A DNA stretch of 64,000 nt from a virus. Taxonomy: Duplodnaviria; Heunggongvirae; Uroviricota; Caudoviricetes. The notes under the pieces are model-generated. The model was not told the DNA's origin. It saw only the letters and a list, made by a program, of their open reading frames with translations, and did no database searches. Below are positions 1 through 64,000 of the stretch, in pieces. The stretch is from positions 64,977-128,976 of IMG/VR virus record IMGVR_UViG_2974564184_000001. One strand, written 5' to 3'. Numbering within the stretch: the stretch's first letter is position 1; each line of letters begins with the position of its first letter. A program made the translations under genes and the position numbers.

Positions 1-2
1 GT

Positions 3-281
3 GCTCCGGTAGCCGCTGCTGATGCTGCGACTGCATACGGTGTAATCACCGACCGCGACCTGTACCCTGCATACGACGCTCCACGCGAGTTCGTTGTTGG
101 TACTACCTACAACCTGGTTGTTGGTGTTCGTGGTCTGACTCTGAATCAGGGTAAGATCTTCTTCGCTGATGGGACGACTGTTATCAATGCCGCTGCTAAA
201 GCCGCGCTGGAAGCTCGTGGTCTGAAAATCACCGACAAATACTATGACGGTTCCGTTGACATCAACGTGACTCCGGTCTAA
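3..281 (+). CDS. Head decoration/stabilisation protein, 3' part (truncated by window start)
   Basis: Open frame from base 3 (APVAAADAATAYGVITDRD...VDINVTPV*) ending TAA 279-281, directly upstream of the major capsid gene; function from position. Confidence 0.7.
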   Translation, partial: APVAAADAATAYGVITDRDLYPAYDAPREFVVGTTYNLVVGVRGLTLNQGKIFFADGTTVINAAAKAALEARGLKITDKYYDGSVDINVTPV

Positions 282-303
282 TCCCTCTTTAAGGAGACAT
301 AAC

Positions 304-1317
304 ATGGCAGTAGTACGCAGTAATGATTTCCAGATCGTCGATCTGGGCGCAACCCTGGAAATCGTTCCACGTCAGTTCCGTCTGATCACGAACATGAACC
401 TGTTCACCCCTTACCACGGTGTTACCACTGTGGCCCAGGTTGAGCGTGTTGATGAAGTTGTGACTGACTTCCCAGCGCGTCGTCGTCAAGGCGAACGTAA
501 CTATGTTGGTACTGAAAAGGCCCAACTGAAAAACTTCAACATCCCGTTCTTCCCACTGGATCGTCAGATCACAGCGGCAGACGTGCAGAACTTCCGCCAG
601 TATTTCTCTGTCGATGCACCGAAGACCGTTCAGGATGCCATCGCTCGCGTGGTACGTCGTATCCGCATCAGCCATGAGCAACTGAAAGAAAAAGCGATGC
701 TGCAAGCTGTTATGGGCAAGTCTTGGTCACCTTCTGATCCGACTGCACAGTATAACTACTTCACCGAGTGGGGTGTTACACAGCACACAGCAAACATCGA
801 CTTCACCGACGTTGCAATCGATCCGACTGATGCTCTTGAAGCACAGGCTCGCGGTTACATCATCGACGAAGCTGGTGACAACGGCGACAACTACGACATC
901 GTGGTACTCGCTTCTCGTCAGTGGTTCGCTGCACTGATCAACCACCCGTTGATCATGAACGCCTACCAATACTACTCATCTACTCAAGAGCCGCTTCGTC
1001 GTCGTCTGGGTGATGGTTCAGAGAACAGCAACAACCGTATGTTCGTTCATAAAGGTTTCACCTTTATCGAAGACATTTCTGGGTACATCCCAGCGGGTGA
1101 AGCATACGTCCTGCCTCGTGGTATCGACGACATGTTCCAGATTCACTATGCACCAGCAGATGACGTTCATGAAGCCAACACCCCGGCTGCTGAACTGTAC
1201 CTGTGGTACAAAGAGTCTGCTTACCACCGTGAGCAGAAAGTTGAATCTGAAACTTCCTTCCTGACGGTTAACTGCCGCCCGGAACTGGTAGTTCGCTCAA
1301 CTGGTACTTTCGCTTAA
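304..1317 (+). CDS. Major capsid protein (337 aa, rV5-like)
   Basis: SD AAGGAGA at 291-297; size, sequence character and position between decoration and neck genes; strong terminator follows. Confidence 0.9.
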   Translation: MAVVRSNDFQIVDLGATLEIVPRQFRLITNMNLFTPYHGVTTVAQVERVDEVVTDFPARRRQGERNYVGTEKAQLKNFNIPFFPLDRQITAADVQNFRQYFSVDAPKTVQDAIARVVRRIRISHEQLKEKAMLQAVMGKSWSPSDPTAQYNYFTEWGVTQHTANIDFTDVAIDPTDALEAQARGYIIDEAGDNGDNYDIVVLASRQWFAALINHPLIMNAYQYYSSTQEPLRRRLGDGSENSNNRMFVHKGFTFIEDISGYIPAGEAYVLPRGIDDMFQIHYAPADDVHEANTPAAELYLWYKESAYHREQKVESETSFLTVNCRPELVVRSTGTFA

Positions 1318-1337
1318 TCGCGTAGGCTACCTCTAAG

Positions 1338-1372
1338 AGGGAGAGGTGAGAAATCACCTCTCCCTTTTTTCT
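1338..1372 (+). terminator. Rho-independent terminator after capsid gene
   Basis: 12-bp stem AGGGAGAGGTGA/TCACCTCTCCCT with GAAA loop, then T-run. Confidence 0.9.
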
Positions 1373-1382
1373 TATCTGCCTT

Positions 1383-1410
1383 ATGATAAACTCTCCGCAA
1401 AAGATGTCAA
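1383..1410 (-). promoter_or_regulatory. Candidate antisense sigma70 promoter overlapping a sense extended -10
   Basis: Minus strand TTGACA-N16-TATCAT (1410-1383); plus strand TGA-TAAACT at 1384-1392. Confidence 0.4.
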
Positions 1411-1445
1411 GGGTTTGTAGGGCTAAATGAATGGAGAAATAAAAG

Positions 1446-1991
1446 ATGGCAAATCAAAACTACAAGATCTTCCCGAACAAGGTAGAACTGTTTAAATTCT
1501 TCGGTCAGTTCAACAAGGACATCAACGTCAGCGTATCTGCACGTCTTCCGCTGAACGGACTGGCAATCGGTTCCAAGATGCAGGCTTTCCGTAGTTATCC
1601 TGAGTTCTTCTCTGCACTGGCAGAGTTGACAGGTCAGGATCTGGACACCAAAGCCTCCACACTGCGTATGGGCAACTATATTGTCTTCTGGAACAAAACC
1701 GAAGACGACAAAGAGCTACCAGGCCCGGTGATCTTCTCTGACGTTCCAACTCAGATCAAAGACAAAGATGGTGAGATCATCGCTGAACAAACCATCGAGA
1801 AACAACCAGAGGACACCAATCCTCAGATTGAAGCTCTCCTTGTGGAAGCAGCGGCGCTGAACAACGAAGAAGACAAAGCTGGCAGCAAGGCCAAGCTGGT
1901 CGAACTGGCAGCAGAGCACAACATCGTACTGAAAGGTAACAAATCATTCAGCACGTTCTTGGCAGAATTCGAAGCTGCACTTAAAGCGTAA
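1446..1991 (+). CDS. Hypothetical protein (181 aa) in head module
   Basis: ORF with GGAG SD, co-oriented with virion genes; no family recognised. Confidence 0.75.
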   Translation: MANQNYKIFPNKVELFKFFGQFNKDINVSVSARLPLNGLAIGSKMQAFRSYPEFFSALAELTGQDLDTKASTLRMGNYIVFWNKTEDDKELPGPVIFSDVPTQIKDKDGEIIAEQTIEKQPEDTNPQIEALLVEAAALNNEEDKAGSKAKLVELAAEHNIVLKGNKSFSTFLAEFEAALKA

Positions 1992-2049
1992 GGCGGCTCA
2001 AATGCCCGGGGCATCGGCCTTGGGGTAATCATAAAAGGAGAAGCAAAGA

Positions 2050-2340
2050 ATGGCAACTTCCGGTGTAGCAGGTCTGATCTACGGACGTACCCTTGTGGAT
2101 GTGGGTACAGGTGAAAAGATTAACCTGAGTGACCTGATTGGTCAAGCGGCTGGCCTTGAGATCGGCACAACAGCCACTACTGCGATGGCAGGTAATAAAG
2201 TACCAACTGCGACCCAACGTGGCGGGGTTCTACTGCAAGCAGCACAGGCAGCATCCACAGCAACAGATGTGGCTGGTGTGGTATCTGACCTCAACGCCTT
2301 GCTGACCAAACTCCGTGCAGCGGGTATCGTGACCGCATAA
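2050..2340 (+). CDS. Short head-fibre-like protein (96 aa)
   Basis: C-terminal AASTATDVAGVVSDLNALLTKLRAAG resembles phage head-fibre trimerisation motifs; N-terminus similar to next gene. Confidence 0.6.
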   Translation: MATSGVAGLIYGRTLVDVGTGEKINLSDLIGQAAGLEIGTTATTAMAGNKVPTATQRGGVLLQAAQAASTATDVAGVVSDLNALLTKLRAAGIVTA

Positions 2341-2342
2341 TC

Positions 2343-2366
2343 AAAGCCCTTCGGGGCTTTTCTTTT
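2343..2366 (+). terminator. Rho-independent terminator
   Basis: AAAGCCC-TTCG-GGGCTTT plus T-run. Confidence 0.85.
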
Positions 2367-2381
2367 CTGTAAGGAACAAAA

Positions 2382-4958
2382 ATGGCAACTACAGGTTCTG
2401 GCGGAGTGGTTTATGCAACAAAGTTGGTCGATTTGAAGACGAAGGTCGTGATTGAAGTCTCACAGCTCGCAGACAATCAGGGTGGTGGGGCCGAAGACCT
2501 CCCAGTTGCGACAGCAGACACCCTTGGTGGTGTGAAGGTAGGCTCTGGTCTTTCTGTCACAGCAGACGGAACGCTTTCGTCATCCGGTGGGTCTAATGTT
2601 GACTTGACACCGTACTCCAAGAAAGCGGACAATCTCTCTGACCTGGCAAGCAAAGCCACTGCACTTTCAAACTTGGGCGGGGCGGTTAAGACAGATATCG
2701 ACGGACTGACAAACTTTGCAGCACTTCGCAGCCGCGAACCAGCCTACGAGGGCGAACGTGTATACATCAAATGTCATACAGCTCCTGCTCTCTCAGTCTA
2801 CCTACCGGAAGGTGGTGGTTGGTTTATCGGCAGAAAAACAAAACAAGCTGACGATGGTGGATACGTCGCCTCGGCGGGTGGAAACTGGCACTGGCAAAGA
2901 GACAAAGATCTGAAAGACCTGTACATCGGGGACTTCGGAGGAGTTGCAGACGGTATCACAGATGCCCAACCTGCATTCTTGGCATACAAAAACTTCCTTT
3001 TTGGAACGTATGCTCGTGCAAAATCCGGTGGTACATCAGCAGGTGCTGGAGGATATTCTCCTAACTTTGCTCTTCGTTTCGGCGCGGGTACTTACTTCAT
3101 CAAACCTGGTGAGTACAACAAGTACGGATCGAAAGTTGCGTCCGGTGCAGCAGATGCTTCCTTCAACCCATCAGGGTACTACGCAGCGGGTGGTGTTCGT
3201 ATTGAGGGTGTCGCTGTGGAACAAGGCAAGATGCTGGCAACACGCATCATCTCTGACAAGAGTGACGCACCAGTATTCCTGATCAACCACCGTCGTGTTT
3301 CCTTCCATAACTTCATCTGGGATGGGCAGCAAACAACAAAGGTAGACCAGTACAACGCGAACACCAACCCGACAGGTACGAACCTGTTGATCGGCGCGAC
3401 CCAAGGTGTGTTCAATGATACAGCGTCCAACAAACAACCATTCCTTAAAAATGAATGCCCTGGTGGTTGCTACGCTCGAATCTCTTGTATCAACGCAGTA
3501 AACACAGGCTCTTACATGTTCTACTTGCTGGATACTTTAGACTCTAAAGTGGAGCAAGTGTTCAGTTCGATTACCGCAGGCCCGGTTATCCAGGTTGGTT
3601 GGTCAGGACAAACAGCCGGGGTATGGGATCACTCAACCTCTCTTGAAATCCGAAACTGTAACTTCGGCACTCCAGTAGCTCCAGCTATTTGGGCACCGCG
3701 TTGCGGCCAGGCTATCATGAACAACTGTTGGTTCGAGCACGGAACCATTCCTTTTGACATCAATAATGGTCAGTGGGATCTGGGAATGATTTGCGTGGAG
3801 GATTGCAGAAAGAACCCATCCTTGTGGTATTCAAAAACCACTTGTGTTACTCTCTCTGTACCAACAGGTAATGACTTTGACAGAAGCTCACCTACCAGCG
3901 GAACATGGGCCAGCTATCCTAAAAACCCGGATGGTTCGGACATCACTGCTTGGACAGGAGGATATGATCAGGGCAGTTGGTTGATGCAGAACCACGGAGC
4001 CTACTTCGAATGCCCTGTGGTCTACCCGTGGGGACGTGGATATCTCCGTGGAAGAAACGACTCAGATAGTGTCCTGTGGGTGAACATCGGGAACTTCCGT
4101 AACCCAACCAACGGTGGTTTCTGGAGAGTGAGAATCCTTGGTGGTTCGTACTACAACACCACTACTGCACAGAACATCCTCTCAGATGGTCTTGGTGGTG
4201 AGGCGACTATTAACATTGGTCGTGGTACAGGCACAACTCCGAAAATCTCTTGGTATTCCGAGGGATCTGGGCCTATTGCAAACGTAACCTCCACTGTATT
4301 CCCTCAGTACCAGCCTCAGACATCGAACGATATCGTCCCGGCAGTATGGATTCCGATCCGCCCTCGCTGTGGTGAGTTCACTGTGTTTGTTGAGGGAACG
4401 GGCCTTACAAGGAAGGAAGCGGGTATTCCGGCAGGATACACAGCCAGCGGATTCAGCCAGACTGCCAACCCGGGGTACACAAGAATCCCAGGGCGCTTTA
4501 GTTTCCACACCGGGCAGGCAGGTTTTGGGGCGAGCGGTGACGTTGCGGCGATCACAAGTCGATCAGCAGCGTCTGGGACAACTCCAGTTGATACATCCAA
4601 ACCACGCCAGTGGCTTCGTGTCAACGTAAACGGGATTGAGTATGCAATGCCTTACTATGCGTACACCCCGGTTATCACAACCCAACCAATTGCTCAAACT
4701 GTAGCTACCGGGGGAACTCTGACATTGACAACAGCAGCGAACGACGCGGCAGCATATCAGTGGCAGAAGTCTACGGACTCAGGCAGCACCTGGACGGATA
4801 TCGCCAACGCTACTGCGGCAACCTACACCAAGGCTTCCGTTGTGATTGGAGATGCAGGTCAATACCGGGCGGTCATTAGAGGTCAACTTGGGGCGGCGGA
4901 TGCAACTGTCACTACAAACCAAGCGACCACGAATGCAGTCGCGGTAACGGTCACTTAA
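2382..4958 (+). CDS. Tailspike-like putative exopolysaccharide depolymerase with C-terminal Ig-like domain (858 aa)
   Basis: Fibre motifs LPVATADTLGGVKVG and KADNLSDLAS; tailspike-head segment (FAALRSREP...DDGG...WQR...DFGGVADGITDAQPAF); beta-helix-like body; I-set-like Ig tail (PVITTQP...YQWQK...DAGQYRAVI). Confidence 0.65.
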   Translation: MATTGSGGVVYATKLVDLKTKVVIEVSQLADNQGGGAEDLPVATADTLGGVKVGSGLSVTADGTLSSSGGSNVDLTPYSKKADNLSDLASKATALSNLGGAVKTDIDGLTNFAALRSREPAYEGERVYIKCHTAPALSVYLPEGGGWFIGRKTKQADDGGYVASAGGNWHWQRDKDLKDLYIGDFGGVADGITDAQPAFLAYKNFLFGTYARAKSGGTSAGAGGYSPNFALRFGAGTYFIKPGEYNKYGSKVASGAADASFNPSGYYAAGGVRIEGVAVEQGKMLATRIISDKSDAPVFLINHRRVSFHNFIWDGQQTTKVDQYNANTNPTGTNLLIGATQGVFNDTASNKQPFLKNECPGGCYARISCINAVNTGSYMFYLLDTLDSKVEQVFSSITAGPVIQVGWSGQTAGVWDHSTSLEIRNCNFGTPVAPAIWAPRCGQAIMNNCWFEHGTIPFDINNGQWDLGMICVEDCRKNPSLWYSKTTCVTLSVPTGNDFDRSSPTSGTWASYPKNPDGSDITAWTGGYDQGSWLMQNHGAYFECPVVYPWGRGYLRGRNDSDSVLWVNIGNFRNPTNGGFWRVRILGGSYYNTTTAQNILSDGLGGEATINIGRGTGTTPKISWYSEGSGPIANVTSTVFPQYQPQTSNDIVPAVWIPIRPRCGEFTVFVEGTGLTRKEAGIPAGYTASGFSQTANPGYTRIPGRFSFHTGQAGFGASGDVAAITSRSAASGTTPVDTSKPRQWLRVNVNGIEYAMPYYAYTPVITTQPIAQTVATGGTLTLTTAANDAAAYQWQKSTDSGSTWTDIANATAATYTKASVVIGDAGQYRAVIRGQLGAADATVTTNQATTNAVAVTVT

Positions 4959-4960
4959 TT

Positions 4961-4982
4961 AAAAGCCCTTCGGGGCTTTTTT
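4961..4982 (+). terminator. Rho-independent terminator
   Basis: AAAAGCCC-TTCG-GGGCTTTTTT, core identical to the 2343 terminator. Confidence 0.9.
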
Positions 4983-5068
4983 CGTATCTATATGTCAAGA
5001 ACTTTCGGTGGAAAATCACACCGTTCTGTGCTAACATAATGATAGTACACTAATCTGAGGAATACAAG

Positions 5069-5593
5069 ATGACCGACCAAGAAATCATCGACTACATTCG
5101 CCTCCTGCTCGGTTCAATCTCCGAAGAGGCACTCCCAGATCTTGTCATCCAAACCTTCCTTTCTATGGAGAAGGTAAGACAGGATGTGGTGAATTACCCA
5201 GAGCGTATGCCCCTGGTTATCTATAATACCCTGGTAGCCTGCGTCCGTTGGCTCGTCATGCAAGAAGTGGCAAGTGGTGAATCAAGCATCACAGAACGCA
5301 TGGAGAAGATCGGCGACGAAACTATCTCGGTCAAGGGTGGCTCTTCATACCAAAATTGGAAAGACTTCCTTGACTGGTTGCTGCTGAATCCAGATTATGT
5401 TGACCCTTCACTCAACGCTGTGAAGAGTTACGTAATTATTGGCGGCGTCCGTCAGGACGAATTCCGCAGAGTGAAGAACGATCCTAACTCAAAAAGCCTT
5501 TATGACGTTGGTGGAATCATTCCGCAGACAGGAATTCCGTGTATTCCGCGCCGTTATCCAGGTAATTTTCCATCATACTCTCCACGCTGGTAA
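5069..5593 (+). CDS. Head-tail adaptor / head completion protein
   Basis: 174 aa; EKIGDETISV motif typical of adaptor proteins; first gene of neck cluster. Confidence 0.65.
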   Translation: MTDQEIIDYIRLLLGSISEEALPDLVIQTFLSMEKVRQDVVNYPERMPLVIYNTLVACVRWLVMQEVASGESSITERMEKIGDETISVKGGSSYQNWKDFLDWLLLNPDYVDPSLNAVKSYVIIGGVRQDEFRRVKNDPNSKSLYDVGGIIPQTGIPCIPRRYPGNFPSYSPRW

Positions 5594-5600
5594 AATCCCA

Positions 5601-5629
5601 TTGATTTTGCTAAGATAACGTGGTAAAAT
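5601..5629 (+). promoter_or_regulatory. Sigma70-type promoter
   Basis: TTGATT-N17-TAAAAT with TG extended -10. Confidence 0.65.
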
Positions 5630-5647
5630 ACCTAAACGGATACGGCT

Positions 5648-6124
5648 ATGACTGTGAAATTCACAAGCAAGCAAGACCTGAGCCAATTTGAAAACTTCTT
5701 CAAAGCGGTAAAAGTTCTTGACTATCGCCAAGTCACATATGGTTTCTATGATGATCCGCACTATTCCGGCCTGAATACTGCAACACTTGCAGCGATTCAC
5801 GAACAAGGGTGGAATGGATTACCTGCACGTTCGTTCATCACAAGCACTGCGATCCTATTCGAAAAAGAACTCAAGAGATTCCAAAGGGATCTGTTCACCT
5901 ACTTTGCGGCAGGCGGGAAAGACCCGACGCCGATCTTTAACATGATTGGAAAGGCGGGAGCCAAGAAGATCAAATTCGTTATCGACGCAGGTAAGTTCCC
6001 ACACCCAATGGTATCTGATGCCTGGGCTGGCGTAAAGGGGTTCAGTGAGGCGATGATTCATTATGGGGATTTGCAAGAGTCCGCAACGTTCAGGGTAACC
6101 AAAGGTAAGGATAAGGAGGCATAA
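5648..6124 (+). CDS. Neck/tail completion protein
   Basis: 158 aa; LAAIHEQGWNGLPARSF motif typical of myovirus neck-type proteins; position. Confidence 0.6.
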   Translation: MTVKFTSKQDLSQFENFFKAVKVLDYRQVTYGFYDDPHYSGLNTATLAAIHEQGWNGLPARSFITSTAILFEKELKRFQRDLFTYFAAGGKDPTPIFNMIGKAGAKKIKFVIDAGKFPHPMVSDAWAGVKGFSEAMIHYGDLQESATFRVTKGKDKEA

Positions 6125-6561
6125 TGGCTGTCGGCTATAAACTGATTGGCAAAAACAGACTTATCCCCCGTCCGACCTATCCGGGTCGTCACAGGGAATA
6201 TGCAAAGGTTGACCAAGACAACCCGTTCGAAAACGGCGGCGTTGAGATGACTTATGTCCCGTTCGACGTGATCGAATGCGTGGTTCAGCCGATGACAGGA
6301 AAGGCAGCGCGAGATTACACTGCACAGCTTATGCTGGAAGGTGGAAAACAATATGACTCATTCACAGTCTATTCTTCAATCCCACTCCGTGGGCCAGTTG
6401 AAGGCTCAACCGAACTGTCCGACCAAATCTTTCTCCCAGCTTCGAATGGCGTTCCTACTTGGTTCACGGTAATCAAGTCTGATCCATACCCGAGTTCTGG
6501 TGTTGCACGATTCCGCTCCTTTGTGGTTGCGGTTCCGGCTGGCACTGACGGAGGTATCTGA
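6124..6561 (+). CDS. Head closure / neck protein
   Basis: 145 aa, coupled (TAATG) to previous gene; position in neck cluster. Confidence 0.55.
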   Translation: MAVGYKLIGKNRLIPRPTYPGRHREYAKVDQDNPFENGGVEMTYVPFDVIECVVQPMTGKAARDYTAQLMLEGGKQYDSFTVYSSIPLRGPVEGSTELSDQIFLPASNGVPTWFTVIKSDPYPSSGVARFRSFVVAVPAGTDGGI

Positions 6562-7097
6562 TGGCTGGGTTCGCGAATACTGATGAGGTCTTCGACCTCT
6601 TGACCAAAACGGTCGGTCGTCTTGTGAAAGATGTGACTGGTCGTAAGGTCGTTCTTGACGACGATGAAACGATCCCAAAGGTCAATGAAGAGTTCGTCAT
6701 GGTCTCCCAATCAGCCGCTACGCAGTTGGATTGGACAGACAATGAATGGCAGGATGAGTTAGGCAACGCTGCGGTGACCCACAACTACGAGGTTACGTAC
6801 ACGTTGACATCTTTCCGAGGAAAAGCCTTCGAGTCCCTTACTAAGGTGCTGCAAGGACTTAACCTCCCATTCTTCTACGAAAAATATTTCCCCACTCCAT
6901 GTGCCTTTGCTTATGCTTCGTCCTCTACGGTTTCCCGTATCAGAGTGCCGTTGAATATGCAGAAGTTCGAAAACCGCGCCACGGTGATCATCACCTTCAA
7001 CGTGAACTTCATGGCTGTGGATACTGGTGCGTTCGAAGACATTGATAAGATCAACATGCAAATGATTTATTCTTTCAATGATCCCACGCTACCGTAA
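6561..7097 (+). CDS. Tail terminator / sheath stabiliser-like protein
   Basis: 178 aa directly before sheath, coupled start; position. Confidence 0.55.
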   Translation: MAGFANTDEVFDLLTKTVGRLVKDVTGRKVVLDDDETIPKVNEEFVMVSQSAATQLDWTDNEWQDELGNAAVTHNYEVTYTLTSFRGKAFESLTKVLQGLNLPFFYEKYFPTPCAFAYASSSTVSRIRVPLNMQKFENRATVIITFNVNFMAVDTGAFEDIDKINMQMIYSFNDPTLP

Positions 7098-7101
7098 CAG
7101 T

Positions 7102-7187
7102 CGGTTATTGATAAGCGAGCGCTTATTAGTGATCGTATCGGAGGCTTCGGCCTCCAATTATGGCACACCTGTGCTGGTCAATAACTG
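7102..7187 (+). ncRNA. Candidate structured RNA leader (four-way junction) of tail sheath gene
   Basis: 10-bp closing stem 7102-7111/7178-7187 enclosing three hairpins, one with a C(UUCG)G loop; manual folding only. Confidence 0.45.
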
Positions 7188-7216
7188 TATGAGCAGATAT
7201 AAAGAAGAGGATATCA

Positions 7217-8647
7217 ATGGCTTATAACGATAAAGTGGTTGATGTAACAGTTGACCTCGGGACACAGCCGATCACTACAGTCGGGTTCGAAACCCCTCTG
7301 TTTGTTTCGATTCACAATGCCTTTGCAGCACGTCAACGTATCTACGGTGACACTGACTCAATGGTATCTGATGGATTTGCTCCAGGTTCCCCGGCCCACG
7401 TCTACGCGACCAAAGCCTTCGCTGGTAAGTTCCCACCTCAGTACATCCGTATTGGGCGCATGGCGCTGACCAACACTGTGATTGACTTCACAGGACAAAG
7501 TAACATTGACCCTACGACCCCAGTTGGCGTTAACGTTGTCTCTGGCAACTACTCCACCAGCTTCGTGATCCCGGTTACTGCTGCTTCAACCCCGGCAACA
7601 ATTGCAACTGCTCTGGTAGCTGCGATCTCTGCTGACACCACTCTGGAAGACGTTCTGACCGCAACTGCTGGCACCGCCGCTGATGCAGGTAAAGTAACTG
7701 TCGTTGCAGAAAATGGTGGCCTGTTCAGCATTGGTAAAGACCAGGGTAACTATGTTGTGACCAGCACAACCAGTGAAACTATCACCTCTGCACTGCCAGC
7801 TATCAACGCAAGCAGCAGCGATTGGTACTTCCTGACCACTGAATCACACACTGACGCGACCATTCTGGCTGCGGCTGCTTATGCTTCAACTAACTATAAA
7901 CTACACGTTTATTCAAGTCAAGACGAAGGCATTGCAGCGGGTTCAGAAGGTACTGTTCCAATGCAACTGAAAGCACTGGCGTATGATACCTCAATCGGTA
8001 TGTACGATCCAACTGCTGACACCACTTTCCCGGAAGCTGGTATCATCGGTGCAATGGCGTCCAACGACCCATCTTACGGTGACTCAATTCACCTGAAAAC
8101 GATGCCTGGTGTTGTGGCTCCAGACCTGGAACTGGATGAGCGTTCAAACATCTGGAATCAGAATGTAAACTTCTACCGTGTAATCAACGGTGTTGGCGCA
8201 TTCTGGGAAGGCAAGGTAGCATCCGGTCAGTACGTTGACGTGATCCGTTTCGGACACTGGATGAAGTATCGTACCGAAGAGTCAATCTTTGGGTACATGT
8301 CTCGCCGTTCTAACATGGGTCTGTCCGTGAAGATGAGCGATGATGATCTGCCGAACCTCAAGTCTGTGATGCTGAACTCACCGATCAACACTGGTATCGC
8401 CAACGGCGCAATCCTGACGGGTTACGACGAAACGAACAAAGTGTTCTATGATCCGGTAATCACCATTCCGACTCGTAGCAGCATCCCAACCAACGATCTT
8501 GCGACTCGTACTCTTAACAACGTAAAAGTGGAAGTTGTTTACAACGGCTCACTACACTTCGTTAAGATCCGAATCACGGTTCTGCTGGACAAGACTGCAT
8601 CAGCGACCACTACATCTGGTCAGACAACCACCACAGCATCCGTTTAA
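7217..8647 (+). CDS. Tail sheath protein (DUF3383-type, 476 aa)
   Basis: VVDVTVDLGTQPITTVGFETPLF N-terminus, SGQYVDVIRFGHW, followed by tube gene. Confidence 0.9.
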   Translation: MAYNDKVVDVTVDLGTQPITTVGFETPLFVSIHNAFAARQRIYGDTDSMVSDGFAPGSPAHVYATKAFAGKFPPQYIRIGRMALTNTVIDFTGQSNIDPTTPVGVNVVSGNYSTSFVIPVTAASTPATIATALVAAISADTTLEDVLTATAGTAADAGKVTVVAENGGLFSIGKDQGNYVVTSTTSETITSALPAINASSSDWYFLTTESHTDATILAAAAYASTNYKLHVYSSQDEGIAAGSEGTVPMQLKALAYDTSIGMYDPTADTTFPEAGIIGAMASNDPSYGDSIHLKTMPGVVAPDLELDERSNIWNQNVNFYRVINGVGAFWEGKVASGQYVDVIRFGHWMKYRTEESIFGYMSRRSNMGLSVKMSDDDLPNLKSVMLNSPINTGIANGAILTGYDETNKVFYDPVITIPTRSSIPTNDLATRTLNNVKVEVVYNGSLHFVKIRITVLLDKTASATTTSGQTTTTASV

Positions 8648-8662
8648 TATCAGGAGTGAATA

Positions 8663-9136
8663 ATGGATACAGCTATCCTAACCCCGTATGCGTATGACCC
8701 GAAGAAAGTACGCCTGTACCTGATGACTCAGCGCGTGACCGGGTTTGCTGCGGATACCAAGATCGTCGTTGCTCGTAACGAAGACAACATCATCCCTCAC
8801 ATGGGGGTTGATGGTGAGCTTTCTGCTGCTCTGTCTCGTAACCAGTCTGGTACGCTTACGGTTTCTCTACAGAACACCGCGAAGTGGAATGGCTACTTCT
8901 CGACGTGGCAAAAACAAGCAGCCATCACAGGTCTGATTTTCTTCCCGGTTCTCCTGGAAGGTTCTCAAGGTCTTGGTCTGTCAACTATCGGCTGGATTCA
9001 GCGTCAACCTGACCTGACATACGGCACCGAAGTTGGTCAGATGGACTGGGAAATCGGTATCCTGGACGCATGGCTGAGTAACGATTCCCTGACTGCAACA
9101 GGCTTCGGTCTGGCTGGTCTGGCTGGTATCGTTTAA
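8663..9136 (+). CDS. Tail tube protein (DUF3277-type)
   Basis: 157 aa; YDPKKV...GVDGE...SGTLTVSLQNTA pattern; follows sheath. Confidence 0.85.
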   Translation: MDTAILTPYAYDPKKVRLYLMTQRVTGFAADTKIVVARNEDNIIPHMGVDGELSAALSRNQSGTLTVSLQNTAKWNGYFSTWQKQAAITGLIFFPVLLEGSQGLGLSTIGWIQRQPDLTYGTEVGQMDWEIGILDAWLSNDSLTATGFGLAGLAGIV

Positions 9137-9144
9137 CAGTGTTT

Positions 9145-9215
9145 CGTGAGCCACATGGATGTGGCCTTTCTCTCACGCATGGATATTCTAACCTAAAGAC
9201 GCAGGAGCGTAAACG
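9145..9215 (+). promoter_or_regulatory. Leader with GGA hairpins (candidate CsrA/RsmA sites)
   Basis: ACAUGGAUGU in hairpin loop (9153-9162), second CAUGGAU (9178-9184), SD AGGA in loop of ACGC/GCGU hairpin. Confidence 0.4.
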
Positions 9216-9677
9216 ATGAAATTTAGACCAACGACAGAGATTGATCTGGCTGGACATAACTTCGAAATCACCCACTGGTCTCCGACCAAGGTAATGAAGA
9301 ACCTGCCAAAGATCGGTCGCTACGTAGCAGTTCCGATGGCAACCATCGGTGGCTCCATCATGAATGGTGGACAAAACCTCTCAGAAGCATTACCAACCGC
9401 GATTCTTTATCTGTTCGAACAGATGGAAGAAGACGACCTGAACAAGCTGTTTGAACTCATCCTTGAAGATGTGATTGTGGACAGTGTTGGCAAGGTAGAC
9501 ATCGACGGTATTTTCCAGGACAAAGTTTTCGACCTGATCAAACTGGTCACCAAAGTTCTGGAGATTAACTACGGATGTTTTTTCACGAAGGGCGGTTTCG
9601 GAGACCTCAAAGGACTCATGGGCAAACTGGGGATGGTTCATCAGGTGAACGTGATGGATCAGGAACCGACGGAGTAA
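9216..9677 (+). CDS. Tail assembly chaperone (gpG-like)
   Basis: 153 aa between tube and tape measure genes. Confidence 0.8.
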   Translation: MKFRPTTEIDLAGHNFEITHWSPTKVMKNLPKIGRYVAVPMATIGGSIMNGGQNLSEALPTAILYLFEQMEEDDLNKLFELILEDVIVDSVGKVDIDGIFQDKVFDLIKLVTKVLEINYGCFFTKGGFGDLKGLMGKLGMVHQVNVMDQEPTE

Positions 9678-9949
9678 CACCGCCGAAAATCTCCAAAGTT
9701 GTCCAGAGAGCTATTGACTACGCAAGAGCCAATAGCTCGTTATCCTGGTTCGACTACCTGTGGTGCAGAGCGTTAAAACAATTCAAAGGTGAGAACTTCC
9801 GCTCCCTTGAAAGCGCAGACATGGCATACCTCCTGAAACTGAACGAGTACCTTGATGTTGAAGACTTCATCAACGATGTGAGTGAGAAAGATCAAGAGTC
9901 CACAGCGAAGGCACAAGCCGCTGCTTCACGTACAGGCAGAAGAGGTTAA
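9575..9949 (+). CDS. Tail assembly chaperone -1 frameshift extension (gpT-like)
   Basis: Overlapping -1 frame opens after TAA 9566-9568; in-frame slippery heptamer T TTT TTC at 9578-9584. Confidence 0.7.
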   Translation: MFFHEGRFRRPQRTHGQTGDGSSGERDGSGTDGVTPPKISKVVQRAIDYARANSSLSWFDYLWCRALKQFKGENFRSLESADMAYLLKLNEYLDVEDFINDVSEKDQESTAKAQAAASRTGRRG

Positions 9950-9953
9950 TCTC

Positions 9954-9990
9954 AAGCCAGGTTCCTTTTCGGGAGCCTGGCTTTTTTATT
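9954..9990 (+). terminator. Rho-independent terminator
   Basis: AAGCCAGGTTCC...GGGAGCCTGGCTT plus T-run. Confidence 0.75.
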
Positions 9991-10002
9991 GAGAGGAATT
10001 CA

Positions 10003-12393
10003 ATGGCAGGCAATATCATTGTAACCACTACTGTCAACAAAGTAACGTGGCAGGTAGACAAAACAGCATACGGTAAAGCACTAAAGCAAGTCAAGTCTCT
10101 CAAGAAAGAGTGGGAGAAAGTCGGCTCAGGCGTTACCAAAAGAAACAACCCAGCAGAGAAGATCCTGTCTGCTGCTCAACAGGCTAAATTGGTCACGAAA
10201 CGTCTTGCTCAGACAGAACGTGCAGAACAGGCCAAGAGCACCGCACACGCAATTGCAATGGCAAAGAAGGAAGCCAATGCTCGTGCAGCGATCTCTAAGC
10301 GTGAAAGTGCTCGTCGTAAGCAAGTGGTAGGCAATCTAACCAATAGCCGTACACCCGAAGGTAAAGCAGAATACAATAACCTCCGTGATTGGTACAAGTC
10401 TCTTCAAAAAGAGCATGGCCCAGACAGAACCAACGGAGCACCTCGTAAGCCGATCACAATGAACTCTCCTGCTGGATACACACCATCAGGTCAAAGTCAC
10501 TTCGGTAAGCCAGGTCAAACGTCAGATCCTAACGGAGATATCACGGGTCGTCAAGTCGATGCCATGAACCGTGGTCACCGTCAGATGGAGAAAGAACGTC
10601 AGGCGGAAGAAGCACGTCAGGCCAAGAGCAACAAGAACGTTGAAAAAGAACGTGCGAGAGCTAAGGCAAAACGTGATAAAGATGACCGTGCAGATGAAAA
10701 GGCATGGGCGAGACGTGAAGTCGTTGTAGGCAACGCACAGCGTCGTCTGGAAGCGGCCCTTGGGCCACAGTGGAGAAAGAAGACGAAAGGGTTTGACACC
10801 TTATCCGATTCCCTTAAACTGAACGCCGGGAGTATCTCTCAGTACAACAGCCAGATCGGACAGATGATCCGCCAGGCGAAAGCTGCGGCGGGTGAGAACG
10901 TCAATCTGGGCAATAGTATCAAAGGTCTGCGTAGCAGCCTGATTGGAGCTACTGCTGCCTACACTTCTTTCAGCGCGGCACAGAGTATCCTAAGCAACGG
11001 GCAGTTCTTTGAGAGTATGAACGCAACCATGTTGATGGTTTCCGACACTCAGCAGCAAGCTGGTGAGAAGATGGAGTTCGTTCAGAAACAAGCATATCGT
11101 CTTGGTTTGAGTCTGAAAGTTGCGTCTCAGGGATACACCCAGATGTCTGTCAACGCCAAAGGCGTTATCAGCGATAGCGATACAAACGCCCTGTTCAAAG
11201 GGCTGTCAGAATTCTCCACAGCATCCGGTGCTGACCCAGTAAAATACCAACGTGGTATCACCGCGATTGGTCAGATGTTGGGTAAAGGCCAGATCATGGC
11301 GGAAGAACTGAAAGGTCAGCTTGCAGAAGCACTTCCTGGTTCAATGCAGATCTTCGTTAAGGCGGCGCAGAAATACTTCAAGGACGACAAGATTGGTGTC
11401 CCTGAGTTGCAAGACCTGATGAAGAATGGTAAGCTGTTGGCGAAAGATATCCTTCCAGAGGTTGCGAAAGGTTTTGCTGAGATGGCCCGTAAGAACGGCG
11501 CATTGAATGCACAGCTTAAATCCAACCGTGTGGCACAGGAACGTCTGAGCCAGTCTTGGATGGTCTTCCAGAACGAACTCTTCAAGGGTGGGTTTGGTAA
11601 GGAGATGACACGCCTGTTCAACTCCTTAGCTGACATGCTTAACACAAATGGCCCGGTAGGTAAAGCGCTTGGTGAATTCGCAGGTGGGTTTGTGAAGTCA
11701 ATGCGTTACATCATTGATATCACTTATGACACCTTCTACCTGATCAACGCGATCATTACCAAGTTCATTCAAGATCTCGGATTCAAGAACGTTGAGATGA
11801 GTAAGGTCTGGAACTGGGCAGGAATGATTGTTGGTGCGCTCTTCTTTGTCAGTGCTTTGAAAAAGGTATTTGGCATTCTTACTAAAATTGCTGGACTTCG
11901 TGGTGCGATCACAGCTATCGGTGCTGCTATGGGAATGGGCGCAGGTGGTGACGCCGACGAAGACGGTGATGGGAAGAAGAAAAAGAAGAAGGGCAGTGGA
12001 GGAGGAGGAAAGTTCAAAGGGCTGATGAAGTGGACAGGGATCGGAGCAGCCGCTTGGGGGATTACGGATGCCATCGGAGAGATGACTGGACTTGGTTCAG
12101 TTGATGACTCTATCGATTGGTGGAAGAATGCCTTGGGTGGTGTTGGAGATTCTATTTCCAAAGCAGGTTCCAACCATGAACAAGATCGACTGAACTACCT
12201 CAAAACGAACAGCATCATGCCGACAGGTAACTCCCCAGGCTCTGGAGCCAGCACAACCCCAGAACCAGGTAAGGTACAAGTTGAGGTGACCACTAAACTC
12301 GACGAAGGAAAACTCAAAGACATCATCGACCAACAAATCGAAGTGTCTGCGATGGGCGACTACAACCTACTGGCGGGTTCTTTGCCATACTAA
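10003..12393 (+). CDS. Tape measure protein (796 aa)
   Basis: Helical Ala/Lys-rich; tape-measure core (ITAIGQMLGKGQIMAEELKGQLAEALPG); hydrophobic segments; position after chaperones. Confidence 0.9.
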   Translation: MAGNIIVTTTVNKVTWQVDKTAYGKALKQVKSLKKEWEKVGSGVTKRNNPAEKILSAAQQAKLVTKRLAQTERAEQAKSTAHAIAMAKKEANARAAISKRESARRKQVVGNLTNSRTPEGKAEYNNLRDWYKSLQKEHGPDRTNGAPRKPITMNSPAGYTPSGQSHFGKPGQTSDPNGDITGRQVDAMNRGHRQMEKERQAEEARQAKSNKNVEKERARAKAKRDKDDRADEKAWARREVVVGNAQRRLEAALGPQWRKKTKGFDTLSDSLKLNAGSISQYNSQIGQMIRQAKAAAGENVNLGNSIKGLRSSLIGATAAYTSFSAAQSILSNGQFFESMNATMLMVSDTQQQAGEKMEFVQKQAYRLGLSLKVASQGYTQMSVNAKGVISDSDTNALFKGLSEFSTASGADPVKYQRGITAIGQMLGKGQIMAEELKGQLAEALPGSMQIFVKAAQKYFKDDKIGVPELQDLMKNGKLLAKDILPEVAKGFAEMARKNGALNAQLKSNRVAQERLSQSWMVFQNELFKGGFGKEMTRLFNSLADMLNTNGPVGKALGEFAGGFVKSMRYIIDITYDTFYLINAIITKFIQDLGFKNVEMSKVWNWAGMIVGALFFVSALKKVFGILTKIAGLRGAITAIGAAMGMGAGGDADEDGDGKKKKKKGSGGGGKFKGLMKWTGIGAAAWGITDAIGEMTGLGSVDDSIDWWKNALGGVGDSISKAGSNHEQDRLNYLKTNSIMPTGNSPGSGASTTPEPGKVQVEVTTKLDEGKLKDIIDQQIEVSAMGDYNLLAGSLPY

Positions 12394-12395
12394 CC

Positions 12396-12419
12396 AAAAG
12401 GGGCTTCGGCCCCTTTTTT
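12396..12419 (+). terminator. Rho-independent terminator
   Basis: AAAAGGGGC-TTCG-GCCCCTTTTTT. Confidence 0.9.
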
Positions 12420-12420
12420 G

Positions 12421-12449
12421 TTGTCTTATTAAGGGTTTCATGATAAACT
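12421..12449 (+). promoter_or_regulatory. Sigma70-type promoter
   Basis: TTGTCT-N17-TAAACT with TG extended -10. Confidence 0.6.
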
Positions 12450-12481
12450 CTTAATGAACCATTTAGTTAGGAGATTCAAGA

Positions 12482-13363
12482 ATGGCAGACTATACAGCTA
12501 TGCAGGAGGCAATTAATAAGGTTGCCGCCGAAGAGAATATGAAGGTGTCAACCACAACACTGTCAGAAAAGACAAGCCCACTTTACAGTAAGCGTGACGA
12601 TGCCGTAAAAACAGCGAACAGTGTCACCTACACACTATTTGCCAGTGGGATCAACCACGGCGGTAGAGATGTTGAGTTGAAAAATAAAAACACATCCACT
12701 GACCTGGCGATTGTTTTTGACGTTGTTGATTCACACACCTATTCAAGAACCATTAGTAAAACACAATTTGCAACAGAAGACAAGGTTAGTTTTTCAGACC
12801 ATGCAGTGATCGAAGACGGAAAGTTCTCTTTCAATGCTCGTGTCAACAGCTCACCTATGTACCTGATTAAAAACAACCTTATCGACAAAGACACTGACAC
12901 CAGTAATCCCGTGCAAAGCAAGCGTCCTCAGAAGGCTCTGGATGCTCTTCGGGAGATCATCGACAAACGTCAAGTTGTGACCTTGGTGACCGAGGACATT
13001 ATCCTTGAGAACTACATCTGCACTTCGATGTCCGCAGAGCGTAGCAGTGAAGAGGGTGCCGCACTGGTATTCAATTTGGAATTCACAGAGTTTCGAACCT
13101 TCACCCTCGGGAAGACAGTCTTGGCTTCCAACTTTGGAGACGCAAAGAAATCGGGTAATAAGCAGAAGGGTGCTGTCAACTCATCTTCAACGGACAAGCA
13201 GCGAGCTACCTACGAGCAGAAATCCAATCTTCACACGGATGCCATCAAAGGTGTGGCTAAGTACCTTGGCTATGAGAACGAAACATCCTCTGTTGTGCAG
13301 ACTGGTACGTGGAACCCTGACACAGGTCAATACTACGATTCCAACGGCGACCCAATCAAATAA
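12482..13363 (+). CDS. Baseplate / tail tube initiator protein
   Basis: 293 aa after tape measure; FDVVDSHTYSRT...EDKVSFSDHAV...LVFNLEFTEFR pattern. Confidence 0.65.
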   Translation: MADYTAMQEAINKVAAEENMKVSTTTLSEKTSPLYSKRDDAVKTANSVTYTLFASGINHGGRDVELKNKNTSTDLAIVFDVVDSHTYSRTISKTQFATEDKVSFSDHAVIEDGKFSFNARVNSSPMYLIKNNLIDKDTDTSNPVQSKRPQKALDALREIIDKRQVVTLVTEDIILENYICTSMSAERSSEEGAALVFNLEFTEFRTFTLGKTVLASNFGDAKKSGNKQKGAVNSSSTDKQRATYEQKSNLHTDAIKGVAKYLGYENETSSVVQTGTWNPDTGQYYDSNGDPIK

Positions 13364-13372
13364 GGAACTGAG

Positions 13373-13723
13373 ATGGCTTATATCAGTTATACTTGGGATC
13401 TGGACGGATACCCAGACCAGACCATGCGTGTGGTCTTGGACAGCCAGACTTATGAAATGCGATTCCAGTGGAATGAGCGTGATGAGTCTTGGCTTGTCTA
13501 TTTCGGGGATGTGGGGTCAGACCCAACAATCTCATTCAAAATGACGGCCTTCGTGGACTTCTTCCAACCATACCAGTACCTCGACAACATTCCTTCTGGG
13601 AAGTTGATGGTGGTCTCGTACACGGAATACAAGAAGCGCGTAGGTAGATACAATATCGGATTCCTGTCTGACTTGCAACTTATGTATGTCAGCCCAGAAG
13701 ACGAAGACATCGAGGAGGAATAA
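13373..13723 (+). CDS. Small baseplate protein (116 aa)
   Basis: YPDQTMRVVLD...YEMRFQWNERDESW pattern seen before hub genes. Confidence 0.6.
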   Translation: MAYISYTWDLDGYPDQTMRVVLDSQTYEMRFQWNERDESWLVYFGDVGSDPTISFKMTAFVDFFQPYQYLDNIPSGKLMVVSYTEYKKRVGRYNIGFLSDLQLMYVSPEDEDIEEE

Positions 13724-14718
13724 TGGCGCAGTACAGAACCAGGACATTTAAACTCACGCTCGGTAAGCCCGTATACATTGGTTCTGCTGCGACAAACATC
13801 GCCTCGTACATCAATATGGGTGGTGAGAACAATGCTTACTATGTGAGCAATGAGACCGGAGCTGCCAACATCGAGTTCGAGGTCAAGAAGGACAACAGCA
13901 AAGAGCCGAATAAAGGCTATATCACATTATACAACCTGTCAGAAGACACAGTGAACTACCTCGATGCAAACCAACGAGAGTCGCTTGCGGTAGTCCTTGA
14001 AGCAGGTTATGATGGTGATAACCAAATCCTTTTCTCTGGCACGATTGAGTTCGTTCAAGACAAATGGGACGGCCCGACCCGTCAGACCAAGATGATCTTG
14101 GGTGACGCCACCCAGAACCTTATGACGGCAAAGACCTCGCGATCATACCGCAAGGGAACCTCCCTTGATACGGTTCTGAATGACTTGATCTCTGACCTTA
14201 AACTCCCAAGCGGGAAGATTGTCAAGTTTGGTGCTGAGACCACCCAACAGGCAATGGCTTTTTCTGGGAACGCAGCAACAAATCTTGCGAAGCTGGCAAA
14301 GAACACAGGGTCTACATTCAGTGTTCAAGACGGCGCGGTTTACTGGACAAAGCAAGGAAAAAGGTTGAAGCAGACGGTCTTCGAGATTAGTGTTGAATCA
14401 GGTATGCACGACTCTCCTACTGCCCAGAACCCAGAACCCGCAAAACGTCGCTTGGAGAAAAAGGCCAAGTCCAAGAAGAAGACAACCAAACCTCATGAGA
14501 AAACCGCTGCGGAAATCAAAGAGGATGCGGGGCTTGTTGTTGTGACGGCTTTAAATGGAGCAATCCTACCGGAGAGCACTATTTATTTGAAGAGCCTGAA
14601 ATACACAGGCTTCTATAAGGTTGTCTACTTGACTCACAAAGGGGAGCTGGAAGGGTCAAACTGGACAACGGAACTGGGGCTTTCAGAAACACGCGGTGGC
14701 GTGGTTGAGGAGGGTTAA
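13723..14718 (+). CDS. Baseplate hub protein
   Basis: 331 aa; IEFEVKK...ITLYNLS...LEAGY...LFSGTI pattern; precedes spike. Confidence 0.75.
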   Translation: MAQYRTRTFKLTLGKPVYIGSAATNIASYINMGGENNAYYVSNETGAANIEFEVKKDNSKEPNKGYITLYNLSEDTVNYLDANQRESLAVVLEAGYDGDNQILFSGTIEFVQDKWDGPTRQTKMILGDATQNLMTAKTSRSYRKGTSLDTVLNDLISDLKLPSGKIVKFGAETTQQAMAFSGNAATNLAKLAKNTGSTFSVQDGAVYWTKQGKRLKQTVFEISVESGMHDSPTAQNPEPAKRRLEKKAKSKKKTTKPHEKTAAEIKEDAGLVVVTALNGAILPESTIYLKSLKYTGFYKVVYLTHKGELEGSNWTTELGLSETRGGVVEEG

Positions 14719-15419
14719 TGGCAGCTATTCAAAGAATCGACGCAGCGCTGGGTCTGTTCGTAGACCGTGCGTTACGTGAAGTCCATACCAACATTCGTGC
14801 AAAAGTGGTTGATGTGGATGTTGGAATCCCTTCTGTAACGGTGCAGCCGATGGCCTCCACTGAATTCTCGGACGGGACAGTTGATGCTTACCCGGCAATG
14901 TTTGATGTGCCACTTTACATGCCTTCTGGGAATGGAGGCAAAGCACGTTTGACCATGCCTGTCAAGGCTGGAGACATTGTGGGGCTGACCTTCTCGGAAA
15001 GAAACGAAGGAGACAAGACTGACATGAACACCCACGGCCTGTTTGCAGGCTGGGCGATCAGTCAGATCTTTTCAGACAGCAATGCCACTCCAATAGACCC
15101 TGAAAATGTTGAGTTGTGGAATGACCAAGTTCATTTCAGTATGACCCCGGAAGGGGATTATACACTGACCGGGCCAAAAGGAACTATGAAGATCGACAAG
15201 GCAGGTGTCTGGTCTTTCGACAACGGAGCTGCCAAGTTCACTGCTCAGGAAGATGGGAACTTCGATATGAATGGAGCCAAGGTCACACCTGACGGAAACG
15301 TCATTACGAAGAGCGGCACAAACTTGGACGAGTTCTATGCTTGGTTCCAACGTCACGGTCACAACTACACATGGACAGCAGGTGGTGGTTCCAACGTCAC
15401 TCCGGCACCAAACGCATAA
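14718..15419 (+). CDS. Central baseplate spike (phi92 gp138-like)
   Basis: OB-fold-type N-terminus (VTVQPM...DVPL...PVKAGDIVGLTF); C-terminal HxH metal-binding tip (RHGHNY). Confidence 0.85.
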   Translation: MAAIQRIDAALGLFVDRALREVHTNIRAKVVDVDVGIPSVTVQPMASTEFSDGTVDAYPAMFDVPLYMPSGNGGKARLTMPVKAGDIVGLTFSERNEGDKTDMNTHGLFAGWAISQIFSDSNATPIDPENVELWNDQVHFSMTPEGDYTLTGPKGTMKIDKAGVWSFDNGAAKFTAQEDGNFDMNGAKVTPDGNVITKSGTNLDEFYAWFQRHGHNYTWTAGGGSNVTPAPNA

Positions 15420-15428
15420 GGAGACTAC

Positions 15429-15962
15429 ATGTCTACATTCTATGGTGACTTCTTGCTTGACCCTGTAACGGGAGACTTAGATGTCTCCCAAGGGTTGCAG
15501 ATTATCGACTCAAACCAGATTAGCTTGCGACAGAGGCTTTGGCTTCGTTTCAATATCTGGCAGGGAGATTGGTACTTTGATACCACGATTGGCTTCCCAT
15601 ACAGATCGTACCTCGGTCAAAAAGTAATGAAAACCATCCTCGATAACAAAATCAAGGAAATCTCACGTCTCGAATCGGATGTGTTGGCGATCAACAACTT
15701 TGAGTCCGTCATGGACAGGGCGGGACGTTCATACGAAGCCTACTTCGAGGTGCTGACACAGGAGCAAGATATTGTTCGTATTGCCTTTGTAGGGTCAGAA
15801 GACTACGCCTACCCAATTCCAGATGATGCAAGCTCTCCAGCTTCTCTTTGTGGCGAGGATGGTTGGGTTTCATGGTCTAACAAGCTATACTACCTGGTCA
15901 ACTTCCGTCTACCTCGCCCTGGTGATTCTACATGGATCAACACTTGGACTGGCAACCCCTAA
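15429..15962 (+). CDS. Baseplate wedge protein (gp25/DUF2634-like)
   Basis: DFLLDPVTGDL...LRQRLWLRF...WYFDTTIGFPY pattern. Confidence 0.75.
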   Translation: MSTFYGDFLLDPVTGDLDVSQGLQIIDSNQISLRQRLWLRFNIWQGDWYFDTTIGFPYRSYLGQKVMKTILDNKIKEISRLESDVLAINNFESVMDRAGRSYEAYFEVLTQEQDIVRIAFVGSEDYAYPIPDDASSPASLCGEDGWVSWSNKLYYLVNFRLPRPGDSTWINTWTGNP

Positions 15963-15966
15963 CCTC

Positions 15967-15990
15967 AAACCCGCTTCGGCGGGTTTTCTT
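15967..15990 (+). terminator. Rho-independent terminator
   Basis: AAACCCGC-TTCG-GCGGGTTTT. Confidence 0.8.
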
Positions 15991-16017
15991 GCAAATCAAT
16001 ACCCTGTATGATAAAAT
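15989..16017 (+). promoter_or_regulatory. Sigma70-type promoter for the baseplate-cellulase-fibre operon
   Basis: TTGCAA-N17-TAAAAT with TG extended -10. Confidence 0.7.
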
Positions 16018-16058
16018 AGCAACATGTTATTAATGTCTAAATTCAATAGGAGGCTCAG

Positions 16059-17558
16059 GTGGCCGACCAGAAAACATTCGGGTTAAACGACTACGGTTTC
16101 ACCGTGCCGTCCCTGGACACACTGATTGCAGAAACAAAAGAATCTCTGATCGCCATCTTTGGCGAGACCTTCAACACACAATCCAACTCCATCGTCGATA
16201 AACTGACAACGATCCTGAACGAACGTGAATATCAACTCATCCTTCTGGGACAGGCGATCTACGCTTCTGGGACACTGGCAGGTGCCGAAGGCATTTACCT
16301 TGATGAATTGCTGGGCCGTCGTGGTGTTTACCGCCGTGGTAAAACGAAGAGCACAGGTTCAATTGAGATGGCTGTCAACGCAACCGTCCCTTACAACCTT
16401 ATTTATACTCCAGACTCATTCACCGTTGACAATGGTACGTTCATCCTGACGGGAAACACGACCGTTGCGGGGAGTCTGATTGCACAGCAGATTTTAAACT
16501 CTGATCTGGTTCTTGGTAAATACACGTTCCAAGTCCTGAGTTCTGCTGACAACTCAATGAAGTCAATGAGTGTTACCCTTCGAAACAAGACCCCGGGTTC
16601 AACAGAGCTTAACACGTTCCTTTATTCGATCAAGGACTTTATCGTAACCAACACCACAGATTTGAACGCAGATCTGATTTATGTTGACTCCGCCGCAGGC
16701 GCACTGTACATTGGATACAACTCGACGAAAGAGCTTATCGGGCTTAACAGTCGCATCGACTTCCGTTCTTCTCCTATTGCTGGTACACGTACCTTGCAGT
16801 TCGAAGTTGTGGCAGTAGAAGCGGGTGTTCTCACAAGAGAAGCCAATACAGTGACGCAGATTTCTCCGACACCGAGCGGATTCATCTCTCTGAACAACAT
16901 GACCTCGTTTGCTGATGGTGCGGACGTGGAGACGGACAACGAATACAAAATTCGTGCGATGTCAATCACATCTGAGGCTTCCAAAGCAACACGTCCTGCT
17001 GTAATCTCCGCCCTTCTGGGTGTTGAAGGTGTTCAGAAAGTCAAGATCTTCGCCAACAACACAGATCAGCGCGACCAGTACGGTGTTCCAGCCTACAAAT
17101 TCGAGCCAGTTGTGTATGGTGGTGTAACGGAGCAGATCAGCCAGGCACTGTACAACACAATTGCTTTGTCCAATGGGACATACGGTAACACGTTCTACGA
17201 TATCACCACTGAGGATGATACTGTCGAGCGAATCTACCATAGCAAGGCGTCGTCCACGAGCTACAACGTACTGATCCGTTACCAAGGTAAGGTTCTCTCC
17301 TCAACCGAGCAGGATACTATCCGTCGTGCGATCAAGTTGATGACTGACGGTTTGACAATTGCAGATACCCTTTACAACATCCAGCTAATCGCTGCGGTTG
17401 CCGGGGCGGTATCAGCAGGTCGATTCACTCAGCTTACGGCTGCTGTGAAGAAGGCCAGCGAACCAACGTCCGCTTACACCTCTTCCGACGTAGTGTTGGG
17501 AATGCGTGAAGTGTTTGCTCTGGACACAGCGAACATCTTGTTCCAACAAATCACTTAA
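16059..17558 (+). CDS. Baseplate J-like wedge protein (499 aa, GTG start)
   Basis: AEGIYLDELLGRRGVYR, GADVETDNEYKIR, VEGVQKVKIFANNT motifs; SD GGAGG. Confidence 0.9.
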   Translation: MADQKTFGLNDYGFTVPSLDTLIAETKESLIAIFGETFNTQSNSIVDKLTTILNEREYQLILLGQAIYASGTLAGAEGIYLDELLGRRGVYRRGKTKSTGSIEMAVNATVPYNLIYTPDSFTVDNGTFILTGNTTVAGSLIAQQILNSDLVLGKYTFQVLSSADNSMKSMSVTLRNKTPGSTELNTFLYSIKDFIVTNTTDLNADLIYVDSAAGALYIGYNSTKELIGLNSRIDFRSSPIAGTRTLQFEVVAVEAGVLTREANTVTQISPTPSGFISLNNMTSFADGADVETDNEYKIRAMSITSEASKATRPAVISALLGVEGVQKVKIFANNTDQRDQYGVPAYKFEPVVYGGVTEQISQALYNTIALSNGTYGNTFYDITTEDDTVERIYHSKASSTSYNVLIRYQGKVLSSTEQDTIRRAIKLMTDGLTIADTLYNIQLIAAVAGAVSAGRFTQLTAAVKKASEPTSAYTSSDVVLGMREVFALDTANILFQQIT

Positions 17559-17568
17559 TGAGGGAAGC

Positions 17569-19758
17569 ATGGCAGATACATTGCAAGATGTAAACCACAT
17601 CCATGTGCTGCCTGACTTCGTGCAGGACGGGGTTAATTATCTACCTGGCGATTTCCTTCGCCAGAAAGAAAACCTTGTAAAGTTCTTGGGAACGTACCTT
17701 GAGAGACTTCGCGTAATTGACGAAATGCTTGTCAATCTCTCTGAGGGCCGACTGCTGGCGAATGCCGCTTACAAGAACCTGGACGAGATTGGCAGACAGC
17801 TTGGTGTTGACCGTAACGGTATGAGCGATGACAGTTATCGTGCTTCCATTACGATCCTACTGGCGAGTGCTTCAAAACACGGGACACGCCCGGAAGTTAT
17901 TCAAACTTTACGTCAGTTGTTTGGTGACCAAAACTTCACCACCTGGAAAGGTGACAACTATCGTATCGACATTCACGTAATGTCAACCTGTTTCCGACTG
18001 GAAGATCTCCTTCAAGAGATCAAAGATATGCTGCCCCTTCCAACGCATCTGCGTTTGATTGAATCGTATGGCAGAGCTTTCGGATTCAACGGCGATAAGG
18101 ACACCTTCGGGTTCTCCTCTGTGAATGCAAACAAGACAACGACAACCCAAGGTGGGATTGCTCGTCTGGTGTACACTTCTGATGAAGAGAACACTGGATA
18201 CATCATGACCGTCACAGTCGATGACATCACTGTCAACGCCTCTGAGGTAGCACCTGTAGGTATCGTGATCTCTATCTCTGATGCTGTTCTGACAGAATCA
18301 AGTGATAGTGTGACAATTGCACCACTGTCTGTAGCCTTCGGCACAGCTACCGTTGGGGAACCAACAGCAAGCAAGCTGATGACTGTGAACAACAACACTG
18401 ACTTCACGGTTACGATTGCAACCCTGACCATGCCGACCGGGTACACACTCGCATCTGGCAGTGCTCAAGTGGGAACTGTAATTGCTCCAAGAAAGACAGC
18501 CGATATTGCTGTTAGCTTTAATCCGCAAGAAGTCGGGAACATCTCTGGAAACATGGTTGTTACCACAACAGGACAAGCAAGCACGTTAAGAGTTCTTCTT
18601 TCTGGTGTTGGTAAGGCAGCTCCGATTGTTGGATTGCAGCGCCTGGTGACATCTGGTAACCAGTTCGTGACCACTCAGAGTGCTGAGAATTTCCGAATCA
18701 AATCTGTAAACTGGTTTGGTATGGAAGGTCTGAACTTCACCCCTCACGGAACGTGGGTCGGTGCTCGTTACTGGAAAGACATCATTGACCAGATCAAGAC
18801 ATTCGGATTTAACACGATCCGTATCCCTCTGTCTGGAGAAGTGGTACAGAACAACCCATACCCACCGAATGGTGCTGTGGACTTAGAGGTTAACTCTGAA
18901 TTCGTTGACAAGAGAGCGCTGGAGATCTTGGATCTCATCATTGCTTATTGCAACACTCAAGAAATCTATGTTATCCTTGACCATCACCGTCGTGCTGCGG
19001 GTACAGGTGCAGATGGCTCTCCGGTTGACGGAAGCTACAACTTGACCAAATGGTTGGACACTTGGACGAAACTGGCAACGCGCTATAAATCAGCGGTTAA
19101 CGTTATCGGGGCAGACGTTCACAACGAACCGCATGACCTTGACTGGGCAACGTGGGCAGGCTATGCTGAACAAGCTGGTAATGCTATCCACGCTGTGACC
19201 ACTGATTGGATCATCTTCGTTGAAGGTGTTGGACAGTACGAGAATGTCAGCTACTGGTGGGGCGGTCAGCTTCAAGGTGTTGCAACTCGTCCGGTAACTC
19301 TGACTCAACCGAACCGTGTGGCTTACAGCCCTCACGAATACGGACAGAGCGTTGGAAGTCAGTCTTGGCTGGCATACGACAATCAGACACCTCCGGTGAA
19401 CTGGCCTAACAACTTGTACGGCGTTTGGCAACCAATGTGGGGTTACATCTTCACACAGAATATTGCGCCGCTTTGGGTCGGTGAGTTTGGTGGACACTTC
19501 GGTGTCGATGGTAACGGAAACGTAACTAAGCCTCACGCAACCTATGAGAAGCAATGGCTCAATAATCTCATCAAATATTGGAATGGTGACTTTGACGGCA
19601 ACGGGACAAAAGATCTGGCAGCAGGGAAGAAAGGAATTTCCTACAGCTACTGGAGCTACAACCCGAACAGTGGTGATACAGGTGGTCTTGTAGAAGACGA
19701 CTGGGTAACTCCTCAAACTGTGAAGCTCGATCTGCTCGCTCCTGCATTGTCCGACTGA
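17569..19758 (+). CDS. Baseplate wedge protein (DUF2612/gpI-like) fused to Ig-like domain and GH5 endoglucanase (729 aa)
   Basis: Likely start ATG 17569 (SD GAGG). N-terminal LDEIGRQLGVDR wedge motif; C-terminal GH5 motifs VNWFG, GFNTIRIP, VILDHHR, HNEPH (Glu codon 19126), YSPHEYG, VGEFGG (Glu codon 19483), YWSYNPNSGDTGG. Confidence 0.92.
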   Translation: MADTLQDVNHIHVLPDFVQDGVNYLPGDFLRQKENLVKFLGTYLERLRVIDEMLVNLSEGRLLANAAYKNLDEIGRQLGVDRNGMSDDSYRASITILLASASKHGTRPEVIQTLRQLFGDQNFTTWKGDNYRIDIHVMSTCFRLEDLLQEIKDMLPLPTHLRLIESYGRAFGFNGDKDTFGFSSVNANKTTTTQGGIARLVYTSDEENTGYIMTVTVDDITVNASEVAPVGIVISISDAVLTESSDSVTIAPLSVAFGTATVGEPTASKLMTVNNNTDFTVTIATLTMPTGYTLASGSAQVGTVIAPRKTADIAVSFNPQEVGNISGNMVVTTTGQASTLRVLLSGVGKAAPIVGLQRLVTSGNQFVTTQSAENFRIKSVNWFGMEGLNFTPHGTWVGARYWKDIIDQIKTFGFNTIRIPLSGEVVQNNPYPPNGAVDLEVNSEFVDKRALEILDLIIAYCNTQEIYVILDHHRRAAGTGADGSPVDGSYNLTKWLDTWTKLATRYKSAVNVIGADVHNEPHDLDWATWAGYAEQAGNAIHAVTTDWIIFVEGVGQYENVSYWWGGQLQGVATRPVTLTQPNRVAYSPHEYGQSVGSQSWLAYDNQTPPVNWPNNLYGVWQPMWGYIFTQNIAPLWVGEFGGHFGVDGNGNVTKPHATYEKQWLNNLIKYWNGDFDGNGTKDLAAGKKGISYSYWSYNPNSGDTGGLVEDDWVTPQTVKLDLLAPALSD

Positions 19759-19769
19759 GAGGAGTAACA

Positions 19770-22190
19770 ATGAGACAGGCTACATTTACAACAACCCTCA
19801 ACCAGGCCAGCGAATCGCTGGTCACGGTTGACTATGCCACCCAGGACGGATCTGCGGTGGCACCCGCTAACTATACAGCTAAGTCTGGGACTTTGACGTT
19901 TGCAGCAGGGGAAACCTCTAAAGACATCATCGTCCTTGTGAACGACGACGCGCCTGCGGAGACAGAGACGAACTTCTATGTTCTCTTGACCAATCCGCAG
20001 AACGGCGTCTTAGGGACTTCTCGTGGTACGGCTACAGTACCGGGTTCAGAAGAACCACCGAAGACGAACTATCTGGAACGGTTCAAGACCATTTACAACA
20101 TGGTTCATGATGTCGATAACAAATACTTTGGGCCGCAGACAGGGGCGAATGCTCGCACACTGCCACGTCACATCCCGGGTGTTGATAGTATCATCATCAA
20201 CGAAGCGCCTGACCACGGTGGTGAAACCGTATCAGAAACTGCTTCCTTCTGGGTTGGTCTGGAAGCGTGGAATGGTTACGTAAGCGGACAACTGGGAACC
20301 GCCGATTGGTCAGGTTATAACAACGCCTGGAACCAGATCGATAAGTTCTACGTTCCGTCTGCGACTAACCAGCCGATTGCGACGTATCTACCAGCGAAAC
20401 CAGCGGACTACACCCCAGAGGGTGACTTGCCGAGTGCTTACCCGACACTGGGTGACCCGACAGCAGCCCACGGTACTGACCCGTTAGCAGATGAGTTGGA
20501 ATCAACCTACGGCAACAAGCGCATGTATCTCATGCACTGGATTCTGGACGTTGAAGGCTTGTACAATTTCCGAAATGGCGATGGTACTAAGCAGAACGTG
20601 TATATCAACACGTATGAACGCGGTATGCAGGAATCTTCTTTCGAGACGGTAACGCACCCGGCGTGGAACGACTTTGCTAACGGTGGTTCTATCTACGGAT
20701 ATGACCCATTGTTCACCCAAGGATCTCAGTGGTATCCAGCAGCAGCCAACGATTGGGGTAAGAAGTGGTCATACACTAACGCACCCGATGCAGAAGGCCG
20801 TGCGATCCAGTGGTCATTCTGGGCGCAGAAGTTTGCAACCGAACAAGGCGCAGGTACAGCCATCTCTGCTTCGACTACAAAAGCGAAGAAGATGGGCGAC
20901 TACATGCGTTACAACCTTTTCGATAAATATTTCCGCAAAATTGGTGATAATCAATTAGGTGGGACGGGTTACGAAAGTTGCCATTATCTGGTAAACTGGT
21001 ATGCAGCATGGGGCGGTGAGATTCCGGCAGCAGGAGCTACAGCTTCTTGGTCGTATCGTATCGGTTCCTCTGAGTGTCACCAAGGTTATCAGGCAATCGA
21101 CTCAGCATATTTCATGGCAACAGGTGGTGGTGGATTCAGTCCTCTGTCCCCGAGCGCTTCTGACATTTGGTTAGGCTCTGTCTACCGTCAGATGGAAATG
21201 CTTCGTTGGTTGCAATCAGCAGAAGGCCCGTTAGCAGGTGGTGTGACGAACTCCTGGAACTCTCGTTACGAGACTCCTACCGATGGTCGTCAGAACGCCA
21301 AGTTCTACGGAATGGTTTATACCTATGCTCCAGTATGGCACGATCCACCATCAAACGACTGGGTTGGTTTCCAGACATGGGGTCAAGGCCGTACAGCGGA
21401 TCTGTTCTTGGAAGTGTCTGATAAGGCAACTCCACTGGCAACAACATTGAAAGCCAACCTTGAGGTCATCCTTGATCCTCTGGTTGTGTGGTTCCTGAAC
21501 AACTCTACGTTGTCCTCTGATGGTTCATTCCTGCTCCCGGGAACTCTGTCTTGGACTTCCCCGACGCAAGTTGTTGGTCAGACGGCGACCGCGCCAAACC
21601 ACGAAGGTGTGTATGAATACCTTCCATCCCTTAACTGGGACGGAACAGGTAACCAAGCAGCATTCTGGAATGCGTCCACAGTTCCTAACCCGAACTTGCA
21701 TTGCAGCATTGTTGAGTATGCAACCGACCTCGGTGTTGCAGCGTCCTTGGCTTACATGTTGATCTCTTACGCGAAAGCGAAGCAGAACATGGGTAAATTC
21801 ACCACCAAGATCAAAAGTACAAACCACACCGCAGAAACTGCGTTGACGTTTGCCAAAGAATTGCTGGATCGCATGTGGAACAAATACGTCGATGACGTTG
21901 GCCTCGCGATTGACAGTTCAATGTCAAGCTACAAGCGTCTGTTTGACACGGTGTATGTGCCAGAGATCTTCACAGGTACGATGCCGAACGGCGAGCAGAT
22001 CAAGACGGGCGTTAAGTTCCATGAACTTCGTACCTTCTTGCACGATGACCCTAAATGGGCAGAAGTACAGGCGTATGCGACAGGTGCTACTAACGTGCCA
22101 CCAGTGTTCAAATACCACCGCTTCTGGGCGCAAGCCGAATTCGCGATCAGTCTCGCGGCTCTCCATCGTTACTTTAGCGACGTGATCTGA
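19770..22190 (+). CDS. Calx-beta domain plus glycoside hydrolase family 48 cellulase (806 aa)
   Basis: Calx-beta (VDYATQDGSA...YTAKSGTLTFAAGETSK); GH48 motifs YLERF, EAPDHG-ETVSE, MHWILDV, INTYERG, YTNAPDAEGRAIQ, GGVTNSW, YHRFWAQ; no signal peptide. Confidence 0.92.
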   Translation: MRQATFTTTLNQASESLVTVDYATQDGSAVAPANYTAKSGTLTFAAGETSKDIIVLVNDDAPAETETNFYVLLTNPQNGVLGTSRGTATVPGSEEPPKTNYLERFKTIYNMVHDVDNKYFGPQTGANARTLPRHIPGVDSIIINEAPDHGGETVSETASFWVGLEAWNGYVSGQLGTADWSGYNNAWNQIDKFYVPSATNQPIATYLPAKPADYTPEGDLPSAYPTLGDPTAAHGTDPLADELESTYGNKRMYLMHWILDVEGLYNFRNGDGTKQNVYINTYERGMQESSFETVTHPAWNDFANGGSIYGYDPLFTQGSQWYPAAANDWGKKWSYTNAPDAEGRAIQWSFWAQKFATEQGAGTAISASTTKAKKMGDYMRYNLFDKYFRKIGDNQLGGTGYESCHYLVNWYAAWGGEIPAAGATASWSYRIGSSECHQGYQAIDSAYFMATGGGGFSPLSPSASDIWLGSVYRQMEMLRWLQSAEGPLAGGVTNSWNSRYETPTDGRQNAKFYGMVYTYAPVWHDPPSNDWVGFQTWGQGRTADLFLEVSDKATPLATTLKANLEVILDPLVVWFLNNSTLSSDGSFLLPGTLSWTSPTQVVGQTATAPNHEGVYEYLPSLNWDGTGNQAAFWNASTVPNPNLHCSIVEYATDLGVAASLAYMLISYAKAKQNMGKFTTKIKSTNHTAETALTFAKELLDRMWNKYVDDVGLAIDSSMSSYKRLFDTVYVPEIFTGTMPNGEQIKTGVKFHELRTFLHDDPKWAEVQAYATGATNVPPVFKYHRFWAQAEFAISLAALHRYFSDVI

Positions 22191-22192
22191 TC

Positions 22193-22221
22193 AAGGGGGG
22201 CGGGAAACCGCCCTCTTTTTT
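22193..22221 (+). terminator. Rho-independent terminator after GH48 gene
   Basis: GGGGCGG-GAAA-CCGCCCT plus T-run. Confidence 0.75.
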
Positions 22222-22231
22222 GGAGAGATAA

Positions 22232-22585
22232 ATGGCAACGGTTACAGCTACCTTCACCCTTAGCAGGGACAATTTCGCGGAGATTAGTTCTCTGGACTAT
22301 GCGACAAGTGATGGCACCGCGATTGCAGGTGTTGATTATGTGGCAAAGTCAGGACGGATCACCATGAGCGCAGGCACCGTAGAGGTGCAAATCTCAATTG
22401 ATGTAATGACCAAGCCGAAAGGCACCCCGAGCAAGACCTTCTTCCTCGATTTGTCAAACCCATCTAAGTATCGAAAACTCATTACCAAAATCGCCCGGAC
22501 AAGAGCGGTGTGTACGATTTACACCACTGACGCTGGCCCACTCGCTGTCATCAGCATTAGCGATGCAGTAATCACACAAGTATAA
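22232..22585 (+). CDS. Stand-alone out-of-phase Calx-beta protein (117 aa)
   Basis: LDYATSDGTAIAGVDYVAKSGRITM...TFFLDLSNPS; lacks N-terminal strand and ends in VISISDAVITQV. Confidence 0.85.
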   Translation: MATVTATFTLSRDNFAEISSLDYATSDGTAIAGVDYVAKSGRITMSAGTVEVQISIDVMTKPKGTPSKTFFLDLSNPSKYRKLITKIARTRAVCTIYTTDAGPLAVISISDAVITQV

Positions 22586-22595
22586 CGAGGATATC

Positions 22596-23534
22596 ATGGC
22601 ACAACCTGAGATCGAGATCGAAGTATGGGCAGGGTTAGATTATGATCTGCCTAATGCCCTGACAAAAAACAAAATCAGACCTATCTCTGACCTATGGGAT
22701 AAGGGATATGATATGGGCGAGAAGCCTGATGTCCAGGCGTGGAACTACGTGTGGTACATGCTGACTGTGTGGATGAAGTACATGCAGGAAGAGCAGCTTC
22801 CAGGTCTTGATAACCTTTACCTGAAACGCACAAGAAACCTTGAGGAACTGACTGATAAGCCACAGGCTCGTAGTAACTTGGGTGTTTATTCGAAAGATGA
22901 CTCCGACAACCGTTACTTGCAGCTAACGGGTGGCGCTCTGTCAGGTGGATTGAAAATTGCTGGTAACACCGCAGTTGATATCACCTCACAAGGTCTTGCT
23001 ATTCGCTGGAACGAGACCAACGGCTCAGGCGCTACCTTCTTTGTCAACAACCAGGGTGGTGGGACAGGTGGTTTTGTATTCCGTAACGTGAACGCATTAG
23101 GTACTGCGGAAACTGGTCGTGTAACGATCCAGCCGAACGGCTCTCTGGTAACTTCCGCTACAGTTCGTGGTGGAACTCTGGAATCAACTGGTAACGCCAG
23201 TGTAGCAGGAACCACAACAACTGCCAACCTTACGGTGCAGAATAACGCAGCAACAGTTGGTGGACGACATGTAGCGAGAGCAGTGAACGGAAACATCGCA
23301 GACGAGAACGGTAACGTGACAGTGACCATTCCTTCTCCTGGTGTTACTGACGTTCGTCTTGGGTCTCAAGGGAACCAAGGTGCTTCGAATAGCTTCACAG
23401 TTCCTGCTGGATGCCTGGTTACAGGTCTTAACGGTTTCAAAGTAACCGGGCCTGACTTCCAACTTTATGGTCTATTCTACCGTCCTCTCCAGAAATTCCT
23501 CAACGGGGTCTGGGTGACCGTTTCAGTAATCTAA
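22596..23534 (+). CDS. Tail fibre protein (312 aa)
   Basis: Baseplate-attachment N-terminus (WDKGYDMGEKP...WNY); C-terminal tip DVRLG...VPAGCLVTG...YRPLQKFLNGVW; followed by fibre assembly gene. Confidence 0.8.
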   Translation: MAQPEIEIEVWAGLDYDLPNALTKNKIRPISDLWDKGYDMGEKPDVQAWNYVWYMLTVWMKYMQEEQLPGLDNLYLKRTRNLEELTDKPQARSNLGVYSKDDSDNRYLQLTGGALSGGLKIAGNTAVDITSQGLAIRWNETNGSGATFFVNNQGGGTGGFVFRNVNALGTAETGRVTIQPNGSLVTSATVRGGTLESTGNASVAGTTTTANLTVQNNAATVGGRHVARAVNGNIADENGNVTVTIPSPGVTDVRLGSQGNQGASNSFTVPAGCLVTGLNGFKVTGPDFQLYGLFYRPLQKFLNGVWVTVSVI

Positions 23535-23543
23535 GGAGATTGT

Positions 23544-24044
23544 ATGATCCACCTGAAAAATTTTAAAATCTACACCCCGGAGACCGTCCCAGACGGTTTC
23601 TTGGGACACGAAGTCGTGTTCTTTCAATCCGAAGATGGTGTGGATTTCTACCAAATCCTTGCAGATATGAAAGAGGATACCGTCAAGGTATTGTACCGTG
23701 ATGATGTCGTTGTTGGATTCTCAACCGACGCCAGCGCACTTTACCCTGCCGATGCCAGCCTCATCGAGTTGAAAGCCGAGAACATTCCTGATGATATCTC
23801 TATCGACGGAAGGTTCATGGTAGACTTCAAGAAGAGAGCTGTCAAGCTAAATGAGAAAGCCATTCTCGAAAACACCAAGGAGCAAATCCTTGCTGAGATT
23901 GCGCCGACCATTGAAGACCTTCAAGACAAGGTTGACACAGGTGACGCTACGGATGAAACGCTTGAAACCTTCAAACAGTGGAAAGCATACCGTATCGCCG
24001 TCAGAAAAGCAACTACGCTGGAAGAGCTTCCAGAGAAACCGTAA
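23544..24044 (+). CDS. Tail fibre assembly protein (Tfa-like)
   Basis: FFQSEDGVDFY...FSTDASALYP; C-terminal LQDKVD...WKAYRIAV...PEKP. Confidence 0.85.
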   Translation: MIHLKNFKIYTPETVPDGFLGHEVVFFQSEDGVDFYQILADMKEDTVKVLYRDDVVVGFSTDASALYPADASLIELKAENIPDDISIDGRFMVDFKKRAVKLNEKAILENTKEQILAEIAPTIEDLQDKVDTGDATDETLETFKQWKAYRIAVRKATTLEELPEKP

Positions 24045-24055
24045 GGAGAACCATC

Positions 24056-24370
24056 ATGTCCATCGACCTGTTTGCCATTCTCAAGGCGGTTTGGGCTGTC
24101 ATCTCGTTCGCCCTGGTAGGGGTGCTACGAGTTGTCTATTCCGACTACAAGAAGACGCAAGGAAGACTTGATGAGCTTGACAAAGACATCATTAGGATTA
24201 AAGCCGAAATGGTGACTAAGGAAAAACTGGATGACATCTTGGATAAGAAACTGAAAACGATCCGTGACGACGTTTCAGACTTACGTAGAGACATCAAAGA
24301 AGACGTTGGGGATCTTCGACAAGACCTCAGCCGTCAATTCCAATTGCTCATGGAGAAACAAGTCAGGTGA
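24056..24370 (+). CDS. Membrane protein with one TM and a coiled coil (holin/antiholin-like)
   Basis: Likely start ATG 24056 (SD AAGGAG); N-terminal hydrophobic helix, heptad-rich tail. Confidence 0.55.
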   Translation: MSIDLFAILKAVWAVISFALVGVLRVVYSDYKKTQGRLDELDKDIIRIKAEMVTKEKLDDILDKKLKTIRDDVSDLRRDIKEDVGDLRQDLSRQFQLLMEKQVR

Positions 24371-24840
24371 TAGCTTCTGCACTGTACTTCTTGTGCTTTG
24401 CAGTGCTGCTATTCCACACAGAGAAAGGGATCAGGGTTATGTCGGTATTCGGCATGACCCACATCCTGTCGGAAAATGGACTCTACTGGTGGTTCACAAA
24501 ACACATCCAGTATTTTGACTGGAATCTGTACTTCACGGGTTGCTGGTTCCTCGACATCGGATTGCTATTCGCTTCTGCTTGTGTGCTACAAGGGTGGAGA
24601 AAGAAACTCACGCTGGCTGTCTCGGTTCCCATATTGTTTTCGCAAATGCTTGCACTGCAATATCCATTCGTGCTGCCGGAAATCTTTGGTTTCGTGGTTG
24701 ACTCATCCTATCAAACTTCGATGGAGATGATCATCCTGTGTGCTTCGTTCCAGGATAACACGATCAAGGAGTGGTTGAAAACCGTTGTCGTAATCAGTGC
24801 TTTGGTGCTGGCTCGATTTATTCCTATGCTATTGCATTGA
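24367..24840 (+). CDS. Multi-pass membrane protein (157 aa)
   Basis: Several hydrophobic segments; GTGA overlap with previous gene. Confidence 0.6.
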   Translation: MIASALYFLCFAVLLFHTEKGIRVMSVFGMTHILSENGLYWWFTKHIQYFDWNLYFTGCWFLDIGLLFASACVLQGWRKKLTLAVSVPILFSQMLALQYPFVLPEIFGFVVDSSYQTSMEMIILCASFQDNTIKEWLKTVVVISALVLARFIPMLLH

Positions 24841-24855
24841 AATTCCTGAGGGATT

Positions 24856-25107
24856 ATGCTAAAATTCTTGAAAGACCTTATTCGATCACCAGTTGATCCC
24901 AACAAGGCATCCCACACCAAATTCTGGAGCAACATCGGAATGGCGGCTATGACCGCTGTTTTCCTGTACTGGGGATTCAAAGGATTACTCACTGAGTGGT
25001 ATCTTTGGGTTTATGCCCCTACGGTTGCTGCTCCTCACCTGATCAGTAAATTGATCTCTCTGCGATACGGAATTACAACCGAGCAGAAATCTAATGACCA
25101 AGAATAA
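24856..25107 (+). CDS. Two-TM membrane protein, possible holin (83 aa)
   Basis: Two hydrophobic helices, charged C-terminus; ASHTKFW motif. Confidence 0.55.
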   Translation: MLKFLKDLIRSPVDPNKASHTKFWSNIGMAAMTAVFLYWGFKGLLTEWYLWVYAPTVAAPHLISKLISLRYGITTEQKSNDQE

Positions 25108-25122
25108 CCAAGAGAGGATCTA

Positions 25123-28100
25123 ATGTCCGACATGTCAGTAATCAACTCTTCTACCAGTGACGCTATCGACCAGTTGGTGATCGACTCTGGAAGAATGCAC
25201 AAGGTAATCAACGGAACCGCCGTTGAATCGATCACCGTAGAAGACGGTAGTCTGATTCCTTCCTTGCGTAAGGCTCTGCTGGAAAACCTTTACTACAAGA
25301 CCCCGGTTCTGCCGTGGCAGTCTGGTAGTGTGACGCAGATCTTCAACCAGCTTTATGCGTTCACCGAGCCGACCTCTGGGGCGGTATCTTGGTGGTATGC
25401 ACCGTCTGCTACAGCAACCAACCCGGTGAGCATGGGAGACACTCCTGCGACTGACGCCAACTGGCGTGTAGTTCTGGACTCTGCTACCCTGACAGGTCTG
25501 TATGCGACAATTGACAGCCCTAACTTCACAGGTCTGCCTACTGCACCAACAATGGATGCAGATGATGTGAGTACGTCAATCGCGACAACTGCTTTCGTCA
25601 ATGCACTTATCCAGAAGATCTTAGAAGCCGTGGACGCAACTGCTGTCCAGACTGCGACTTTGGATGTTACTGGTGACGCAAACATCTTCGCACTGACCGC
25701 ACAGAATGCAACTGTGACCGAGAAACTGACCGTACAGGATCTTGAGATTCTTGGTGAAGTTACTGGTATCCAGACTTCTGTTGACGGTGAAGACATTGCT
25801 CCGAAGAGCATCACAACAACTGAGAAACTGGAAGTCGGCGGTGATACATTGCTGCACGGAGCTTTCCAACTTTCCGGTAACACTGTGACGTTGGGTGATG
25901 GTACACTCATCGACCTGACCAACATTGGATCTTCCGGTACACTGGAAACTTCGTTCAACCTCGACCAAGAAGTTGGAAACACGAACTTCATCTGGGATAC
26001 AAACACCCTGAATGCTCCGATCTTCGGATCTTCCGGTAAAGGTATCACAATTGCAAAAGATGCGACCAATGTAACACAGGTTACCTGGCCTGACAACTCC
26101 CAGTCCGCATGGGTTCGTGTCATGACAGACGGGACGTTTGGTGCATGGGGCAATTCAATCGCTTCTGACGTTGAAGCAGTGGCAGGAACATCAACAGATA
26201 AATCTCTGTCTCCAAAGAGCGGTAAGGCTCTGTTAGCCAACTTCGGTATCGGTACTCAGACTGTACAAGTCAAGACTGACCTGAACGACGCGGTAGAAGG
26301 AGAGATCTTCGCATACATGGCAGGAACAACCAACGCTCCATTCGTGGATGTCGGTGGTCGTGGTATCCTGATGCCTTCTTCTACGGGAGAGGCGAGTATG
26401 CTTGTACTGGAGAACACCAACAACCGTTTATTCGTCCGTTATCTAACTGGCGGAGTGTGGGGTGATTGGGTTGAGTTCGAAGGTAAGGAAGGGCCAAAAG
26501 GTGACAACGGCGACCAAGGTCTGCCAGGAGCATCTGCATATGAGGTTTACGTATCCACTGTGCCAGAAGGTGAAGACCCTCTTGAGCCAGAAGAATGGAT
26601 TGCTTCTCTGCAAGGTTCATCCTTCTCTGTAAACCAAACAGGTACAACTGCTGAACGTGCAAACTACGACGCAGAGCCAAAAGGATTCTCATTCCTTGAC
26701 ACCACAACTGGTATGCTGTACATCAAGAACTCTGCGACAAGCGGAGACTGGTCTGATGGTATCCCGTTCAAAGGTGACAAGGGTGACAACGGTACGAATG
26801 GTGCCACTTGGTACACAGGAACCACTGTACCAGCAGCGGGAACTGGCGTCAACAACGACCTTTACTACCTGACCACAACTGGCGATGTCTATAAAAAGAC
26901 TTCCGGCGCGTGGGCCATTGTAGGGAACATCAAGGGCGGCAAGGGTGACGATGGTGACCCGGGCGCTGACGGTGCAACTTGGTTCGAAGGATCAACCGTT
27001 CCAGCGGCTGCTCTTGGTAAGAATACTGACCTTTATCTGCACAATGTAACCAACGACGTTTACGTCAAGGCCGCAGGCGCATGGACTGTTCAGACGAATA
27101 TCAAGGGAACCAAAGGTGACGATGGTGAGCAAGGAAGTGTTTGGATTTGGGGTGCTACACCACCAGCCGACACAGTAGGCCGTGACGGTGACTACTTCTT
27201 GGTTGTACCTGTCCCTCCAACTGACTCCTCAAACGGAGACGTGTATAACAAGGCTTCTGGCACTTGGACATACATCGGTAATATCCGTGGAGCAGATGGT
27301 GATGGTTCTGGCACTGGCAGTGACGGAGCGAAGTGGTTCAATGGTACAGGTGTTCCGGTTGCATCTCTCGGTGCGGACGGTGACTACTACCTGAGAACAA
27401 CGACTGTCAGCACTACTGCCGGGAACGGTGATGTGTACGTGAAAGCATCAGGTGCTTGGTCTGTGACTGGGAACATCAAAGGTGCAGACGGCACTGGGTC
27501 AAGCTACACCCTCCCGGTTGCAACTGCAACTGTTCTTGGTGGTGTGAAGATCGGTTCTGGTGTGAGTGTTGCTGCTGACGGAACAATCTCTGTTTCTGGA
27601 AGCGGTGGCGGTGGCACGATTTGGCTGAACGGAACTTCTGACCCAGCCACAGGAACTGGTGTGGTAGGAAACTACTACAACAACACAGCTACGGGCGTAG
27701 TCTTTTACAAGACCGCGACCACAACCTGGACACAAATCGGTGTTATGCTTCCGTTAGCAACATCCGACCAGGCGAAAGCTGCAACCAGCAACTTGGTTCT
27801 GTCAACCCCAGCCCGTGTTCGTGAATACATGGAGGCTCATGGCTTCACTGCATCATACACCACAACCGCTACAAACCTGAACACCGTTGTTACAGGTGAT
27901 ATGTTCAACTATGACAACACGACCACTAACACACCAGTGGCGAGTTCTTATGGACGCGGTATCGTGTTCCCGTCTGGTACTGGATATGTAACCCAACTTG
28001 CCATTGAGAACGACTCAGCCAAGCTGTATGTGCGTTATCAATCAAACGGCACATGGTCTGCATGGACAGCAATCGGCGGTGGTAGTGGCTCAGTTACCTT

Positions 28101-29016
28101 TGCGACAACAGCAGAGGCACAAGCAGCGACTTCCACCACAGTGGCGATGTCACCAGCGCGTGTTCGTGAACAATTCGAGCCTTTAGGTTTCGGTTCCACA
28201 TACACAAACGAAGTGGCTAACCTGAACACCCTGACAAAGGGTCAGTTCTTCAACTGGGGATCTACCTCCACTAACACACCAGTGGCGAGTTCCTACGGAC
28301 GAGGGATCATGATTCCAGCAGGAGTAGGATACGCTACTCAGTTGGGTATTGTCAACGACTCTGGGGCGACCTATGTTCGTTACAATAACAACGGGACATG
28401 GACAGCGTGGGTCGCTGTAGGCGGTTCTGGGGGTACTGCGGCGGTTATGAAGCCTTCCGGTACAGGACACGCAGCAGGTCTGGCACCTGACCCAGGCGCT
28501 ACAGCAGGGACAACTAAGTTCTTGCGTGAGGATGCAACATGGGCGGTTCCAGCGGGTGGTTCTGGGGGAGGGTCAACGACCTTTGGATCTGCACTTATGG
28601 CAGACCTTGCCTTGACAGCAGGGGGGAAGGTAACTTCTTCCTTCGTCACCTCGGGTGTGGCAATTGACCCAACCAAGATCTACAAGTTCTCGGCTGTACT
28701 GCTTCTAAGAACCGGAGCAGGAAACACAGTTGACATTAACCTGTCAGATGTTGGGCCGGATATGTTCGGTATGTCAATTCAGTACCTGAACGACTCAGGT
28801 GCTGCTGCAATGGCAAGATCTGAGCAGGCGACCCTTGCGGTCACCATGACACTCCCTGCGGATGTTTCGGTGGTCTTACTGGACGGTACGATGCACTCTT
28901 CTTACTTCGGTACAAATGGGCCACAAGTCCAACTTGCAACAGGAAGTAGCGGATGGGGCGCTCTGCTGAAAGGGTCTTGCTGGACAATGACACCAGTTGG
29001 AACTTATCCAACATAA
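25123..29016 (+). CDS. Long modular tail fibre (1297 aa)
   Basis: Spike-type N-terminal anchor; collagen-like Gly-X-Y runs; about five W-x-x-G..P....G...D.Y...GDVY....G.W...GNI.G modules; duplicated knob-like domains. Confidence 0.85.
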   Translation: MSDMSVINSSTSDAIDQLVIDSGRMHKVINGTAVESITVEDGSLIPSLRKALLENLYYKTPVLPWQSGSVTQIFNQLYAFTEPTSGAVSWWYAPSATATNPVSMGDTPATDANWRVVLDSATLTGLYATIDSPNFTGLPTAPTMDADDVSTSIATTAFVNALIQKILEAVDATAVQTATLDVTGDANIFALTAQNATVTEKLTVQDLEILGEVTGIQTSVDGEDIAPKSITTTEKLEVGGDTLLHGAFQLSGNTVTLGDGTLIDLTNIGSSGTLETSFNLDQEVGNTNFIWDTNTLNAPIFGSSGKGITIAKDATNVTQVTWPDNSQSAWVRVMTDGTFGAWGNSIASDVEAVAGTSTDKSLSPKSGKALLANFGIGTQTVQVKTDLNDAVEGEIFAYMAGTTNAPFVDVGGRGILMPSSTGEASMLVLENTNNRLFVRYLTGGVWGDWVEFEGKEGPKGDNGDQGLPGASAYEVYVSTVPEGEDPLEPEEWIASLQGSSFSVNQTGTTAERANYDAEPKGFSFLDTTTGMLYIKNSATSGDWSDGIPFKGDKGDNGTNGATWYTGTTVPAAGTGVNNDLYYLTTTGDVYKKTSGAWAIVGNIKGGKGDDGDPGADGATWFEGSTVPAAALGKNTDLYLHNVTNDVYVKAAGAWTVQTNIKGTKGDDGEQGSVWIWGATPPADTVGRDGDYFLVVPVPPTDSSNGDVYNKASGTWTYIGNIRGADGDGSGTGSDGAKWFNGTGVPVASLGADGDYYLRTTTVSTTAGNGDVYVKASGAWSVTGNIKGADGTGSSYTLPVATATVLGGVKIGSGVSVAADGTISVSGSGGGGTIWLNGTSDPATGTGVVGNYYNNTATGVVFYKTATTTWTQIGVMLPLATSDQAKAATSNLVLSTPARVREYMEAHGFTASYTTTATNLNTVVTGDMFNYDNTTTNTPVASSYGRGIVFPSGTGYVTQLAIENDSAKLYVRYQSNGTWSAWTAIGGGSGSVTFATTAEAQAATSTTVAMSPARVREQFEPLGFGSTYTNEVANLNTLTKGQFFNWGSTSTNTPVASSYGRGIMIPAGVGYATQLGIVNDSGATYVRYNNNGTWTAWVAVGGSGGTAAVMKPSGTGHAAGLAPDPGATAGTTKFLREDATWAVPAGGSGGGSTTFGSALMADLALTAGGKVTSSFVTSGVAIDPTKIYKFSAVLLLRTGAGNTVDINLSDVGPDMFGMSIQYLNDSGAAAMARSEQATLAVTMTLPADVSVVLLDGTMHSSYFGTNGPQVQLATGSSGWGALLKGSCWTMTPVGTYPT
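27760..28425 (+). repeat. Tandem duplication of a ~115 aa knob module in the tail fibre
   Basis: PARVRE...NLNT...TNTPVASSYGRG...TQL...YVRY..NGTW occurs twice; near-identical DNA CCACTAACACACCAGTGGCGAGTTC at ~27922 and ~28269. Confidence 0.85.
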
Positions 29017-29017
29017 T

Positions 29018-29042
29018 AAAAAGGGGGCTTCGGCCCCTTTTT
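29018..29042 (+). terminator. Rho-independent terminator
   Basis: AGGGGGC-TTCG-GCCCCTT plus T-run. Confidence 0.85.
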
Positions 29043-29067
29043 CAATTTAAAAAAAAAAGGAAATGAA

Positions 29068-29607
29068 ATGCTACCATCCTATTCTGTAGATGTGCAAGAT
29101 GCGGCTCCTCGCTTGGTGACCTTACCAGACGGGACAGTTATCGACCTGACAGCTCAACAGCCAGCAGGACAAGGGCCATCACGTTTGAGTGTATTGCTCG
29201 GAAAGATTATGACCCAAATTACAGAACAACAGAAGCAGATCAACGCTCAAAATGTCCTGATTGAGGGTATGCAGACTAAATTGGAAGCCATCGAACTCGC
29301 TCTGCATTCTGATGGTGAAGACGCTGACTACGCCGCTCAAGTGACGGTTATCAAGAACTATCTTGCGACCCGTGTTGTTGATCGATTGAACACTCTTGAA
29401 CAAAGTATGTTCCGCGTTGCAGCAGGAAGCACAAAGCAGACCACCTTGATTGACTACGCGATGAAGCGTGTTGATATGGGAGACTACATGGGCTTCTTCA
29501 AGCCTCAGCTTGATGCTCTCGATACTGTAGCACCTAAGTACGAAGACTACCAAGGAACTGGAACCCCGGTAGAGCGTACAGAAGCAGACAAACTTATCAC
29601 TGGATGA
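29068..29607 (+). CDS. Coiled-coil protein, possible fibre-associated (179 aa)
   Basis: Heptad-rich; shares VTLxDGTxIDLT with the long fibre. Confidence 0.65.
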   Translation: MLPSYSVDVQDAAPRLVTLPDGTVIDLTAQQPAGQGPSRLSVLLGKIMTQITEQQKQINAQNVLIEGMQTKLEAIELALHSDGEDADYAAQVTVIKNYLATRVVDRLNTLEQSMFRVAAGSTKQTTLIDYAMKRVDMGDYMGFFKPQLDALDTVAPKYEDYQGTGTPVERTEADKLITG

Positions 29608-29614
29608 TACAAAC

Positions 29615-29649
29615 AAAAAAGGCACCCCGAAGGGTGCCTTTTTCTTTTT
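29615..29649. terminator. Bidirectional terminator at convergent strand switch
   Basis: A6-GGCACCC-CGAA-GGGTGCC-T-run between + and - modules. Confidence 0.9.
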
Positions 29650-29654
29650 CCGTC

Positions 29655-30824
29655 TTAGAACGGAATGTCATCATCGAAGTCCATCGGAGGATCGAAGTCT
29701 TCAACACTTGGCGCTGCACTTTGAGGTGCATTGCTCAGAGGCTCTGGGACGCTCTGTGGAGCGCTTTGAGGCTCTTGTGCTGTAACACCAGCAATATGCT
29801 CACGCAGGGTCGCTGCGAGTGCAATGGCTTCGCGTGTGGCCGCTTCCAGCTCATCTACGGACAGAGTTTTGCCTTTGACAGCAATACCAGTCGCTGCGAA
29901 CTTGACTGCGTTACCAACTGACATTCCTTCATCCTTGCCAGAGGCATCGGAGAATTCTTTAATCAGACGAGTAGTCACATCATGTGCAACCTTACCTGCT
30001 TCTACCAGGTCACCCTTGAATCCCGCCAGGCGAAGATTGGAAAGTACGTTCAGTGCATGTCCGGTGGACACACCTACCGCGTCATACTTACCTTTACCTT
30101 TGCTACCGTTGGAGCCAGAGTTCTGACCTACCGGGCCATACGCTTTGAAGCCAGAGGTGATTACACCAGTCTCTTTCACAATGAAAGCCGTCAGACGACC
30201 ACCCACTGCTACTTGACCCAGTTGCTCATCACTCAGAACCACATCGCCAGCGCCCAGCTTTTCATCAGCCACAGTTGCAGTGTTGCCATTGATTGCTGTG
30301 ATTTCACCGTAGATCTTCACAGAACCGCCTGCCGGAGCAGAAGCATTACCAGCGGCTGGAGCACGAGGAGCGGGAGCGCCTGCCTTGCTCTCATCCAGAA
30401 TGTTGAACACCTTGCCGCTCAGAGTTCCGTTCACGTAGGTTTTATCCCCGGTCTTGGAAACTTTCAGAGGGAAAGACGCAACCATACCTGGAAGAATGTC
30501 TTTGTATCCCGCGTCGAACTTAACCTGAACCTTATCAGCATGGCTCGGGTGCAGTTTCTTTTCGCCCATGCCGATCCACTCACCCTGACCCGCTGGGTCG
30601 ATCACGTTGTTATCCGCGTCAACATCCTGCATCAGGAAGCTAATGGTGTGGGTTGCTTCGATAACCTTTGCAGGTTGACCGTTTTTCGCAGGGATGTGAG
30701 TACGTTTAACCCCATCAGCATCCGCACCTTTCACTGGCTTGATGTTGATGAACTTGATGCTGCCTTTAGCGAAGTTGTTCACTTTGCCGGACATAGGGTC
30801 TTTGTATTCGTTAATTACGCTCAT
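29655..30824 (-). CDS. ssb: Single-stranded DNA-binding protein
   Basis: Acidic C-terminal tip FDPPMDFDDDIPF after a Pro/Ala/Gln linker; beta-rich N-terminal domains. Confidence 0.75.
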   Translation of the reverse strand: MSVINEYKDPMSGKVNNFAKGSIKFINIKPVKGADADGVKRTHIPAKNGQPAKVIEATHTISFLMQDVDADNNVIDPAGQGEWIGMGEKKLHPSHADKVQVKFDAGYKDILPGMVASFPLKVSKTGDKTYVNGTLSGKVFNILDESKAGAPAPRAPAAGNASAPAGGSVKIYGEITAINGNTATVADEKLGAGDVVLSDEQLGQVAVGGRLTAFIVKETGVITSGFKAYGPVGQNSGSNGSKGKGKYDAVGVSTGHALNVLSNLRLAGFKGDLVEAGKVAHDVTTRLIKEFSDASGKDEGMSVGNAVKFAATGIAVKGKTLSVDELEAATREAIALAATLREHIAGVTAQEPQSAPQSVPEPLSNAPQSAAPSVEDFDPPMDFDDDIPF

Positions 30825-31175
30825 TTACTCTCCCGAGTTTTCATTTTGATTGTTATCGGCATCCGCCGTGGAATTTGGTGCAGTCAGCTCTGCAACCAGT
30901 GCATCATCTACCTGAGCCAGAAGATTCTGGGACACCAGCACACCGTGCAGGATATTCAGGAGGTGATTGCGTTGGGAGCGCACCCAAGCCAGGTTGTCGG
31001 CTGTGGTTTTGCTTCCGTGATCCTCAATGCTCTTCAACATTAAGGCTTTCATATCCTCACCTTCAACCAGTTGCTGTAACTGGCGTGACAGACTGGTGAG
31101 TGACATAATCATGCCGAACTGACCAGGGGTTAAACCGAGGTACATATCGACAGTTTGTTCTGCTTGAGCAGTCAT
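30825..31175 (-). CDS. Hypothetical protein (116 aa)
   Basis: ORF with SD AAGGAGAG, abuts ssb. Confidence 0.7.
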   Translation of the reverse strand: MTAQAEQTVDMYLGLTPGQFGMIMSLTSLSRQLQQLVEGEDMKALMLKSIEDHGSKTTADNLAWVRSQRNHLLNILHGVLVSQNLLAQVDDALVAELTAPNSTADADNNQNENSGE

Positions 31176-31206
31176 TCGTTTCTCTCCTTTTCACAGCGAA
31201 GGGATA

Positions 31207-31235
31207 ATCTTACACCCTCCGCTGTGGTATGTCAA
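31207..31235 (-). promoter_or_regulatory. Sigma70-type promoter embedded in an inverted repeat
   Basis: TTGACA-N17-TAAGAT on minus strand; inverted repeat CACAGCGAAGGG...CCCTCCGCTGTG at 31192-31226. Confidence 0.75.
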
Positions 31236-31239
31236 GCGG

Positions 31240-31455
31240 TTATTTGGCTTTCTTTTTGAACCAACCGCGTACCTGATCCACACCAGCAGCGATGCCAGCA
31301 ATCCCGAAAAGGCTACCGAAGAAACCGATGATCAGGAGCAACAGCAGTGCGATGCCCCAATACAAAGGTAACAGAACCAACCACCAAGACCATGCAATCA
31401 CTCCGCAGAGTTTCAGGATGATAAAGGCCAGGCCCAAAGCGGCGAAGAATTTCAT
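31240..31455 (-). CDS. Small membrane protein (71 aa)
   Basis: LFIILKLCGVIAWSWWLVLLPLYW pattern. Confidence 0.7.
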   Translation of the reverse strand: MKFFAALGLAFIILKLCGVIAWSWWLVLLPLYWGIALLLLLIIGFFGSLFGIAGIAAGVDQVRGWFKKKAK

Positions 31456-31637
31456 TTCTTTCCTCCAGTTTGTTTGTGCATATACCCATGAGCAGCATTA
31501 CCACTGCCCGAGGGTGCTGATAATTGTCTTTTAGCGGCATCTTTGATGCCACATTCAGGACAATCTACTTCTTTCACCTCATCGTACACGAGTTGTTCTT
31601 GGACTAAGCCGCAAACCTCGCATTTGAAGTCTCGCAT
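31452..31637 (-). CDS. FmdB-like zinc-ribbon protein (61 aa)
   Basis: MRDFKCEVCG...CPECG...KRQLSAP; likely start 31637. Confidence 0.7.
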   Translation of the reverse strand: MRDFKCEVCGLVQEQLVYDEVKEVDCPECGIKDAAKRQLSAPSGSGNAAHGYMHKQTGGKK

Positions 31638-31642
31638 CTTTC

Positions 31643-32113
31643 TCAATCGCAAGAACCCCCACCACCGCCCGAATCGCATGAGCTACTCGAACTGGAACCA
31701 GAATCGCCGCCCCACGAGGCTGCGGAGGTTGCTGCCCAGAAACCTACATCTGATGAGCTATCATCTCGACGAGAATTACTGGAAGACCGTGACGGCGAAC
31801 TCGAACGACGCACCGGAGGTGGCGGTGGTGGAGGAGTTACAGGACGAGCACGTCTTGATTCTTCTGGCGTTGGCACACGCACACCACGAGTGTTGAACTT
31901 AGCTGGCCCGGGAGCAGCAGCACGGTCTGGGGTCGTAAAGCCACGTTGTTCCTGAACCATCTGATCGACAGCCTGCACCATAGCGCTGTCTTGACGACGT
32001 TTCTCTGCTACACGTTGTGCAGCTTCGGTTACGATCTTGTCAGCTTTTTCTTGGGTGAGGATGTATTTCTCCTCCTTCACCAAGCCTAAGATCTTCGCCA
32101 GCCATTTAAGCAT
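31643..32113 (-). CDS. Hypothetical protein with Ser/Gly/Asp low-complexity tail
   Basis: Likely start MLKWL at 32113; ends SSSSSSCDSGGGGGSCD. Confidence 0.7.
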   Translation of the reverse strand: MLKWLAKILGLVKEEKYILTQEKADKIVTEAAQRVAEKRRQDSAMVQAVDQMVQEQRGFTTPDRAAAPGPAKFNTRGVRVPTPEESRRARPVTPPPPPPPVRRSSSPSRSSSNSRRDDSSSDVGFWAATSAASWGGDSGSSSSSSCDSGGGGGSCD

Positions 32114-32495
32114 TGTTCTCTCCTTCAAGGGTTGAAACGAGTTGTGGTTTGTTATGCTCCACAGGTTTTGGCAACGGAATCTCGATGTTGCCTTTCTGGT
32201 TCACTGGGACTAACCCAACGAACGGTCGGAAGCAGCGCTCTTTCTCAAAGTCGAACACGTAGAACGCTTTGACGGCTGCGGGTTTTGAACAGGTAGTATA
32301 ATGATTTTGGTAGTCATTATAACCCGACCAAGATGCTAATCCACCTGGGATAAGGCCAATCACCAAGCCGATCAGAGCGTATTTGATACGACGACCCGGC
32401 ATATCATGACAAAACATGAAGATGATCATCAGAATCCACACCAGCGCCAGCACCCAGTTGTTGTGGATAATAAACCAATTGAAAAATGAAAGCAT
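32106..32495 (-). CDS. Two-TM membrane protein (129 aa)
   Basis: Two hydrophobic helices followed by a C...C domain. Confidence 0.65.
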   Translation of the reverse strand: MLSFFNWFIIHNNWVLALVWILMIIFMFCHDMPGRRIKYALIGLVIGLIPGGLASWSGYNDYQNHYTTCSKPAAVKAFYVFDFEKERCFRPFVGLVPVNQKGNIEIPLPKPVEHNKPQLVSTLEGENNA

Positions 32496-32689
32496 TATCT
32501 TCTCCTCGAAGTAGATTCATCAATTGCTGCTGCGGCACCAGTACCGCACATTACAGCGACGAAAACGCCAAAACCAATCAGCCATCCGAATGGTGCCGTG
32601 CCAAATTGCATCCCGCCACAGAATGCCACTGCTACGACACAACCCATAATGAAGCAGAAGGTGATCATAAAAGATACGAGTAGTTTCAT
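32495..32689 (-). CDS. Small two-TM membrane protein (64 aa)
   Basis: AFCGGMQFGTAPFG turn between hydrophobic helices. Confidence 0.65.
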   Translation of the reverse strand: MKLLVSFMITFCFIMGCVVAVAFCGGMQFGTAPFGWLIGFGVFVAVMCGTGAAAAIDESTSRRR

Positions 32690-32902
32690 TTATAAGTCCC
32701 CCCCGTTCAGGAGGATGCCCAGCACAAGTATACCAGAGATCATCCCACCTGTAATTACCGAATTAGCCATGTAGTGTCCGAAAGCCGGGGTTCCGAACAC
32801 AACACCACCAGAGAATGCAATTCCAACACCAATAGCGATAGCCAAAACAAAGATGACCAGCACCATCACAAACACTCCTAACAATCTTTTTGCATTCCTC
32901 AT
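32690..32902 (-). CDS. Small two-TM membrane protein (70 aa), paralogue of previous
   Basis: Likely start MRNAK at 32902; AFSGGVVFGTPAFG. Confidence 0.65.
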   Translation of the reverse strand: MRNAKRLLGVFVMVLVIFVLAIAIGVGIAFSGGVVFGTPAFGHYMANSVITGGMISGILVLGILLNGGDL

Positions 32903-33609
32903 TTGCTTTTCTCCAGTTTGCGCCACTGATAGGCACCGAAGATAGAGTTTAACAGGAACGCTACCCACATTGCCAGCAGTGCCCAGCCCTGAGTCTCATG
33001 GTGGAGAGCGGTCTGAATCCACAAGGTGACAGCCACAACGTTGACAACAATCCAGACGTACCATTGTTCAGCGTATCGCTTCATCATCAAGTACGTAGCC
33101 AAGATTGAGAGGATTGCTGTCGCAGAATCCAGCCCCGGAGCCGCCCCTTTCAGTAATGAAACGAACTCAGCGTACAAAGCAATCGCAATCAAAGTCCCAA
33201 CACCAAGCGCCCAGCGCTGTTTTGTGGTCAGGTACTTCTTAATTACTTCTGCACGGTCACCTTTCACTTCGAGTTGTCTTGCCCAGATGACCCCACCAAT
33301 TACCTGCATCGGGGTAAACAGGATGGTGTACATGATTGCTTCGCCGTAGAGCTGGTATTTGTATGCCACATAAGCGTACAGAACCGTTGCCACAAACCCC
33401 CAGTAGTAACTGGACAGTCGGCCTTTTGCCACCAATATCGCACCGATGATTCCGGTAACAGAGGAGACGAACTCAATCACCCCGCCGCCCATGATAACTG
33501 ATGTCAGAGCGATAGCCGCAGAACAGATGAATAGCCAAAGGTATTCCATCGTGCTCCAACCGTAAAAGTCGGTTACTGCTGTCTTAATGTACAGCTTTGT
33601 GTTGGTCAT
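32899..33609 (-). CDS. pnuC: Nicotinamide riboside transporter
   Basis: Multi-TM; LVAKGRLSSYYWG, LDSATAILSILATYLMMKRYAEQWYVWIVVN; near nadR. Confidence 0.9.
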   Translation of the reverse strand: MTNTKLYIKTAVTDFYGWSTMEYLWLFICSAAIALTSVIMGGGVIEFVSSVTGIIGAILVAKGRLSSYYWGFVATVLYAYVAYKYQLYGEAIMYTILFTPMQVIGGVIWARQLEVKGDRAEVIKKYLTTKQRWALGVGTLIAIALYAEFVSLLKGAAPGLDSATAILSILATYLMMKRYAEQWYVWIVVNVVAVTLWIQTALHHETQGWALLAMWVAFLLNSIFGAYQWRKLEKSK

Positions 33610-33619
33610 TGAAGTTCTC

Positions 33620-34045
33620 CTATTTAGGAATGCGGTTGAAAATTTCTTGGCTCAGAATCTGTAGCCAGGTGCCGATCATAACACCCTCGTATTCGTCAGT
33701 CAAGTCAGAAAATGTTTCTTCTGGGCCTGATGTTTGTTCAACGAGTAACCAGTTGATCGCGTTCACGATATGTTCATTAGACATATGAGTAACACGGATA
33801 CTCAGACCGTCCTGGGTTTTCCATACGGCGATCTTTCCCTTGCCGTTTTCCTCCAGGTGATTGATGCCCTTCTCTGTAATCATGAACCCACCACAACTAC
33901 ATCCGCAGTATTTAATGAACTGTTCACGAAGAAGGGCATCAATCATCCCTTGTGCTCGTTCTTTACCGATGATGTCTTCTACATCGGCTACGAATGTCCA
34001 CTCCCCAAGATGTTTGAGGAGCATCCCCAGGACTTCTTTCATCAT
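33620..34045 (-). CDS. Hypothetical protein (141 aa)
   Basis: ORF between nadR and pnuC; W.TQDG....VTHMSNEHIVNAI motif. Confidence 0.65.
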   Translation of the reverse strand: MMKEVLGMLLKHLGEWTFVADVEDIIGKERAQGMIDALLREQFIKYCGCSCGGFMITEKGINHLEENGKGKIAVWKTQDGLSIRVTHMSNEHIVNAINWLLVEQTSGPEETFSDLTDEYEGVMIGTWLQILSQEIFNRIPK

Positions 34046-35130
34046 TCGATCTCCGGTAAGGTTCCTGACAACAGCGCCTCGACCGCTCTGATCGCGTCCG
34101 CTGTACGCTCTGTGAAGTCGCTGCCGCTAATCTTCACAACATGGACACGATTATAGGAGTGCTTGATCATCCTGTCAAGGATAAAGTTGGTCTCTTCGCG
34201 TTTTTCTGCTGTGTCCTGCAAACGGAGTGGATCAGCTACCCACGGCACATCCGGCTGGAGGTACAGAACCAAATCATAGAAGTTGTCGCCCTCTTCTTTG
34301 CTCAACGCTTCGAAGGTCGGGTCAATGACACCAATCTTTCCAGCACAGATAGCAGAGAACTGGGTGATCAAGTTCGTGGTGTCCGAGAAGGTAACGCCCA
34401 CCTCTGACTGTCGCACATGCCACTCTTCCACTTGACGATGATCAAGAGCGATGTTCAGATAGTCTGCTCGGTTCATTAAGAACTCAGAAGAGTGGTAGTC
34501 CTCCTCGCAGATAGTACGACCAATCTCCGATGTGTACCGGGCATTGTAATGCTTTGCCAAGTTAATGGCTAAGGTTGTTTTGCCTGTAGACTCAACACCT
34601 ACGATGGCAACCTTCTTCACAAAACGCTGCTTCGCCGGAGGAGAGAGCATGTTGAAGTTGTTGAACACATCATTACGGATTTTAGTCGCAGAGATCGGCA
34701 CTACATTACGATCAGGGTCAATCACTACGTGCTCACACTCAGGGAAGTGTGCCGAGAAGTAGACATCATACTCTTTCTCAGATGAAAACGCCTTGTGCAG
34801 AACCACACCTTCTGGCAACGCATTACGGATCAGACCTTCATAAGCCTTGGCACCTTCCGGGTAGCCGGGGATGTCGGATTCATCCACATAGAGAACCGTG
34901 ATCTTGTCACGAACATTATCATTGGCATCCCGCACCAGGTCTTTCAGATCCCGGAGGCGGTTGACCAACGAAAGTTTCTCCCTGATCCATACAGGTTGTG
35001 TGTCCACAAACTTCTGGTCGAAGGAGAGAAACAGGTACAGATGATCGCAATGACTAATCGCACGGTCGATCAGTTCAATGTGGCCCAGCGTCAGAGGTGC
35101 GAACTTACCGAAAATTAATCCGTTAATCAT
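34042..35130 (-). CDS. nadR: NadR-type NMN adenylyltransferase / ribosylnicotinamide kinase
   Basis: Likely start MINGL at 35130; GKFAPLTLGH nucleotidyltransferase motif, ISATKIR, P-loop GVESTGKTT, PWVADPLR. Confidence 0.92.
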   Translation of the reverse strand: MINGLIFGKFAPLTLGHIELIDRAISHCDHLYLFLSFDQKFVDTQPVWIREKLSLVNRLRDLKDLVRDANDNVRDKITVLYVDESDIPGYPEGAKAYEGLIRNALPEGVVLHKAFSSEKEYDVYFSAHFPECEHVVIDPDRNVVPISATKIRNDVFNNFNMLSPPAKQRFVKKVAIVGVESTGKTTLAINLAKHYNARYTSEIGRTICEEDYHSSEFLMNRADYLNIALDHRQVEEWHVRQSEVGVTFSDTTNLITQFSAICAGKIGVIDPTFEALSKEEGDNFYDLVLYLQPDVPWVADPLRLQDTAEKREETNFILDRMIKHSYNRVHVVKISGSDFTERTADAIRAVEALLSGTLPEIE

Positions 35131-35318
35131 GAGTGATATCCTTTCACCTGTACTTCGTGACCGCAGCACGGACAGACAACGTACTTCACCAAGTCGCGAC
35201 CACCACCGTAATCATGTGTGGTCTTTTCCTGGATCTCTGTGTACACGAAAGACAGAACTGCTTTGCACTTGTAGCAAGTGGCTTCCATTGGCTTTTGTGG
35301 CGATACGATCTGAACCAT
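35127..35318 (-). CDS. Small zinc-finger protein (63 aa)
   Basis: CYKC...CPCCG; likely start 35318 with SD AGGAG. Confidence 0.65.
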   Translation of the reverse strand: MVQIVSPQKPMEATCYKCKAVLSFVYTEIQEKTTHDYGGGRDLVKYVVCPCCGHEVQVKGYHS

Positions 35319-35340
35319 AGCTTTCTCCTTCTGAGAATAT

Positions 35341-35547
35341 TTAGTTATACTGACGCGACCATTTGGTACGCCCGTCTTTGCAAACGAGTTGATCTTCAAC
35401 CATCAAACCATCGATAGTGTTGACCATTCTTTGGATACCGTTCTTGGTGCAATCATACTTGTACGTGTCAACCGCGTCAAGCACCACTTGCACAACGCAG
35501 AAAACAAAGAACACACCGAAGGCGATATAGAGGAGATTCTTCCTCAT
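35341..35547 (-). CDS. Small membrane-anchored protein
   Basis: N-terminal TM, two Cys. Confidence 0.55.
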   Translation of the reverse strand: MRKNLLYIAFGVFFVFCVVQVVLDAVDTYKYDCTKNGIQRMVNTIDGLMVEDQLVCKDGRTKWSRQYN

Positions 35548-35813
35548 TTATTATCTTCCTGTTCAAGACGGGCAAGACCTGCTTCCGCGATACTCTTTTC
35601 GAGTTTGACCTTGGCAATCTCCACTTCGAAAGCGGCAATCTTGAGGTTAGCGATCGATACATCGTTCTGCAATTCTGCATGACGCATAATGCGAGCTTCA
35701 ACCGCCCTGACTGTATTTTGGGAAGAGTATTCGTCATTCTCGTTATAGAAGGTGTGGTCTGCTCCCTGAGCGGTAGAGCATAAAAGTGCAAGAGCGATAA
35801 TCAATTTTTTCAT
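35544..35813 (-). CDS. Small exported protein
   Basis: Signal peptide MKKLIIALALLCSTAQG-AD; coiled-coil tail. Confidence 0.6.
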   Translation of the reverse strand: MKKLIIALALLCSTAQGADHTFYNENDEYSSQNTVRAVEARIMRHAELQNDVSIANLKIAAFEVEIAKVKLEKSIAEAGLARLEQEDNK

Positions 35814-36139
35814 AGTTTACTCCTCGGTTGTTTGGCCCATTCGATGGCGCTCAAAACGACATCACAATGACATCTCTTTGGTGAACAGAAGCATACCAAA
35901 TCTTTGCCATCGAGGTCAAGCAATAGATTGAAGGTTCCACCTTTTTGTTGCAGCTTCCTCCACAACCACTCACGATACTCCTCGATCACTTCGTCGCGAT
36001 TAGACCCGTCCTTTTTCATTGGAAAAGGATTTGCTAAAGGGTGCCCCGCCAAATTGAATTTCTTCATGGGGCGACCCAAGTAAACAGCCCCCGAAGGGAT
36101 CACCTTCCCGATGTGATAGAAGTTAAGAACCTTAGCCAT
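35810..36139 (-). CDS. DUF4326-like protein (109 aa)
   Basis: VYLGRP...LANPF...YREWL...LDGKDLVCFCSPKRCHCDV; likely start 36139. Confidence 0.75.
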   Translation of the reverse strand: MAKVLNFYHIGKVIPSGAVYLGRPMKKFNLAGHPLANPFPMKKDGSNRDEVIEEYREWLWRKLQQKGGTFNLLLDLDGKDLVCFCSPKRCHCDVVLSAIEWAKQPRSKL

Positions 36140-36704
36140 TCTCTTCCCCGATAGCAATGGAAGCCCGGGGTTCTGCCAAGCCCGTGGCGTAAACGTACTG
36201 TACGCCCTTTGGAGAGGTTCTGTAGCCAAAGGAACCCAACTCCAAGCCTGACTTGGTTAGAACGTCGTATCCTTCTTCTGTGGCGACTATGTGCGTCCAC
36301 ACACCCTCCTCTGCAAAGAAGGATTGCATACACTCAGCCCAAAAGTACGCCCAGTTAATCCCACGAGGTTCCTGTGGGTTGTAGTGGAAGATCTCCAGCT
36401 TCAAAAAGATGTTCAGATGGACATCATCCAAGACAGATTCATCCCGGTAGCACGGTGTCAGAGCCATCATGCTGGGTGGGAGTTCTTCCAACTTACCTTC
36501 CTTCTCCAACTGAAGGAACGACTGCTCTGCGGAAGCAACGTATTGCTTGCCATCCGAATGGGTGAGCCGTTTATCGATAACCCCCGGAGGGCAAGTGAAA
36601 GCCATGATGTCTGGGTCAACCAGATACGGCACTTTAGCAAGGACAACTCCCTCCTCCTCGTAGTGCCTGATGGCCTTTTGAATCAACGATAAGTCAATAT
36701 TCAT
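36132..36704 (-). CDS. Stand-alone class II aminoacyl-tRNA synthetase-like catalytic core (190 aa)
   Basis: Motif 1-like KVPYLV, ASAEQ loop, motif 2-like PCYRDE...FLKLE, motif 3-like ATGLAEPR. Confidence 0.6.
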   Translation of the reverse strand: MNIDLSLIQKAIRHYEEEGVVLAKVPYLVDPDIMAFTCPPGVIDKRLTHSDGKQYVASAEQSFLQLEKEGKLEELPPSMMALTPCYRDESVLDDVHLNIFLKLEIFHYNPQEPRGINWAYFWAECMQSFFAEEGVWTHIVATEEGYDVLTKSGLELGSFGYRTSPKGVQYVYATGLAEPRASIAIGEENG

Positions 36705-36964
36705 TGGCGGTCTCCGTTTTTGAAAGCACGTTTGGTGATATCGGAAAACTTCTTGAGGTCGTGCATCTGCATACCCGGATAATTAGCCTCCAGGTAGCCC
36801 TCCAACGCCCCGTAAAGGTCTGCAAGCTCTACCAGTACCATAATCTTACTGCCCTGCTCGTGGGCATCATTCAGCTCGTCCAGTTCTTCTTGAATCTTAC
36901 CTGCCGATCCGTACAGACGCTTTTTGATTTCCCTTCTATGATATCCAGCCATAAAATCCTCCAT
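36701..36964 (-). CDS. MazG-like all-alpha NTP pyrophosphohydrolase (87 aa)
   Basis: KIQEELDEL.DA...VELADLYGA. Confidence 0.65.
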   Translation of the reverse strand: MEDFMAGYHRREIKKRLYGSAGKIQEELDELNDAHEQGSKIMVLVELADLYGALEGYLEANYPGMQMHDLKKFSDITKRAFKNGDRQ

Positions 36965-36969
36965 ACAAG

Positions 36970-36989
36970 AAAAGCCCCTCGCGGGGCTT
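36970..36989 (-). terminator. Rho-independent terminator
   Basis: AAGCCCC-stem hairpin with T-run on minus strand. Confidence 0.7.
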
Positions 36990-37007
36990 AGATTAACTGG
37001 TTACCTG

Positions 37008-37412
37008 TTACAGAGCTTCCAGTTCTTTCAGAATATCTGCACGAGACAGCTTCTGATCTTCGGCTGCGTCTTGCGCTGCCAGCAGTTCCAGCAGTTTCTG
37101 CTTACGCTCTTGGCGTTGTTTCAGACTCTGACGCTCTGCGATCTCATCCTTACGGATTGCGATGATGTATTTCAGCACTTCCAGTTTCAGAGTTGCTTTC
37201 GTGTTTTGCGCTGTGGTATTCGCTACGAAGCTCTCTTCTTCTGATGCCTTCACATCACGATTAGCCAGCTTGGATACGGTATCCAGAGACACAGCACCAG
37301 TCAGTGGCAGATCCCACAGGTCTTCTACGGTCAACAGGCCGCGAGGGGATTCGAAGCGGAACTTCTGACGGGTTGCTACTTCGAACAGTTCAGGTGCGGT
37401 AGTGATAGCCAT
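37008..37412 (-). CDS. Conserved phage hypothetical protein (134 aa)
   Basis: LFEVATRQKFRF...GLLTVEDLWDLPL motif, coiled-coil tail. Confidence 0.75.
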   Translation of the reverse strand: MAITTAPELFEVATRQKFRFESPRGLLTVEDLWDLPLTGAVSLDTVSKLANRDVKASEEESFVANTTAQNTKATLKLEVLKYIIAIRKDEIAERQSLKQRQERKQKLLELLAAQDAAEDQKLSRADILKELEAL

Positions 37413-37430
37413 TGTTTTGTTTCTCCTCTT

Positions 37431-37643
37431 TTAGTTTTTAAGTAAGCTACGTTCTTCGAGAATCGCAGCCAATTGCCATTCTTCTGCCCGGTAAGTCCAA
37501 CAGTGCAACATCTTCTTCGCAGTGATGTATGCACAACCAAACTCCTTGCACACCCTGTGGTAGGGATTTTCTGGAGGAGCGAACCCCTCCAGACATGCAA
37601 CAAGTCTATCAGTTACCGGGGTCGGTTGCAACCCCGTTTTCAT
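37431..37643 (-). CDS. Hypothetical protein (70 aa)
   Basis: ORF coupled to upstream gene. Confidence 0.5.
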   Translation of the reverse strand: MKTGLQPTPVTDRLVACLEGFAPPENPYHRVCKEFGCAYITAKKMLHCWTYRAEEWQLAAILEERSLLKN

Positions 37644-39685
37644 CAGAATTTGATCTTTAAGGTGCGGTTGAAGGAACCGGACACTTTAACCACCGCTTCG
37701 TTACGCTTGGTAACCGAGAAGCCCAGGCCGCTCAACTGATCTTCGGTGAAGTCAGCTTTCAGCTTACCAGCCAGCATCTCGAAGACCTTACGGTGCTCGT
37801 GAAGCTCTTCACGCAGGTATTCGTTGTAGAAACCACGAGTGGACTCAGGGTTCTTACAGCCTTCCAGCATGAAGAAGAAGTGCTGGTTACCGATTGTCTG
37901 GTCATCCCAGAAGTTCGGTGAGTTCAGGACTAATGCAACCTTCTGGAAGGTCTCAGTCTTGATACCCCAGGCATCTTGGCTGCTCTTAGTATGACCGATG
38001 CTCGAAAGGATTTCAACACCCTTGGCACGACTGTATTTGAAGCGAGCCACCTCTACGTTCTTACTGTTGCCCAGCGCTTGTGGATGACCGAAGCTGAACA
38101 CCTGACCCTTGAACTCCATTTGGATATCGAAGCCCACACGGTCAGACATACGCTTGTTGTAGTTGTTCACCACAATACGGTATTCACCCTCAGTGATTTC
38201 ACTTTCACGCGCCCAAGTCACGTTCTCAACCGGGTTGTGTGCATCGGACTTGCCATAGGCGTTCATATCCAGATCCAACGTACCCTTAGAGTGACCAACT
38301 TTGTTACCGTGGTAAATCTTACCGCCAGTTGGTTCGTAAATCCACAGGTCGAGGTCGTCAGAGTTGAACCATGACAGAGACACACGCAAATCACCTGTTA
38401 CACTGCCACCAGCGGCTTTGACACGCTCTTTGATAGAGTCAGTCACTTCACCGTTGTACGACCAAGAGAAGCCGTTATCCCACTTGAACAGGTTAGGCGC
38501 ACCTTCGTTTGCCGGAGCAACGAGGCTTACCAGGTTAGGCTGTAAGCGGTTCTCAACCAGCAGTTCCAAGCTATCAGCTTTCGGCAGGACATTCTTGATG
38601 AAGTCAGCAATGCTGATCTCTTCAATCTTATCCAACTTTTTCGGTGCTGTCTTGGTATCGGCAGTCAACTGGTCGAACACGTTCATCTGTGCTTTTGCAG
38701 TGCGATCCGCAAACAGTACGTTGTTGATCGTCAGGTCAGAGGTCACCGCAAAGCGACGAGCCAACGAGTCCTGCAAGCCCAGCGCCACAACCTTCTCCTG
38801 TGCAGACTTAACCATCGCAGGAGTGATCAACGCTGTGGTGCGTTTGTAGTTGGTGCTGTCAACCTTGCTTTCGAAGCTGGCAACCGCCGCTTCCAGATCC
38901 TTACCTTCTGACAGGTCACCCAGCAGAGTACCGATTACATCACCACGGAAGCGGCCCTTCTCGCCCAGCTTCTCGCTCTCTTTCCAGCAGAACAGTTCGC
39001 GCTGATCAACCGGGGTTTTCTCATAAGCGCGTTTCGCTTTCAGGAACGCTTCGACGATATGCTTCTTCTCTGCACCTTTGTACAGGGAGTCCTGAGCAAT
39101 CAGATCCAGGATGGTATCCGCTGCATCGACAGTGAAGTCTTTCAGGGAACGAGACAGCATCTCGTAGTTGGTACGCAGCTCACCACGCAGAGCTGGGATC
39201 TGTGAACCATCTTTAACCACCGCCGCTGGCAGTTTAACGTGGAAGTGACGCCAGGTTTTGGTTTTACCAGTTTCCTGATCCAGTTCCAGGTTACTTTCCA
39301 GACCGCAGTTTGGATCGAAGTGGAAGAAGCGATCTTTGATTGCTGCACCCTGAACCATTTCTTTCATGGCATCAGCGACCACTTGGTAATAACCACCGAT
39401 CTGAACATCCCACACAGAGACCAGTTTGCCGTTGTGGATTGCCACTACGCGACCCGCAGAGCGGATGAAGCTCTTATCGTGGCTACCATCGTATTCCAGA
39501 CGGGTACGATAAACTTGGTTGGTGCCTTCTGGGTATGAATCCAGATAGAACTGATACAGGTCATCTTTCGACAGGTCAACGGTGTACAGTTCACCCAGAG
39601 TTTTCAGCACTTCAAACTGTGCTTTGATCGCGTCACGGAACTGAGTGAAGGTTGGGTTCTGTGGGTATTGTGCAGTTGCAGTCAT
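37643..39685 (-). CDS. Large conserved phage protein with C-terminal YfaP/DUF2135-like domain (680 aa)
   Basis: VSLSWFNSDDLDLW...GTLDLDMN...PVENVTW...GEYRIVVNNY. Confidence 0.75.
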   Translation of the reverse strand: MTATAQYPQNPTFTQFRDAIKAQFEVLKTLGELYTVDLSKDDLYQFYLDSYPEGTNQVYRTRLEYDGSHDKSFIRSAGRVVAIHNGKLVSVWDVQIGGYYQVVADAMKEMVQGAAIKDRFFHFDPNCGLESNLELDQETGKTKTWRHFHVKLPAAVVKDGSQIPALRGELRTNYEMLSRSLKDFTVDAADTILDLIAQDSLYKGAEKKHIVEAFLKAKRAYEKTPVDQRELFCWKESEKLGEKGRFRGDVIGTLLGDLSEGKDLEAAVASFESKVDSTNYKRTTALITPAMVKSAQEKVVALGLQDSLARRFAVTSDLTINNVLFADRTAKAQMNVFDQLTADTKTAPKKLDKIEEISIADFIKNVLPKADSLELLVENRLQPNLVSLVAPANEGAPNLFKWDNGFSWSYNGEVTDSIKERVKAAGGSVTGDLRVSLSWFNSDDLDLWIYEPTGGKIYHGNKVGHSKGTLDLDMNAYGKSDAHNPVENVTWARESEITEGEYRIVVNNYNKRMSDRVGFDIQMEFKGQVFSFGHPQALGNSKNVEVARFKYSRAKGVEILSSIGHTKSSQDAWGIKTETFQKVALVLNSPNFWDDQTIGNQHFFFMLEGCKNPESTRGFYNEYLREELHEHRKVFEMLAGKLKADFTEDQLSGLGFSVTKRNEAVVKVSGSFNRTLKIKF

Positions 39686-39726
39686 TTGGTTCTCCTATAT
39701 GGATTATTTTATTAAGTCAGTTTGAC

Positions 39727-39843
39727 TTACGAGTAAAAACGAGTACGAGCACGTTTTCCATCACCACCCTTGTTGTCGTTGGCGGCACCGCCAATCAGAG
39801 CAAACAAGTTCAAGATGAGTAGTGCGTTGTTCATGTAGAGCAT
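39727..39843 (-). CDS. Small protein (38 aa), not in ORF track
   Basis: SD AAAAGGAGA; MLYMNNALLILNLFALIGGAANDNKGGDGKRARTRFYS*. Confidence 0.6.
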   Translation of the reverse strand: MLYMNNALLILNLFALIGGAANDNKGGDGKRARTRFYS

Positions 39844-39866
39844 TATGTTCTCCTTTTACCTTCTCG

Positions 39867-40154
39867 TCAATCTTTATTTTGATTATTTTCAGTAAAGATT
39901 TTCGAGGCTAATGAATCAGACAGGTAATGCACCAAGTAGCAAACTGTCTTCGCACCCTGTCGGGAAATACCCAGCAGGTCAGCATACATCTGGTGAGGAT
40001 CTGCGTTCTTACACACACGCTCATTCAGATAAACATCACCCCAGAAGAAGAGAGCATTCTGTCTTACCGTATCGTCCATCAGGTCAATACCGTAGTTACT
40101 CTTAACTTCTTCCGATGTGGTGATAATACTTTGCTTTATCGCTTCGTTCAACAC
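39867..40154 (-). CDS. Hypothetical protein (95 aa)
   Basis: ORF with SD; ADLLGISRQGAK suggests a helix-turn-helix-like segment. Confidence 0.55.
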   Translation of the reverse strand: MLNEAIKQSIITTSEEVKSNYGIDLMDDTVRQNALFFWGDVYLNERVCKNADPHQMYADLLGISRQGAKTVCYLVHYLSDSLASKIFTENNQNKD

Positions 40155-40164
40155 ATTTCTTTCC

Positions 40165-40554
40165 TTATTTTACCCAGAGTTGATATCCGGTTGGATAGGA
40201 GCTTTGAATCTTCACAGTACGTGCCTTAACACCGCTCGGGCGCGTCAGGTTGTGGCGAGGATTCTCTTTCAGGTCATGCCGTTGAGACATTTCAACCGTA
40301 CCGTTAAGCGGGTTGATATGCAGCAAACCAACGTAATCGTCGTCAAACTGGCGGCACTCTGCTTTCACACCAACAGACACTCCGTAAAGATCACCGTTGA
40401 AGATGAAGTTTTGACGACGGTCGCCAGTATTGCGCTTCAACGCATTCAGGGCGAGAACCTGTTTGAACAGGTGTTTGGCAGCGTTGTTGCTGCCTGATCT
40501 TTTCTGCAAGGTAACGAAGTCACCGTAACCAGTTAGTGTTTTACTCATTTTCAC
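40165..40554 (-). CDS. Hypothetical protein (~127 aa)
   Basis: ORF; likely start MSKTL at 40548. Confidence 0.6.
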   Translation of the reverse strand: MKMSKTLTGYGDFVTLQKRSGSNNAAKHLFKQVLALNALKRNTGDRRQNFIFNGDLYGVSVGVKAECRQFDDDYVGLLHINPLNGTVEMSQRHDLKENPRHNLTRPSGVKARTVKIQSSYPTGYQLWVK

Positions 40555-40702
40555 TCCTCAGTTTTCTCAGGTCAAGGATGAGCTGCTGTAAAGAGTAGTT
40601 CTTCGCAACCCATGTCATATTTTTACCCACTCTTTCAGGGTCACCAAGATGGTACAGAATGTCATCCAGGTTGTCAAACTCTTCTTTATCACGATGCCGC
40701 AC
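40541..40702 (-). CDS. Small protein (53 aa, GTG start), not in ORF track
   Basis: SD GGAGG; VRHRDKEEFDNLDDILYHLGDPERV...RSENE*. Confidence 0.55.
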   Translation of the reverse strand: MRHRDKEEFDNLDDILYHLGDPERVGKNMTWVAKNYSLQQLILDLRKLRSENE

Positions 40703-40716
40703 TATTTCCTCCAAAC

Positions 40717-40738
40717 AAAAAATGCCCCGAAGGGCATT
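40717..40738 (-). terminator. Rho-independent terminator after DNA polymerase
   Basis: AATGCCC-TTCG-GGGCATT plus T-run on minus strand. Confidence 0.8.
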
Positions 40739-40741
40739 CTG

Positions 40742-43441
40742 TTAGTGACACTCAGCCCAGTTGTTCCCGGTCAGGTATGCTCCGGTGATGTGAACAGGTG
40801 ATCCCATCATCTTCGCTGCCTTCTCCACACAACTTACCACCATTGCACCGACAGGGCAATACTGAATTTGAATCTTTCCATTCTCATTCAGAATCGGTAC
40901 AAATTGACCCTTGATCTTATTACCTTCCAGATCTTTCAGGGCTTCCTTGTAGTCGTGTCCATCGAGAACAACCCCCTTAGTCTTGCAGTCCGCTACGAAA
41001 GCGTCTGCTTCTTCCAAGGTATTGAACTCCCACTTCTTGAGGTACTTCTTAGGCACCTGCAACTGATATTCATCGTGGTAATAGATGATGCGACGAACGT
41101 CATCTTCATACCATCCACGCTTAATCAGTTCCCAATGCAGAAGGATACCAACCAGGTCGAACAGTGAGGCACCGCCGTTCTGCTGGTAAGCGTTCAGCAG
41201 GGAGTGCTTAGATCGGCACCAGATCTTACGACCATCGATCCCCGGGATGAAGCGTTTTCCGGTTGCCTCGTAGAAGTTTTCCAACCACTCCTTACGACCT
41301 TTCAACCCGAAGTTGCTATCCCAGAATGCGTTGATTACGTCCTGTGCTTTGTCCATCGAGATGTCCAGCATTGACGCGATCTTCGCTGCCTGAGCACCGT
41401 ACATGATGCCGTAAGTCACACCCTTACCGCCGTTACGGGTTACTTCTTTACCCGCTGCTTTGGTGTAGGCTTCTGCGTTTCGTGCGTGAGCGTCACCGCT
41501 CTCCATAATTCGCAGGTATTCCCCGTTATCGAACTGGTATGCACCCCACGCTGCAACCATGCCTTCGAGGTTTGAGCCGTCAATACCAACTTGGTAGTAT
41601 TTTTCAGTATCAACACCCCACAATCCACGCATCTCTTTACCGAGGAGAACCTTCGGATCAGGTTTTGGCATGTTCGCACACACTGTGTGCTTACAGCGCC
41701 CGGTGTTGGTGATTCCTGAGAATCGGGCCGGGAGCTTACCATCAACCAACAGACGTGGGTGGTTGAGAAGGCCCGTATCATTTTTGTCCTCGTCGATAGG
41801 ATCAAGAACAGAACGACGGTTACGGTACGAAAGCCACTTAACGATCTGCTTCGCCAGGTGAACATCGATCTTCTCAAGGTTCGGGCAGAGCTTACCGAAG
41901 TTGTCCTTCAACTGCGGTGAAGTAGGAAGTTGACGCGCCTTACGCATGAACTTCTTGAACACCTCTTCCTCAGTTTTGAAGTTGTCACGACGAGAATCGA
42001 ACTTACGAATCCCAATCTTAAACTTCTCATCTGTCTGGTTGATATAGTCGATGATCAGGTTCTTATACTCTGACACATCCAACTCTTCCAGGTATTTCGT
42101 CACCAGTTCTTTGATCTCTGCTTCGGAGCGAGACTTCTTGAACTGATCCTTAGTCACATCCTTGACACGCCACAGTGTTGGCTTCCAGTTAGCATCCCGG
42201 ATCAGGTACTTTTTGATGTCATCTTGGTTCGAGATTTTCATCGGAACCATAATGTCAGGCATTGTCTGAGCACGAAGATCAGCTTTAGCCTTTGCCATCA
42301 AGTCAGGAGGCAGCGCTTCAAGGTTTTGTTCCAACAGTCGCTGAGAGCGGATGAAGTCCGCAAACGCTTCTGGATTTTCCACACCGTGCTTCTTGCAGTA
42401 GTTCTCCCCGGCAGCACTCACTGTGCCATCAGCCTTGAATGCTGTCTTCGGAGGAGCCTTGTACTCCAATGCTTCTCGGTTTACCGGATAGCCTAACTTG
42501 TATTCAAGCCAGTTCCAACCGTGATGCGAGATGTTGCCTGCGCCGTCGAAAGGAGAAGCCGGAAACTTCGGTTGTTGAGACTTTGACATCTCTTTCAACG
42601 GGAGTTGTGGCTCAACTTCGTTCTCAATCTCCAACATCTTTTCGTCGATGTGGACAGTCAGCGCCCTTCCGCTCGCTGCATCAAAGTGAACACCTTGGCG
42701 CTCTTGTTCGATCATCAAGTAGTCGGTCAGCATACGACGACGCAATGCGAGTTTCCAATTGATCTGCTTCATGCCTGATGGTTTATCAGTGAACATGAAA
42801 GAGATATCCTCGGGCCAACGCTTTCCGCTGGCTTCCTTCATCAACTCAGACCATACGGCTTCGTTGATTAATACGTCTTCCCACACACGATGGACGTACT
42901 CCCACAAGGGTTGATTACGCCAGTCGTCGATCTGCACCTTCTTGTTGGCTACGCGATAGCCCCACGCCTGTAGACCATGAGGGCCGACCTTCTGGCGCTT
43001 ACCCGTCACCGGGTTAGGTACGCTATCGGGACAACCTGGTGGTAACAGACGGTCAGGGAACAATACACGGCTCATTGACAGGGTATCATACAGGTCAACC
43101 TGCACACCGTTGATTGAACCACGGCAACCCTTATCTTTGAACATGTCGTAGTCAATGCCCGAGAGCTTTTTCCACAACGGGTGATCGTAACCGAACGAGT
43201 TATGACACGCAAGACCTTTACAAGTCTTGAGGAACTCTTCCAACTCTTCGTATGGACGAATGGTCAGATTAACACCTTGATTGTTGGCAAAATTCACAGC
43301 ACTTTCGTACTCTTCATGCGCCGGGTCAAGGAACAGGTTCCAGTTATTCACACCGTACTCTTTCAGCAGGGTGCAGTGGTATTTCGTTACCTCGTCTAAC
43401 AGTCCGTCAGCTTCGGTATCGTGGATAAACAAGCCTTTCAT
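40742..43441 (-). CDS. Family A DNA polymerase with 3'-5' exonuclease (899 aa)
   Basis: Exo I HDTEADG, Exo II HNSFGYD, motif A IDGSNLE, motif B RNGGKGVTYGIMYG, motif C YHDEYQ. Confidence 0.95.
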   Translation of the reverse strand: MKGLFIHDTEADGLLDEVTKYHCTLLKEYGVNNWNLFLDPAHEEYESAVNFANNQGVNLTIRPYEELEEFLKTCKGLACHNSFGYDHPLWKKLSGIDYDMFKDKGCRGSINGVQVDLYDTLSMSRVLFPDRLLPPGCPDSVPNPVTGKRQKVGPHGLQAWGYRVANKKVQIDDWRNQPLWEYVHRVWEDVLINEAVWSELMKEASGKRWPEDISFMFTDKPSGMKQINWKLALRRRMLTDYLMIEQERQGVHFDAASGRALTVHIDEKMLEIENEVEPQLPLKEMSKSQQPKFPASPFDGAGNISHHGWNWLEYKLGYPVNREALEYKAPPKTAFKADGTVSAAGENYCKKHGVENPEAFADFIRSQRLLEQNLEALPPDLMAKAKADLRAQTMPDIMVPMKISNQDDIKKYLIRDANWKPTLWRVKDVTKDQFKKSRSEAEIKELVTKYLEELDVSEYKNLIIDYINQTDEKFKIGIRKFDSRRDNFKTEEEVFKKFMRKARQLPTSPQLKDNFGKLCPNLEKIDVHLAKQIVKWLSYRNRRSVLDPIDEDKNDTGLLNHPRLLVDGKLPARFSGITNTGRCKHTVCANMPKPDPKVLLGKEMRGLWGVDTEKYYQVGIDGSNLEGMVAAWGAYQFDNGEYLRIMESGDAHARNAEAYTKAAGKEVTRNGGKGVTYGIMYGAQAAKIASMLDISMDKAQDVINAFWDSNFGLKGRKEWLENFYEATGKRFIPGIDGRKIWCRSKHSLLNAYQQNGGASLFDLVGILLHWELIKRGWYEDDVRRIIYYHDEYQLQVPKKYLKKWEFNTLEEADAFVADCKTKGVVLDGHDYKEALKDLEGNKIKGQFVPILNENGKIQIQYCPVGAMVVSCVEKAAKMMGSPVHITGAYLTGNNWAECH

Positions 43442-43495
43442 GTGCCTCCTTTGTGGACGGGTTAAGCTGTATCGCCACCCGTCCGGGATGGTTTA

Positions 43496-45445
43496 TCAGA
43501 ACGGAGCGTCTTCGTCGTCCATTCCTGTGAAGACTTCACCTATATCAGGGATCACTGTGGACGGTGTTACCGCCAAAGGTTCCTGAACTACCGGGTTCAA
43601 CTTTCCGTCGTTGTCTCCATCGGTAGGGATATTCTCCTCGGTCAAGTCGGAGTAGTGCTTATTCTCTTGGTTATCCGTAGATAACTCTTGGAGAGCATTA
43701 CTGTTTACAACATCCTTCTTCTCTGGGTGGATGTTATACCACTCACGCAGTGTCTGACAGTCAGACTCCAAGAAGCCTTCTGGCGGTTCCAGGTAGTCAC
43801 CTGTGTCTACATCGTAGAACACTGGGAATTTACCAGCACGTCCGTGCTTACGGTCATCCAGAATCACGAAGTAAGAGGTGTTACGCTCTTTCGGTGACAG
43901 TTCTGGGTCTTTGTTACGCTCGATACCTACCATGTAATACGTGTTACGCATCATGGCACGAGAACCAGCAAACTGAGCAGACTGAACCTGACCACCAAAT
44001 TCGTGTGGCTTGCCATTCTCTGGTTTGTTCAGGTGACAGAAGCAGTAGTATGTGAAGCCCAGTTCCTTCGCCATCTTGGAGATCTCATCGGAGAAACGCT
44101 CCAGTTCGGTGTTGGCTTCTGATGCCGTCATACCCTGAGTCAGTCGGGTGATTGGGTCAATGAACACGTCCTTCGCGCCCTCTACGAGCACTGCGTGACG
44201 GATTGCACCTTTCACCTCATCCCAAACAGCGCGTCCGTAGTTGGAGTAGTAGATGATGTTATCACCAACTTCATCCGTCGCGTTGACCAGCTCTTCCTGA
44301 ACGAAGTAGCCACGCATATCCGGTGTGACCGGATTGCCCCACACATCGATCCACCCGCCCAGGCCGTCCGGTAGGCAAACCTTTTCTGCGTTGGTGAAGT
44401 CTTTGTGGAACAGTTTACCCGCGATCTTCTTACAGGTAACGGCGTTCTCTTCTTCGAACTTGAACAGGGCGACCTTCGTCCGCTCAACCTTGAAGATGTG
44501 CTCCGCAAGCTGGTTCAACCACTCTGACTTACCCATCTTGACGCCTGCACCGATGAAGTAACCTTCACCTTCACGACGGCCCAAGGTGAGCTTAGTCATC
44601 GTAGCCCAAGGCCAAGGACGACCCAAACGAGGAAGCTCCTGTGCTTTGTTACGGATCTGATCGTAAGTACGGAAACCTTCCGGCACGTACTCAATCGGCT
44701 TGATTGCAGACCAGTAAAGCTGTTCACTCATACCTTGTGCAACCATATCACACGGGTCAAAGTCGTCTGGGAAATCTGCAACCTTGATCTCAGGGATCAG
44801 GGAGTAGACCGCCGCAGTCGCATCGCGACCTTTCATGATCTTCTTCTGCTTTTCAGCCTCGTTTGCCTTATCCGCATCGAAGCACAGAACAATCTCACCG
44901 TGACGCTTGATGAACTTCATGTTCACCTTTTGACCGATGTTCTGAACGGCGTTGGACGTACCATTCGAGATAGACACCACACTCGGGTTACCGCGTGGGT
45001 ATTTCTCTTTCATTACCTGGTACAGAACCGCAGCATCGTATTCACCTTCGGTGATGAACACACGCTTGCCGCCTGTTGAGTTTGCCGCCTGTACACCAAA
45101 CATTTCACAAGCCACGGACTGGAAGCCCACAACCGTGAAGTGTCCCTTGTCAGCCTTCGGCTTTGTCAGGTCACGCTTCTTATACCCTGCCAATTTGCCG
45201 TCGTAGTAGTACGGGAAGTAGTGGGCGTCATGCCTCATACCCGTCTGACCATCCAGCTTGACACGAATCCCAAAGTGTTCCGCAGTCTCACGGCTGATCC
45301 CCCGCTCGGGGATTGCCAGGCAAGGATACCCTGAGATGTCTTCGATAGTCTCTTCGACCTTAAACGTCACTCCGCCTCCACTTTTCTTGAATGCCTTGGG
45401 GTTTTCATACCCCTTCTTGTAGCCACCAAACAGACCTGCGTCCAT
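43496..45445 (-). CDS. T7 gp4-like primase-helicase (649 aa)
   Basis: TOPRIM ITEGEYDA and CFDAD; Walker A GVKMGKS; FIDP, CHLNK, DDRKHG; acidic tail DDEDAPF. Confidence 0.92.
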   Translation of the reverse strand: MDAGLFGGYKKGYENPKAFKKSGGGVTFKVEETIEDISGYPCLAIPERGISRETAEHFGIRVKLDGQTGMRHDAHYFPYYYDGKLAGYKKRDLTKPKADKGHFTVVGFQSVACEMFGVQAANSTGGKRVFITEGEYDAAVLYQVMKEKYPRGNPSVVSISNGTSNAVQNIGQKVNMKFIKRHGEIVLCFDADKANEAEKQKKIMKGRDATAAVYSLIPEIKVADFPDDFDPCDMVAQGMSEQLYWSAIKPIEYVPEGFRTYDQIRNKAQELPRLGRPWPWATMTKLTLGRREGEGYFIGAGVKMGKSEWLNQLAEHIFKVERTKVALFKFEEENAVTCKKIAGKLFHKDFTNAEKVCLPDGLGGWIDVWGNPVTPDMRGYFVQEELVNATDEVGDNIIYYSNYGRAVWDEVKGAIRHAVLVEGAKDVFIDPITRLTQGMTASEANTELERFSDEISKMAKELGFTYYCFCHLNKPENGKPHEFGGQVQSAQFAGSRAMMRNTYYMVGIERNKDPELSPKERNTSYFVILDDRKHGRAGKFPVFYDVDTGDYLEPPEGFLESDCQTLREWYNIHPEKKDVVNSNALQELSTDNQENKHYSDLTEENIPTDGDNDGKLNPVVQEPLAVTPSTVIPDIGEVFTGMDDEDAPF

Positions 45446-45453
45446 GTTCCTCC

Positions 45454-45630
45454 CTAAAATGGTTTAGTCACCACAGCGTGAAGCGTGGTTCCAATCGCAG
45501 TCAGTCCACCTGATAGCGAGTAGCCTTGATTAAAGGCTTGATTAAGCAGTCTCTGCATCTCCTGCACACGGAAAACTCCGTTTGTAGTGAGGATGTGTAC
45601 GTTTCTACTCAGTTCTTCCAAGTTTCTCAT
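45454..45630 (-). CDS. Small hypothetical protein (58 aa)
   Basis: Likely start MRNLEE; QGYSLSGGL...HAVVTK. Confidence 0.55.
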   Translation of the reverse strand: MRNLEELSRNVHILTTNGVFRVQEMQRLLNQAFNQGYSLSGGLTAIGTTLHAVVTKPF

Positions 45631-46330
45631 CTTCGACCTTTTGATTGTTATGGAAGAATGCTTCCGCAAAGCCACGGGGTGTGCAGCTACGGATATTCTT
45701 CGTCTTGGTAGATTTTCCACCACACAATAGCCAGCCGGGGTTTGCTTTATGCAACGCTGGCAGTGGTTTCTTCAATGGTTGCTTGGCACCATTACCCATC
45801 CAGATACAAGTTTTCTTGTTGTACTGATCCCGGGGGGGATAAATCTGCGGGTAGATTGGATGCGTGTCATCCTCTGGGAGGTATTGACCGTAATCTTTCG
45901 GGTCAAAGTAGTAGTCTGGGGTACGATACATGGACGAAAGAACACCTACCGGGTTCTCAAATGCCCACGGCACCTCATACTGGTTACCGACCTTCTCCAC
46001 CAACAGACACAACTCCATCGCTTCTTTCTGGAAGCCTGGGTTTGCTGCTCGTTTCTTGGCCCAATGGCGAGACCCTGCGTTGGTCAGGTGTGTGCATTCA
46101 GGGAATCCGAAGACAACCTCAACACCTTCACCCACCATTTCACGGATCTCTTTCGCTTGCTCTAAGGTTTTGTCGTGGAAGAACCACATACCCACCTTCA
46201 CAAGATTGCCCTCACGGGTTATACCCGGGGCATGTTGACCATCGAACGTCCACACTTCATACCCTGCACGGAGCCAAGGCATAGCCATGACGGATGTGTA
46301 ATCGTACAGGATGATAACCTTCTTTGTCAA
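45605..46330 (-). CDS. DNA (cytosine-5) methyltransferase-like protein
   Basis: FGFPECTHL catalytic-Cys motif, ENPVG motif VI, KKTCIW. Confidence 0.75.
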   Translation of the reverse strand: MTKKVIILYDYTSVMAMPWLRAGYEVWTFDGQHAPGITREGNLVKVGMWFFHDKTLEQAKEIREMVGEGVEVVFGFPECTHLTNAGSRHWAKKRAANPGFQKEAMELCLLVEKVGNQYEVPWAFENPVGVLSSMYRTPDYYFDPKDYGQYLPEDDTHPIYPQIYPPRDQYNKKTCIWMGNGAKQPLKKPLPALHKANPGWLLCGGKSTKTKNIRSCTPRGFAEAFFHNNQKVEDEKLGRTE

Positions 46331-46702
46331 TCAATCCTCCAGTTTGGTATCCAGGATGTTTCCCAACGCTCGCAAATCTGAGGTGCTCAGAAGAGCGCGG
46401 GTGCCGTGTTCTACGATCACCTTGAAATCGTATGAGCGATTACGCAAGTTAACGCAACGGGCTTCATGCTCGGTGATCTTGCCATCACGTTGAGCATAAT
46501 AGGCGGCGGTGTGCCATCCATGATAATCTCCGGTGTAGTAATCCCACATGGTGATTTCTTTCTCGAAGAAAATCCACTTCTTGACTGTCATCTTTTCAGA
46601 TTTAAGACGGTCAACAACCTCATTGCCACGCTTCTGGCAGAGTGCTAAGTGGTCATATGCTTGAGAAATCGTCTCGATATCCACTTCAACTAATGTGCTC
46701 AT
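46331..46702 (-). CDS. Hypothetical protein (123 aa)
   Basis: ORF in minus-strand operon. Confidence 0.6.
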   Translation of the reverse strand: MSTLVEVDIETISQAYDHLALCQKRGNEVVDRLKSEKMTVKKWIFFEKEITMWDYYTGDYHGWHTAAYYAQRDGKITEHEARCVNLRNRSYDFKVIVEHGTRALLSTSDLRALGNILDTKLED

Positions 46703-46874
46703 TGAATGTTCTCCAGTTCGATGTCACATTCTTTGATCGCTGCCAGTGGAACATACCCACCGTAGCCGTCCAGAATGAACTCCTTACCACCACGAATGAT
46801 TACGCCATAGGTTTGCCCTACGACAACCTTAGGAACAGCGCGAGACGCTGATATGACCTTTACCTTGCCCCGGT

Positions 46875-47009
46875 TCATTGGAACACCAGCCACATGTTGA
46901 ATACTGCCAGCATACCGAACAGGATCATCAGAAAATGGAACCGGGCAACCCCGGTCACGCCACTCATGAAGAGACAGAAGATCGCTAACATGAAGTTAAC
47001 TACAGGCAT
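46875..47009 (-). CDS. Tiny two-TM peptide (44 aa)
   Basis: MPVVNFMLAIFCLF...MWLVFQ. Confidence 0.5.
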   Translation of the reverse strand: MPVVNFMLAIFCLFMSGVTGVARFHFLMILFGMLAVFNMWLVFQ

Positions 47010-47155
47010 CGTGCCACCACCACAACCACGTTGAGCATAGACGCTCCGAAGTTCAAAGCACAAAGGCCATAGTTACCGTCTTTCGCACACTTATAAGCGA
47101 TGAAGGCGCTAAAGAACACACAGAAGAGGTTCAGCACAGTCAGGAATGCAGCCAT
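47000..47155 (-). CDS. Tiny two-TM peptide (51 aa)
   Basis: MAAFLTVLNLFC...AYKCAKDGNYGLCALN. Confidence 0.6.
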   Translation of the reverse strand: MAAFLTVLNLFCVFFSAFIAYKCAKDGNYGLCALNFGASMLNVVVVVARCL

Positions 47156-47156
47156 T

Positions 47157-47306
47157 TTATTTCCCCGTAGCAATAGAGATGATAAAACCAACGTTGATGC
47201 CGAAGCAAATCACGTTAGTCAAGCCCAAGAAACGAATGTCGTTTCGGATGCAGTGGTAGGCAGCATAACCACAAGAAGCAGCAAGTGCCGCATGTAAAAT
47301 GATCAT
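47157..47306 (-). CDS. Tiny two-TM peptide (49 aa), not in ORF track
   Basis: MIILHAALAASCGYAAYHCIRNDIRFLGLTNVICFGINVGFIISIATGK*; ATGA overlap with upstream stop. Confidence 0.6.
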   Translation of the reverse strand: MIILHAALAASCGYAAYHCIRNDIRFLGLTNVICFGINVGFIISIATGK

Positions 47307-47692
47307 CAGTAGAGTCCCTCGCTGAAAAGTTCACGGTTATGCCCATTCCGCTCTGCATTGAACGGCTGGCCTGAGTGCTTCACAATATCCATCCCAACTT
47401 CACGGGTGTGGTAATTGTCGTATTGGTCAATGAAGCCCTGATCATCACCACATACCATCATCGTTTTGATGATGCCTTTCTCCGCAAGCATTTTAGCCAG
47501 GGTTCGCATGATCGGGCTGTAGTGCCGTGATGCCGGGATGATCAACGGTGTACCGTCTCGCATCTCAAAACGGTTTGCTGCACAAACGATCTGGCGTTGA
47601 ACGCGATGTTCATAGTCAGGCCATGTCTGAATGCAATGATCGGGCAACGTGTCAAAAGACACACCCGGCTGTACCGGGTGATCTGTACTCAT
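47306..47692 (-). CDS. Conserved phage hypothetical protein (128 aa)
   Basis: IVCAAN...RHY...QGFIDQY..YHTRE...LFSEGLY. Confidence 0.7.
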   Translation of the reverse strand: MSTDHPVQPGVSFDTLPDHCIQTWPDYEHRVQRQIVCAANRFEMRDGTPLIIPASRHYSPIMRTLAKMLAEKGIIKTMMVCGDDQGFIDQYDNYHTREVGMDIVKHSGQPFNAERNGHNRELFSEGLY

Positions 47693-47967
47693 TAGTGAGC
47701 TACCTTTGAGATTGTGTTACCACGCGGGGCGATTGGACTCCCGGTATTCATTCCTGCAAGCAGGGCCACTGCCGGAATGTGCTCATCATCAACACCATAT
47801 TTGATGTCGATCTGGCGCATCACCAGGGTGTATGTGAGAACGCCGTTGAATTCTGACTGACCAACGATTGAGTAGCCTTCATCGAGCAGGTCTGCCAGTT
47901 GATTCTCAGCATCTTCGACACGGAGGTCACGGCGGTTGAAATCAATGATTTTCACTTTAGTCTTCAT
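47692..47967 (-). CDS. Hypothetical protein (91 aa)
   Basis: ORF with SD, coupled to next gene. Confidence 0.6.
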   Translation of the reverse strand: MKTKVKIIDFNRRDLRVEDAENQLADLLDEGYSIVGQSEFNGVLTYTLVMRQIDIKYGVDDEHIPAVALLAGMNTGSPIAPRGNTISKVAH

Positions 47968-47972
47968 GATTT

Positions 47973-48251
47973 TTAAATTTCTCCTCTTTCTTGTGAATAA
48001 CAGCCCGAGATTTCTACATCTCGAAGTTTGTTTCTGAGTTCATGGTATAGAACATCATCAGGAATGTCAACGCAGATCTGCTTACCATTTTGGAAAACAG
48101 CGTAATATTCCATATCTTGGAATCCGTTATAGTCCCAGTCACTGTCTTTCGCAGCACGGTCGGGTGCCTGCACAGTATAAATCGCTTCTACGGTTACCAC
48201 CCCGGCTTCTGGGTGGTCATAAGGGAAATCCAATTCTACACGTTGACTCAT
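47973..48251 (-). CDS. Hypothetical protein (92 aa)
   Basis: Coupled ORF. Confidence 0.55.
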   Translation of the reverse strand: MSQRVELDFPYDHPEAGVVTVEAIYTVQAPDRAAKDSDWDYNGFQDMEYYAVFQNGKQICVDIPDDVLYHELRNKLRDVEISGCYSQERGEI

Positions 48252-48628
48252 ACACCGCTCCGCTTGTGGAAAATATAATCAGGTTCACCAGGGCCGTTTT
48301 TATCCATCAAAGCCATTTCTTCTTTCAGCTTTTCTATTTGCGCCGCACGACGCATGATGCCATGCTTGTGGCGACGGATATGACGCTCTGCCATAAATTC
48401 TTGGGCTTCCTCAAGAGTGCGATAGAAGCTGGCCCCATCCTTGCCATAAGAGAAGGAGATCCCACCGCCATCCGTTTTAAGATGGGTGTTGTTGTGGGTA
48501 GGGAAATCAAGAACCTTGTGAAAGCACTCCTCAGAGAGGTTGTTAGCTTCCAAACCAATACGCCCAGGTGCAGCCACGTAGAAGATCGTCCCGGGCTTCA
48601 TGGCCCGGAATTCATCGAGGGTGATCAT
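48248..48628 (-). CDS. Hypothetical protein (126 aa)
   Basis: Coupled ORF. Confidence 0.55.
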   Translation of the reverse strand: MITLDEFRAMKPGTIFYVAAPGRIGLEANNLSEECFHKVLDFPTHNNTHLKTDGGGISFSYGKDGASFYRTLEEAQEFMAERHIRRHKHGIMRRAAQIEKLKEEMALMDKNGPGEPDYIFHKRSGV

Positions 48629-49091
48629 TCAGCCTCATCCTCGTCAGGATCAACTAACGACAACTCAGCCTTGTAAGTCATCGGTGCCAGTTTGGTTACA
48701 GAGTCAACAGAGAAGAGCACATCCTCGTCACGAATGTTGATCAGTTGACCAATCTCAATCACCTCCAGAGAGGTGATGACAGCAGATGCACGAGACTCTG
48801 TTGGGTAGTATTGAAGGGCAATATCATGCCCTGGTACACGTTCAGTGAAGTCATGTACCAAAACCTCTGGTAACTCAATCTCTTGCGATGGAGTTCCAAA
48901 GATGAAGTTCATCAGCCATTTAAACATTTTTGTTCTCCTTGCGCTTGTCCAGTTCAGCCAGGATCTCACGCAGCCGACCCATTGCATCGGCAGCTTCCTG
49001 ATTAAGTCGTGCAGCATTGCTTGTGGCAACATCACGCAACTTCATCAGCTTCTCGTCGCTAACCTGCGACAGATTGCTAAAATCTTCAACC

Positions 49092-49448
49092 TTATCCACG
49101 TTTGTTCTCCTCATAAAAGGCAATCAAGTCCTTCATCCGGCTTTCGACCCCTTTCAGGAATTCATACTTGCCATCAGCCATCGAAGCGTTGTAAGCGTCT
49201 GCACCTTTCTCCTGCAACCAGAAGAATGCTTGTGAGAACTCACTGTACTTCTTGTCGGACTCATCATACACGAAGCCCATCCGCTTGCAAGCAACAACAC
49301 ACTGGTAAGTTAAAGTATCCAGCGAGTTGATCATATCAGCGGCGCGGTTCATCACCTGAGTGTGTTCAGGAGATAAATCCGGGTTGCGACTCTCCTTACG
49401 GAGTTTCCTGACCAGCATATCCGCAGGACGATCTGAAAGTTCTATCAT
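49092..49448 (-). CDS. Hypothetical protein (118 aa)
   Basis: Coupled ORF. Confidence 0.55.
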   Translation of the reverse strand: MIELSDRPADMLVRKLRKESRNPDLSPEHTQVMNRAADMINSLDTLTYQCVVACKRMGFVYDESDKKYSEFSQAFFWLQEKGADAYNASMADGKYEFLKGVESRMKDLIAFYEENKRG

Positions 49449-49903
49449 TCCGCAGTCTCCAGGAACTTAACCCAGCGGGTTTGTGACTTGATGCCAGAGC
49501 CATCATTTCCGCAACGCTTGTTACGCTGGATAGAGACCGTCTCGACGATCCGGTTCTTACGTGCAAAGGTTGCAGGGTTCTCTTCCATCTGCTTACGAGA
49601 GACGGTGCGAGGACGCACCAGACTCCCGTTGTGCATCTGCACCGCAGCTTCTAAACTCAGGTGCATTGGACGGCCTTTCGCAGGGAAGGCAATAATGTAA
49701 CCGAAACGACCATCAGTGATTTTCGGATACTTCGCCAGTCGCTGAGGAACATAACCATAAGCTGACATCATCTCGTCTAAAGACGCCATCTGGATATGGG
49801 TTGTGTCCATGCTGTTCTCTGCACGAAGAGCACTGAAAGCGTTGAAGTCTTCAAGTTCCTTGTGGAACTTGTTAACCAGTTCAAGACGAGCTAATGAAGC
49901 CAT
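49445..49903 (-). CDS. Hypothetical protein (152 aa)
   Basis: ORF with SD AAGGAG. Confidence 0.6.
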   Translation of the reverse strand: MASLARLELVNKFHKELEDFNAFSALRAENSMDTTHIQMASLDEMMSAYGYVPQRLAKYPKITDGRFGYIIAFPAKGRPMHLSLEAAVQMHNGSLVRPRTVSRKQMEENPATFARKNRIVETVSIQRNKRCGNDGSGIKSQTRWVKFLETAE

Positions 49904-49915
49904 GATTTTCTCCTT

Positions 49916-51229
49916 TTACTTTCCTGGGAAAGTCTGATTGTAGAATGTGATGACCCGTGGGTCTACCATAATATCTCGCTTTTTCAGAGGCTTAACCATA
50001 CGGAGACCGCCAGTGTGCGTTGCACGACTGAGAGCTACATAGGCCATACCTGCTGAGAAAGTGCCATACCCGAAGTCTATATTAACCGCTGGCAAAGTCA
50101 ACCCCTGTGCTTTGTGGATTGTCACAGCGTAAGCAGCGCGTAATGGGAGAGCTAAGAACTGTCCAATCACCTTCTTACTGATCTTGGACTTCTGCTTCCC
50201 AGAGATCGGGTCGATCACTTTCTCCGGTGTGTACTCCACGTTTTCCCAGACGTTCTCCATCACATCAACCACAGTGCCGTCTAAGAGTTCCACAACAACG
50301 TATGTTGCAAACATCTTGCGAATGAAACCAATGGAACCATTCACATAAGCTGGGTCTTCGTGTGGTTTACTGATCTGGTTAGCGGTGATCATTACCTTCA
50401 ATCCAACTTTAAGCGCCAGTTCGTCCGGGCCGGGTTTGGATTTGAAGTCACCTTCGACCTTTGATTTGTAAATCTTGACCGGACTTTGAATGTCATCGAA
50501 GAACTTTTTGTTGATCCGTTCCGTCTGAGCATTCGTACTTGTCAGAGTGATCGCCTGCGGGTTGTCCAACGGCTTATAGCAGTTGTCGTTGATGTAGTCC
50601 ACCACATCGTCCAAGCGCTCACCTTTACGCAGACAGTTCAGCATTCTGGCAAAGTTATCACTCTGTTGGCGATACATTTTCTCCAGCATCACCGGGTAAG
50701 GCTGGGCATCGCGCCAGGTGTCTGACCAGCAGCACAGTTCAGTGTTGAAGTGGCTACGGTACAGGTCTTCCTCTGTGGAAGTAAGCACTGGCAGGTTTTG
50801 GAAGAAGTCTCCGAACTTGATGACCTGGATACCGCCGAACGGTTCATTAGGTTTCTTGCGAACGAGACGTAACTTTTGGTCAATCTCCCACAACTTATCT
50901 GCACGGATCATGGAGATTTCATCAATGATGATACGCTCCAAGTCTTTGCTTTTCATAAGTTTTTCATGACGACGCTTTATGTTCATAACGTCCTCATCGG
51001 AAGAGACACCCATGCTCAAGCCGAAGGCTCGGTGAGCAGTCATCCCTTCAACGTTCAACGCAGCAACCCCCGTAGGGGCTACTGTCAGAGTCGTGTCCGG
51101 GAAAAGGGCTTGGATTTTCTTGATGGTATGAGTCTTGCCCGTACCACCTGGCCCGGTGACAAACACGTTGCCACCGCCCATTACCGCCTTGATAGCGTCA
51201 TCCGTACCCACTCCGAAAGCATTACTCAT
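49916..51229 (-). CDS. PIF1/RecD-like SF1B DNA helicase
   Basis: GPGGTGKT, IIDEISM, FGDFFQNLPV, AYAVTIHKAQG, YVALSR. Confidence 0.92.
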   Translation of the reverse strand: MSNAFGVGTDDAIKAVMGGGNVFVTGPGGTGKTHTIKKIQALFPDTTLTVAPTGVAALNVEGMTAHRAFGLSMGVSSDEDVMNIKRRHEKLMKSKDLERIIIDEISMIRADKLWEIDQKLRLVRKKPNEPFGGIQVIKFGDFFQNLPVLTSTEEDLYRSHFNTELCCWSDTWRDAQPYPVMLEKMYRQQSDNFARMLNCLRKGERLDDVVDYINDNCYKPLDNPQAITLTSTNAQTERINKKFFDDIQSPVKIYKSKVEGDFKSKPGPDELALKVGLKVMITANQISKPHEDPAYVNGSIGFIRKMFATYVVVELLDGTVVDVMENVWENVEYTPEKVIDPISGKQKSKISKKVIGQFLALPLRAAYAVTIHKAQGLTLPAVNIDFGYGTFSAGMAYVALSRATHTGGLRMVKPLKKRDIMVDPRVITFYNQTFPGK

Positions 51230-52424
51230 CCGTTCCGATCTCCTGTAGTTGGTTACCGTCTTTGTCGATGATCAGCACCTGCGGGATATCCTTCGGACGT
51301 TCAAGTCCAGTCAGGATCTCATAGCGACAGGCGCGGCACTTACTGTTCTTGTAATCTGTGGGAACGGAGACGATATCTCCTGGACTCACAGACACTTCAA
51401 TCAGCAAACCACCCTGGAACTGATGACCGAAGTAATGCTTCGCTGCGATGTGCAGACCAGCAGAACAGGTCTTGGCTGGATCATCTTCTACTTGGTTACG
51501 TGGCATCATAATGGTCATCCCTTTGAAGTTAGGAACATTACGTGCAGCACGGCCCTGATTCGTGACCTTCTTCCAGGCTCGGATGTTTCCATCCTCCAGG
51601 ATCTCCAGATCGTTGTGCTCAATGAAGTCATAGGTATGCTTCACTGCCATGAACGATGGATTGGTCATCAGCTTACGGAAGAAGTTCACGAACTTCACCG
51701 GGTCTTGACCTGCTTCGCAGTCATTGATGATGCGACGAGCCAGCTTGGTCTGAGGAACTTCCATACCGTAATGGTACAGCTTGCCCTCGATCACGCAAAT
51801 ATCGCCTTCACCGAACGACCACTCACGCACTTTCTTCTCGATATTCATCATATCGACCATAGCCTGCACATCACCATCAGCGAACAGGCCAGCCACCGCT
51901 TTGAAGTCTTCGTGATCACGAGACATCACCAGTTGCTTGCCATCAGCAAGTGTAACAGAGATATTCTTCATTGTCATAATGACGATGGGTTCAACCTCTG
52001 GAGTCACTACCGGAACAGCTACTGGGGCGACATTCGCCTTATGGCCTGCCACAATCGAATCATAGACCTTTTGGTCTTCTGGCGTTGCGATGGGCAACTT
52101 ATCTGTGTACTCCACAGACCAGCGCAGACCTTTTTTCTCCAGGTCACGGACGATGTGATCACCCTTGTTACGGGCATTGTCGATCACTTTACCATTCAGT
52201 TCCTTGGCGACTGCACGAGCCTCACCACGGGAGCCGATGTTATTGCGACGAGACAACACACCTGTCTCTGGTGCCGATTCTCCGGCACCTTCAACAGCCC
52301 AACGCTCTTTGTCAAAGAACGCGCCACGGTCTTTAATCTTCCCGCCGTGCTCCGCCGCAAAGCGACGGGCAGCGGAACGAGAGGAAAAGAGATTCTTAGC
52401 CATTATTTTTCTCCTTTGCGTCAA
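51222..52424 (-). CDS. rIIB: rIIB-like protein
   Basis: DFIEHNDLEILEDG...AWKKV...CSAGLH...PGDIVSVPTDY..SKCR.CRY; downstream of rIIA. Confidence 0.88.
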   Translation of the reverse strand: MTQRRKIMAKNLFSSRSAARRFAAEHGGKIKDRGAFFDKERWAVEGAGESAPETGVLSRRNNIGSRGEARAVAKELNGKVIDNARNKGDHIVRDLEKKGLRWSVEYTDKLPIATPEDQKVYDSIVAGHKANVAPVAVPVVTPEVEPIVIMTMKNISVTLADGKQLVMSRDHEDFKAVAGLFADGDVQAMVDMMNIEKKVREWSFGEGDICVIEGKLYHYGMEVPQTKLARRIINDCEAGQDPVKFVNFFRKLMTNPSFMAVKHTYDFIEHNDLEILEDGNIRAWKKVTNQGRAARNVPNFKGMTIMMPRNQVEDDPAKTCSAGLHIAAKHYFGHQFQGGLLIEVSVSPGDIVSVPTDYKNSKCRACRYEILTGLERPKDIPQVLIIDKDGNQLQEIGTDE

Positions 52425-54378
52425 TCAAGCCCCGGTATTCTTTGAATTCCGGGGAGTTGTAGTGGCGGAAGCTGACTTTAGTAATCAGAGGATACTTACT
52501 TGTCGCTTCGGCTTTCAATTTTTCGAGTTGTTTCTCGTAACGTCCACGCACTGCCTGCACGAATGCAGCCTCTTTATGAGTGCTGTGGAAGCTCTCCGCG
52601 CCCAAATACCTTCCTAAGCGGTGAGGGTACGACTCTGATGTTGGTCGGAAGTTCAGCGTTCGGGTTCCAAACAGTTTACGCATTGATCGTTTGATCCGAA
52701 CAGTGCTTTCCAGGTTCTTTCTGATGAACCATTCTTTGTAACTGTCTCGCGTGTTTTCAATCCACGCATCTTTTGTCACCTTCTTCGCTTCTTTCGAGAT
52801 GTGTTTCTCCGCTGTGCTGGTCACCAGCCAGATCTCATCCCCTTCCACACCTAAATTGTCAAACTGGGATCTCACGTAATGCTTTGCATCACGGAAGTCG
52901 CCAAGCCATGTTGCGTCACCTTGGTTTTTGGCTCGCTTGACCATGTAATACTCAACGTCTTCTAAGGCATCCTTGTTCACCCATTGCTCGTAGCCGTTGC
53001 CCTCTCGCTCGAACACACAGACACGGATGTTGCCTGTACGTGCTGCACGTTCCGTAGGCACCTTCGGAGCATTGAACGAGGTAGCATACACGAAAACTGC
53101 TTTGAAGTAATCATGTTCTGCAAGCAAAGCGCCTGGATCATCAAGATGTACGATGTGCATACGTTCAACACTGTGTTGCTGTGCCAAGTGAACCGCACGG
53201 CGTTTCAATGCTGACTTTTTATCCGCGTACAAGATCGTTGGTGCGTTCAAGACCCCAGATACAGACATTACTGTATCATAGTCTATCTTCCAACCACGAG
53301 ACCCTTTCTTGTACGATGTCTTAGAAACAACCAAGTTTCCTTCACCGATCACGCTTTCCAGCTTGTCGCGGAGCCACTCATACCCGTAGCGAGTGATAAA
53401 GTAGCTGTGACCACGACTCAAGAAGAACTCACGGGCTTCCATGATGTTGTTTGTCTTCTCAAGCTGGGCGATGATTTCATCACCGATACCGTCAGAGACT
53501 TGCTTAATCACGGCTGCGAGCTTTTCACCAAAGCCGCCGTCCTCTTCACCCTCTTCGGTGTATTCTCGTCCAGGAGATACGTCACAAGCTCCGATAGGCA
53601 GCGTCACAGAGCAAGCAGGGTAGTCTTTAAGCGCAGCAGATACGTAAGGCTGCTGACCCATGATCACAACGTTCTCGTGGCCCTGACGTTTGTTGTAGAA
53701 CTCCACAACCCACCCGTCAACCTCCTGACGATGCCAGCATTTAGGCGCATCATGGACAATTAAGTCCCGCACGTAAGGATCGTTGATCTCATACGGCATC
53801 TGAACATACGTCAGGCACTTTTTCAGTGCTGTGCGGAAAGAGTCCACATCAGAAGGATCGACAGAGAATTTGATCTCAACACCGTTACCTTCGATTGTTT
53901 CCGACTCATTCAGGACAGCAATACGTGGCAGACCCTTGTGAAGGTATGCGGAGTACGCTGTCTTCGTTCCGTTGTGGGTCGAAGTCACTGTGAACATATC
54001 TGTGTATGCCCACGGAGCCTTAGAGCCGATACCTTTAGCGCCCACAACTTCGTTGTTTTGACGCTTGGTGCTGATACCTAACACCATAAAGGTTTTGGTT
54101 ACCATTTCTTTATCCATACCCAGACCGAAGTCACGCACCGAGAACCAAGGCTCCAGGTTTGTCGGGCTATGGATCTGGATAGGCACATCCTTACGATCAG
54201 ATTCGATGTGACTATCGAAGGCATTGAACAAAGGCTCACGCACTGCCGCTAAACGCTTGTCTTTGTAGATCCCAGAGATTATGATGCGGAAAGTCTCCGC
54301 ATTGAGGGCGATTCCCCCGGCGTAAGACTCCACGTTAGCGGAGACCGAAGCCTCCGTGTATTCGCGGTTTACAATCAT
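52396..54378 (-). CDS. rIIA: rIIA-like protein (GHKL ATPase N-terminus)
   Basis: AAVREPLFNAFDSH, VRDFGLGM, STKRQNNEVVGAKGIGSKAPWAY. Confidence 0.9.
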   Translation of the reverse strand: MIVNREYTEASVSANVESYAGGIALNAETFRIIISGIYKDKRLAAVREPLFNAFDSHIESDRKDVPIQIHSPTNLEPWFSVRDFGLGMDKEMVTKTFMVLGISTKRQNNEVVGAKGIGSKAPWAYTDMFTVTSTHNGTKTAYSAYLHKGLPRIAVLNESETIEGNGVEIKFSVDPSDVDSFRTALKKCLTYVQMPYEINDPYVRDLIVHDAPKCWHRQEVDGWVVEFYNKRQGHENVVIMGQQPYVSAALKDYPACSVTLPIGACDVSPGREYTEEGEEDGGFGEKLAAVIKQVSDGIGDEIIAQLEKTNNIMEAREFFLSRGHSYFITRYGYEWLRDKLESVIGEGNLVVSKTSYKKGSRGWKIDYDTVMSVSGVLNAPTILYADKKSALKRRAVHLAQQHSVERMHIVHLDDPGALLAEHDYFKAVFVYATSFNAPKVPTERAARTGNIRVCVFEREGNGYEQWVNKDALEDVEYYMVKRAKNQGDATWLGDFRDAKHYVRSQFDNLGVEGDEIWLVTSTAEKHISKEAKKVTKDAWIENTRDSYKEWFIRKNLESTVRIKRSMRKLFGTRTLNFRPTSESYPHRLGRYLGAESFHSTHKEAAFVQAVRGRYEKQLEKLKAEATSKYPLITKVSFRHYNSPEFKEYRGLIDAKEKNNG

Positions 54379-54608
54379 TTAGTTGGCTCTCCGATGATGC
54401 CTGCAACGATTGCTTCAAAGATAGAAGCAACTAACCAAGACACAACAAACATCAAAGCTCCCATCGCAAGAACTTGACTGAATGTCACAGTGCCGTGCAT
54501 ATAGTTGACAACATAGTTGGCAGCTACGAGACCTGTACCATACCAAGTAGCACAGAAAGCCAACAGGTTGAAAAGTACCAGTGCGAAAGAGGTTTGGAAT
54601 TGAGTCAT
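54375..54608 (-). CDS. Two-TM membrane protein (77 aa)
   Basis: Hydrophobic helices. Confidence 0.6.
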   Translation of the reverse strand: MTQFQTSFALVLFNLLAFCATWYGTGLVAANYVVNYMHGTVTFSQVLAMGALMFVVSWLVASIFEAIVAGIIGEPTK

Positions 54609-54632
54609 TTTGTTTCTCCTTTGATTAGCCTA

Positions 54633-55148
54633 TTAAGAGGCGGTTTTTTCTTTATAAAAGATGTGGTTATCAATCTTCACTGTACGGATCATTACTTTCG
54701 TCCAGTAAGGTCTAACCTTTCGAGAATGATAATACGTGCTCCCCTTGGTGATGTCAAGGGTGTCGTACACAATTTTATTGGTTTTGTGCAGAGTGATAAG
54801 AGTAGTAGCGAAGTCTTTCGCTTTGTTCCAAGTCTCTGCTTCGTGAACCTTAAAGGTTCCGCCATGTGTCGTCCAAGAAAACTGGCCTGCCTGATAGACA
54901 ATCTTGCCAATTGTTGCCGGGAACTTTTCATGATCCTTTCGGTTGATGGTCACAAACCCAACCGCAAGCATTCCATAATCGCTTTCGCCTCTGGATTCAC
55001 GGTAGATATTGCAAGCTAAGATGTTAACCGCAGTGTCTGTCTTCTTGCAGACATGTAGCACCTTTGGCTTCTTTGCACTTTCTGTAGCCATAGCCGGGGC
55101 GGTGGTTAGAGAAATGGCACAGGCGGTTGCCAGGATGAATTTATTCAA
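54633..55148 (-). CDS. SleB/Hydrolase_2-family cell wall hydrolase with signal peptide
   Basis: LACNIYRESRGE...AVGFVTINR...QFSW...YYH...IDNHIFY; likely TTG start with AMA-TE cleavage site. Confidence 0.85.
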   Translation of the reverse strand: MNKFILATACAISLTTAPAMATESAKKPKVLHVCKKTDTAVNILACNIYRESRGESDYGMLAVGFVTINRKDHEKFPATIGKIVYQAGQFSWTTHGGTFKVHEAETWNKAKDFATTLITLHKTNKIVYDTLDITKGSTYYHSRKVRPYWTKVMIRTVKIDNHIFYKEKTAS

Positions 55149-55193
55149 GTGTAACTCCCAAATTAACAAGCCCCTGCGATAGGGGCTTTACTT

Positions 55194-55547
55194 TTAGCGC
55201 GTTCGGATATTACCCGACATCGAGCTTACATTACCACCAATGCTTCCGGCTGTCACGCTGCCGGACATGGTTTTTACGTTACCTGCCGTGTCTTTCTCGA
55301 TGTGGACATCACCAGACATGGTTTTCACGTCGTTGATCACTGACCCGTACACGTTTACCGAGCCGGATTGCGTCTCAACACTCCCCTTCACATCACCGTT
55401 TACCACAACGGTAATGTTTTTGTCAGAAGTTGTCATCACGGTTCGCCCGTTGATGATGATTTTATCACCATCCGAAGTCACATTGATGGTCTTACCCGCT
55501 ACGAGGTCTCCTTCAATGACCTGCCCGTTAATCACTACGTTGTTCAT
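55194..55547 (-). CDS. Bactofilin/DUF4097-like beta-solenoid protein (117 aa)
   Basis: Repeats GDVKGSVETQSGSVNV / GSVINDVKTMSGDVHI / GNVKTMSGSVTA; likely start MNNVV. Confidence 0.6.
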   Translation of the reverse strand: MNNVVINGQVIEGDLVAGKTINVTSDGDKIIINGRTVMTTSDKNITVVVNGDVKGSVETQSGSVNVYGSVINDVKTMSGDVHIEKDTAGNVKTMSGSVTAGSIGGNVSSMSGNIRTR

Positions 55548-55704
55548 CTGTGACAGTCCCCTTTTGAACGTGGAAAACCAAGCCTTTGTTTTTCTTAACA
55601 AATTCTCTTCCCTCGTCTTCGTTTAGAAAGATAAGTGTCTCACACTTGGAAGACAGCTTACCACCTTTTGATGTTGCTCGGGTTGTTGAGACGATAAGGG
55701 CCAT
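55528..55704 (-). CDS. Small protein (58 aa), not in ORF track
   Basis: MALIVSTTRATSKGG...EQRSD*, coupled to ligase stop. Confidence 0.5.
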   Translation of the reverse strand: MALIVSTTRATSKGGKLSSKCETLIFLNEDEGREFVKKNKGLVFHVQKGTVTDEQRSD

Positions 55705-56741
55705 TACAGCCCCTCGTTCAACTTAGCCAGATACCAGGCGCGAGCCTTGTTGGACAGGAATTTGGCTACATCTTTCATCACCAAATTACTTTCTTTCATG
55801 ACATCGCCTTCTTCTTTGATGATATCACGATTCATCCAACTAAGGAACTCACCGATCTTCTGGATGTCTTTGCCGACCTCCTCAAGACCTTGGTTCAGGC
55901 GGTTCTCAGTCACAGCGTAGTCCACGAACTCCTGGATGCTTGCCAGGCGCTCTGGATCGACTGCTGCCAGGGTTTTCACCTTAGAAACCGAGTGCTTTTC
56001 ACCCTTGACCTTGAACCAGAAACCGGAGTTCTGAGCCATCTTAGGGTTCATTGGTGACCACACCACACCCTCACCGATGCCGCTCACACCGAACTTCTTA
56101 CCTGCTGGGCATTCTTCTTCGACCTTCTGAGTCACCTCAATCAGACCGTTGGTGAAGAGTTCTGGCTGGGAGAAGTCGATATCTAACATCCAGAAACCGA
56201 AGTCCAAGATGTTGAAGACACGATCTACATCCGCCATTGTCAGGCCCATCAGGAACGCTGGCGGCAACCACATCAGGCTGTCATGCTCATCCTTACCTAC
56301 CGCAATGCGGAAGATAGCGAAGAACGGGTCAACCTCATTCAGTGCCACACCCTTTTGGATGCCACGGCCTGCCCATTCACCTGCTACTTCAACAGGGAAT
56401 TTGAACTCAACACCGCGAGTCTCGCAGATGTAACGCACTTGGTCAAGCAGTCGTTTGTGGTCGATGTGGATCATACGGGCCATAAAGCCCTGATTGTCAT
56501 CGCCGATACCCAGAACACGCTCTTTCGACTGGTAAACGATCTCATCATCACTGTAGAAGACGATAGAACCATTAGTGCCGTGTAGTTTAACCGTACCGAA
56601 GTACGGAACCACCCAATCTTCTGGCGTCTTACGCTTGATGTTGCCATCAGAATCAATGCCGTCGAAGGTCAGTGATTCCTTAACGGTACGCACCACCTGG
56701 CGAAGCTGTGAGGTGCTCGGGTATTTGATTGGTTTAGTCAA
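55704..56741 (-). CDS. RNA ligase (Rnl2-like)
   Basis: Motif I VKLHGTN, III GEWAG, IV GEGVVW, V FKVK. Confidence 0.85.
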   Translation of the reverse strand: MTKPIKYPSTSQLRQVVRTVKESLTFDGIDSDGNIKRKTPEDWVVPYFGTVKLHGTNGSIVFYSDDEIVYQSKERVLGIGDDNQGFMARMIHIDHKRLLDQVRYICETRGVEFKFPVEVAGEWAGRGIQKGVALNEVDPFFAIFRIAVGKDEHDSLMWLPPAFLMGLTMADVDRVFNILDFGFWMLDIDFSQPELFTNGLIEVTQKVEEECPAGKKFGVSGIGEGVVWSPMNPKMAQNSGFWFKVKGEKHSVSKVKTLAAVDPERLASIQEFVDYAVTENRLNQGLEEVGKDIQKIGEFLSWMNRDIIKEEGDVMKESNLVMKDVAKFLSNKARAWYLAKLNEGL

Positions 56742-57246
56742 CTTTCACCTCCTGTGCAGGCTTCACTACAACCTGCTTGATTAAATTATCGAGGTCGTTA
56801 ATCCACTCAGGGCATTTCAGGAACGCAGCCAAGTCAACATCCGCCAACTCATAGGCGCTATTCAGTGTGATCGCGTACAACTTACCGTTTTCCAGCAGCA
56901 AGCTCTGAACGGTTGAGGTACGAACATATGTAAGAACGCCAGGTCTGTAACCATAGATGCACCGAGGGAATTCTTCAATGTATGGACGGCATTTTACAAT
57001 AACACCATTGAATTTTTTTCCACCTACCAATTCTGCGTCCGCTGCTTGGAGGATTGTCTCAGGTACAGTGAAGAATGGATAGTCTCCGTCAGCATTAAAT
57101 GTCACCGAAACATGGGGGATACCTGTGGCGATGGTATCATCACGGGCCAAGCCATAATCATGTTTAGCTGCACGATACACCACAATCCCCGCCTTAGCGC
57201 TTGGATCAGTGCTGTAGGATTGGGTCAGAGTATATTTCTTAATCAT
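56734..57246 (-). CDS. Hypothetical protein (170 aa)
   Basis: Coupled ORF. Confidence 0.6.
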   Translation of the reverse strand: MIKKYTLTQSYSTDPSAKAGIVVYRAAKHDYGLARDDTIATGIPHVSVTFNADGDYPFFTVPETILQAADAELVGGKKFNGVIVKCRPYIEEFPRCIYGYRPGVLTYVRTSTVQSLLLENGKLYAITLNSAYELADVDLAAFLKCPEWINDLDNLIKQVVVKPAQEVKVD

Positions 57247-57679
57247 TGTTTTCTCCTATTCGATGAATTTAATACCAGTCACATCCACAGAGGCCAGTTT
57301 GTAGCGCGTCTGTTCTGCGAAAGGTCTTTTAGTTGTGTTGTTCCGGCTGGAACTAAAGGCGGTTTTAGCCACACCCTTAGAAGACCAGGACACCTTCTCA
57401 TTCGCTGAACGCCAGAAAACCTGATGCTCAGTATCGAAGATCACAAAGATCTCCGTTTGAGGTTTGTTCTTCATTAATTGGTCTCCGGTGGAGTCCATCC
57501 TGCTTTAATCAGGAACTCCTGGGCGCTGATACGCTCCAAGGATTTAGGATCTTCTGCACCCAGCAAAAGAACCGAGAACTTCTCTCCCCGCCCGGGGGCT
57601 GAGAAGCTGAATACATTGCCGTTTGAATCATGCAGATCCAATTTCTTGGCATGGGCAACCATACCGATTTCTAAAGTGA

Positions 57680-57856
57680 TCATTTCCAGTCTCCATTGAA
57701 GAGCCGCATAACAAGGATGCCGAAGAAATAGATAGGCCATCCTACCATTATAAAGAATGCCGCCATGACATCCATTGCGTCAACGCGCCAGTTCAAGTTT
57801 TTAAGATAGAAACATCCAAAAAATGTACCGACAAGAAACCAAAGGAAAGTTAGCAT
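57680..57856 (-). CDS. Two-TM small protein (58 aa), not in ORF track
   Basis: MLTFLWFLVGTFFG...VGWPIYFFGILV... Confidence 0.55.
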   Translation of the reverse strand: MLTFLWFLVGTFFGCFYLKNLNWRVDAMDVMAAFFIMVGWPIYFFGILVMRLFNGDWK

Positions 57857-58356
57857 ATCACTGTCTCCCCAAAAGGAATCTCTTTGGCATCAAGGACATA
57901 AATCGTCACATCCATCCCAATCAGCGTTTTCTTGATCATCATTTCAATGATGTCCCAGTCGCCTTTTGCCAATCCAGCGCCAATCTTCGGCAGGCCGATC
58001 TTAACCTCGTTGCCACGGACGCTTTTAGCGAGACCCGCGAAGCGCACTAAGGCATCGTACAATGCGTCATAATCCAGGTCACGTATACCTTCGTTACGTC
58101 CCCAGTAACCACCCTGTGAGTACAGATTGGCGATGACCACCTCGCCTTCACACGCCCAAGAGAGTGTACCTTTCTTTTCAAGGTCTCCCTTTTTGGTTTT
58201 GAGGTCGGAGGCGTAAGCACCCGGGAACGCTTTCTTGATCAGCGGAGCAATGCCGCTACCCATCGTGCAGTAGCAGTTGCAGCCGTGAGCGATCACGTTC
58301 ACTTCACCGTCCTGAGCAGCTTTAATCAGGTCACCGACCTTGTAAACTACACTCAT
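57850..58356 (-). CDS. Macrodomain (ADP-ribose binding/hydrolase) protein
   Basis: GDL...IAHGCNC...MGSGIA..IK..FP, IANLYSQ, IGLPKIGAGLAKGDW. Confidence 0.88.
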   Translation of the reverse strand: MSVVYKVGDLIKAAQDGEVNVIAHGCNCYCTMGSGIAPLIKKAFPGAYASDLKTKKGDLEKKGTLSWACEGEVVIANLYSQGGYWGRNEGIRDLDYDALYDALVRFAGLAKSVRGNEVKIGLPKIGAGLAKGDWDIIEMMIKKTLIGMDVTIYVLDAKEIPFGETVIC

Positions 58357-58868
58357 GACTTCACCTCCAGACCCATGCGTTGAACAATGGCCTTGTCCAA
58401 GATCTCTTTGAAGCCGTCATTCAGTCGTGCTGCGAAGTGTGCCTGAGCATTTTCCAGTGCATATCGGATCTTACGGGTCATGCCGTCACCAAATTCCTTT
58501 TTGGCATTCTCGGTACATTCCTTCACGAGTTCTTCAAACATCGCGTAGCACAGACCTTTAACTTCTGCGTTCACGATGGACTGAACTTCGCTCTTACGGA
58601 CGCTTGTCAATCCAGCAGGAGAGTTCCACCCGCGTTTGGTCAGGTACGCATCCAGTTCTTTCTGCACACGGGCAGTCAAGCTCTGGTCGAGCGTGTACTC
58701 TTTCGCAGTTTCTTCAATCTGACGAAGAACATCCTGATTGATGCGCTTATCCAGAATATTGGAAGTGATGTTGTTGATCACTGCCTGTTGCAGGTTAACC
58801 CGCGCTTGTGTTCCTTCGGGAAACAGCGCGTTCACCGCTGCTGTGTCGAGCTTTAATTCAACCATCAT
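58353..58868 (-). CDS. Hypothetical helical protein (171 aa)
   Basis: Likely start MMVELK with SD GGAG. Confidence 0.65.
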   Translation of the reverse strand: MMVELKLDTAAVNALFPEGTQARVNLQQAVINNITSNILDKRINQDVLRQIEETAKEYTLDQSLTARVQKELDAYLTKRGWNSPAGLTSVRKSEVQSIVNAEVKGLCYAMFEELVKECTENAKKEFGDGMTRKIRYALENAQAHFAARLNDGFKEILDKAIVQRMGLEVKS

Positions 58869-58876
58869 GGTCTCCT

Positions 58877-59053
58877 TTATTTGCACATACGTTTGCGATA
58901 GTCGGCGATACCGTCTTTGACTTCCTGTCGTGACTTTGCACAGATGGAATAGACACGCTGACCATTGTAATTCAGACCGCCAAGACACATATCAAAGCGG
59001 TCAATCTCCCAGAATTCTTTAAGCAGATCCGGGTTCAGCTTTGGCTTTGCCAT
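58877..59053 (-). CDS. Small protein (58 aa), not in ORF track
   Basis: SD AGGAG; MAKPKLNPDLLKEFWEIDRFD...RKRMCK*. Confidence 0.55.
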   Translation of the reverse strand: MAKPKLNPDLLKEFWEIDRFDMCLGGLNYNGQRVYSICAKSRQEVKDGIADYRKRMCK

Positions 59054-59318
59054 GCTTTTTCTCCTTAAAGCGTTTCAGCCTGTTCTCAAGACTGTAGTAG
59101 CCCGGGGCGGAGTCACCTAAGTAATCCAACCGCGCTTCTTCGGGGTTGTCCATCATATGCTTGACCTCTGGCAATGTCAACGCATATTCGTACTGCTCTT
59201 TTGTAAGAGAGGAATTCACACACCCCATACAAGCGCACCAACCACCGGAGCAGTAACGTAAAGTGCCGTACATCCCGACCAACTTACGACAAGTTGTAAC
59301 AAGTTCGCGATCAGTCAT
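59019..59318 (-). CDS. Cys-containing hypothetical protein (99 aa)
   Basis: YCSGGWCACMGCVN. Confidence 0.55.
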   Translation of the reverse strand: MTDRELVTTCRKLVGMYGTLRYCSGGWCACMGCVNSSLTKEQYEYALTLPEVKHMMDNPEEARLDYLGDSAPGYYSLENRLKRFKEKKHGKAKAEPGSA

Positions 59319-59875
59319 TTCTTCTTTCCTTTCTTGAACTTGTTGTGACCACGACCTTTACGCAGCTTCGAAGAGCGCTCATCCAAGAAAGAAGGCTTCA
59401 TCATCTTCTCTTCTGCCAAATCAATGTGAACGATGTTGTCAGCCAGCATTCTTCGCTCCATAGTAGCGAATGACGTGAGAGCGCCTATAAAGCCCCCTGC
59501 GAGTCCCGGGCCAGCACCCAGTACGACGACATCCTTTTTCTCTTTTGACCGTTCCTGTGCCGACTGACGAACTAATGCAAGCAGTTCTGGGTCAGAGCAG
59601 ACCTCGACATACTCTTCCTCGGCACCAAGGACACGATCATCCCACAAAAGAGAGTCGGCAGCGAACGCTGCTGCCCGTTCTTCAAGAGAACTGAAATCAA
59701 CGTCTGGAAGGACAATTTTTAAATCCGTATCTTTGAACTGCTCCCTTAGTTCAGCCCACACTTTAGTCATCTGTGCTTTTTCTTCTTCTGTTGGGGCCAT
59801 ATGGTCAATCGACCCCAGCATGAATCGGGAATCCATCCCTATGAGTGTTTTGTCGATATCAATCGCCTCTTGCAT
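59315..59875 (-). CDS. Hypothetical mosaic protein (186 aa)
   Basis: Coupled ORF with basic tail. Confidence 0.6.
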   Translation of the reverse strand: MQEAIDIDKTLIGMDSRFMLGSIDHMAPTEEEKAQMTKVWAELREQFKDTDLKIVLPDVDFSSLEERAAAFAADSLLWDDRVLGAEEEYVEVCSDPELLALVRQSAQERSKEKKDVVVLGAGPGLAGGFIGALTSFATMERRMLADNIVHIDLAEEKMMKPSFLDERSSKLRKGRGHNKFKKGKKK

Positions 59876-60216
59876 TAGTTTTTACCCCACGTTTGTGGTT
59901 TACGAAAGCGTGATGACTGCTTTTGACCAGCCAAGAAGTTGGGATTAGCCAGACGATCAGCAAAAGAGTTACTGATTTTATTGGAGATCACACGGCGGTA
60001 GTTAGGGATGTGCATCATAGACGTGTTGATTTTAACACGCACCCTCTGGGTAGAAGGTACAACACTCAAGCCACCAAAACTTTTGGTGTCAAAGAACTCT
60101 ACCGAGAAACCCGCCTCTTCCATTTCAGCGTAAACTGAGAAGGAGTGTTTCAATTGACCAGCCAATTCACGGTCAAGAAGGCGTTGTTCGCTGTTTAATT
60201 CATCAGTGATCTGCAT
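59875..60216 (-). CDS. Hypothetical protein (113 aa)
   Basis: ORF with SD GAGG. Confidence 0.6.
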   Translation of the reverse strand: MQITDELNSEQRLLDRELAGQLKHSFSVYAEMEEAGFSVEFFDTKSFGGLSVVPSTQRVRVKINTSMMHIPNYRRVISNKISNSFADRLANPNFLAGQKQSSRFRKPQTWGKN

Positions 60217-60287
60217 GATAGTTCCTCTTTTTGGGTTAGTGCAGAAAGACTAACAGCCTCCGAAGAGGCTGTCAAAGACTTTATGAA

Positions 60288-61496
60288 TTATTTTGCACTC
60301 TTTGCAGCCTTCACTGCTTCGGCGTACTGATCCATATAGTCGTTTACAATGTCCATCACCACCTGGTAGCTGTTCGCCAGGCGAGGGATTAACTTCTCAC
60401 GAGAAGTGTTGGCCTTCAACAATGCAGGGCCAGCAGACGAAGGATTCAGGAATGTCAGGAAGATTGACATTACGAAGTCTGCGTTCGTGTTTGCAAAGTT
60501 GTTGTGCAGATAGGTCAGGAAGTTCTTGCTGCTCTCGATGATCGTATCATCGGAGACGGCATCATCCATCACTGCACGGCGGAGGTGACGTGTGCCTTCC
60601 ATACCCAGAATGAACTGCATGTCATCTGAGAGGTCAGTGGCTTTGGTCACTGTACCCGCCATAATCCCTGCGATGTCCGGCAGCTTATGGTTACGGTGGT
60701 AAGTTGCAATAGCCTTAGCGGTGATCTTGCCAACCAGACCTTGAAGCATTACACCCATCTCGCGCTCTGTGATCAGACCTTCGTCGAACTCATACAGAAC
60801 TTCACTGGCATCTGCCAGGGTACGAGGGGTAGAGAACGAAGGAGATCCTTGCTCAATACACTGTGTCTCGTAGTTTTCGATGTGCTGAGATTCGCTTTTC
60901 AGCAGCCGGATGATGGTCGCATGGATGTTATTCGGCAGCGCGAAGTCTTCAATCCAGATCGGAGCATCGTAATACAGTTCAACCAGCATCATACGGTTCG
61001 CCAGCGCCGGAACGATTGCGTGTGTAGCGCCGCCATCGGAGTCACGGTTACCTGCTGCAACCATACGTGCGCCTTTAGGGAACACATACTTACCGATACG
61101 ACGATCCAACATGATTTGGAACGCAACGTTCTGGAGGTATGGCTCTGCATTGAGCAGCTCATCCATGAAGATGAAACCTTCCCAGTCAGGGTCAGTAGGC
61201 CAGAAGTCTGGAACAGCGTACACAGTACGCATTTTACCATCTACCATTGTTGGGATCTGATGTCCAGCAACGTCTGATGGTTCTTTATCCGCCAAACGGA
61301 AGTCCACTAAGTTGGGTTCTTGACCTTCGGTACGCTTACCGAACAGCTTATCCGCCAATTGTTGCAGCTTCTGGCTCTTGCCCAAGCCTGGGCCACCATA
61401 AACCAACAATGATTTACGTTTACGTGAGCAGTATGCCGCGATGTTTTCCAGCTCGCGGATGTTAATCTGGTTCTCTTCAAAGATATTACGCGACAT
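60288..61496 (-). CDS. MoxR-like AAA+ ATPase (402 aa)
   Basis: Walker A GGPGLGKS, Walker B IFMDE, AAGNR, arginine finger LANR. Confidence 0.85.
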   Translation of the reverse strand: MSRNIFEENQINIRELENIAAYCSRKRKSLLVYGGPGLGKSQKLQQLADKLFGKRTEGQEPNLVDFRLADKEPSDVAGHQIPTMVDGKMRTVYAVPDFWPTDPDWEGFIFMDELLNAEPYLQNVAFQIMLDRRIGKYVFPKGARMVAAGNRDSDGGATHAIVPALANRMMLVELYYDAPIWIEDFALPNNIHATIIRLLKSESQHIENYETQCIEQGSPSFSTPRTLADASEVLYEFDEGLITEREMGVMLQGLVGKITAKAIATYHRNHKLPDIAGIMAGTVTKATDLSDDMQFILGMEGTRHLRRAVMDDAVSDDTIIESSKNFLTYLHNNFANTNADFVMSIFLTFLNPSSAGPALLKANTSREKLIPRLANSYQVVMDIVNDYMDQYAEAVKAAKSAK

Positions 61497-61711
61497 TAAT
61501 GTCCCTCCTGAATGTGTACGTTCATCTCACCCTTATGGGTGTCAATCAAACGCACGTTTGTGTTACGACAGATGTGAGACACAGATTTCTGTGCCTCTCG
61601 CTGGGCTTGAGCATACAAACTATTAAAGTCCGTACCGCCTTCCCAGTTGCCAACATGAACCTCTACGGTGAGACGCATGTAGACTTTAGCTGTCACTCGT
61701 TTATCAGACAT
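61496..61711 (-). CDS. Hypothetical protein (71 aa)
   Basis: Coupled ORF. Confidence 0.55.
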   Translation of the reverse strand: MSDKRVTAKVYMRLTVEVHVGNWEGGTDFNSLYAQAQREAQKSVSHICRNTNVRLIDTHKGEMNVHIQEGH

Positions 61712-61714
61712 AGT

Positions 61715-61948
61715 TTACTCCCATTTAATCCACAAGACAAACTCTTCTACATAAACAGGCTTGCCTTTGCCATTGATGTACGTGTACTCCACATATTCTG
61801 CGGTGTACTCCTTGTTGTATTTCGCTGCCTGGGGAACCGGGCAGAGAGTCATTCGAGCCTCTGTCCAACGACGGTGGATAACCGCCTTGTTTTTGGGATC
61901 GAATGGATGGACTAAGTAAGGGGTAACCTTCTTTCCCATTGCGCTCAT
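61715..61948 (-). CDS. Hypothetical protein (77 aa)
   Basis: Coupled ORF. Confidence 0.5.
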   Translation of the reverse strand: MSAMGKKVTPYLVHPFDPKNKAVIHRRWTEARMTLCPVPQAAKYNKEYTAEYVEYTYINGKGKPVYVEEFVLWIKWE

Positions 61949-62142
61949 CGTCTGTTCAGCCTCATTCTACGCAATTCATCCTTGGTGTACAGATCAATAT
62001 CGATCAGGCTGATCTTACCAGGGCCATTAACATAGTTGACAAAAGCACAGAATCCACCAACCAATGCACCAATCATCATACAAATGATAATGAATTCTAC
62101 CCCTGTCAAGCCGAAAGCGAACTCAACACCGCATGTATTCAT
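61945..62142 (-). CDS. Single-TM small protein (65 aa)
   Basis: Hydrophobic helix, coupled ORF. Confidence 0.5.
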   Translation of the reverse strand: MNTCGVEFAFGLTGVEFIIICMMIGALVGGFCAFVNYVNGPGKISLIDIDLYTKDELRRMRLNRR

Positions 62143-62648
62143 GATACAACTCCCGTTGAAAGGCTGCTCAGTGTCTGGTGCAAGCCGCTCGCCTGTTTCA
62201 GGCGGACATACATATCATGGTATTTCTGGATACGCAACAGGTCTTTATGACCAACGCCTTTCAAACGCCGAACGTCTGTATTATGACGGAGATCGCACAG
62301 CTTGACACGGATCGCATCATGGTTTGTCAGAATCCCTGCCAGGTAATCTTCTGGCGTCTGATTGGCAGTCTTCGTGAGAAGAACTACGCCTGCAATGACA
62401 CGCTGGGAGAATCCCATCAGAACCAGATCCGCCGCCATCATATCTGTATCTTCCAGCAAATCGTGCATTACCCCGATAGCCATCAACTGATAATCATCAG
62501 TTTTCAGGTAGTGCATCACCTTGATCGGATGGAGAATGTAGGGATTACCACCCTTATCTTTCTGATTCAGGTGGCCTTCTGCTGCAAGTTTGATAGCCAG
62601 AGCAAGCTCTTGGGCCGGGGTGAGTTCTTGAATATCTAATTTAGTCAC
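62139..62648 (-). CDS. HD-domain (p)ppGpp-hydrolase-like protein (small alarmone hydrolase/Mesh1 type)
   Basis: AAEGH.NQ.DK.G.PYILHP, MHDLLEDT, VKLCDLRHN. Confidence 0.85.
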   Translation of the reverse strand: MTKLDIQELTPAQELALAIKLAAEGHLNQKDKGGNPYILHPIKVMHYLKTDDYQLMAIGVMHDLLEDTDMMAADLVLMGFSQRVIAGVVLLTKTANQTPEDYLAGILTNHDAIRVKLCDLRHNTDVRRLKGVGHKDLLRIQKYHDMYVRLKQASGLHQTLSSLSTGVVS

Positions 62649-62660
62649 GTAATTTCTCCA

Positions 62661-63806
62661 CTATGTCTTTGGGATTTTTATTGTGCCTTCACCAAACTTC
62701 GAGAGTATCTCTACTCTCCTCGTGTTGTCCATACTGACAATGGCGTCTGGTGTTAGCCTTCGTATAGCACCCAGTATAGGGAACTGATCTGGGTTGTCAA
62801 GAAATATTTCACCCCTGATCTCCAACATTTCAGCAAGCTGTAGTTCCTTTTCTGTCCAGAAATCCCCTCCAATTAGGTCGTCAAGCTCATTGTCTCGATA
62901 GATATCATATATTGGTTGCTGTTCGCCCCTTCCGTCCAGATACAGGTGGATCTGCTCCATACCTTTTGTGGTTGATTTACGTATGGCTATCTGGTCATTG
63001 TACCCGTAAGAGGCCAAACGGCGAGCGTAAGGAGATTGAAGTCCGTGCGGTTGCTGAACGAATTGCCACTCACCAACACTAACCGTCACATCCTCCAGAA
63101 TCCACTCTGGTTCTTTTGTGCGGTCGGAGTATTTGCCTGCGCTCCACTGATCGAATTGTGACAGACCACGGTCTCTACTCCTGACCTTCGCCTCTATGTG
63201 CAGGTCATGCTTTCCTTTGTCAAACCAACCATAACGGGACATAATATGCAGAAAGTGTCCCAACCCCCTTCCGGGTCTTGCTGGCCCGGTATCCAACATA
63301 TTGTCAACGCATTCAAAAACGTTCCATTTCGGGTGTGTCGGTATTGTCAGGTAGATGCTAATGCTTCTTTTCTGCACAGGGAACCCAAGACCACCTCGCT
63401 GGGTGACATCCCGCATATCAACACCGTGAAAATGCCCGACATATCGTTCCATCTCGAAAGGATTATCAAGATGACTGGGGCGGTCAATGAGGTCAAAGTA
63501 TTCACGGTCGAACTGAGCGAGTGTGTAGAGCATATCGCACAAACTCTGCATCGGAACACGGGCCTTTATGGGGTCGAACTCTGCGTGACGATTGATATCG
63601 AGACCCCGGCATCTATCAGCGTGGTATTGAGGCAAGAAAAGTTCTCTTTTCTCTTGTTCTGTGAGGTCTCGATATCTATCCATGATTGTCTTGTATTCCA
63701 AAGAACCCCAGTCAGGGGTTTGCCAGGTTGCCGTGCTGTCTCCGGCGGCATGGGCAAGGTCTACCCCGATCAGGCTGTTGATCAGTTGTTGTTCACGGTC
63801 TTTCAT
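62661..63806 (-). CDS. Hypothetical protein (381 aa)
   Basis: First gene after leftward promoter; SD AAGGAGAG. Confidence 0.75.
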   Translation of the reverse strand: MKDREQQLINSLIGVDLAHAAGDSTATWQTPDWGSLEYKTIMDRYRDLTEQEKRELFLPQYHADRCRGLDINRHAEFDPIKARVPMQSLCDMLYTLAQFDREYFDLIDRPSHLDNPFEMERYVGHFHGVDMRDVTQRGGLGFPVQKRSISIYLTIPTHPKWNVFECVDNMLDTGPARPGRGLGHFLHIMSRYGWFDKGKHDLHIEAKVRSRDRGLSQFDQWSAGKYSDRTKEPEWILEDVTVSVGEWQFVQQPHGLQSPYARRLASYGYNDQIAIRKSTTKGMEQIHLYLDGRGEQQPIYDIYRDNELDDLIGGDFWTEKELQLAEMLEIRGEIFLDNPDQFPILGAIRRLTPDAIVSMDNTRRVEILSKFGEGTIKIPKT

Positions 63807-63839
63807 ATTCTCTCCTTTATGTGAGTGTTTTGTTTGATA

Positions 63840-63867
63840 ACTATACCATCAAAAAAGATTGAAGCAA
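63840..63867 (-). promoter_or_regulatory. Leftward sigma70-type promoter
   Basis: TTGCTT-N16-TATAGT with TG extension. Confidence 0.65.
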
Positions 63868-63871
63868 GTGG

Positions 63872-63899
63872 TTGACAGGATTTTTGAATCTGTCATAAT
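63872..63899 (+). promoter_or_regulatory. Rightward sigma70-type promoter
   Basis: TTGACA-N16-CATAAT with TG extension. Confidence 0.7.
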
Positions 63900-63949
63900 T
63901 CATCTCAAGCAAACGGGATAGTCCCAAACATGAGTAGGAGAACAAGAGT

Positions 63950-64000
63950 ATGAAAGATTGGAACAAGCTGTACACAACTGATGAGCAAATGCGTTTAGGT
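63950..64000 (+). CDS. Start of a gene truncated by window end
   Basis: SD AGGAG; MKDWNKLYTTDEQMRLG... Confidence 0.65.
   Translation, partial: MKDWNKLYTTDEQMRLG

Follow-up and report, generated by a model that had tools for sequence, protein, structure and literature searches.

GH48 gene in a baseplate module

The window (the whole stretch of 64,000 nucleotides analysed here) comes from a Henunavirus (Hena1-like) Erwinia myophage, Hena1 being the founding member of Henunavirus, and the phage record is 148,842 bp long with terminal repeats. An open frame on the plus strand (19770..22190) encodes an 806-amino-acid protein made up of an N-terminal Calx-beta domain and a complete GH48 domain. 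The plus strand reads GAGGAG at 19759..19764, a ribosome-binding site that lies 1 nt beyond the TGA stop (19756-19758) of the gene upstream and 5 nt ahead of the ATG. The Pfam family Glyco_hydro_48 (PF02011) matched the protein with an E-value of 1.1e-195 and 652 bits against a cut-off of 25, in two stretches (profile positions 1-461 and 445-619) that span the whole domain, and the top ranks of a phmmer search against the PDB were all GH48 structures (E 1e-148 to 1e-101). The catalytic domain (residues 101-806; 20070..22187, plus strand) was predicted by AF2 as an (alpha/alpha)6 fold, with a pLDDT of 94.8 for the protein. The overlay on CelS and Cel48F that the earlier note had suggested gave a close fit, also to the C. 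bescii GH48 (TM 0.92-0.96, rmsd 2.0-2.5 Å), and the predicted model matched 4l0g, 4el8, 1g9j and 5yj6 with TMt 0.95-0.96 and rmsd 2.0-2.1 Å.

The N-terminal Calx-beta domain, an Ig-like beta-sandwich (residues ~14-92; 19809..20045, plus strand), was matched by Pfam at residues 14-79 (E 6e-15); the model has beta strands at residues 2-90, and Foldseek aligned this part with the Calx-beta domains of Calx/NCX (CBD) and integrin beta4 (TMt ~0.7). No signal peptide was found on inspection of the sequence. Comparison with the orthologue in phage pEp_SNUABM_01 gave a dN/dS of 0.069 at a dS of 0.93, equal to that of baseplate J (0.070), so that the GH48 gene is under strong purifying selection. The earlier note had called this an apparently intact GH48, and a frame open over 806 amino acids, the 652-bit match, a fold at TM ~0.95 and the low dN/dS bear that out.

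The GH48 gene lies inside a tail and baseplate structural module, whose genes named below are all on the plus strand. A baseplate J-like wedge protein of 499 amino acids (16059..17558; Pfam Baseplate_J, E 4e-08; phrog_6 baseplate wedge subunit, E 1e-40) precedes the cellulase genes and is followed by a 729-amino-acid fusion protein (17569..19758) and the Calx-GH48 gene. Beyond this are a stand-alone Calx-beta protein of 117 amino acids (22232..22585; Pfam Calx-beta, E 2e-10), which is conserved in pEp_SNUABM_01 and shares 36% identity with the N-terminal part of the GH48, a short tail fibre of 312 amino acids (22596..23534; phrog_4465 tail fibre, E 4e-67; 37% identity to the KpS11 tail fibre) and a tail fibre assembly protein (23544..24044; Pfam Caudo_TAP; phrog_136, E 9e-41). 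Related Vequintavirinae have the baseplate J protein, a baseplate protein of 210 amino acids, the tail fibre and the assembly protein but no cellulases, and there the tail-fibre counterpart directly follows the baseplate protein.

The 729-amino-acid protein joins that conserved Vequintavirinae baseplate protein (residues 1-218; phrog_4056, E 5e-87), in frame, to an Ig-like domain (~nt 18310-18612) and a GH5 endoglucanase domain (~nt 18700-19671; Pfam Cellulase PF00150, E 9e-45), and it also matches phrog_18474 hydrolase (E 6e-126). Its start (ATG 17569) was taken from the pEp_SNUABM_01 annotation, the longest open frame beginning at GTG 17506. The N-terminal part is a stand-alone gene (~210 amino acids) in SPLA5a and KpS11, and N519/E520 and E639 of the GH5 are invariant among 14 phage homologues. 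[quoted passage not shown] Only 11 nt separate the GH5 and GH48 genes, so the earlier placing of a GH48 beside a GH5 in an enterobacterial-type phage stands. The GH5 protein thus carries a baseplate anchor, whereas Pfam and phrog searches found no recognisable baseplate, fibre or lineage-specific anchor on the GH48 protein, which offers just the Calx-beta domain and the distal surface insertion described below.

Catalytic residues and substrate tunnel

Both motifs on which the earlier note had based its claim of retained catalytic residues are where it placed them: EAPDHGGETVSE covers residues 145-156 and holds the acid Glu at 156, and YTNAPDAEGRAIQ covers residues 335-347 and holds the candidate base Asp at 340. 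E145, E156 and D340 align with E44, E55 and D230 of Cel48F, whose roles, with that of H36, have been described (PMC4055089). In an alignment of 110 phage-clade and 101 classical GH48 rows, E145 is kept in 110/110 and E156 in 108/110 of the phage-clade rows; H134, the partner of the acid E156 and counterpart of H36, is likewise kept in 108/110. The Asp of the NAPDA loop (D340) is retained by all 110 phage-clade rows and by 97/101 of the classical ones.

Comparison with the 36 tunnel-lining residues in Table 2 of PMC5707792 showed that 25 are identical or inside published variation, 9 differ (D213, T215, E283, G318, K332, S334, Y429, S716 and M718) and 2 are ambiguous in the alignment. The aromatic residues from subsites -3 to +3 are all kept, counting one Tyr-to-Trp change common to the T. 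fusca GH48, and the tunnel core at the scissile bond is intact in the alignment, while the entry end and the product loop are changed. The entry-end changes are clade-wide (T to D213, A to T215, D to G318, an insertion of 8 residues and W to Y429), whereas E716S and R718M, in the product-side loop, are specific to the Henunavirus branch; this loop reads DSSMSSY here and DSPQPGY in pEp_SNUABM_01. The nine differences from the published cellular enzymes could alter kinetics or specificity. The multiple alignment at first suggested that tunnel residue L121 is deleted; inspection found L227 in a loop one residue shorter, and the deletion was dismissed.

The earlier note had looked for altered tunnel residues elsewhere, in HGGE and SFWVG, and had linked them to modified bacterial cellulose. 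Neither idea is supported, as H149, G151, E152, F160, W161, V162 and G163 are all outside the 36 residues of Table 2, and the E. amylovora bcs cluster is reported to be without bcsEFG, the genes for pEtN modification (PMC9544554). The H149 column is variable everywhere, and G151 and G163 are clade-typical substitutions (classical rows have His in 99/101 and Trp in 89/101 respectively). The genuine tunnel changes are at other positions.

Two insertions in the phage GH48 proteins

An insertion of ~8 residues (~318-325, GSQWYPAA; 20721..20744, plus strand) was located by alignment in the tunnel-entry segment, just ahead of the catalytic-base loop; at the A325 column the phage clade has a residue, Ala in 94/110 rows, where 75/101 classical rows show a gap. 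A longer one of ~30 residues (~596-632; 21555..21665, plus strand), with conserved N610, E612, E616 and F632, is occupied in 100% of the 110 phage-clade rows against at most 2% of the 101 classical rows in most of its columns, and it breaks every PDB alignment into two stretches. By sequence correspondence to Cel48F, which served to place both insertions with respect to the tunnel, the longer insertion falls after Cel48F residue 467, within the E466-L484 surface loop, reported to be 3.5 nm from the tunnel (PMC4055089). The model has a pLDDT of 95-97 across it. An insertion in a distal surface loop fits a putative protein-protein docking surface.

Phylogeny and linkage of the cassette

The phage GH48 proteins form one deep clade of ~92 sequence clusters, marked by the Calx-beta domain and the two insertions and separated from the sampled cellular GH48s with 100% support. 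FastTree and a quick IQ-TREE run (LG+C20; support as SH-aLRT) agreed on this single phage/cellular bipartition, which is the phylogeny with bacterial and viral homologues that had been proposed for this gene. The window GH48 nests with that of Erwinia phage S6 in a starred subclade of the phage clade. The best cellular identity is ~41-47%, and the matches listed from a scan of representative bacterial genomes, which supplied taxon labels for the tree, were all classical, mostly actinobacterial GH48s at 39-42% identity. The earlier suggestion of horizontal capture from a distant donor is not supported: the gene is part of a deep phage and prophage clade, across a branch of 100% support from the sampled cellular GH48s, and is not a recent capture by this phage. 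As the tree is unrooted, we claim no donor phylum.

A GH5 homologue lies just upstream of the GH48 gene in 17/17 phage or prophage loci examined, the same arrangement occurs on two further contigs (L104 and L105), and single-chain GH5-GH48 fusions were also found. The lineages with the pair are Henunavirus, Schitoviridae and SU10-adaptor/P22-portal prophages of Alphaproteobacteria, and across them the N-terminal anchor of the GH5 protein differs by lineage. At least three phage lineages have this cassette in common, an old mobile module that comprises the last part of the Ig linker, the GH5 and the Calx-GH48 (window 18544-22184).

Relation to known phages and enzymes

The nearest relative is pEp_SNUABM_01, grouped with pEa_SNUABM_55/56 in Henunavirus, whose protein (QEQ94900.1) also has 806 amino acids and is 90% identical over its full length. 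Its gene order is identical from baseplate J through baseplate-GH5, Calx-GH48, Calx-117 and fibre to the assembly protein, but DNA identity at the locus is ~81-83% and the window phage is therefore a different species or strain. In GenBank the proteins of this group are labelled just "putative glycoside hydrolase" or "hypothetical protein".

Phage S6 (vB_EamP-S6, Schitoviridae) encodes the same pair. Its gp094, published as Calx-beta plus GH48 with predicted E155 and D331 (PMC9544554), has the identical layout and 64% identity over 810 aligned positions. The adjoining gp095, a GH5 reported there as a verified CMCase that degrades carboxymethylcellulose, is 59% identical over the 414 amino acids of the catalytic domain, with unrelated N-termini. 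In the locus comparison, no further S6 gene near gp094 and gp095 matched window genes. The two phages share a host genus and have the pair in a receptor-binding or tail region, but S6 is an N4-like podovirus in which the pair adjoins the lysis cassette and the N-terminal part of gp095 is different, whereas the GH5 of the window phage is joined to a baseplate protein of myovirus type, with an extra Calx protein of 117 amino acids after the GH48. PMC9544554 reports that S6 infection requires the host bcs cellulose genes, that resistance maps to bcs genes and that Congo red blocks S6, and proposes cellulose as the first receptor with gp095 as the active cellulase; among these phages, S6 alone has this bcs dependence reported there. 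Cellulase activity is also reported for S6 virions (PMC13220884).

The earlier note had named a GH48 already widespread and characterised in phages as what would refute it. This applies in part and novelty fails, as the same GH5 and GH48 pair was already published for S6, CAZy states that the family "covers enzymes from viruses" (PMC11238990) and 15 GenBank records of Erwinia phages have a full-length copy. New here are the deep phage clade, the strict GH5 linkage, the GH5-baseplate fusion and the conserved core with a remodelled tunnel entry.

The phage protein shares its fold (TM 0.92-0.96), its catalytic Glu and Asp and most tunnel residues with the cellular enzymes (C. bescii CelA GH48, C. 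thermocellum CelS, C. cellulolyticum Cel48F and T. fusca Cel48A), at 37-41% identity in structural alignments. Unlike them it has no CBM, dockerin or signal peptide but a Calx-beta domain instead, together with the two clade-specific insertions and the remodelled tunnel entry, and it stands on the opposite side of the 100%-support branch. Tailspike and tail-fibre depolymerases (such as the L1/Y2 amylovoran depolymerase and the K1F endosialidase) follow the same logic, a tail-borne glycan-degrading enzyme with a surface polysaccharide as primary receptor. These are typically trimeric beta-helices with one enzyme per spike, in contrast to the two unrelated globular hydrolases here, a TIM-barrel GH5 and an (alpha/alpha)6 GH48, which imitate a bacterial endo/exo system.

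Proposed function

The family, fold, catalytic residues, purifying selection, operon position, S6 homology and GH5-GH48 linkage are established here. We propose, with a probability of roughly 70%, that the GH48 and the baseplate-fused GH5 form a virion-borne, two-enzyme endo/exo cellulose depolymerase. Judged from its sequence, the GH48 would be a catalytically competent processive cellulase borne on the phage particle, and its partner, the GH5 endoglucanase encoded directly upstream, would be built into the baseplate via the conserved baseplate protein. Together they would recognise and digest the bacterial cellulose secreted by Erwinia, which may serve the phage as its first receptor and whose digestion may open a way across the matrix down to the outer membrane. 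Activity of the GH48 on cellulose, its place in the virion and a dependence of the phage on cellulose are what we infer. The same phage also encodes a separate EPS depolymerase (2382..4958) and a 1297-amino-acid fibre, so its essential receptor is not necessarily cellulose.

The absence of any anchor on the GH48 other than Calx-beta could also suggest a soluble, non-structural late enzyme, freed at lysis and dissolving the cellulose biofilm matrix for escape and spread of the progeny. Such release needs no signal peptide, and the pair directly adjoins a holin and endolysin cassette both in S6 and in an N4-like contig from a metagenome. We nevertheless consider this quite unlikely, given that the gene is embedded here among baseplate and tail-fibre genes, that the GH5, its obligate partner, forms one polypeptide with a baseplate protein, that S6 virions are reported to carry cellulase activity (PMC13220884) and that the conserved insertion, placed at the surface and distant from the tunnel, fits protein-protein docking. 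A different beta-linked polymer of the host envelope or matrix as the target, such as a chitin-like, PNAG-like or mixed-linkage glucan, might be suspected from the clade-wide remodelling of the tunnel entry and from the chitinases (EC 3.2.1.14) among GH48 enzymes (PMC11238990). It appears very improbable, as the subsites at the scissile bond match those of cellulases, the GH5 is strictly linked and its S6 orthologue degrades carboxymethylcellulose, and S6 resistance is reported to map to bcs genes (PMC9544554).

We can hardly credit, in turn, that the GH48 domain is a cellulose-binding adhesin or receptor-binding protein that does not hydrolyse. A tunnel that threads glucan would give a good grip, GH48 activity is intrinsically low (PMC5707792) and this phage has lost E716 and R718 on the product side; against this, 108-110 of 110 clade members, at divergence down to ~41% identity, retain the acid, the base and E145, the H134-E156 pair is likewise kept, and binding alone would not require such retention of catalytic residues.

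A bolder extension of the virion-borne depolymerase, which we regard as rather unlikely, is that the GH48 acts as a directional motor, its baseplate-borne tunnel threading a free chain end and pulling the virion processively to the cell surface and the BcsC pore. A bacterial cellulose chain emerges with its reducing end leading, and the synthase extends it at the non-reducing end (PMC8892547). GH48 cellobiohydrolases work processively from reducing ends (PMC11238990), and Romling has suggested that the BcsC export pore serves as a secondary receptor. With the reducing end outermost, a threaded virion would be pulled toward the cell. The GH5 would create new chain ends, and the tunnel-entry remodelling and obligatory GH5 linkage might have evolved to handle single nascent glucan chains instead of the crystalline cellulose of plants.

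Significance

The analysis predicts that bacterial cellulose serves Hena1-type Erwinia myophages as a receptor, as it does the podophage S6. Phages with a shared receptor select the same bcs resistance mutants, which bears on the design of fire blight phage cocktails; S6 alone is reportedly poor at fire blight control, and bcs mutants are said to be still virulent. More widely, phages keep their own deep GH48 lineage, always paired with GH5, and this cassette of two genes travels among podophages, myophages and the prophages of Proteobacteria that produce cellulose. This makes it a clean example of receptor-binding modules grafted onto different baseplate anchors, and an untapped pool of compact, CBM-free enzyme pairs, predicted to be endo/exo cellulases that evolved to attack biofilms of bacterial cellulose.

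Identification of the GH48 gene and its known relatives

The Calx-GH48 gene (19770..22190, + strand) of this Erwinia myophage, a Henunavirus whose 148,842-bp record has direct terminal repeats and supplies the window as its bases 64977-128976, is open over 806 codons, with a GAGGAG ribosome-binding site 5 nt before the ATG and the stop codon of the upstream gene 11 nt before it. Pfam places a Calx-beta domain at residues 14-79 (E 6e-15) and assigns the protein to Glyco_hydro_48 (E 1.1e-195, 652 bits against a cut-off of 25), and all solved GH48s top its PDB matches (phmmer, E 1e-148 to 1e-101). An AlphaFold2 model, for which a 67-sequence alignment was the input, had a mean pLDDT of 94.8 and a pTM of 0.86, and this predicted model fitted the C. 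bescii, C. thermocellum and C. cellulolyticum GH48 structures (TM 0.95, rmsd ~2.1 Å), the last two being those for which an overlay had been suggested; its N-terminal domain resembles Calx-beta domains on structure comparison. Pfam and ORF analysis of the 806 aa found no signal peptide, CBM or dockerin. The two motifs picked out in an earlier note, made from the sequence alone, were located at residues 145-156 and 335-347, so that the catalytic-acid Glu is E156 and the candidate-base Asp is D340, exactly where that note had put them. Domain, motif, PDB and model evidence thus confirm its observation of an intact GH48 in a phage: the gene is real and intact, and very probably functional.

Its claim to novelty, on its own terms, falls, as the GH5 and GH48 pair of the Erwinia podophage S6 is in the literature and CAZy GH48 already “covers enzymes from viruses” (PMC11238990). 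S6 gp094 has been published as Calx-beta plus GH48 with predicted E155 and D331 (PMC9544554), and GenBank contains full-length homologues in 15 phage records, every one from an Erwinia phage, the nearest relatives being annotated there as glycoside hydrolases. Four of these are Henunavirus, including pEp_SNUABM_01 (81.5% DNA identity over the two hydrolase genes, 90% for the GH48 protein), and 11 are N4-like Schitoviridae (S6, Pastis, phiEaP8, Kuerle and Fifi phages among them) with proteins 55-64% identical to that of the window.

A GH5-linked phage lineage of GH48

A search of 5.8 billion proteins gave ~92 clusters (at 90% identity) of ~800-aa proteins, 41-91% identical to the window GH48 and nearly all Calx-beta plus GH48, with classical actinobacterial CBM2-GH48 enzymes appearing only from ~41% identity; the whole GH48 family is small (443 clusters at 50% identity among 1.84 billion representatives). 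The phage type was found on N4-like contigs of 72-78 kb arranged as in S6 (GH5, GH48, lysis genes, portal), on IMG/VR contigs of 53-68 kb, and in alphaproteobacterial prophages (Novosphingobium and a Pseudomonadota MAG among them) with a P22-type portal, SU10 adaptor and a GH5 protein bearing a Gp77 N-terminus. The prophages of Novosphingobium sp. PhB55 and the Pseudomonadota MAG also encode, adjoining the tail genes, a polyvalent protein of 5,500-6,200 aa that contains SLT, helicase, ART-PolyVal and LPD domains.

The phylogeny with bacterial and viral homologues that had been proposed as a check split phage-type from cellular enzymes. In a FastTree of 161 rows, a branch with 100% support divided 14 of the 15 IMG/VR sequences, together with every sampled member of the ~800-aa group, from every labelled cellular GH48 (Actinomycetota, Bacillota, Chloroflexota, Myxococcota, Acidobacteriota). 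A 77-row IQ-TREE (LG+C20, SH-aLRT) recovered this bipartition with support of 100, and both methods grouped the window and pEp_SNUABM_01 with S6 in a well-supported subclade. No donor is named because the tree is unrooted, and the earlier idea of capture from a distant donor loses ground in that these data exclude recent capture by this phage from a cellulolytic specialist. A 255-kb jumbo-phage contig (L098) encodes at 6512-9845 a classical cellular-type GH48 (35% identity) lacking the phage-clade insertion, with GH5 directly upstream, which suggests that phages acquired the pair a second time, independently.

With that contig included, a GH5 homologue lies just upstream of GH48 in 17 of 17 phage or prophage loci examined. 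Metagenomic single-chain fusions were also found (P0036, GH5-GH48-Ig, 1326 aa; P0123, GH48-GH5-Calx, 1643 aa), and lend independent support to joint action of the two enzymes. We recognise, as new here, a deep, GH5-linked phage GH48 clade with insertions of its own.

Catalytic core and tunnel

Across 110 phage-clade rows E145 and D340 are kept in all, and E156 and H134 in 108 each. The gene is under strong purifying selection, with a dN/dS of 0.069 (at dS 0.93) against pEp_SNUABM_01, similar to baseplate J (0.070). Brunecky et al. list 36 tunnel residues (PMC5707792, Table 2); these were mapped via a Bacillus-type homologue aligned to 5bv9/7kw6, and by sequence alignment 25 are identical or inside published variation, including W257, N280, Y282, T336, K386, Y387, W410, Y411, W427, I431, Y440, W523, W531, F534, W537, D653, R784 and W786. 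The differences are concentrated at the chain-entry end: T to D213 (Cel48F T110, which contacts subsites -5/-4; PMC4055089), A to T215, Q to K332, R to S334, W to Y429, and D to G318 beside a clade-wide 8-residue insertion at ~318-325. Q to E283 also differs (Gln is kept in most phage-clade rows), and E to S716 and R to M718 in the product-side loop are seen in the Henunavirus branch only. Such a residue-level map, joining a conserved catalytic core to a remodelled tunnel entry, is new here.

The residues previously taken to be altered tunnel positions (HGGE, SFWVG) are absent from the 36-residue list; H149 varies in phage and classical clades alike, G151 is His in 99 of 101 classical rows (63 His vs 44 Gly in the phage clade), and G163 is Trp in 89 of 101 classical rows and Gly or Lys in the phage clade. 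A second insertion (~596-632, with conserved N610, E612, E616 and F632) occurs in every row of the phage clade, and most of its columns are filled in no more than 2% of classical rows. By sequence correspondence it enlarges a Cel48F surface loop (E466-L484) whose reported distance from the tunnel is 3.5 nm (PMC4055089), and it is probably a protein-protein contact surface.

Insertion of the cellulases at the baseplate locus

Upstream of the GH48 gene lie those for a baseplate J-like protein (16059..17558) and a 729-aa baseplate-Ig-GH5 fusion protein (17569..19758), residues 1-218 of which match phrog_4056 “baseplate protein” (E 5e-87) and precede an Ig-like domain and then a GH5 cellulase domain (Pfam E 9e-45) whose N519/E520 and E639 do not vary in 14 phage homologues. 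Directly downstream are a 117-aa Calx-beta protein (22232..22585, +), a 312-aa tail fibre (22596..23534) and a tail fibre assembly protein (23544..24044). In the Vequintavirinae Salmonella phage SPLA5a and Klebsiella phage KpS11, the baseplate part has a gene of its own, of ~210 aa, with tail fibre and assembly protein directly after it, whereas in the window the cellulases lie between; the window fibre is a homologue (37% identity) of the one behind the baseplate gene in other Vequintavirinae. Henunaviruses thus have a ~4.3-kb insertion, comprising Ig-GH5 fused in frame to the baseplate protein, Calx-GH48 and the small Calx protein. Such an in-frame graft onto a myovirus baseplate protein is new here.

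In the region of the S6 cellulases, matches to the window (18544-22184) are confined to gp094 and to residues 368-777 of gp095, and the GH5 proteins of the two phages have unrelated N-terminal parts; the shared module thus starts within the GH5 protein. This newly defines the limits of the mobile cassette, to which each phage lineage adds its own GH5-protein anchor. The 117-aa protein is 36% identical to the N-terminal domain of the GH48 protein, and Calx-beta proteins also flank GH48 in the two alphaproteobacterial prophages; it may, for example, be an adaptor or scaffold for GH48. The coding strand and GC skew change sign near 30 kb (window ~29600-31000), which is where the rightward structural operon with the cellulases ends. 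Among head and neck genes, rather than tail genes, an 858-aa protein (2382-4958, +) with a Hoc-like Ig domain at its C-terminus hits phrog_4250 “EPS depolymerase” (E 6e-167), giving, with GH5 and GH48, three candidate glycan-degrading virion proteins in this phage.

Probable role of the cellulase pair

We favour, with a probability of about 0.7, a virion-borne endo/exo cellulose depolymerase made up of GH5 and GH48. In S6, the GH5 protein gp095 is described as degrading carboxymethylcellulose, bcs (cellulose synthase) mutants as not infected, and infection as stopped by Congo red (PMC9544554), and cellulase activity is reported for its virions (PMC13220884). For the present phage the analysis establishes the family, fold, catalytic residues, selection, operon position, homology and GH5 linkage of GH48, and we infer that the enzyme is active and carried on the particle and that the phage depends on cellulose. 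Release of GH48 as a soluble enzyme at lysis is an unlikely alternative. Another beta-glycan as substrate is improbable, and an adhesin that only binds, in a protein with the catalytic residues described, is marginally more so.

The suggestion that the enzyme is adapted to modified bacterial cellulose loses weight, since bcsEFG are reported to be missing from the bcs cluster of E. amylovora (PMC9544554). Elsewhere in the clade, a metagenomic 1397-aa protein (P0124, L105:4512-8705), encoded within a podophage tail module with SU10 adaptor, Gp77 and GH5, joins GH48 to a C-terminal GDSL/SGNH esterase, which hints at acetylated bacterial cellulose as its target.

For the favoured depolymerase, GH5, held at the baseplate wedge, would cut cellulose internally and GH48 would take chain ends through its tunnel, releasing cellobiose processively, so that together they would bind and clear host cellulose, the role put forward for the S6 pair. 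A speculative and rather doubtful extension of this rests on polarity. The reducing end of bacterial cellulose is the first to leave the cell, with growth at the non-reducing end (PMC8892547), and GH48s act from the reducing end (PMC11238990); processive hydrolysis would therefore move a baseplate-attached GH48 cellward, in the direction of the BcsC pore.
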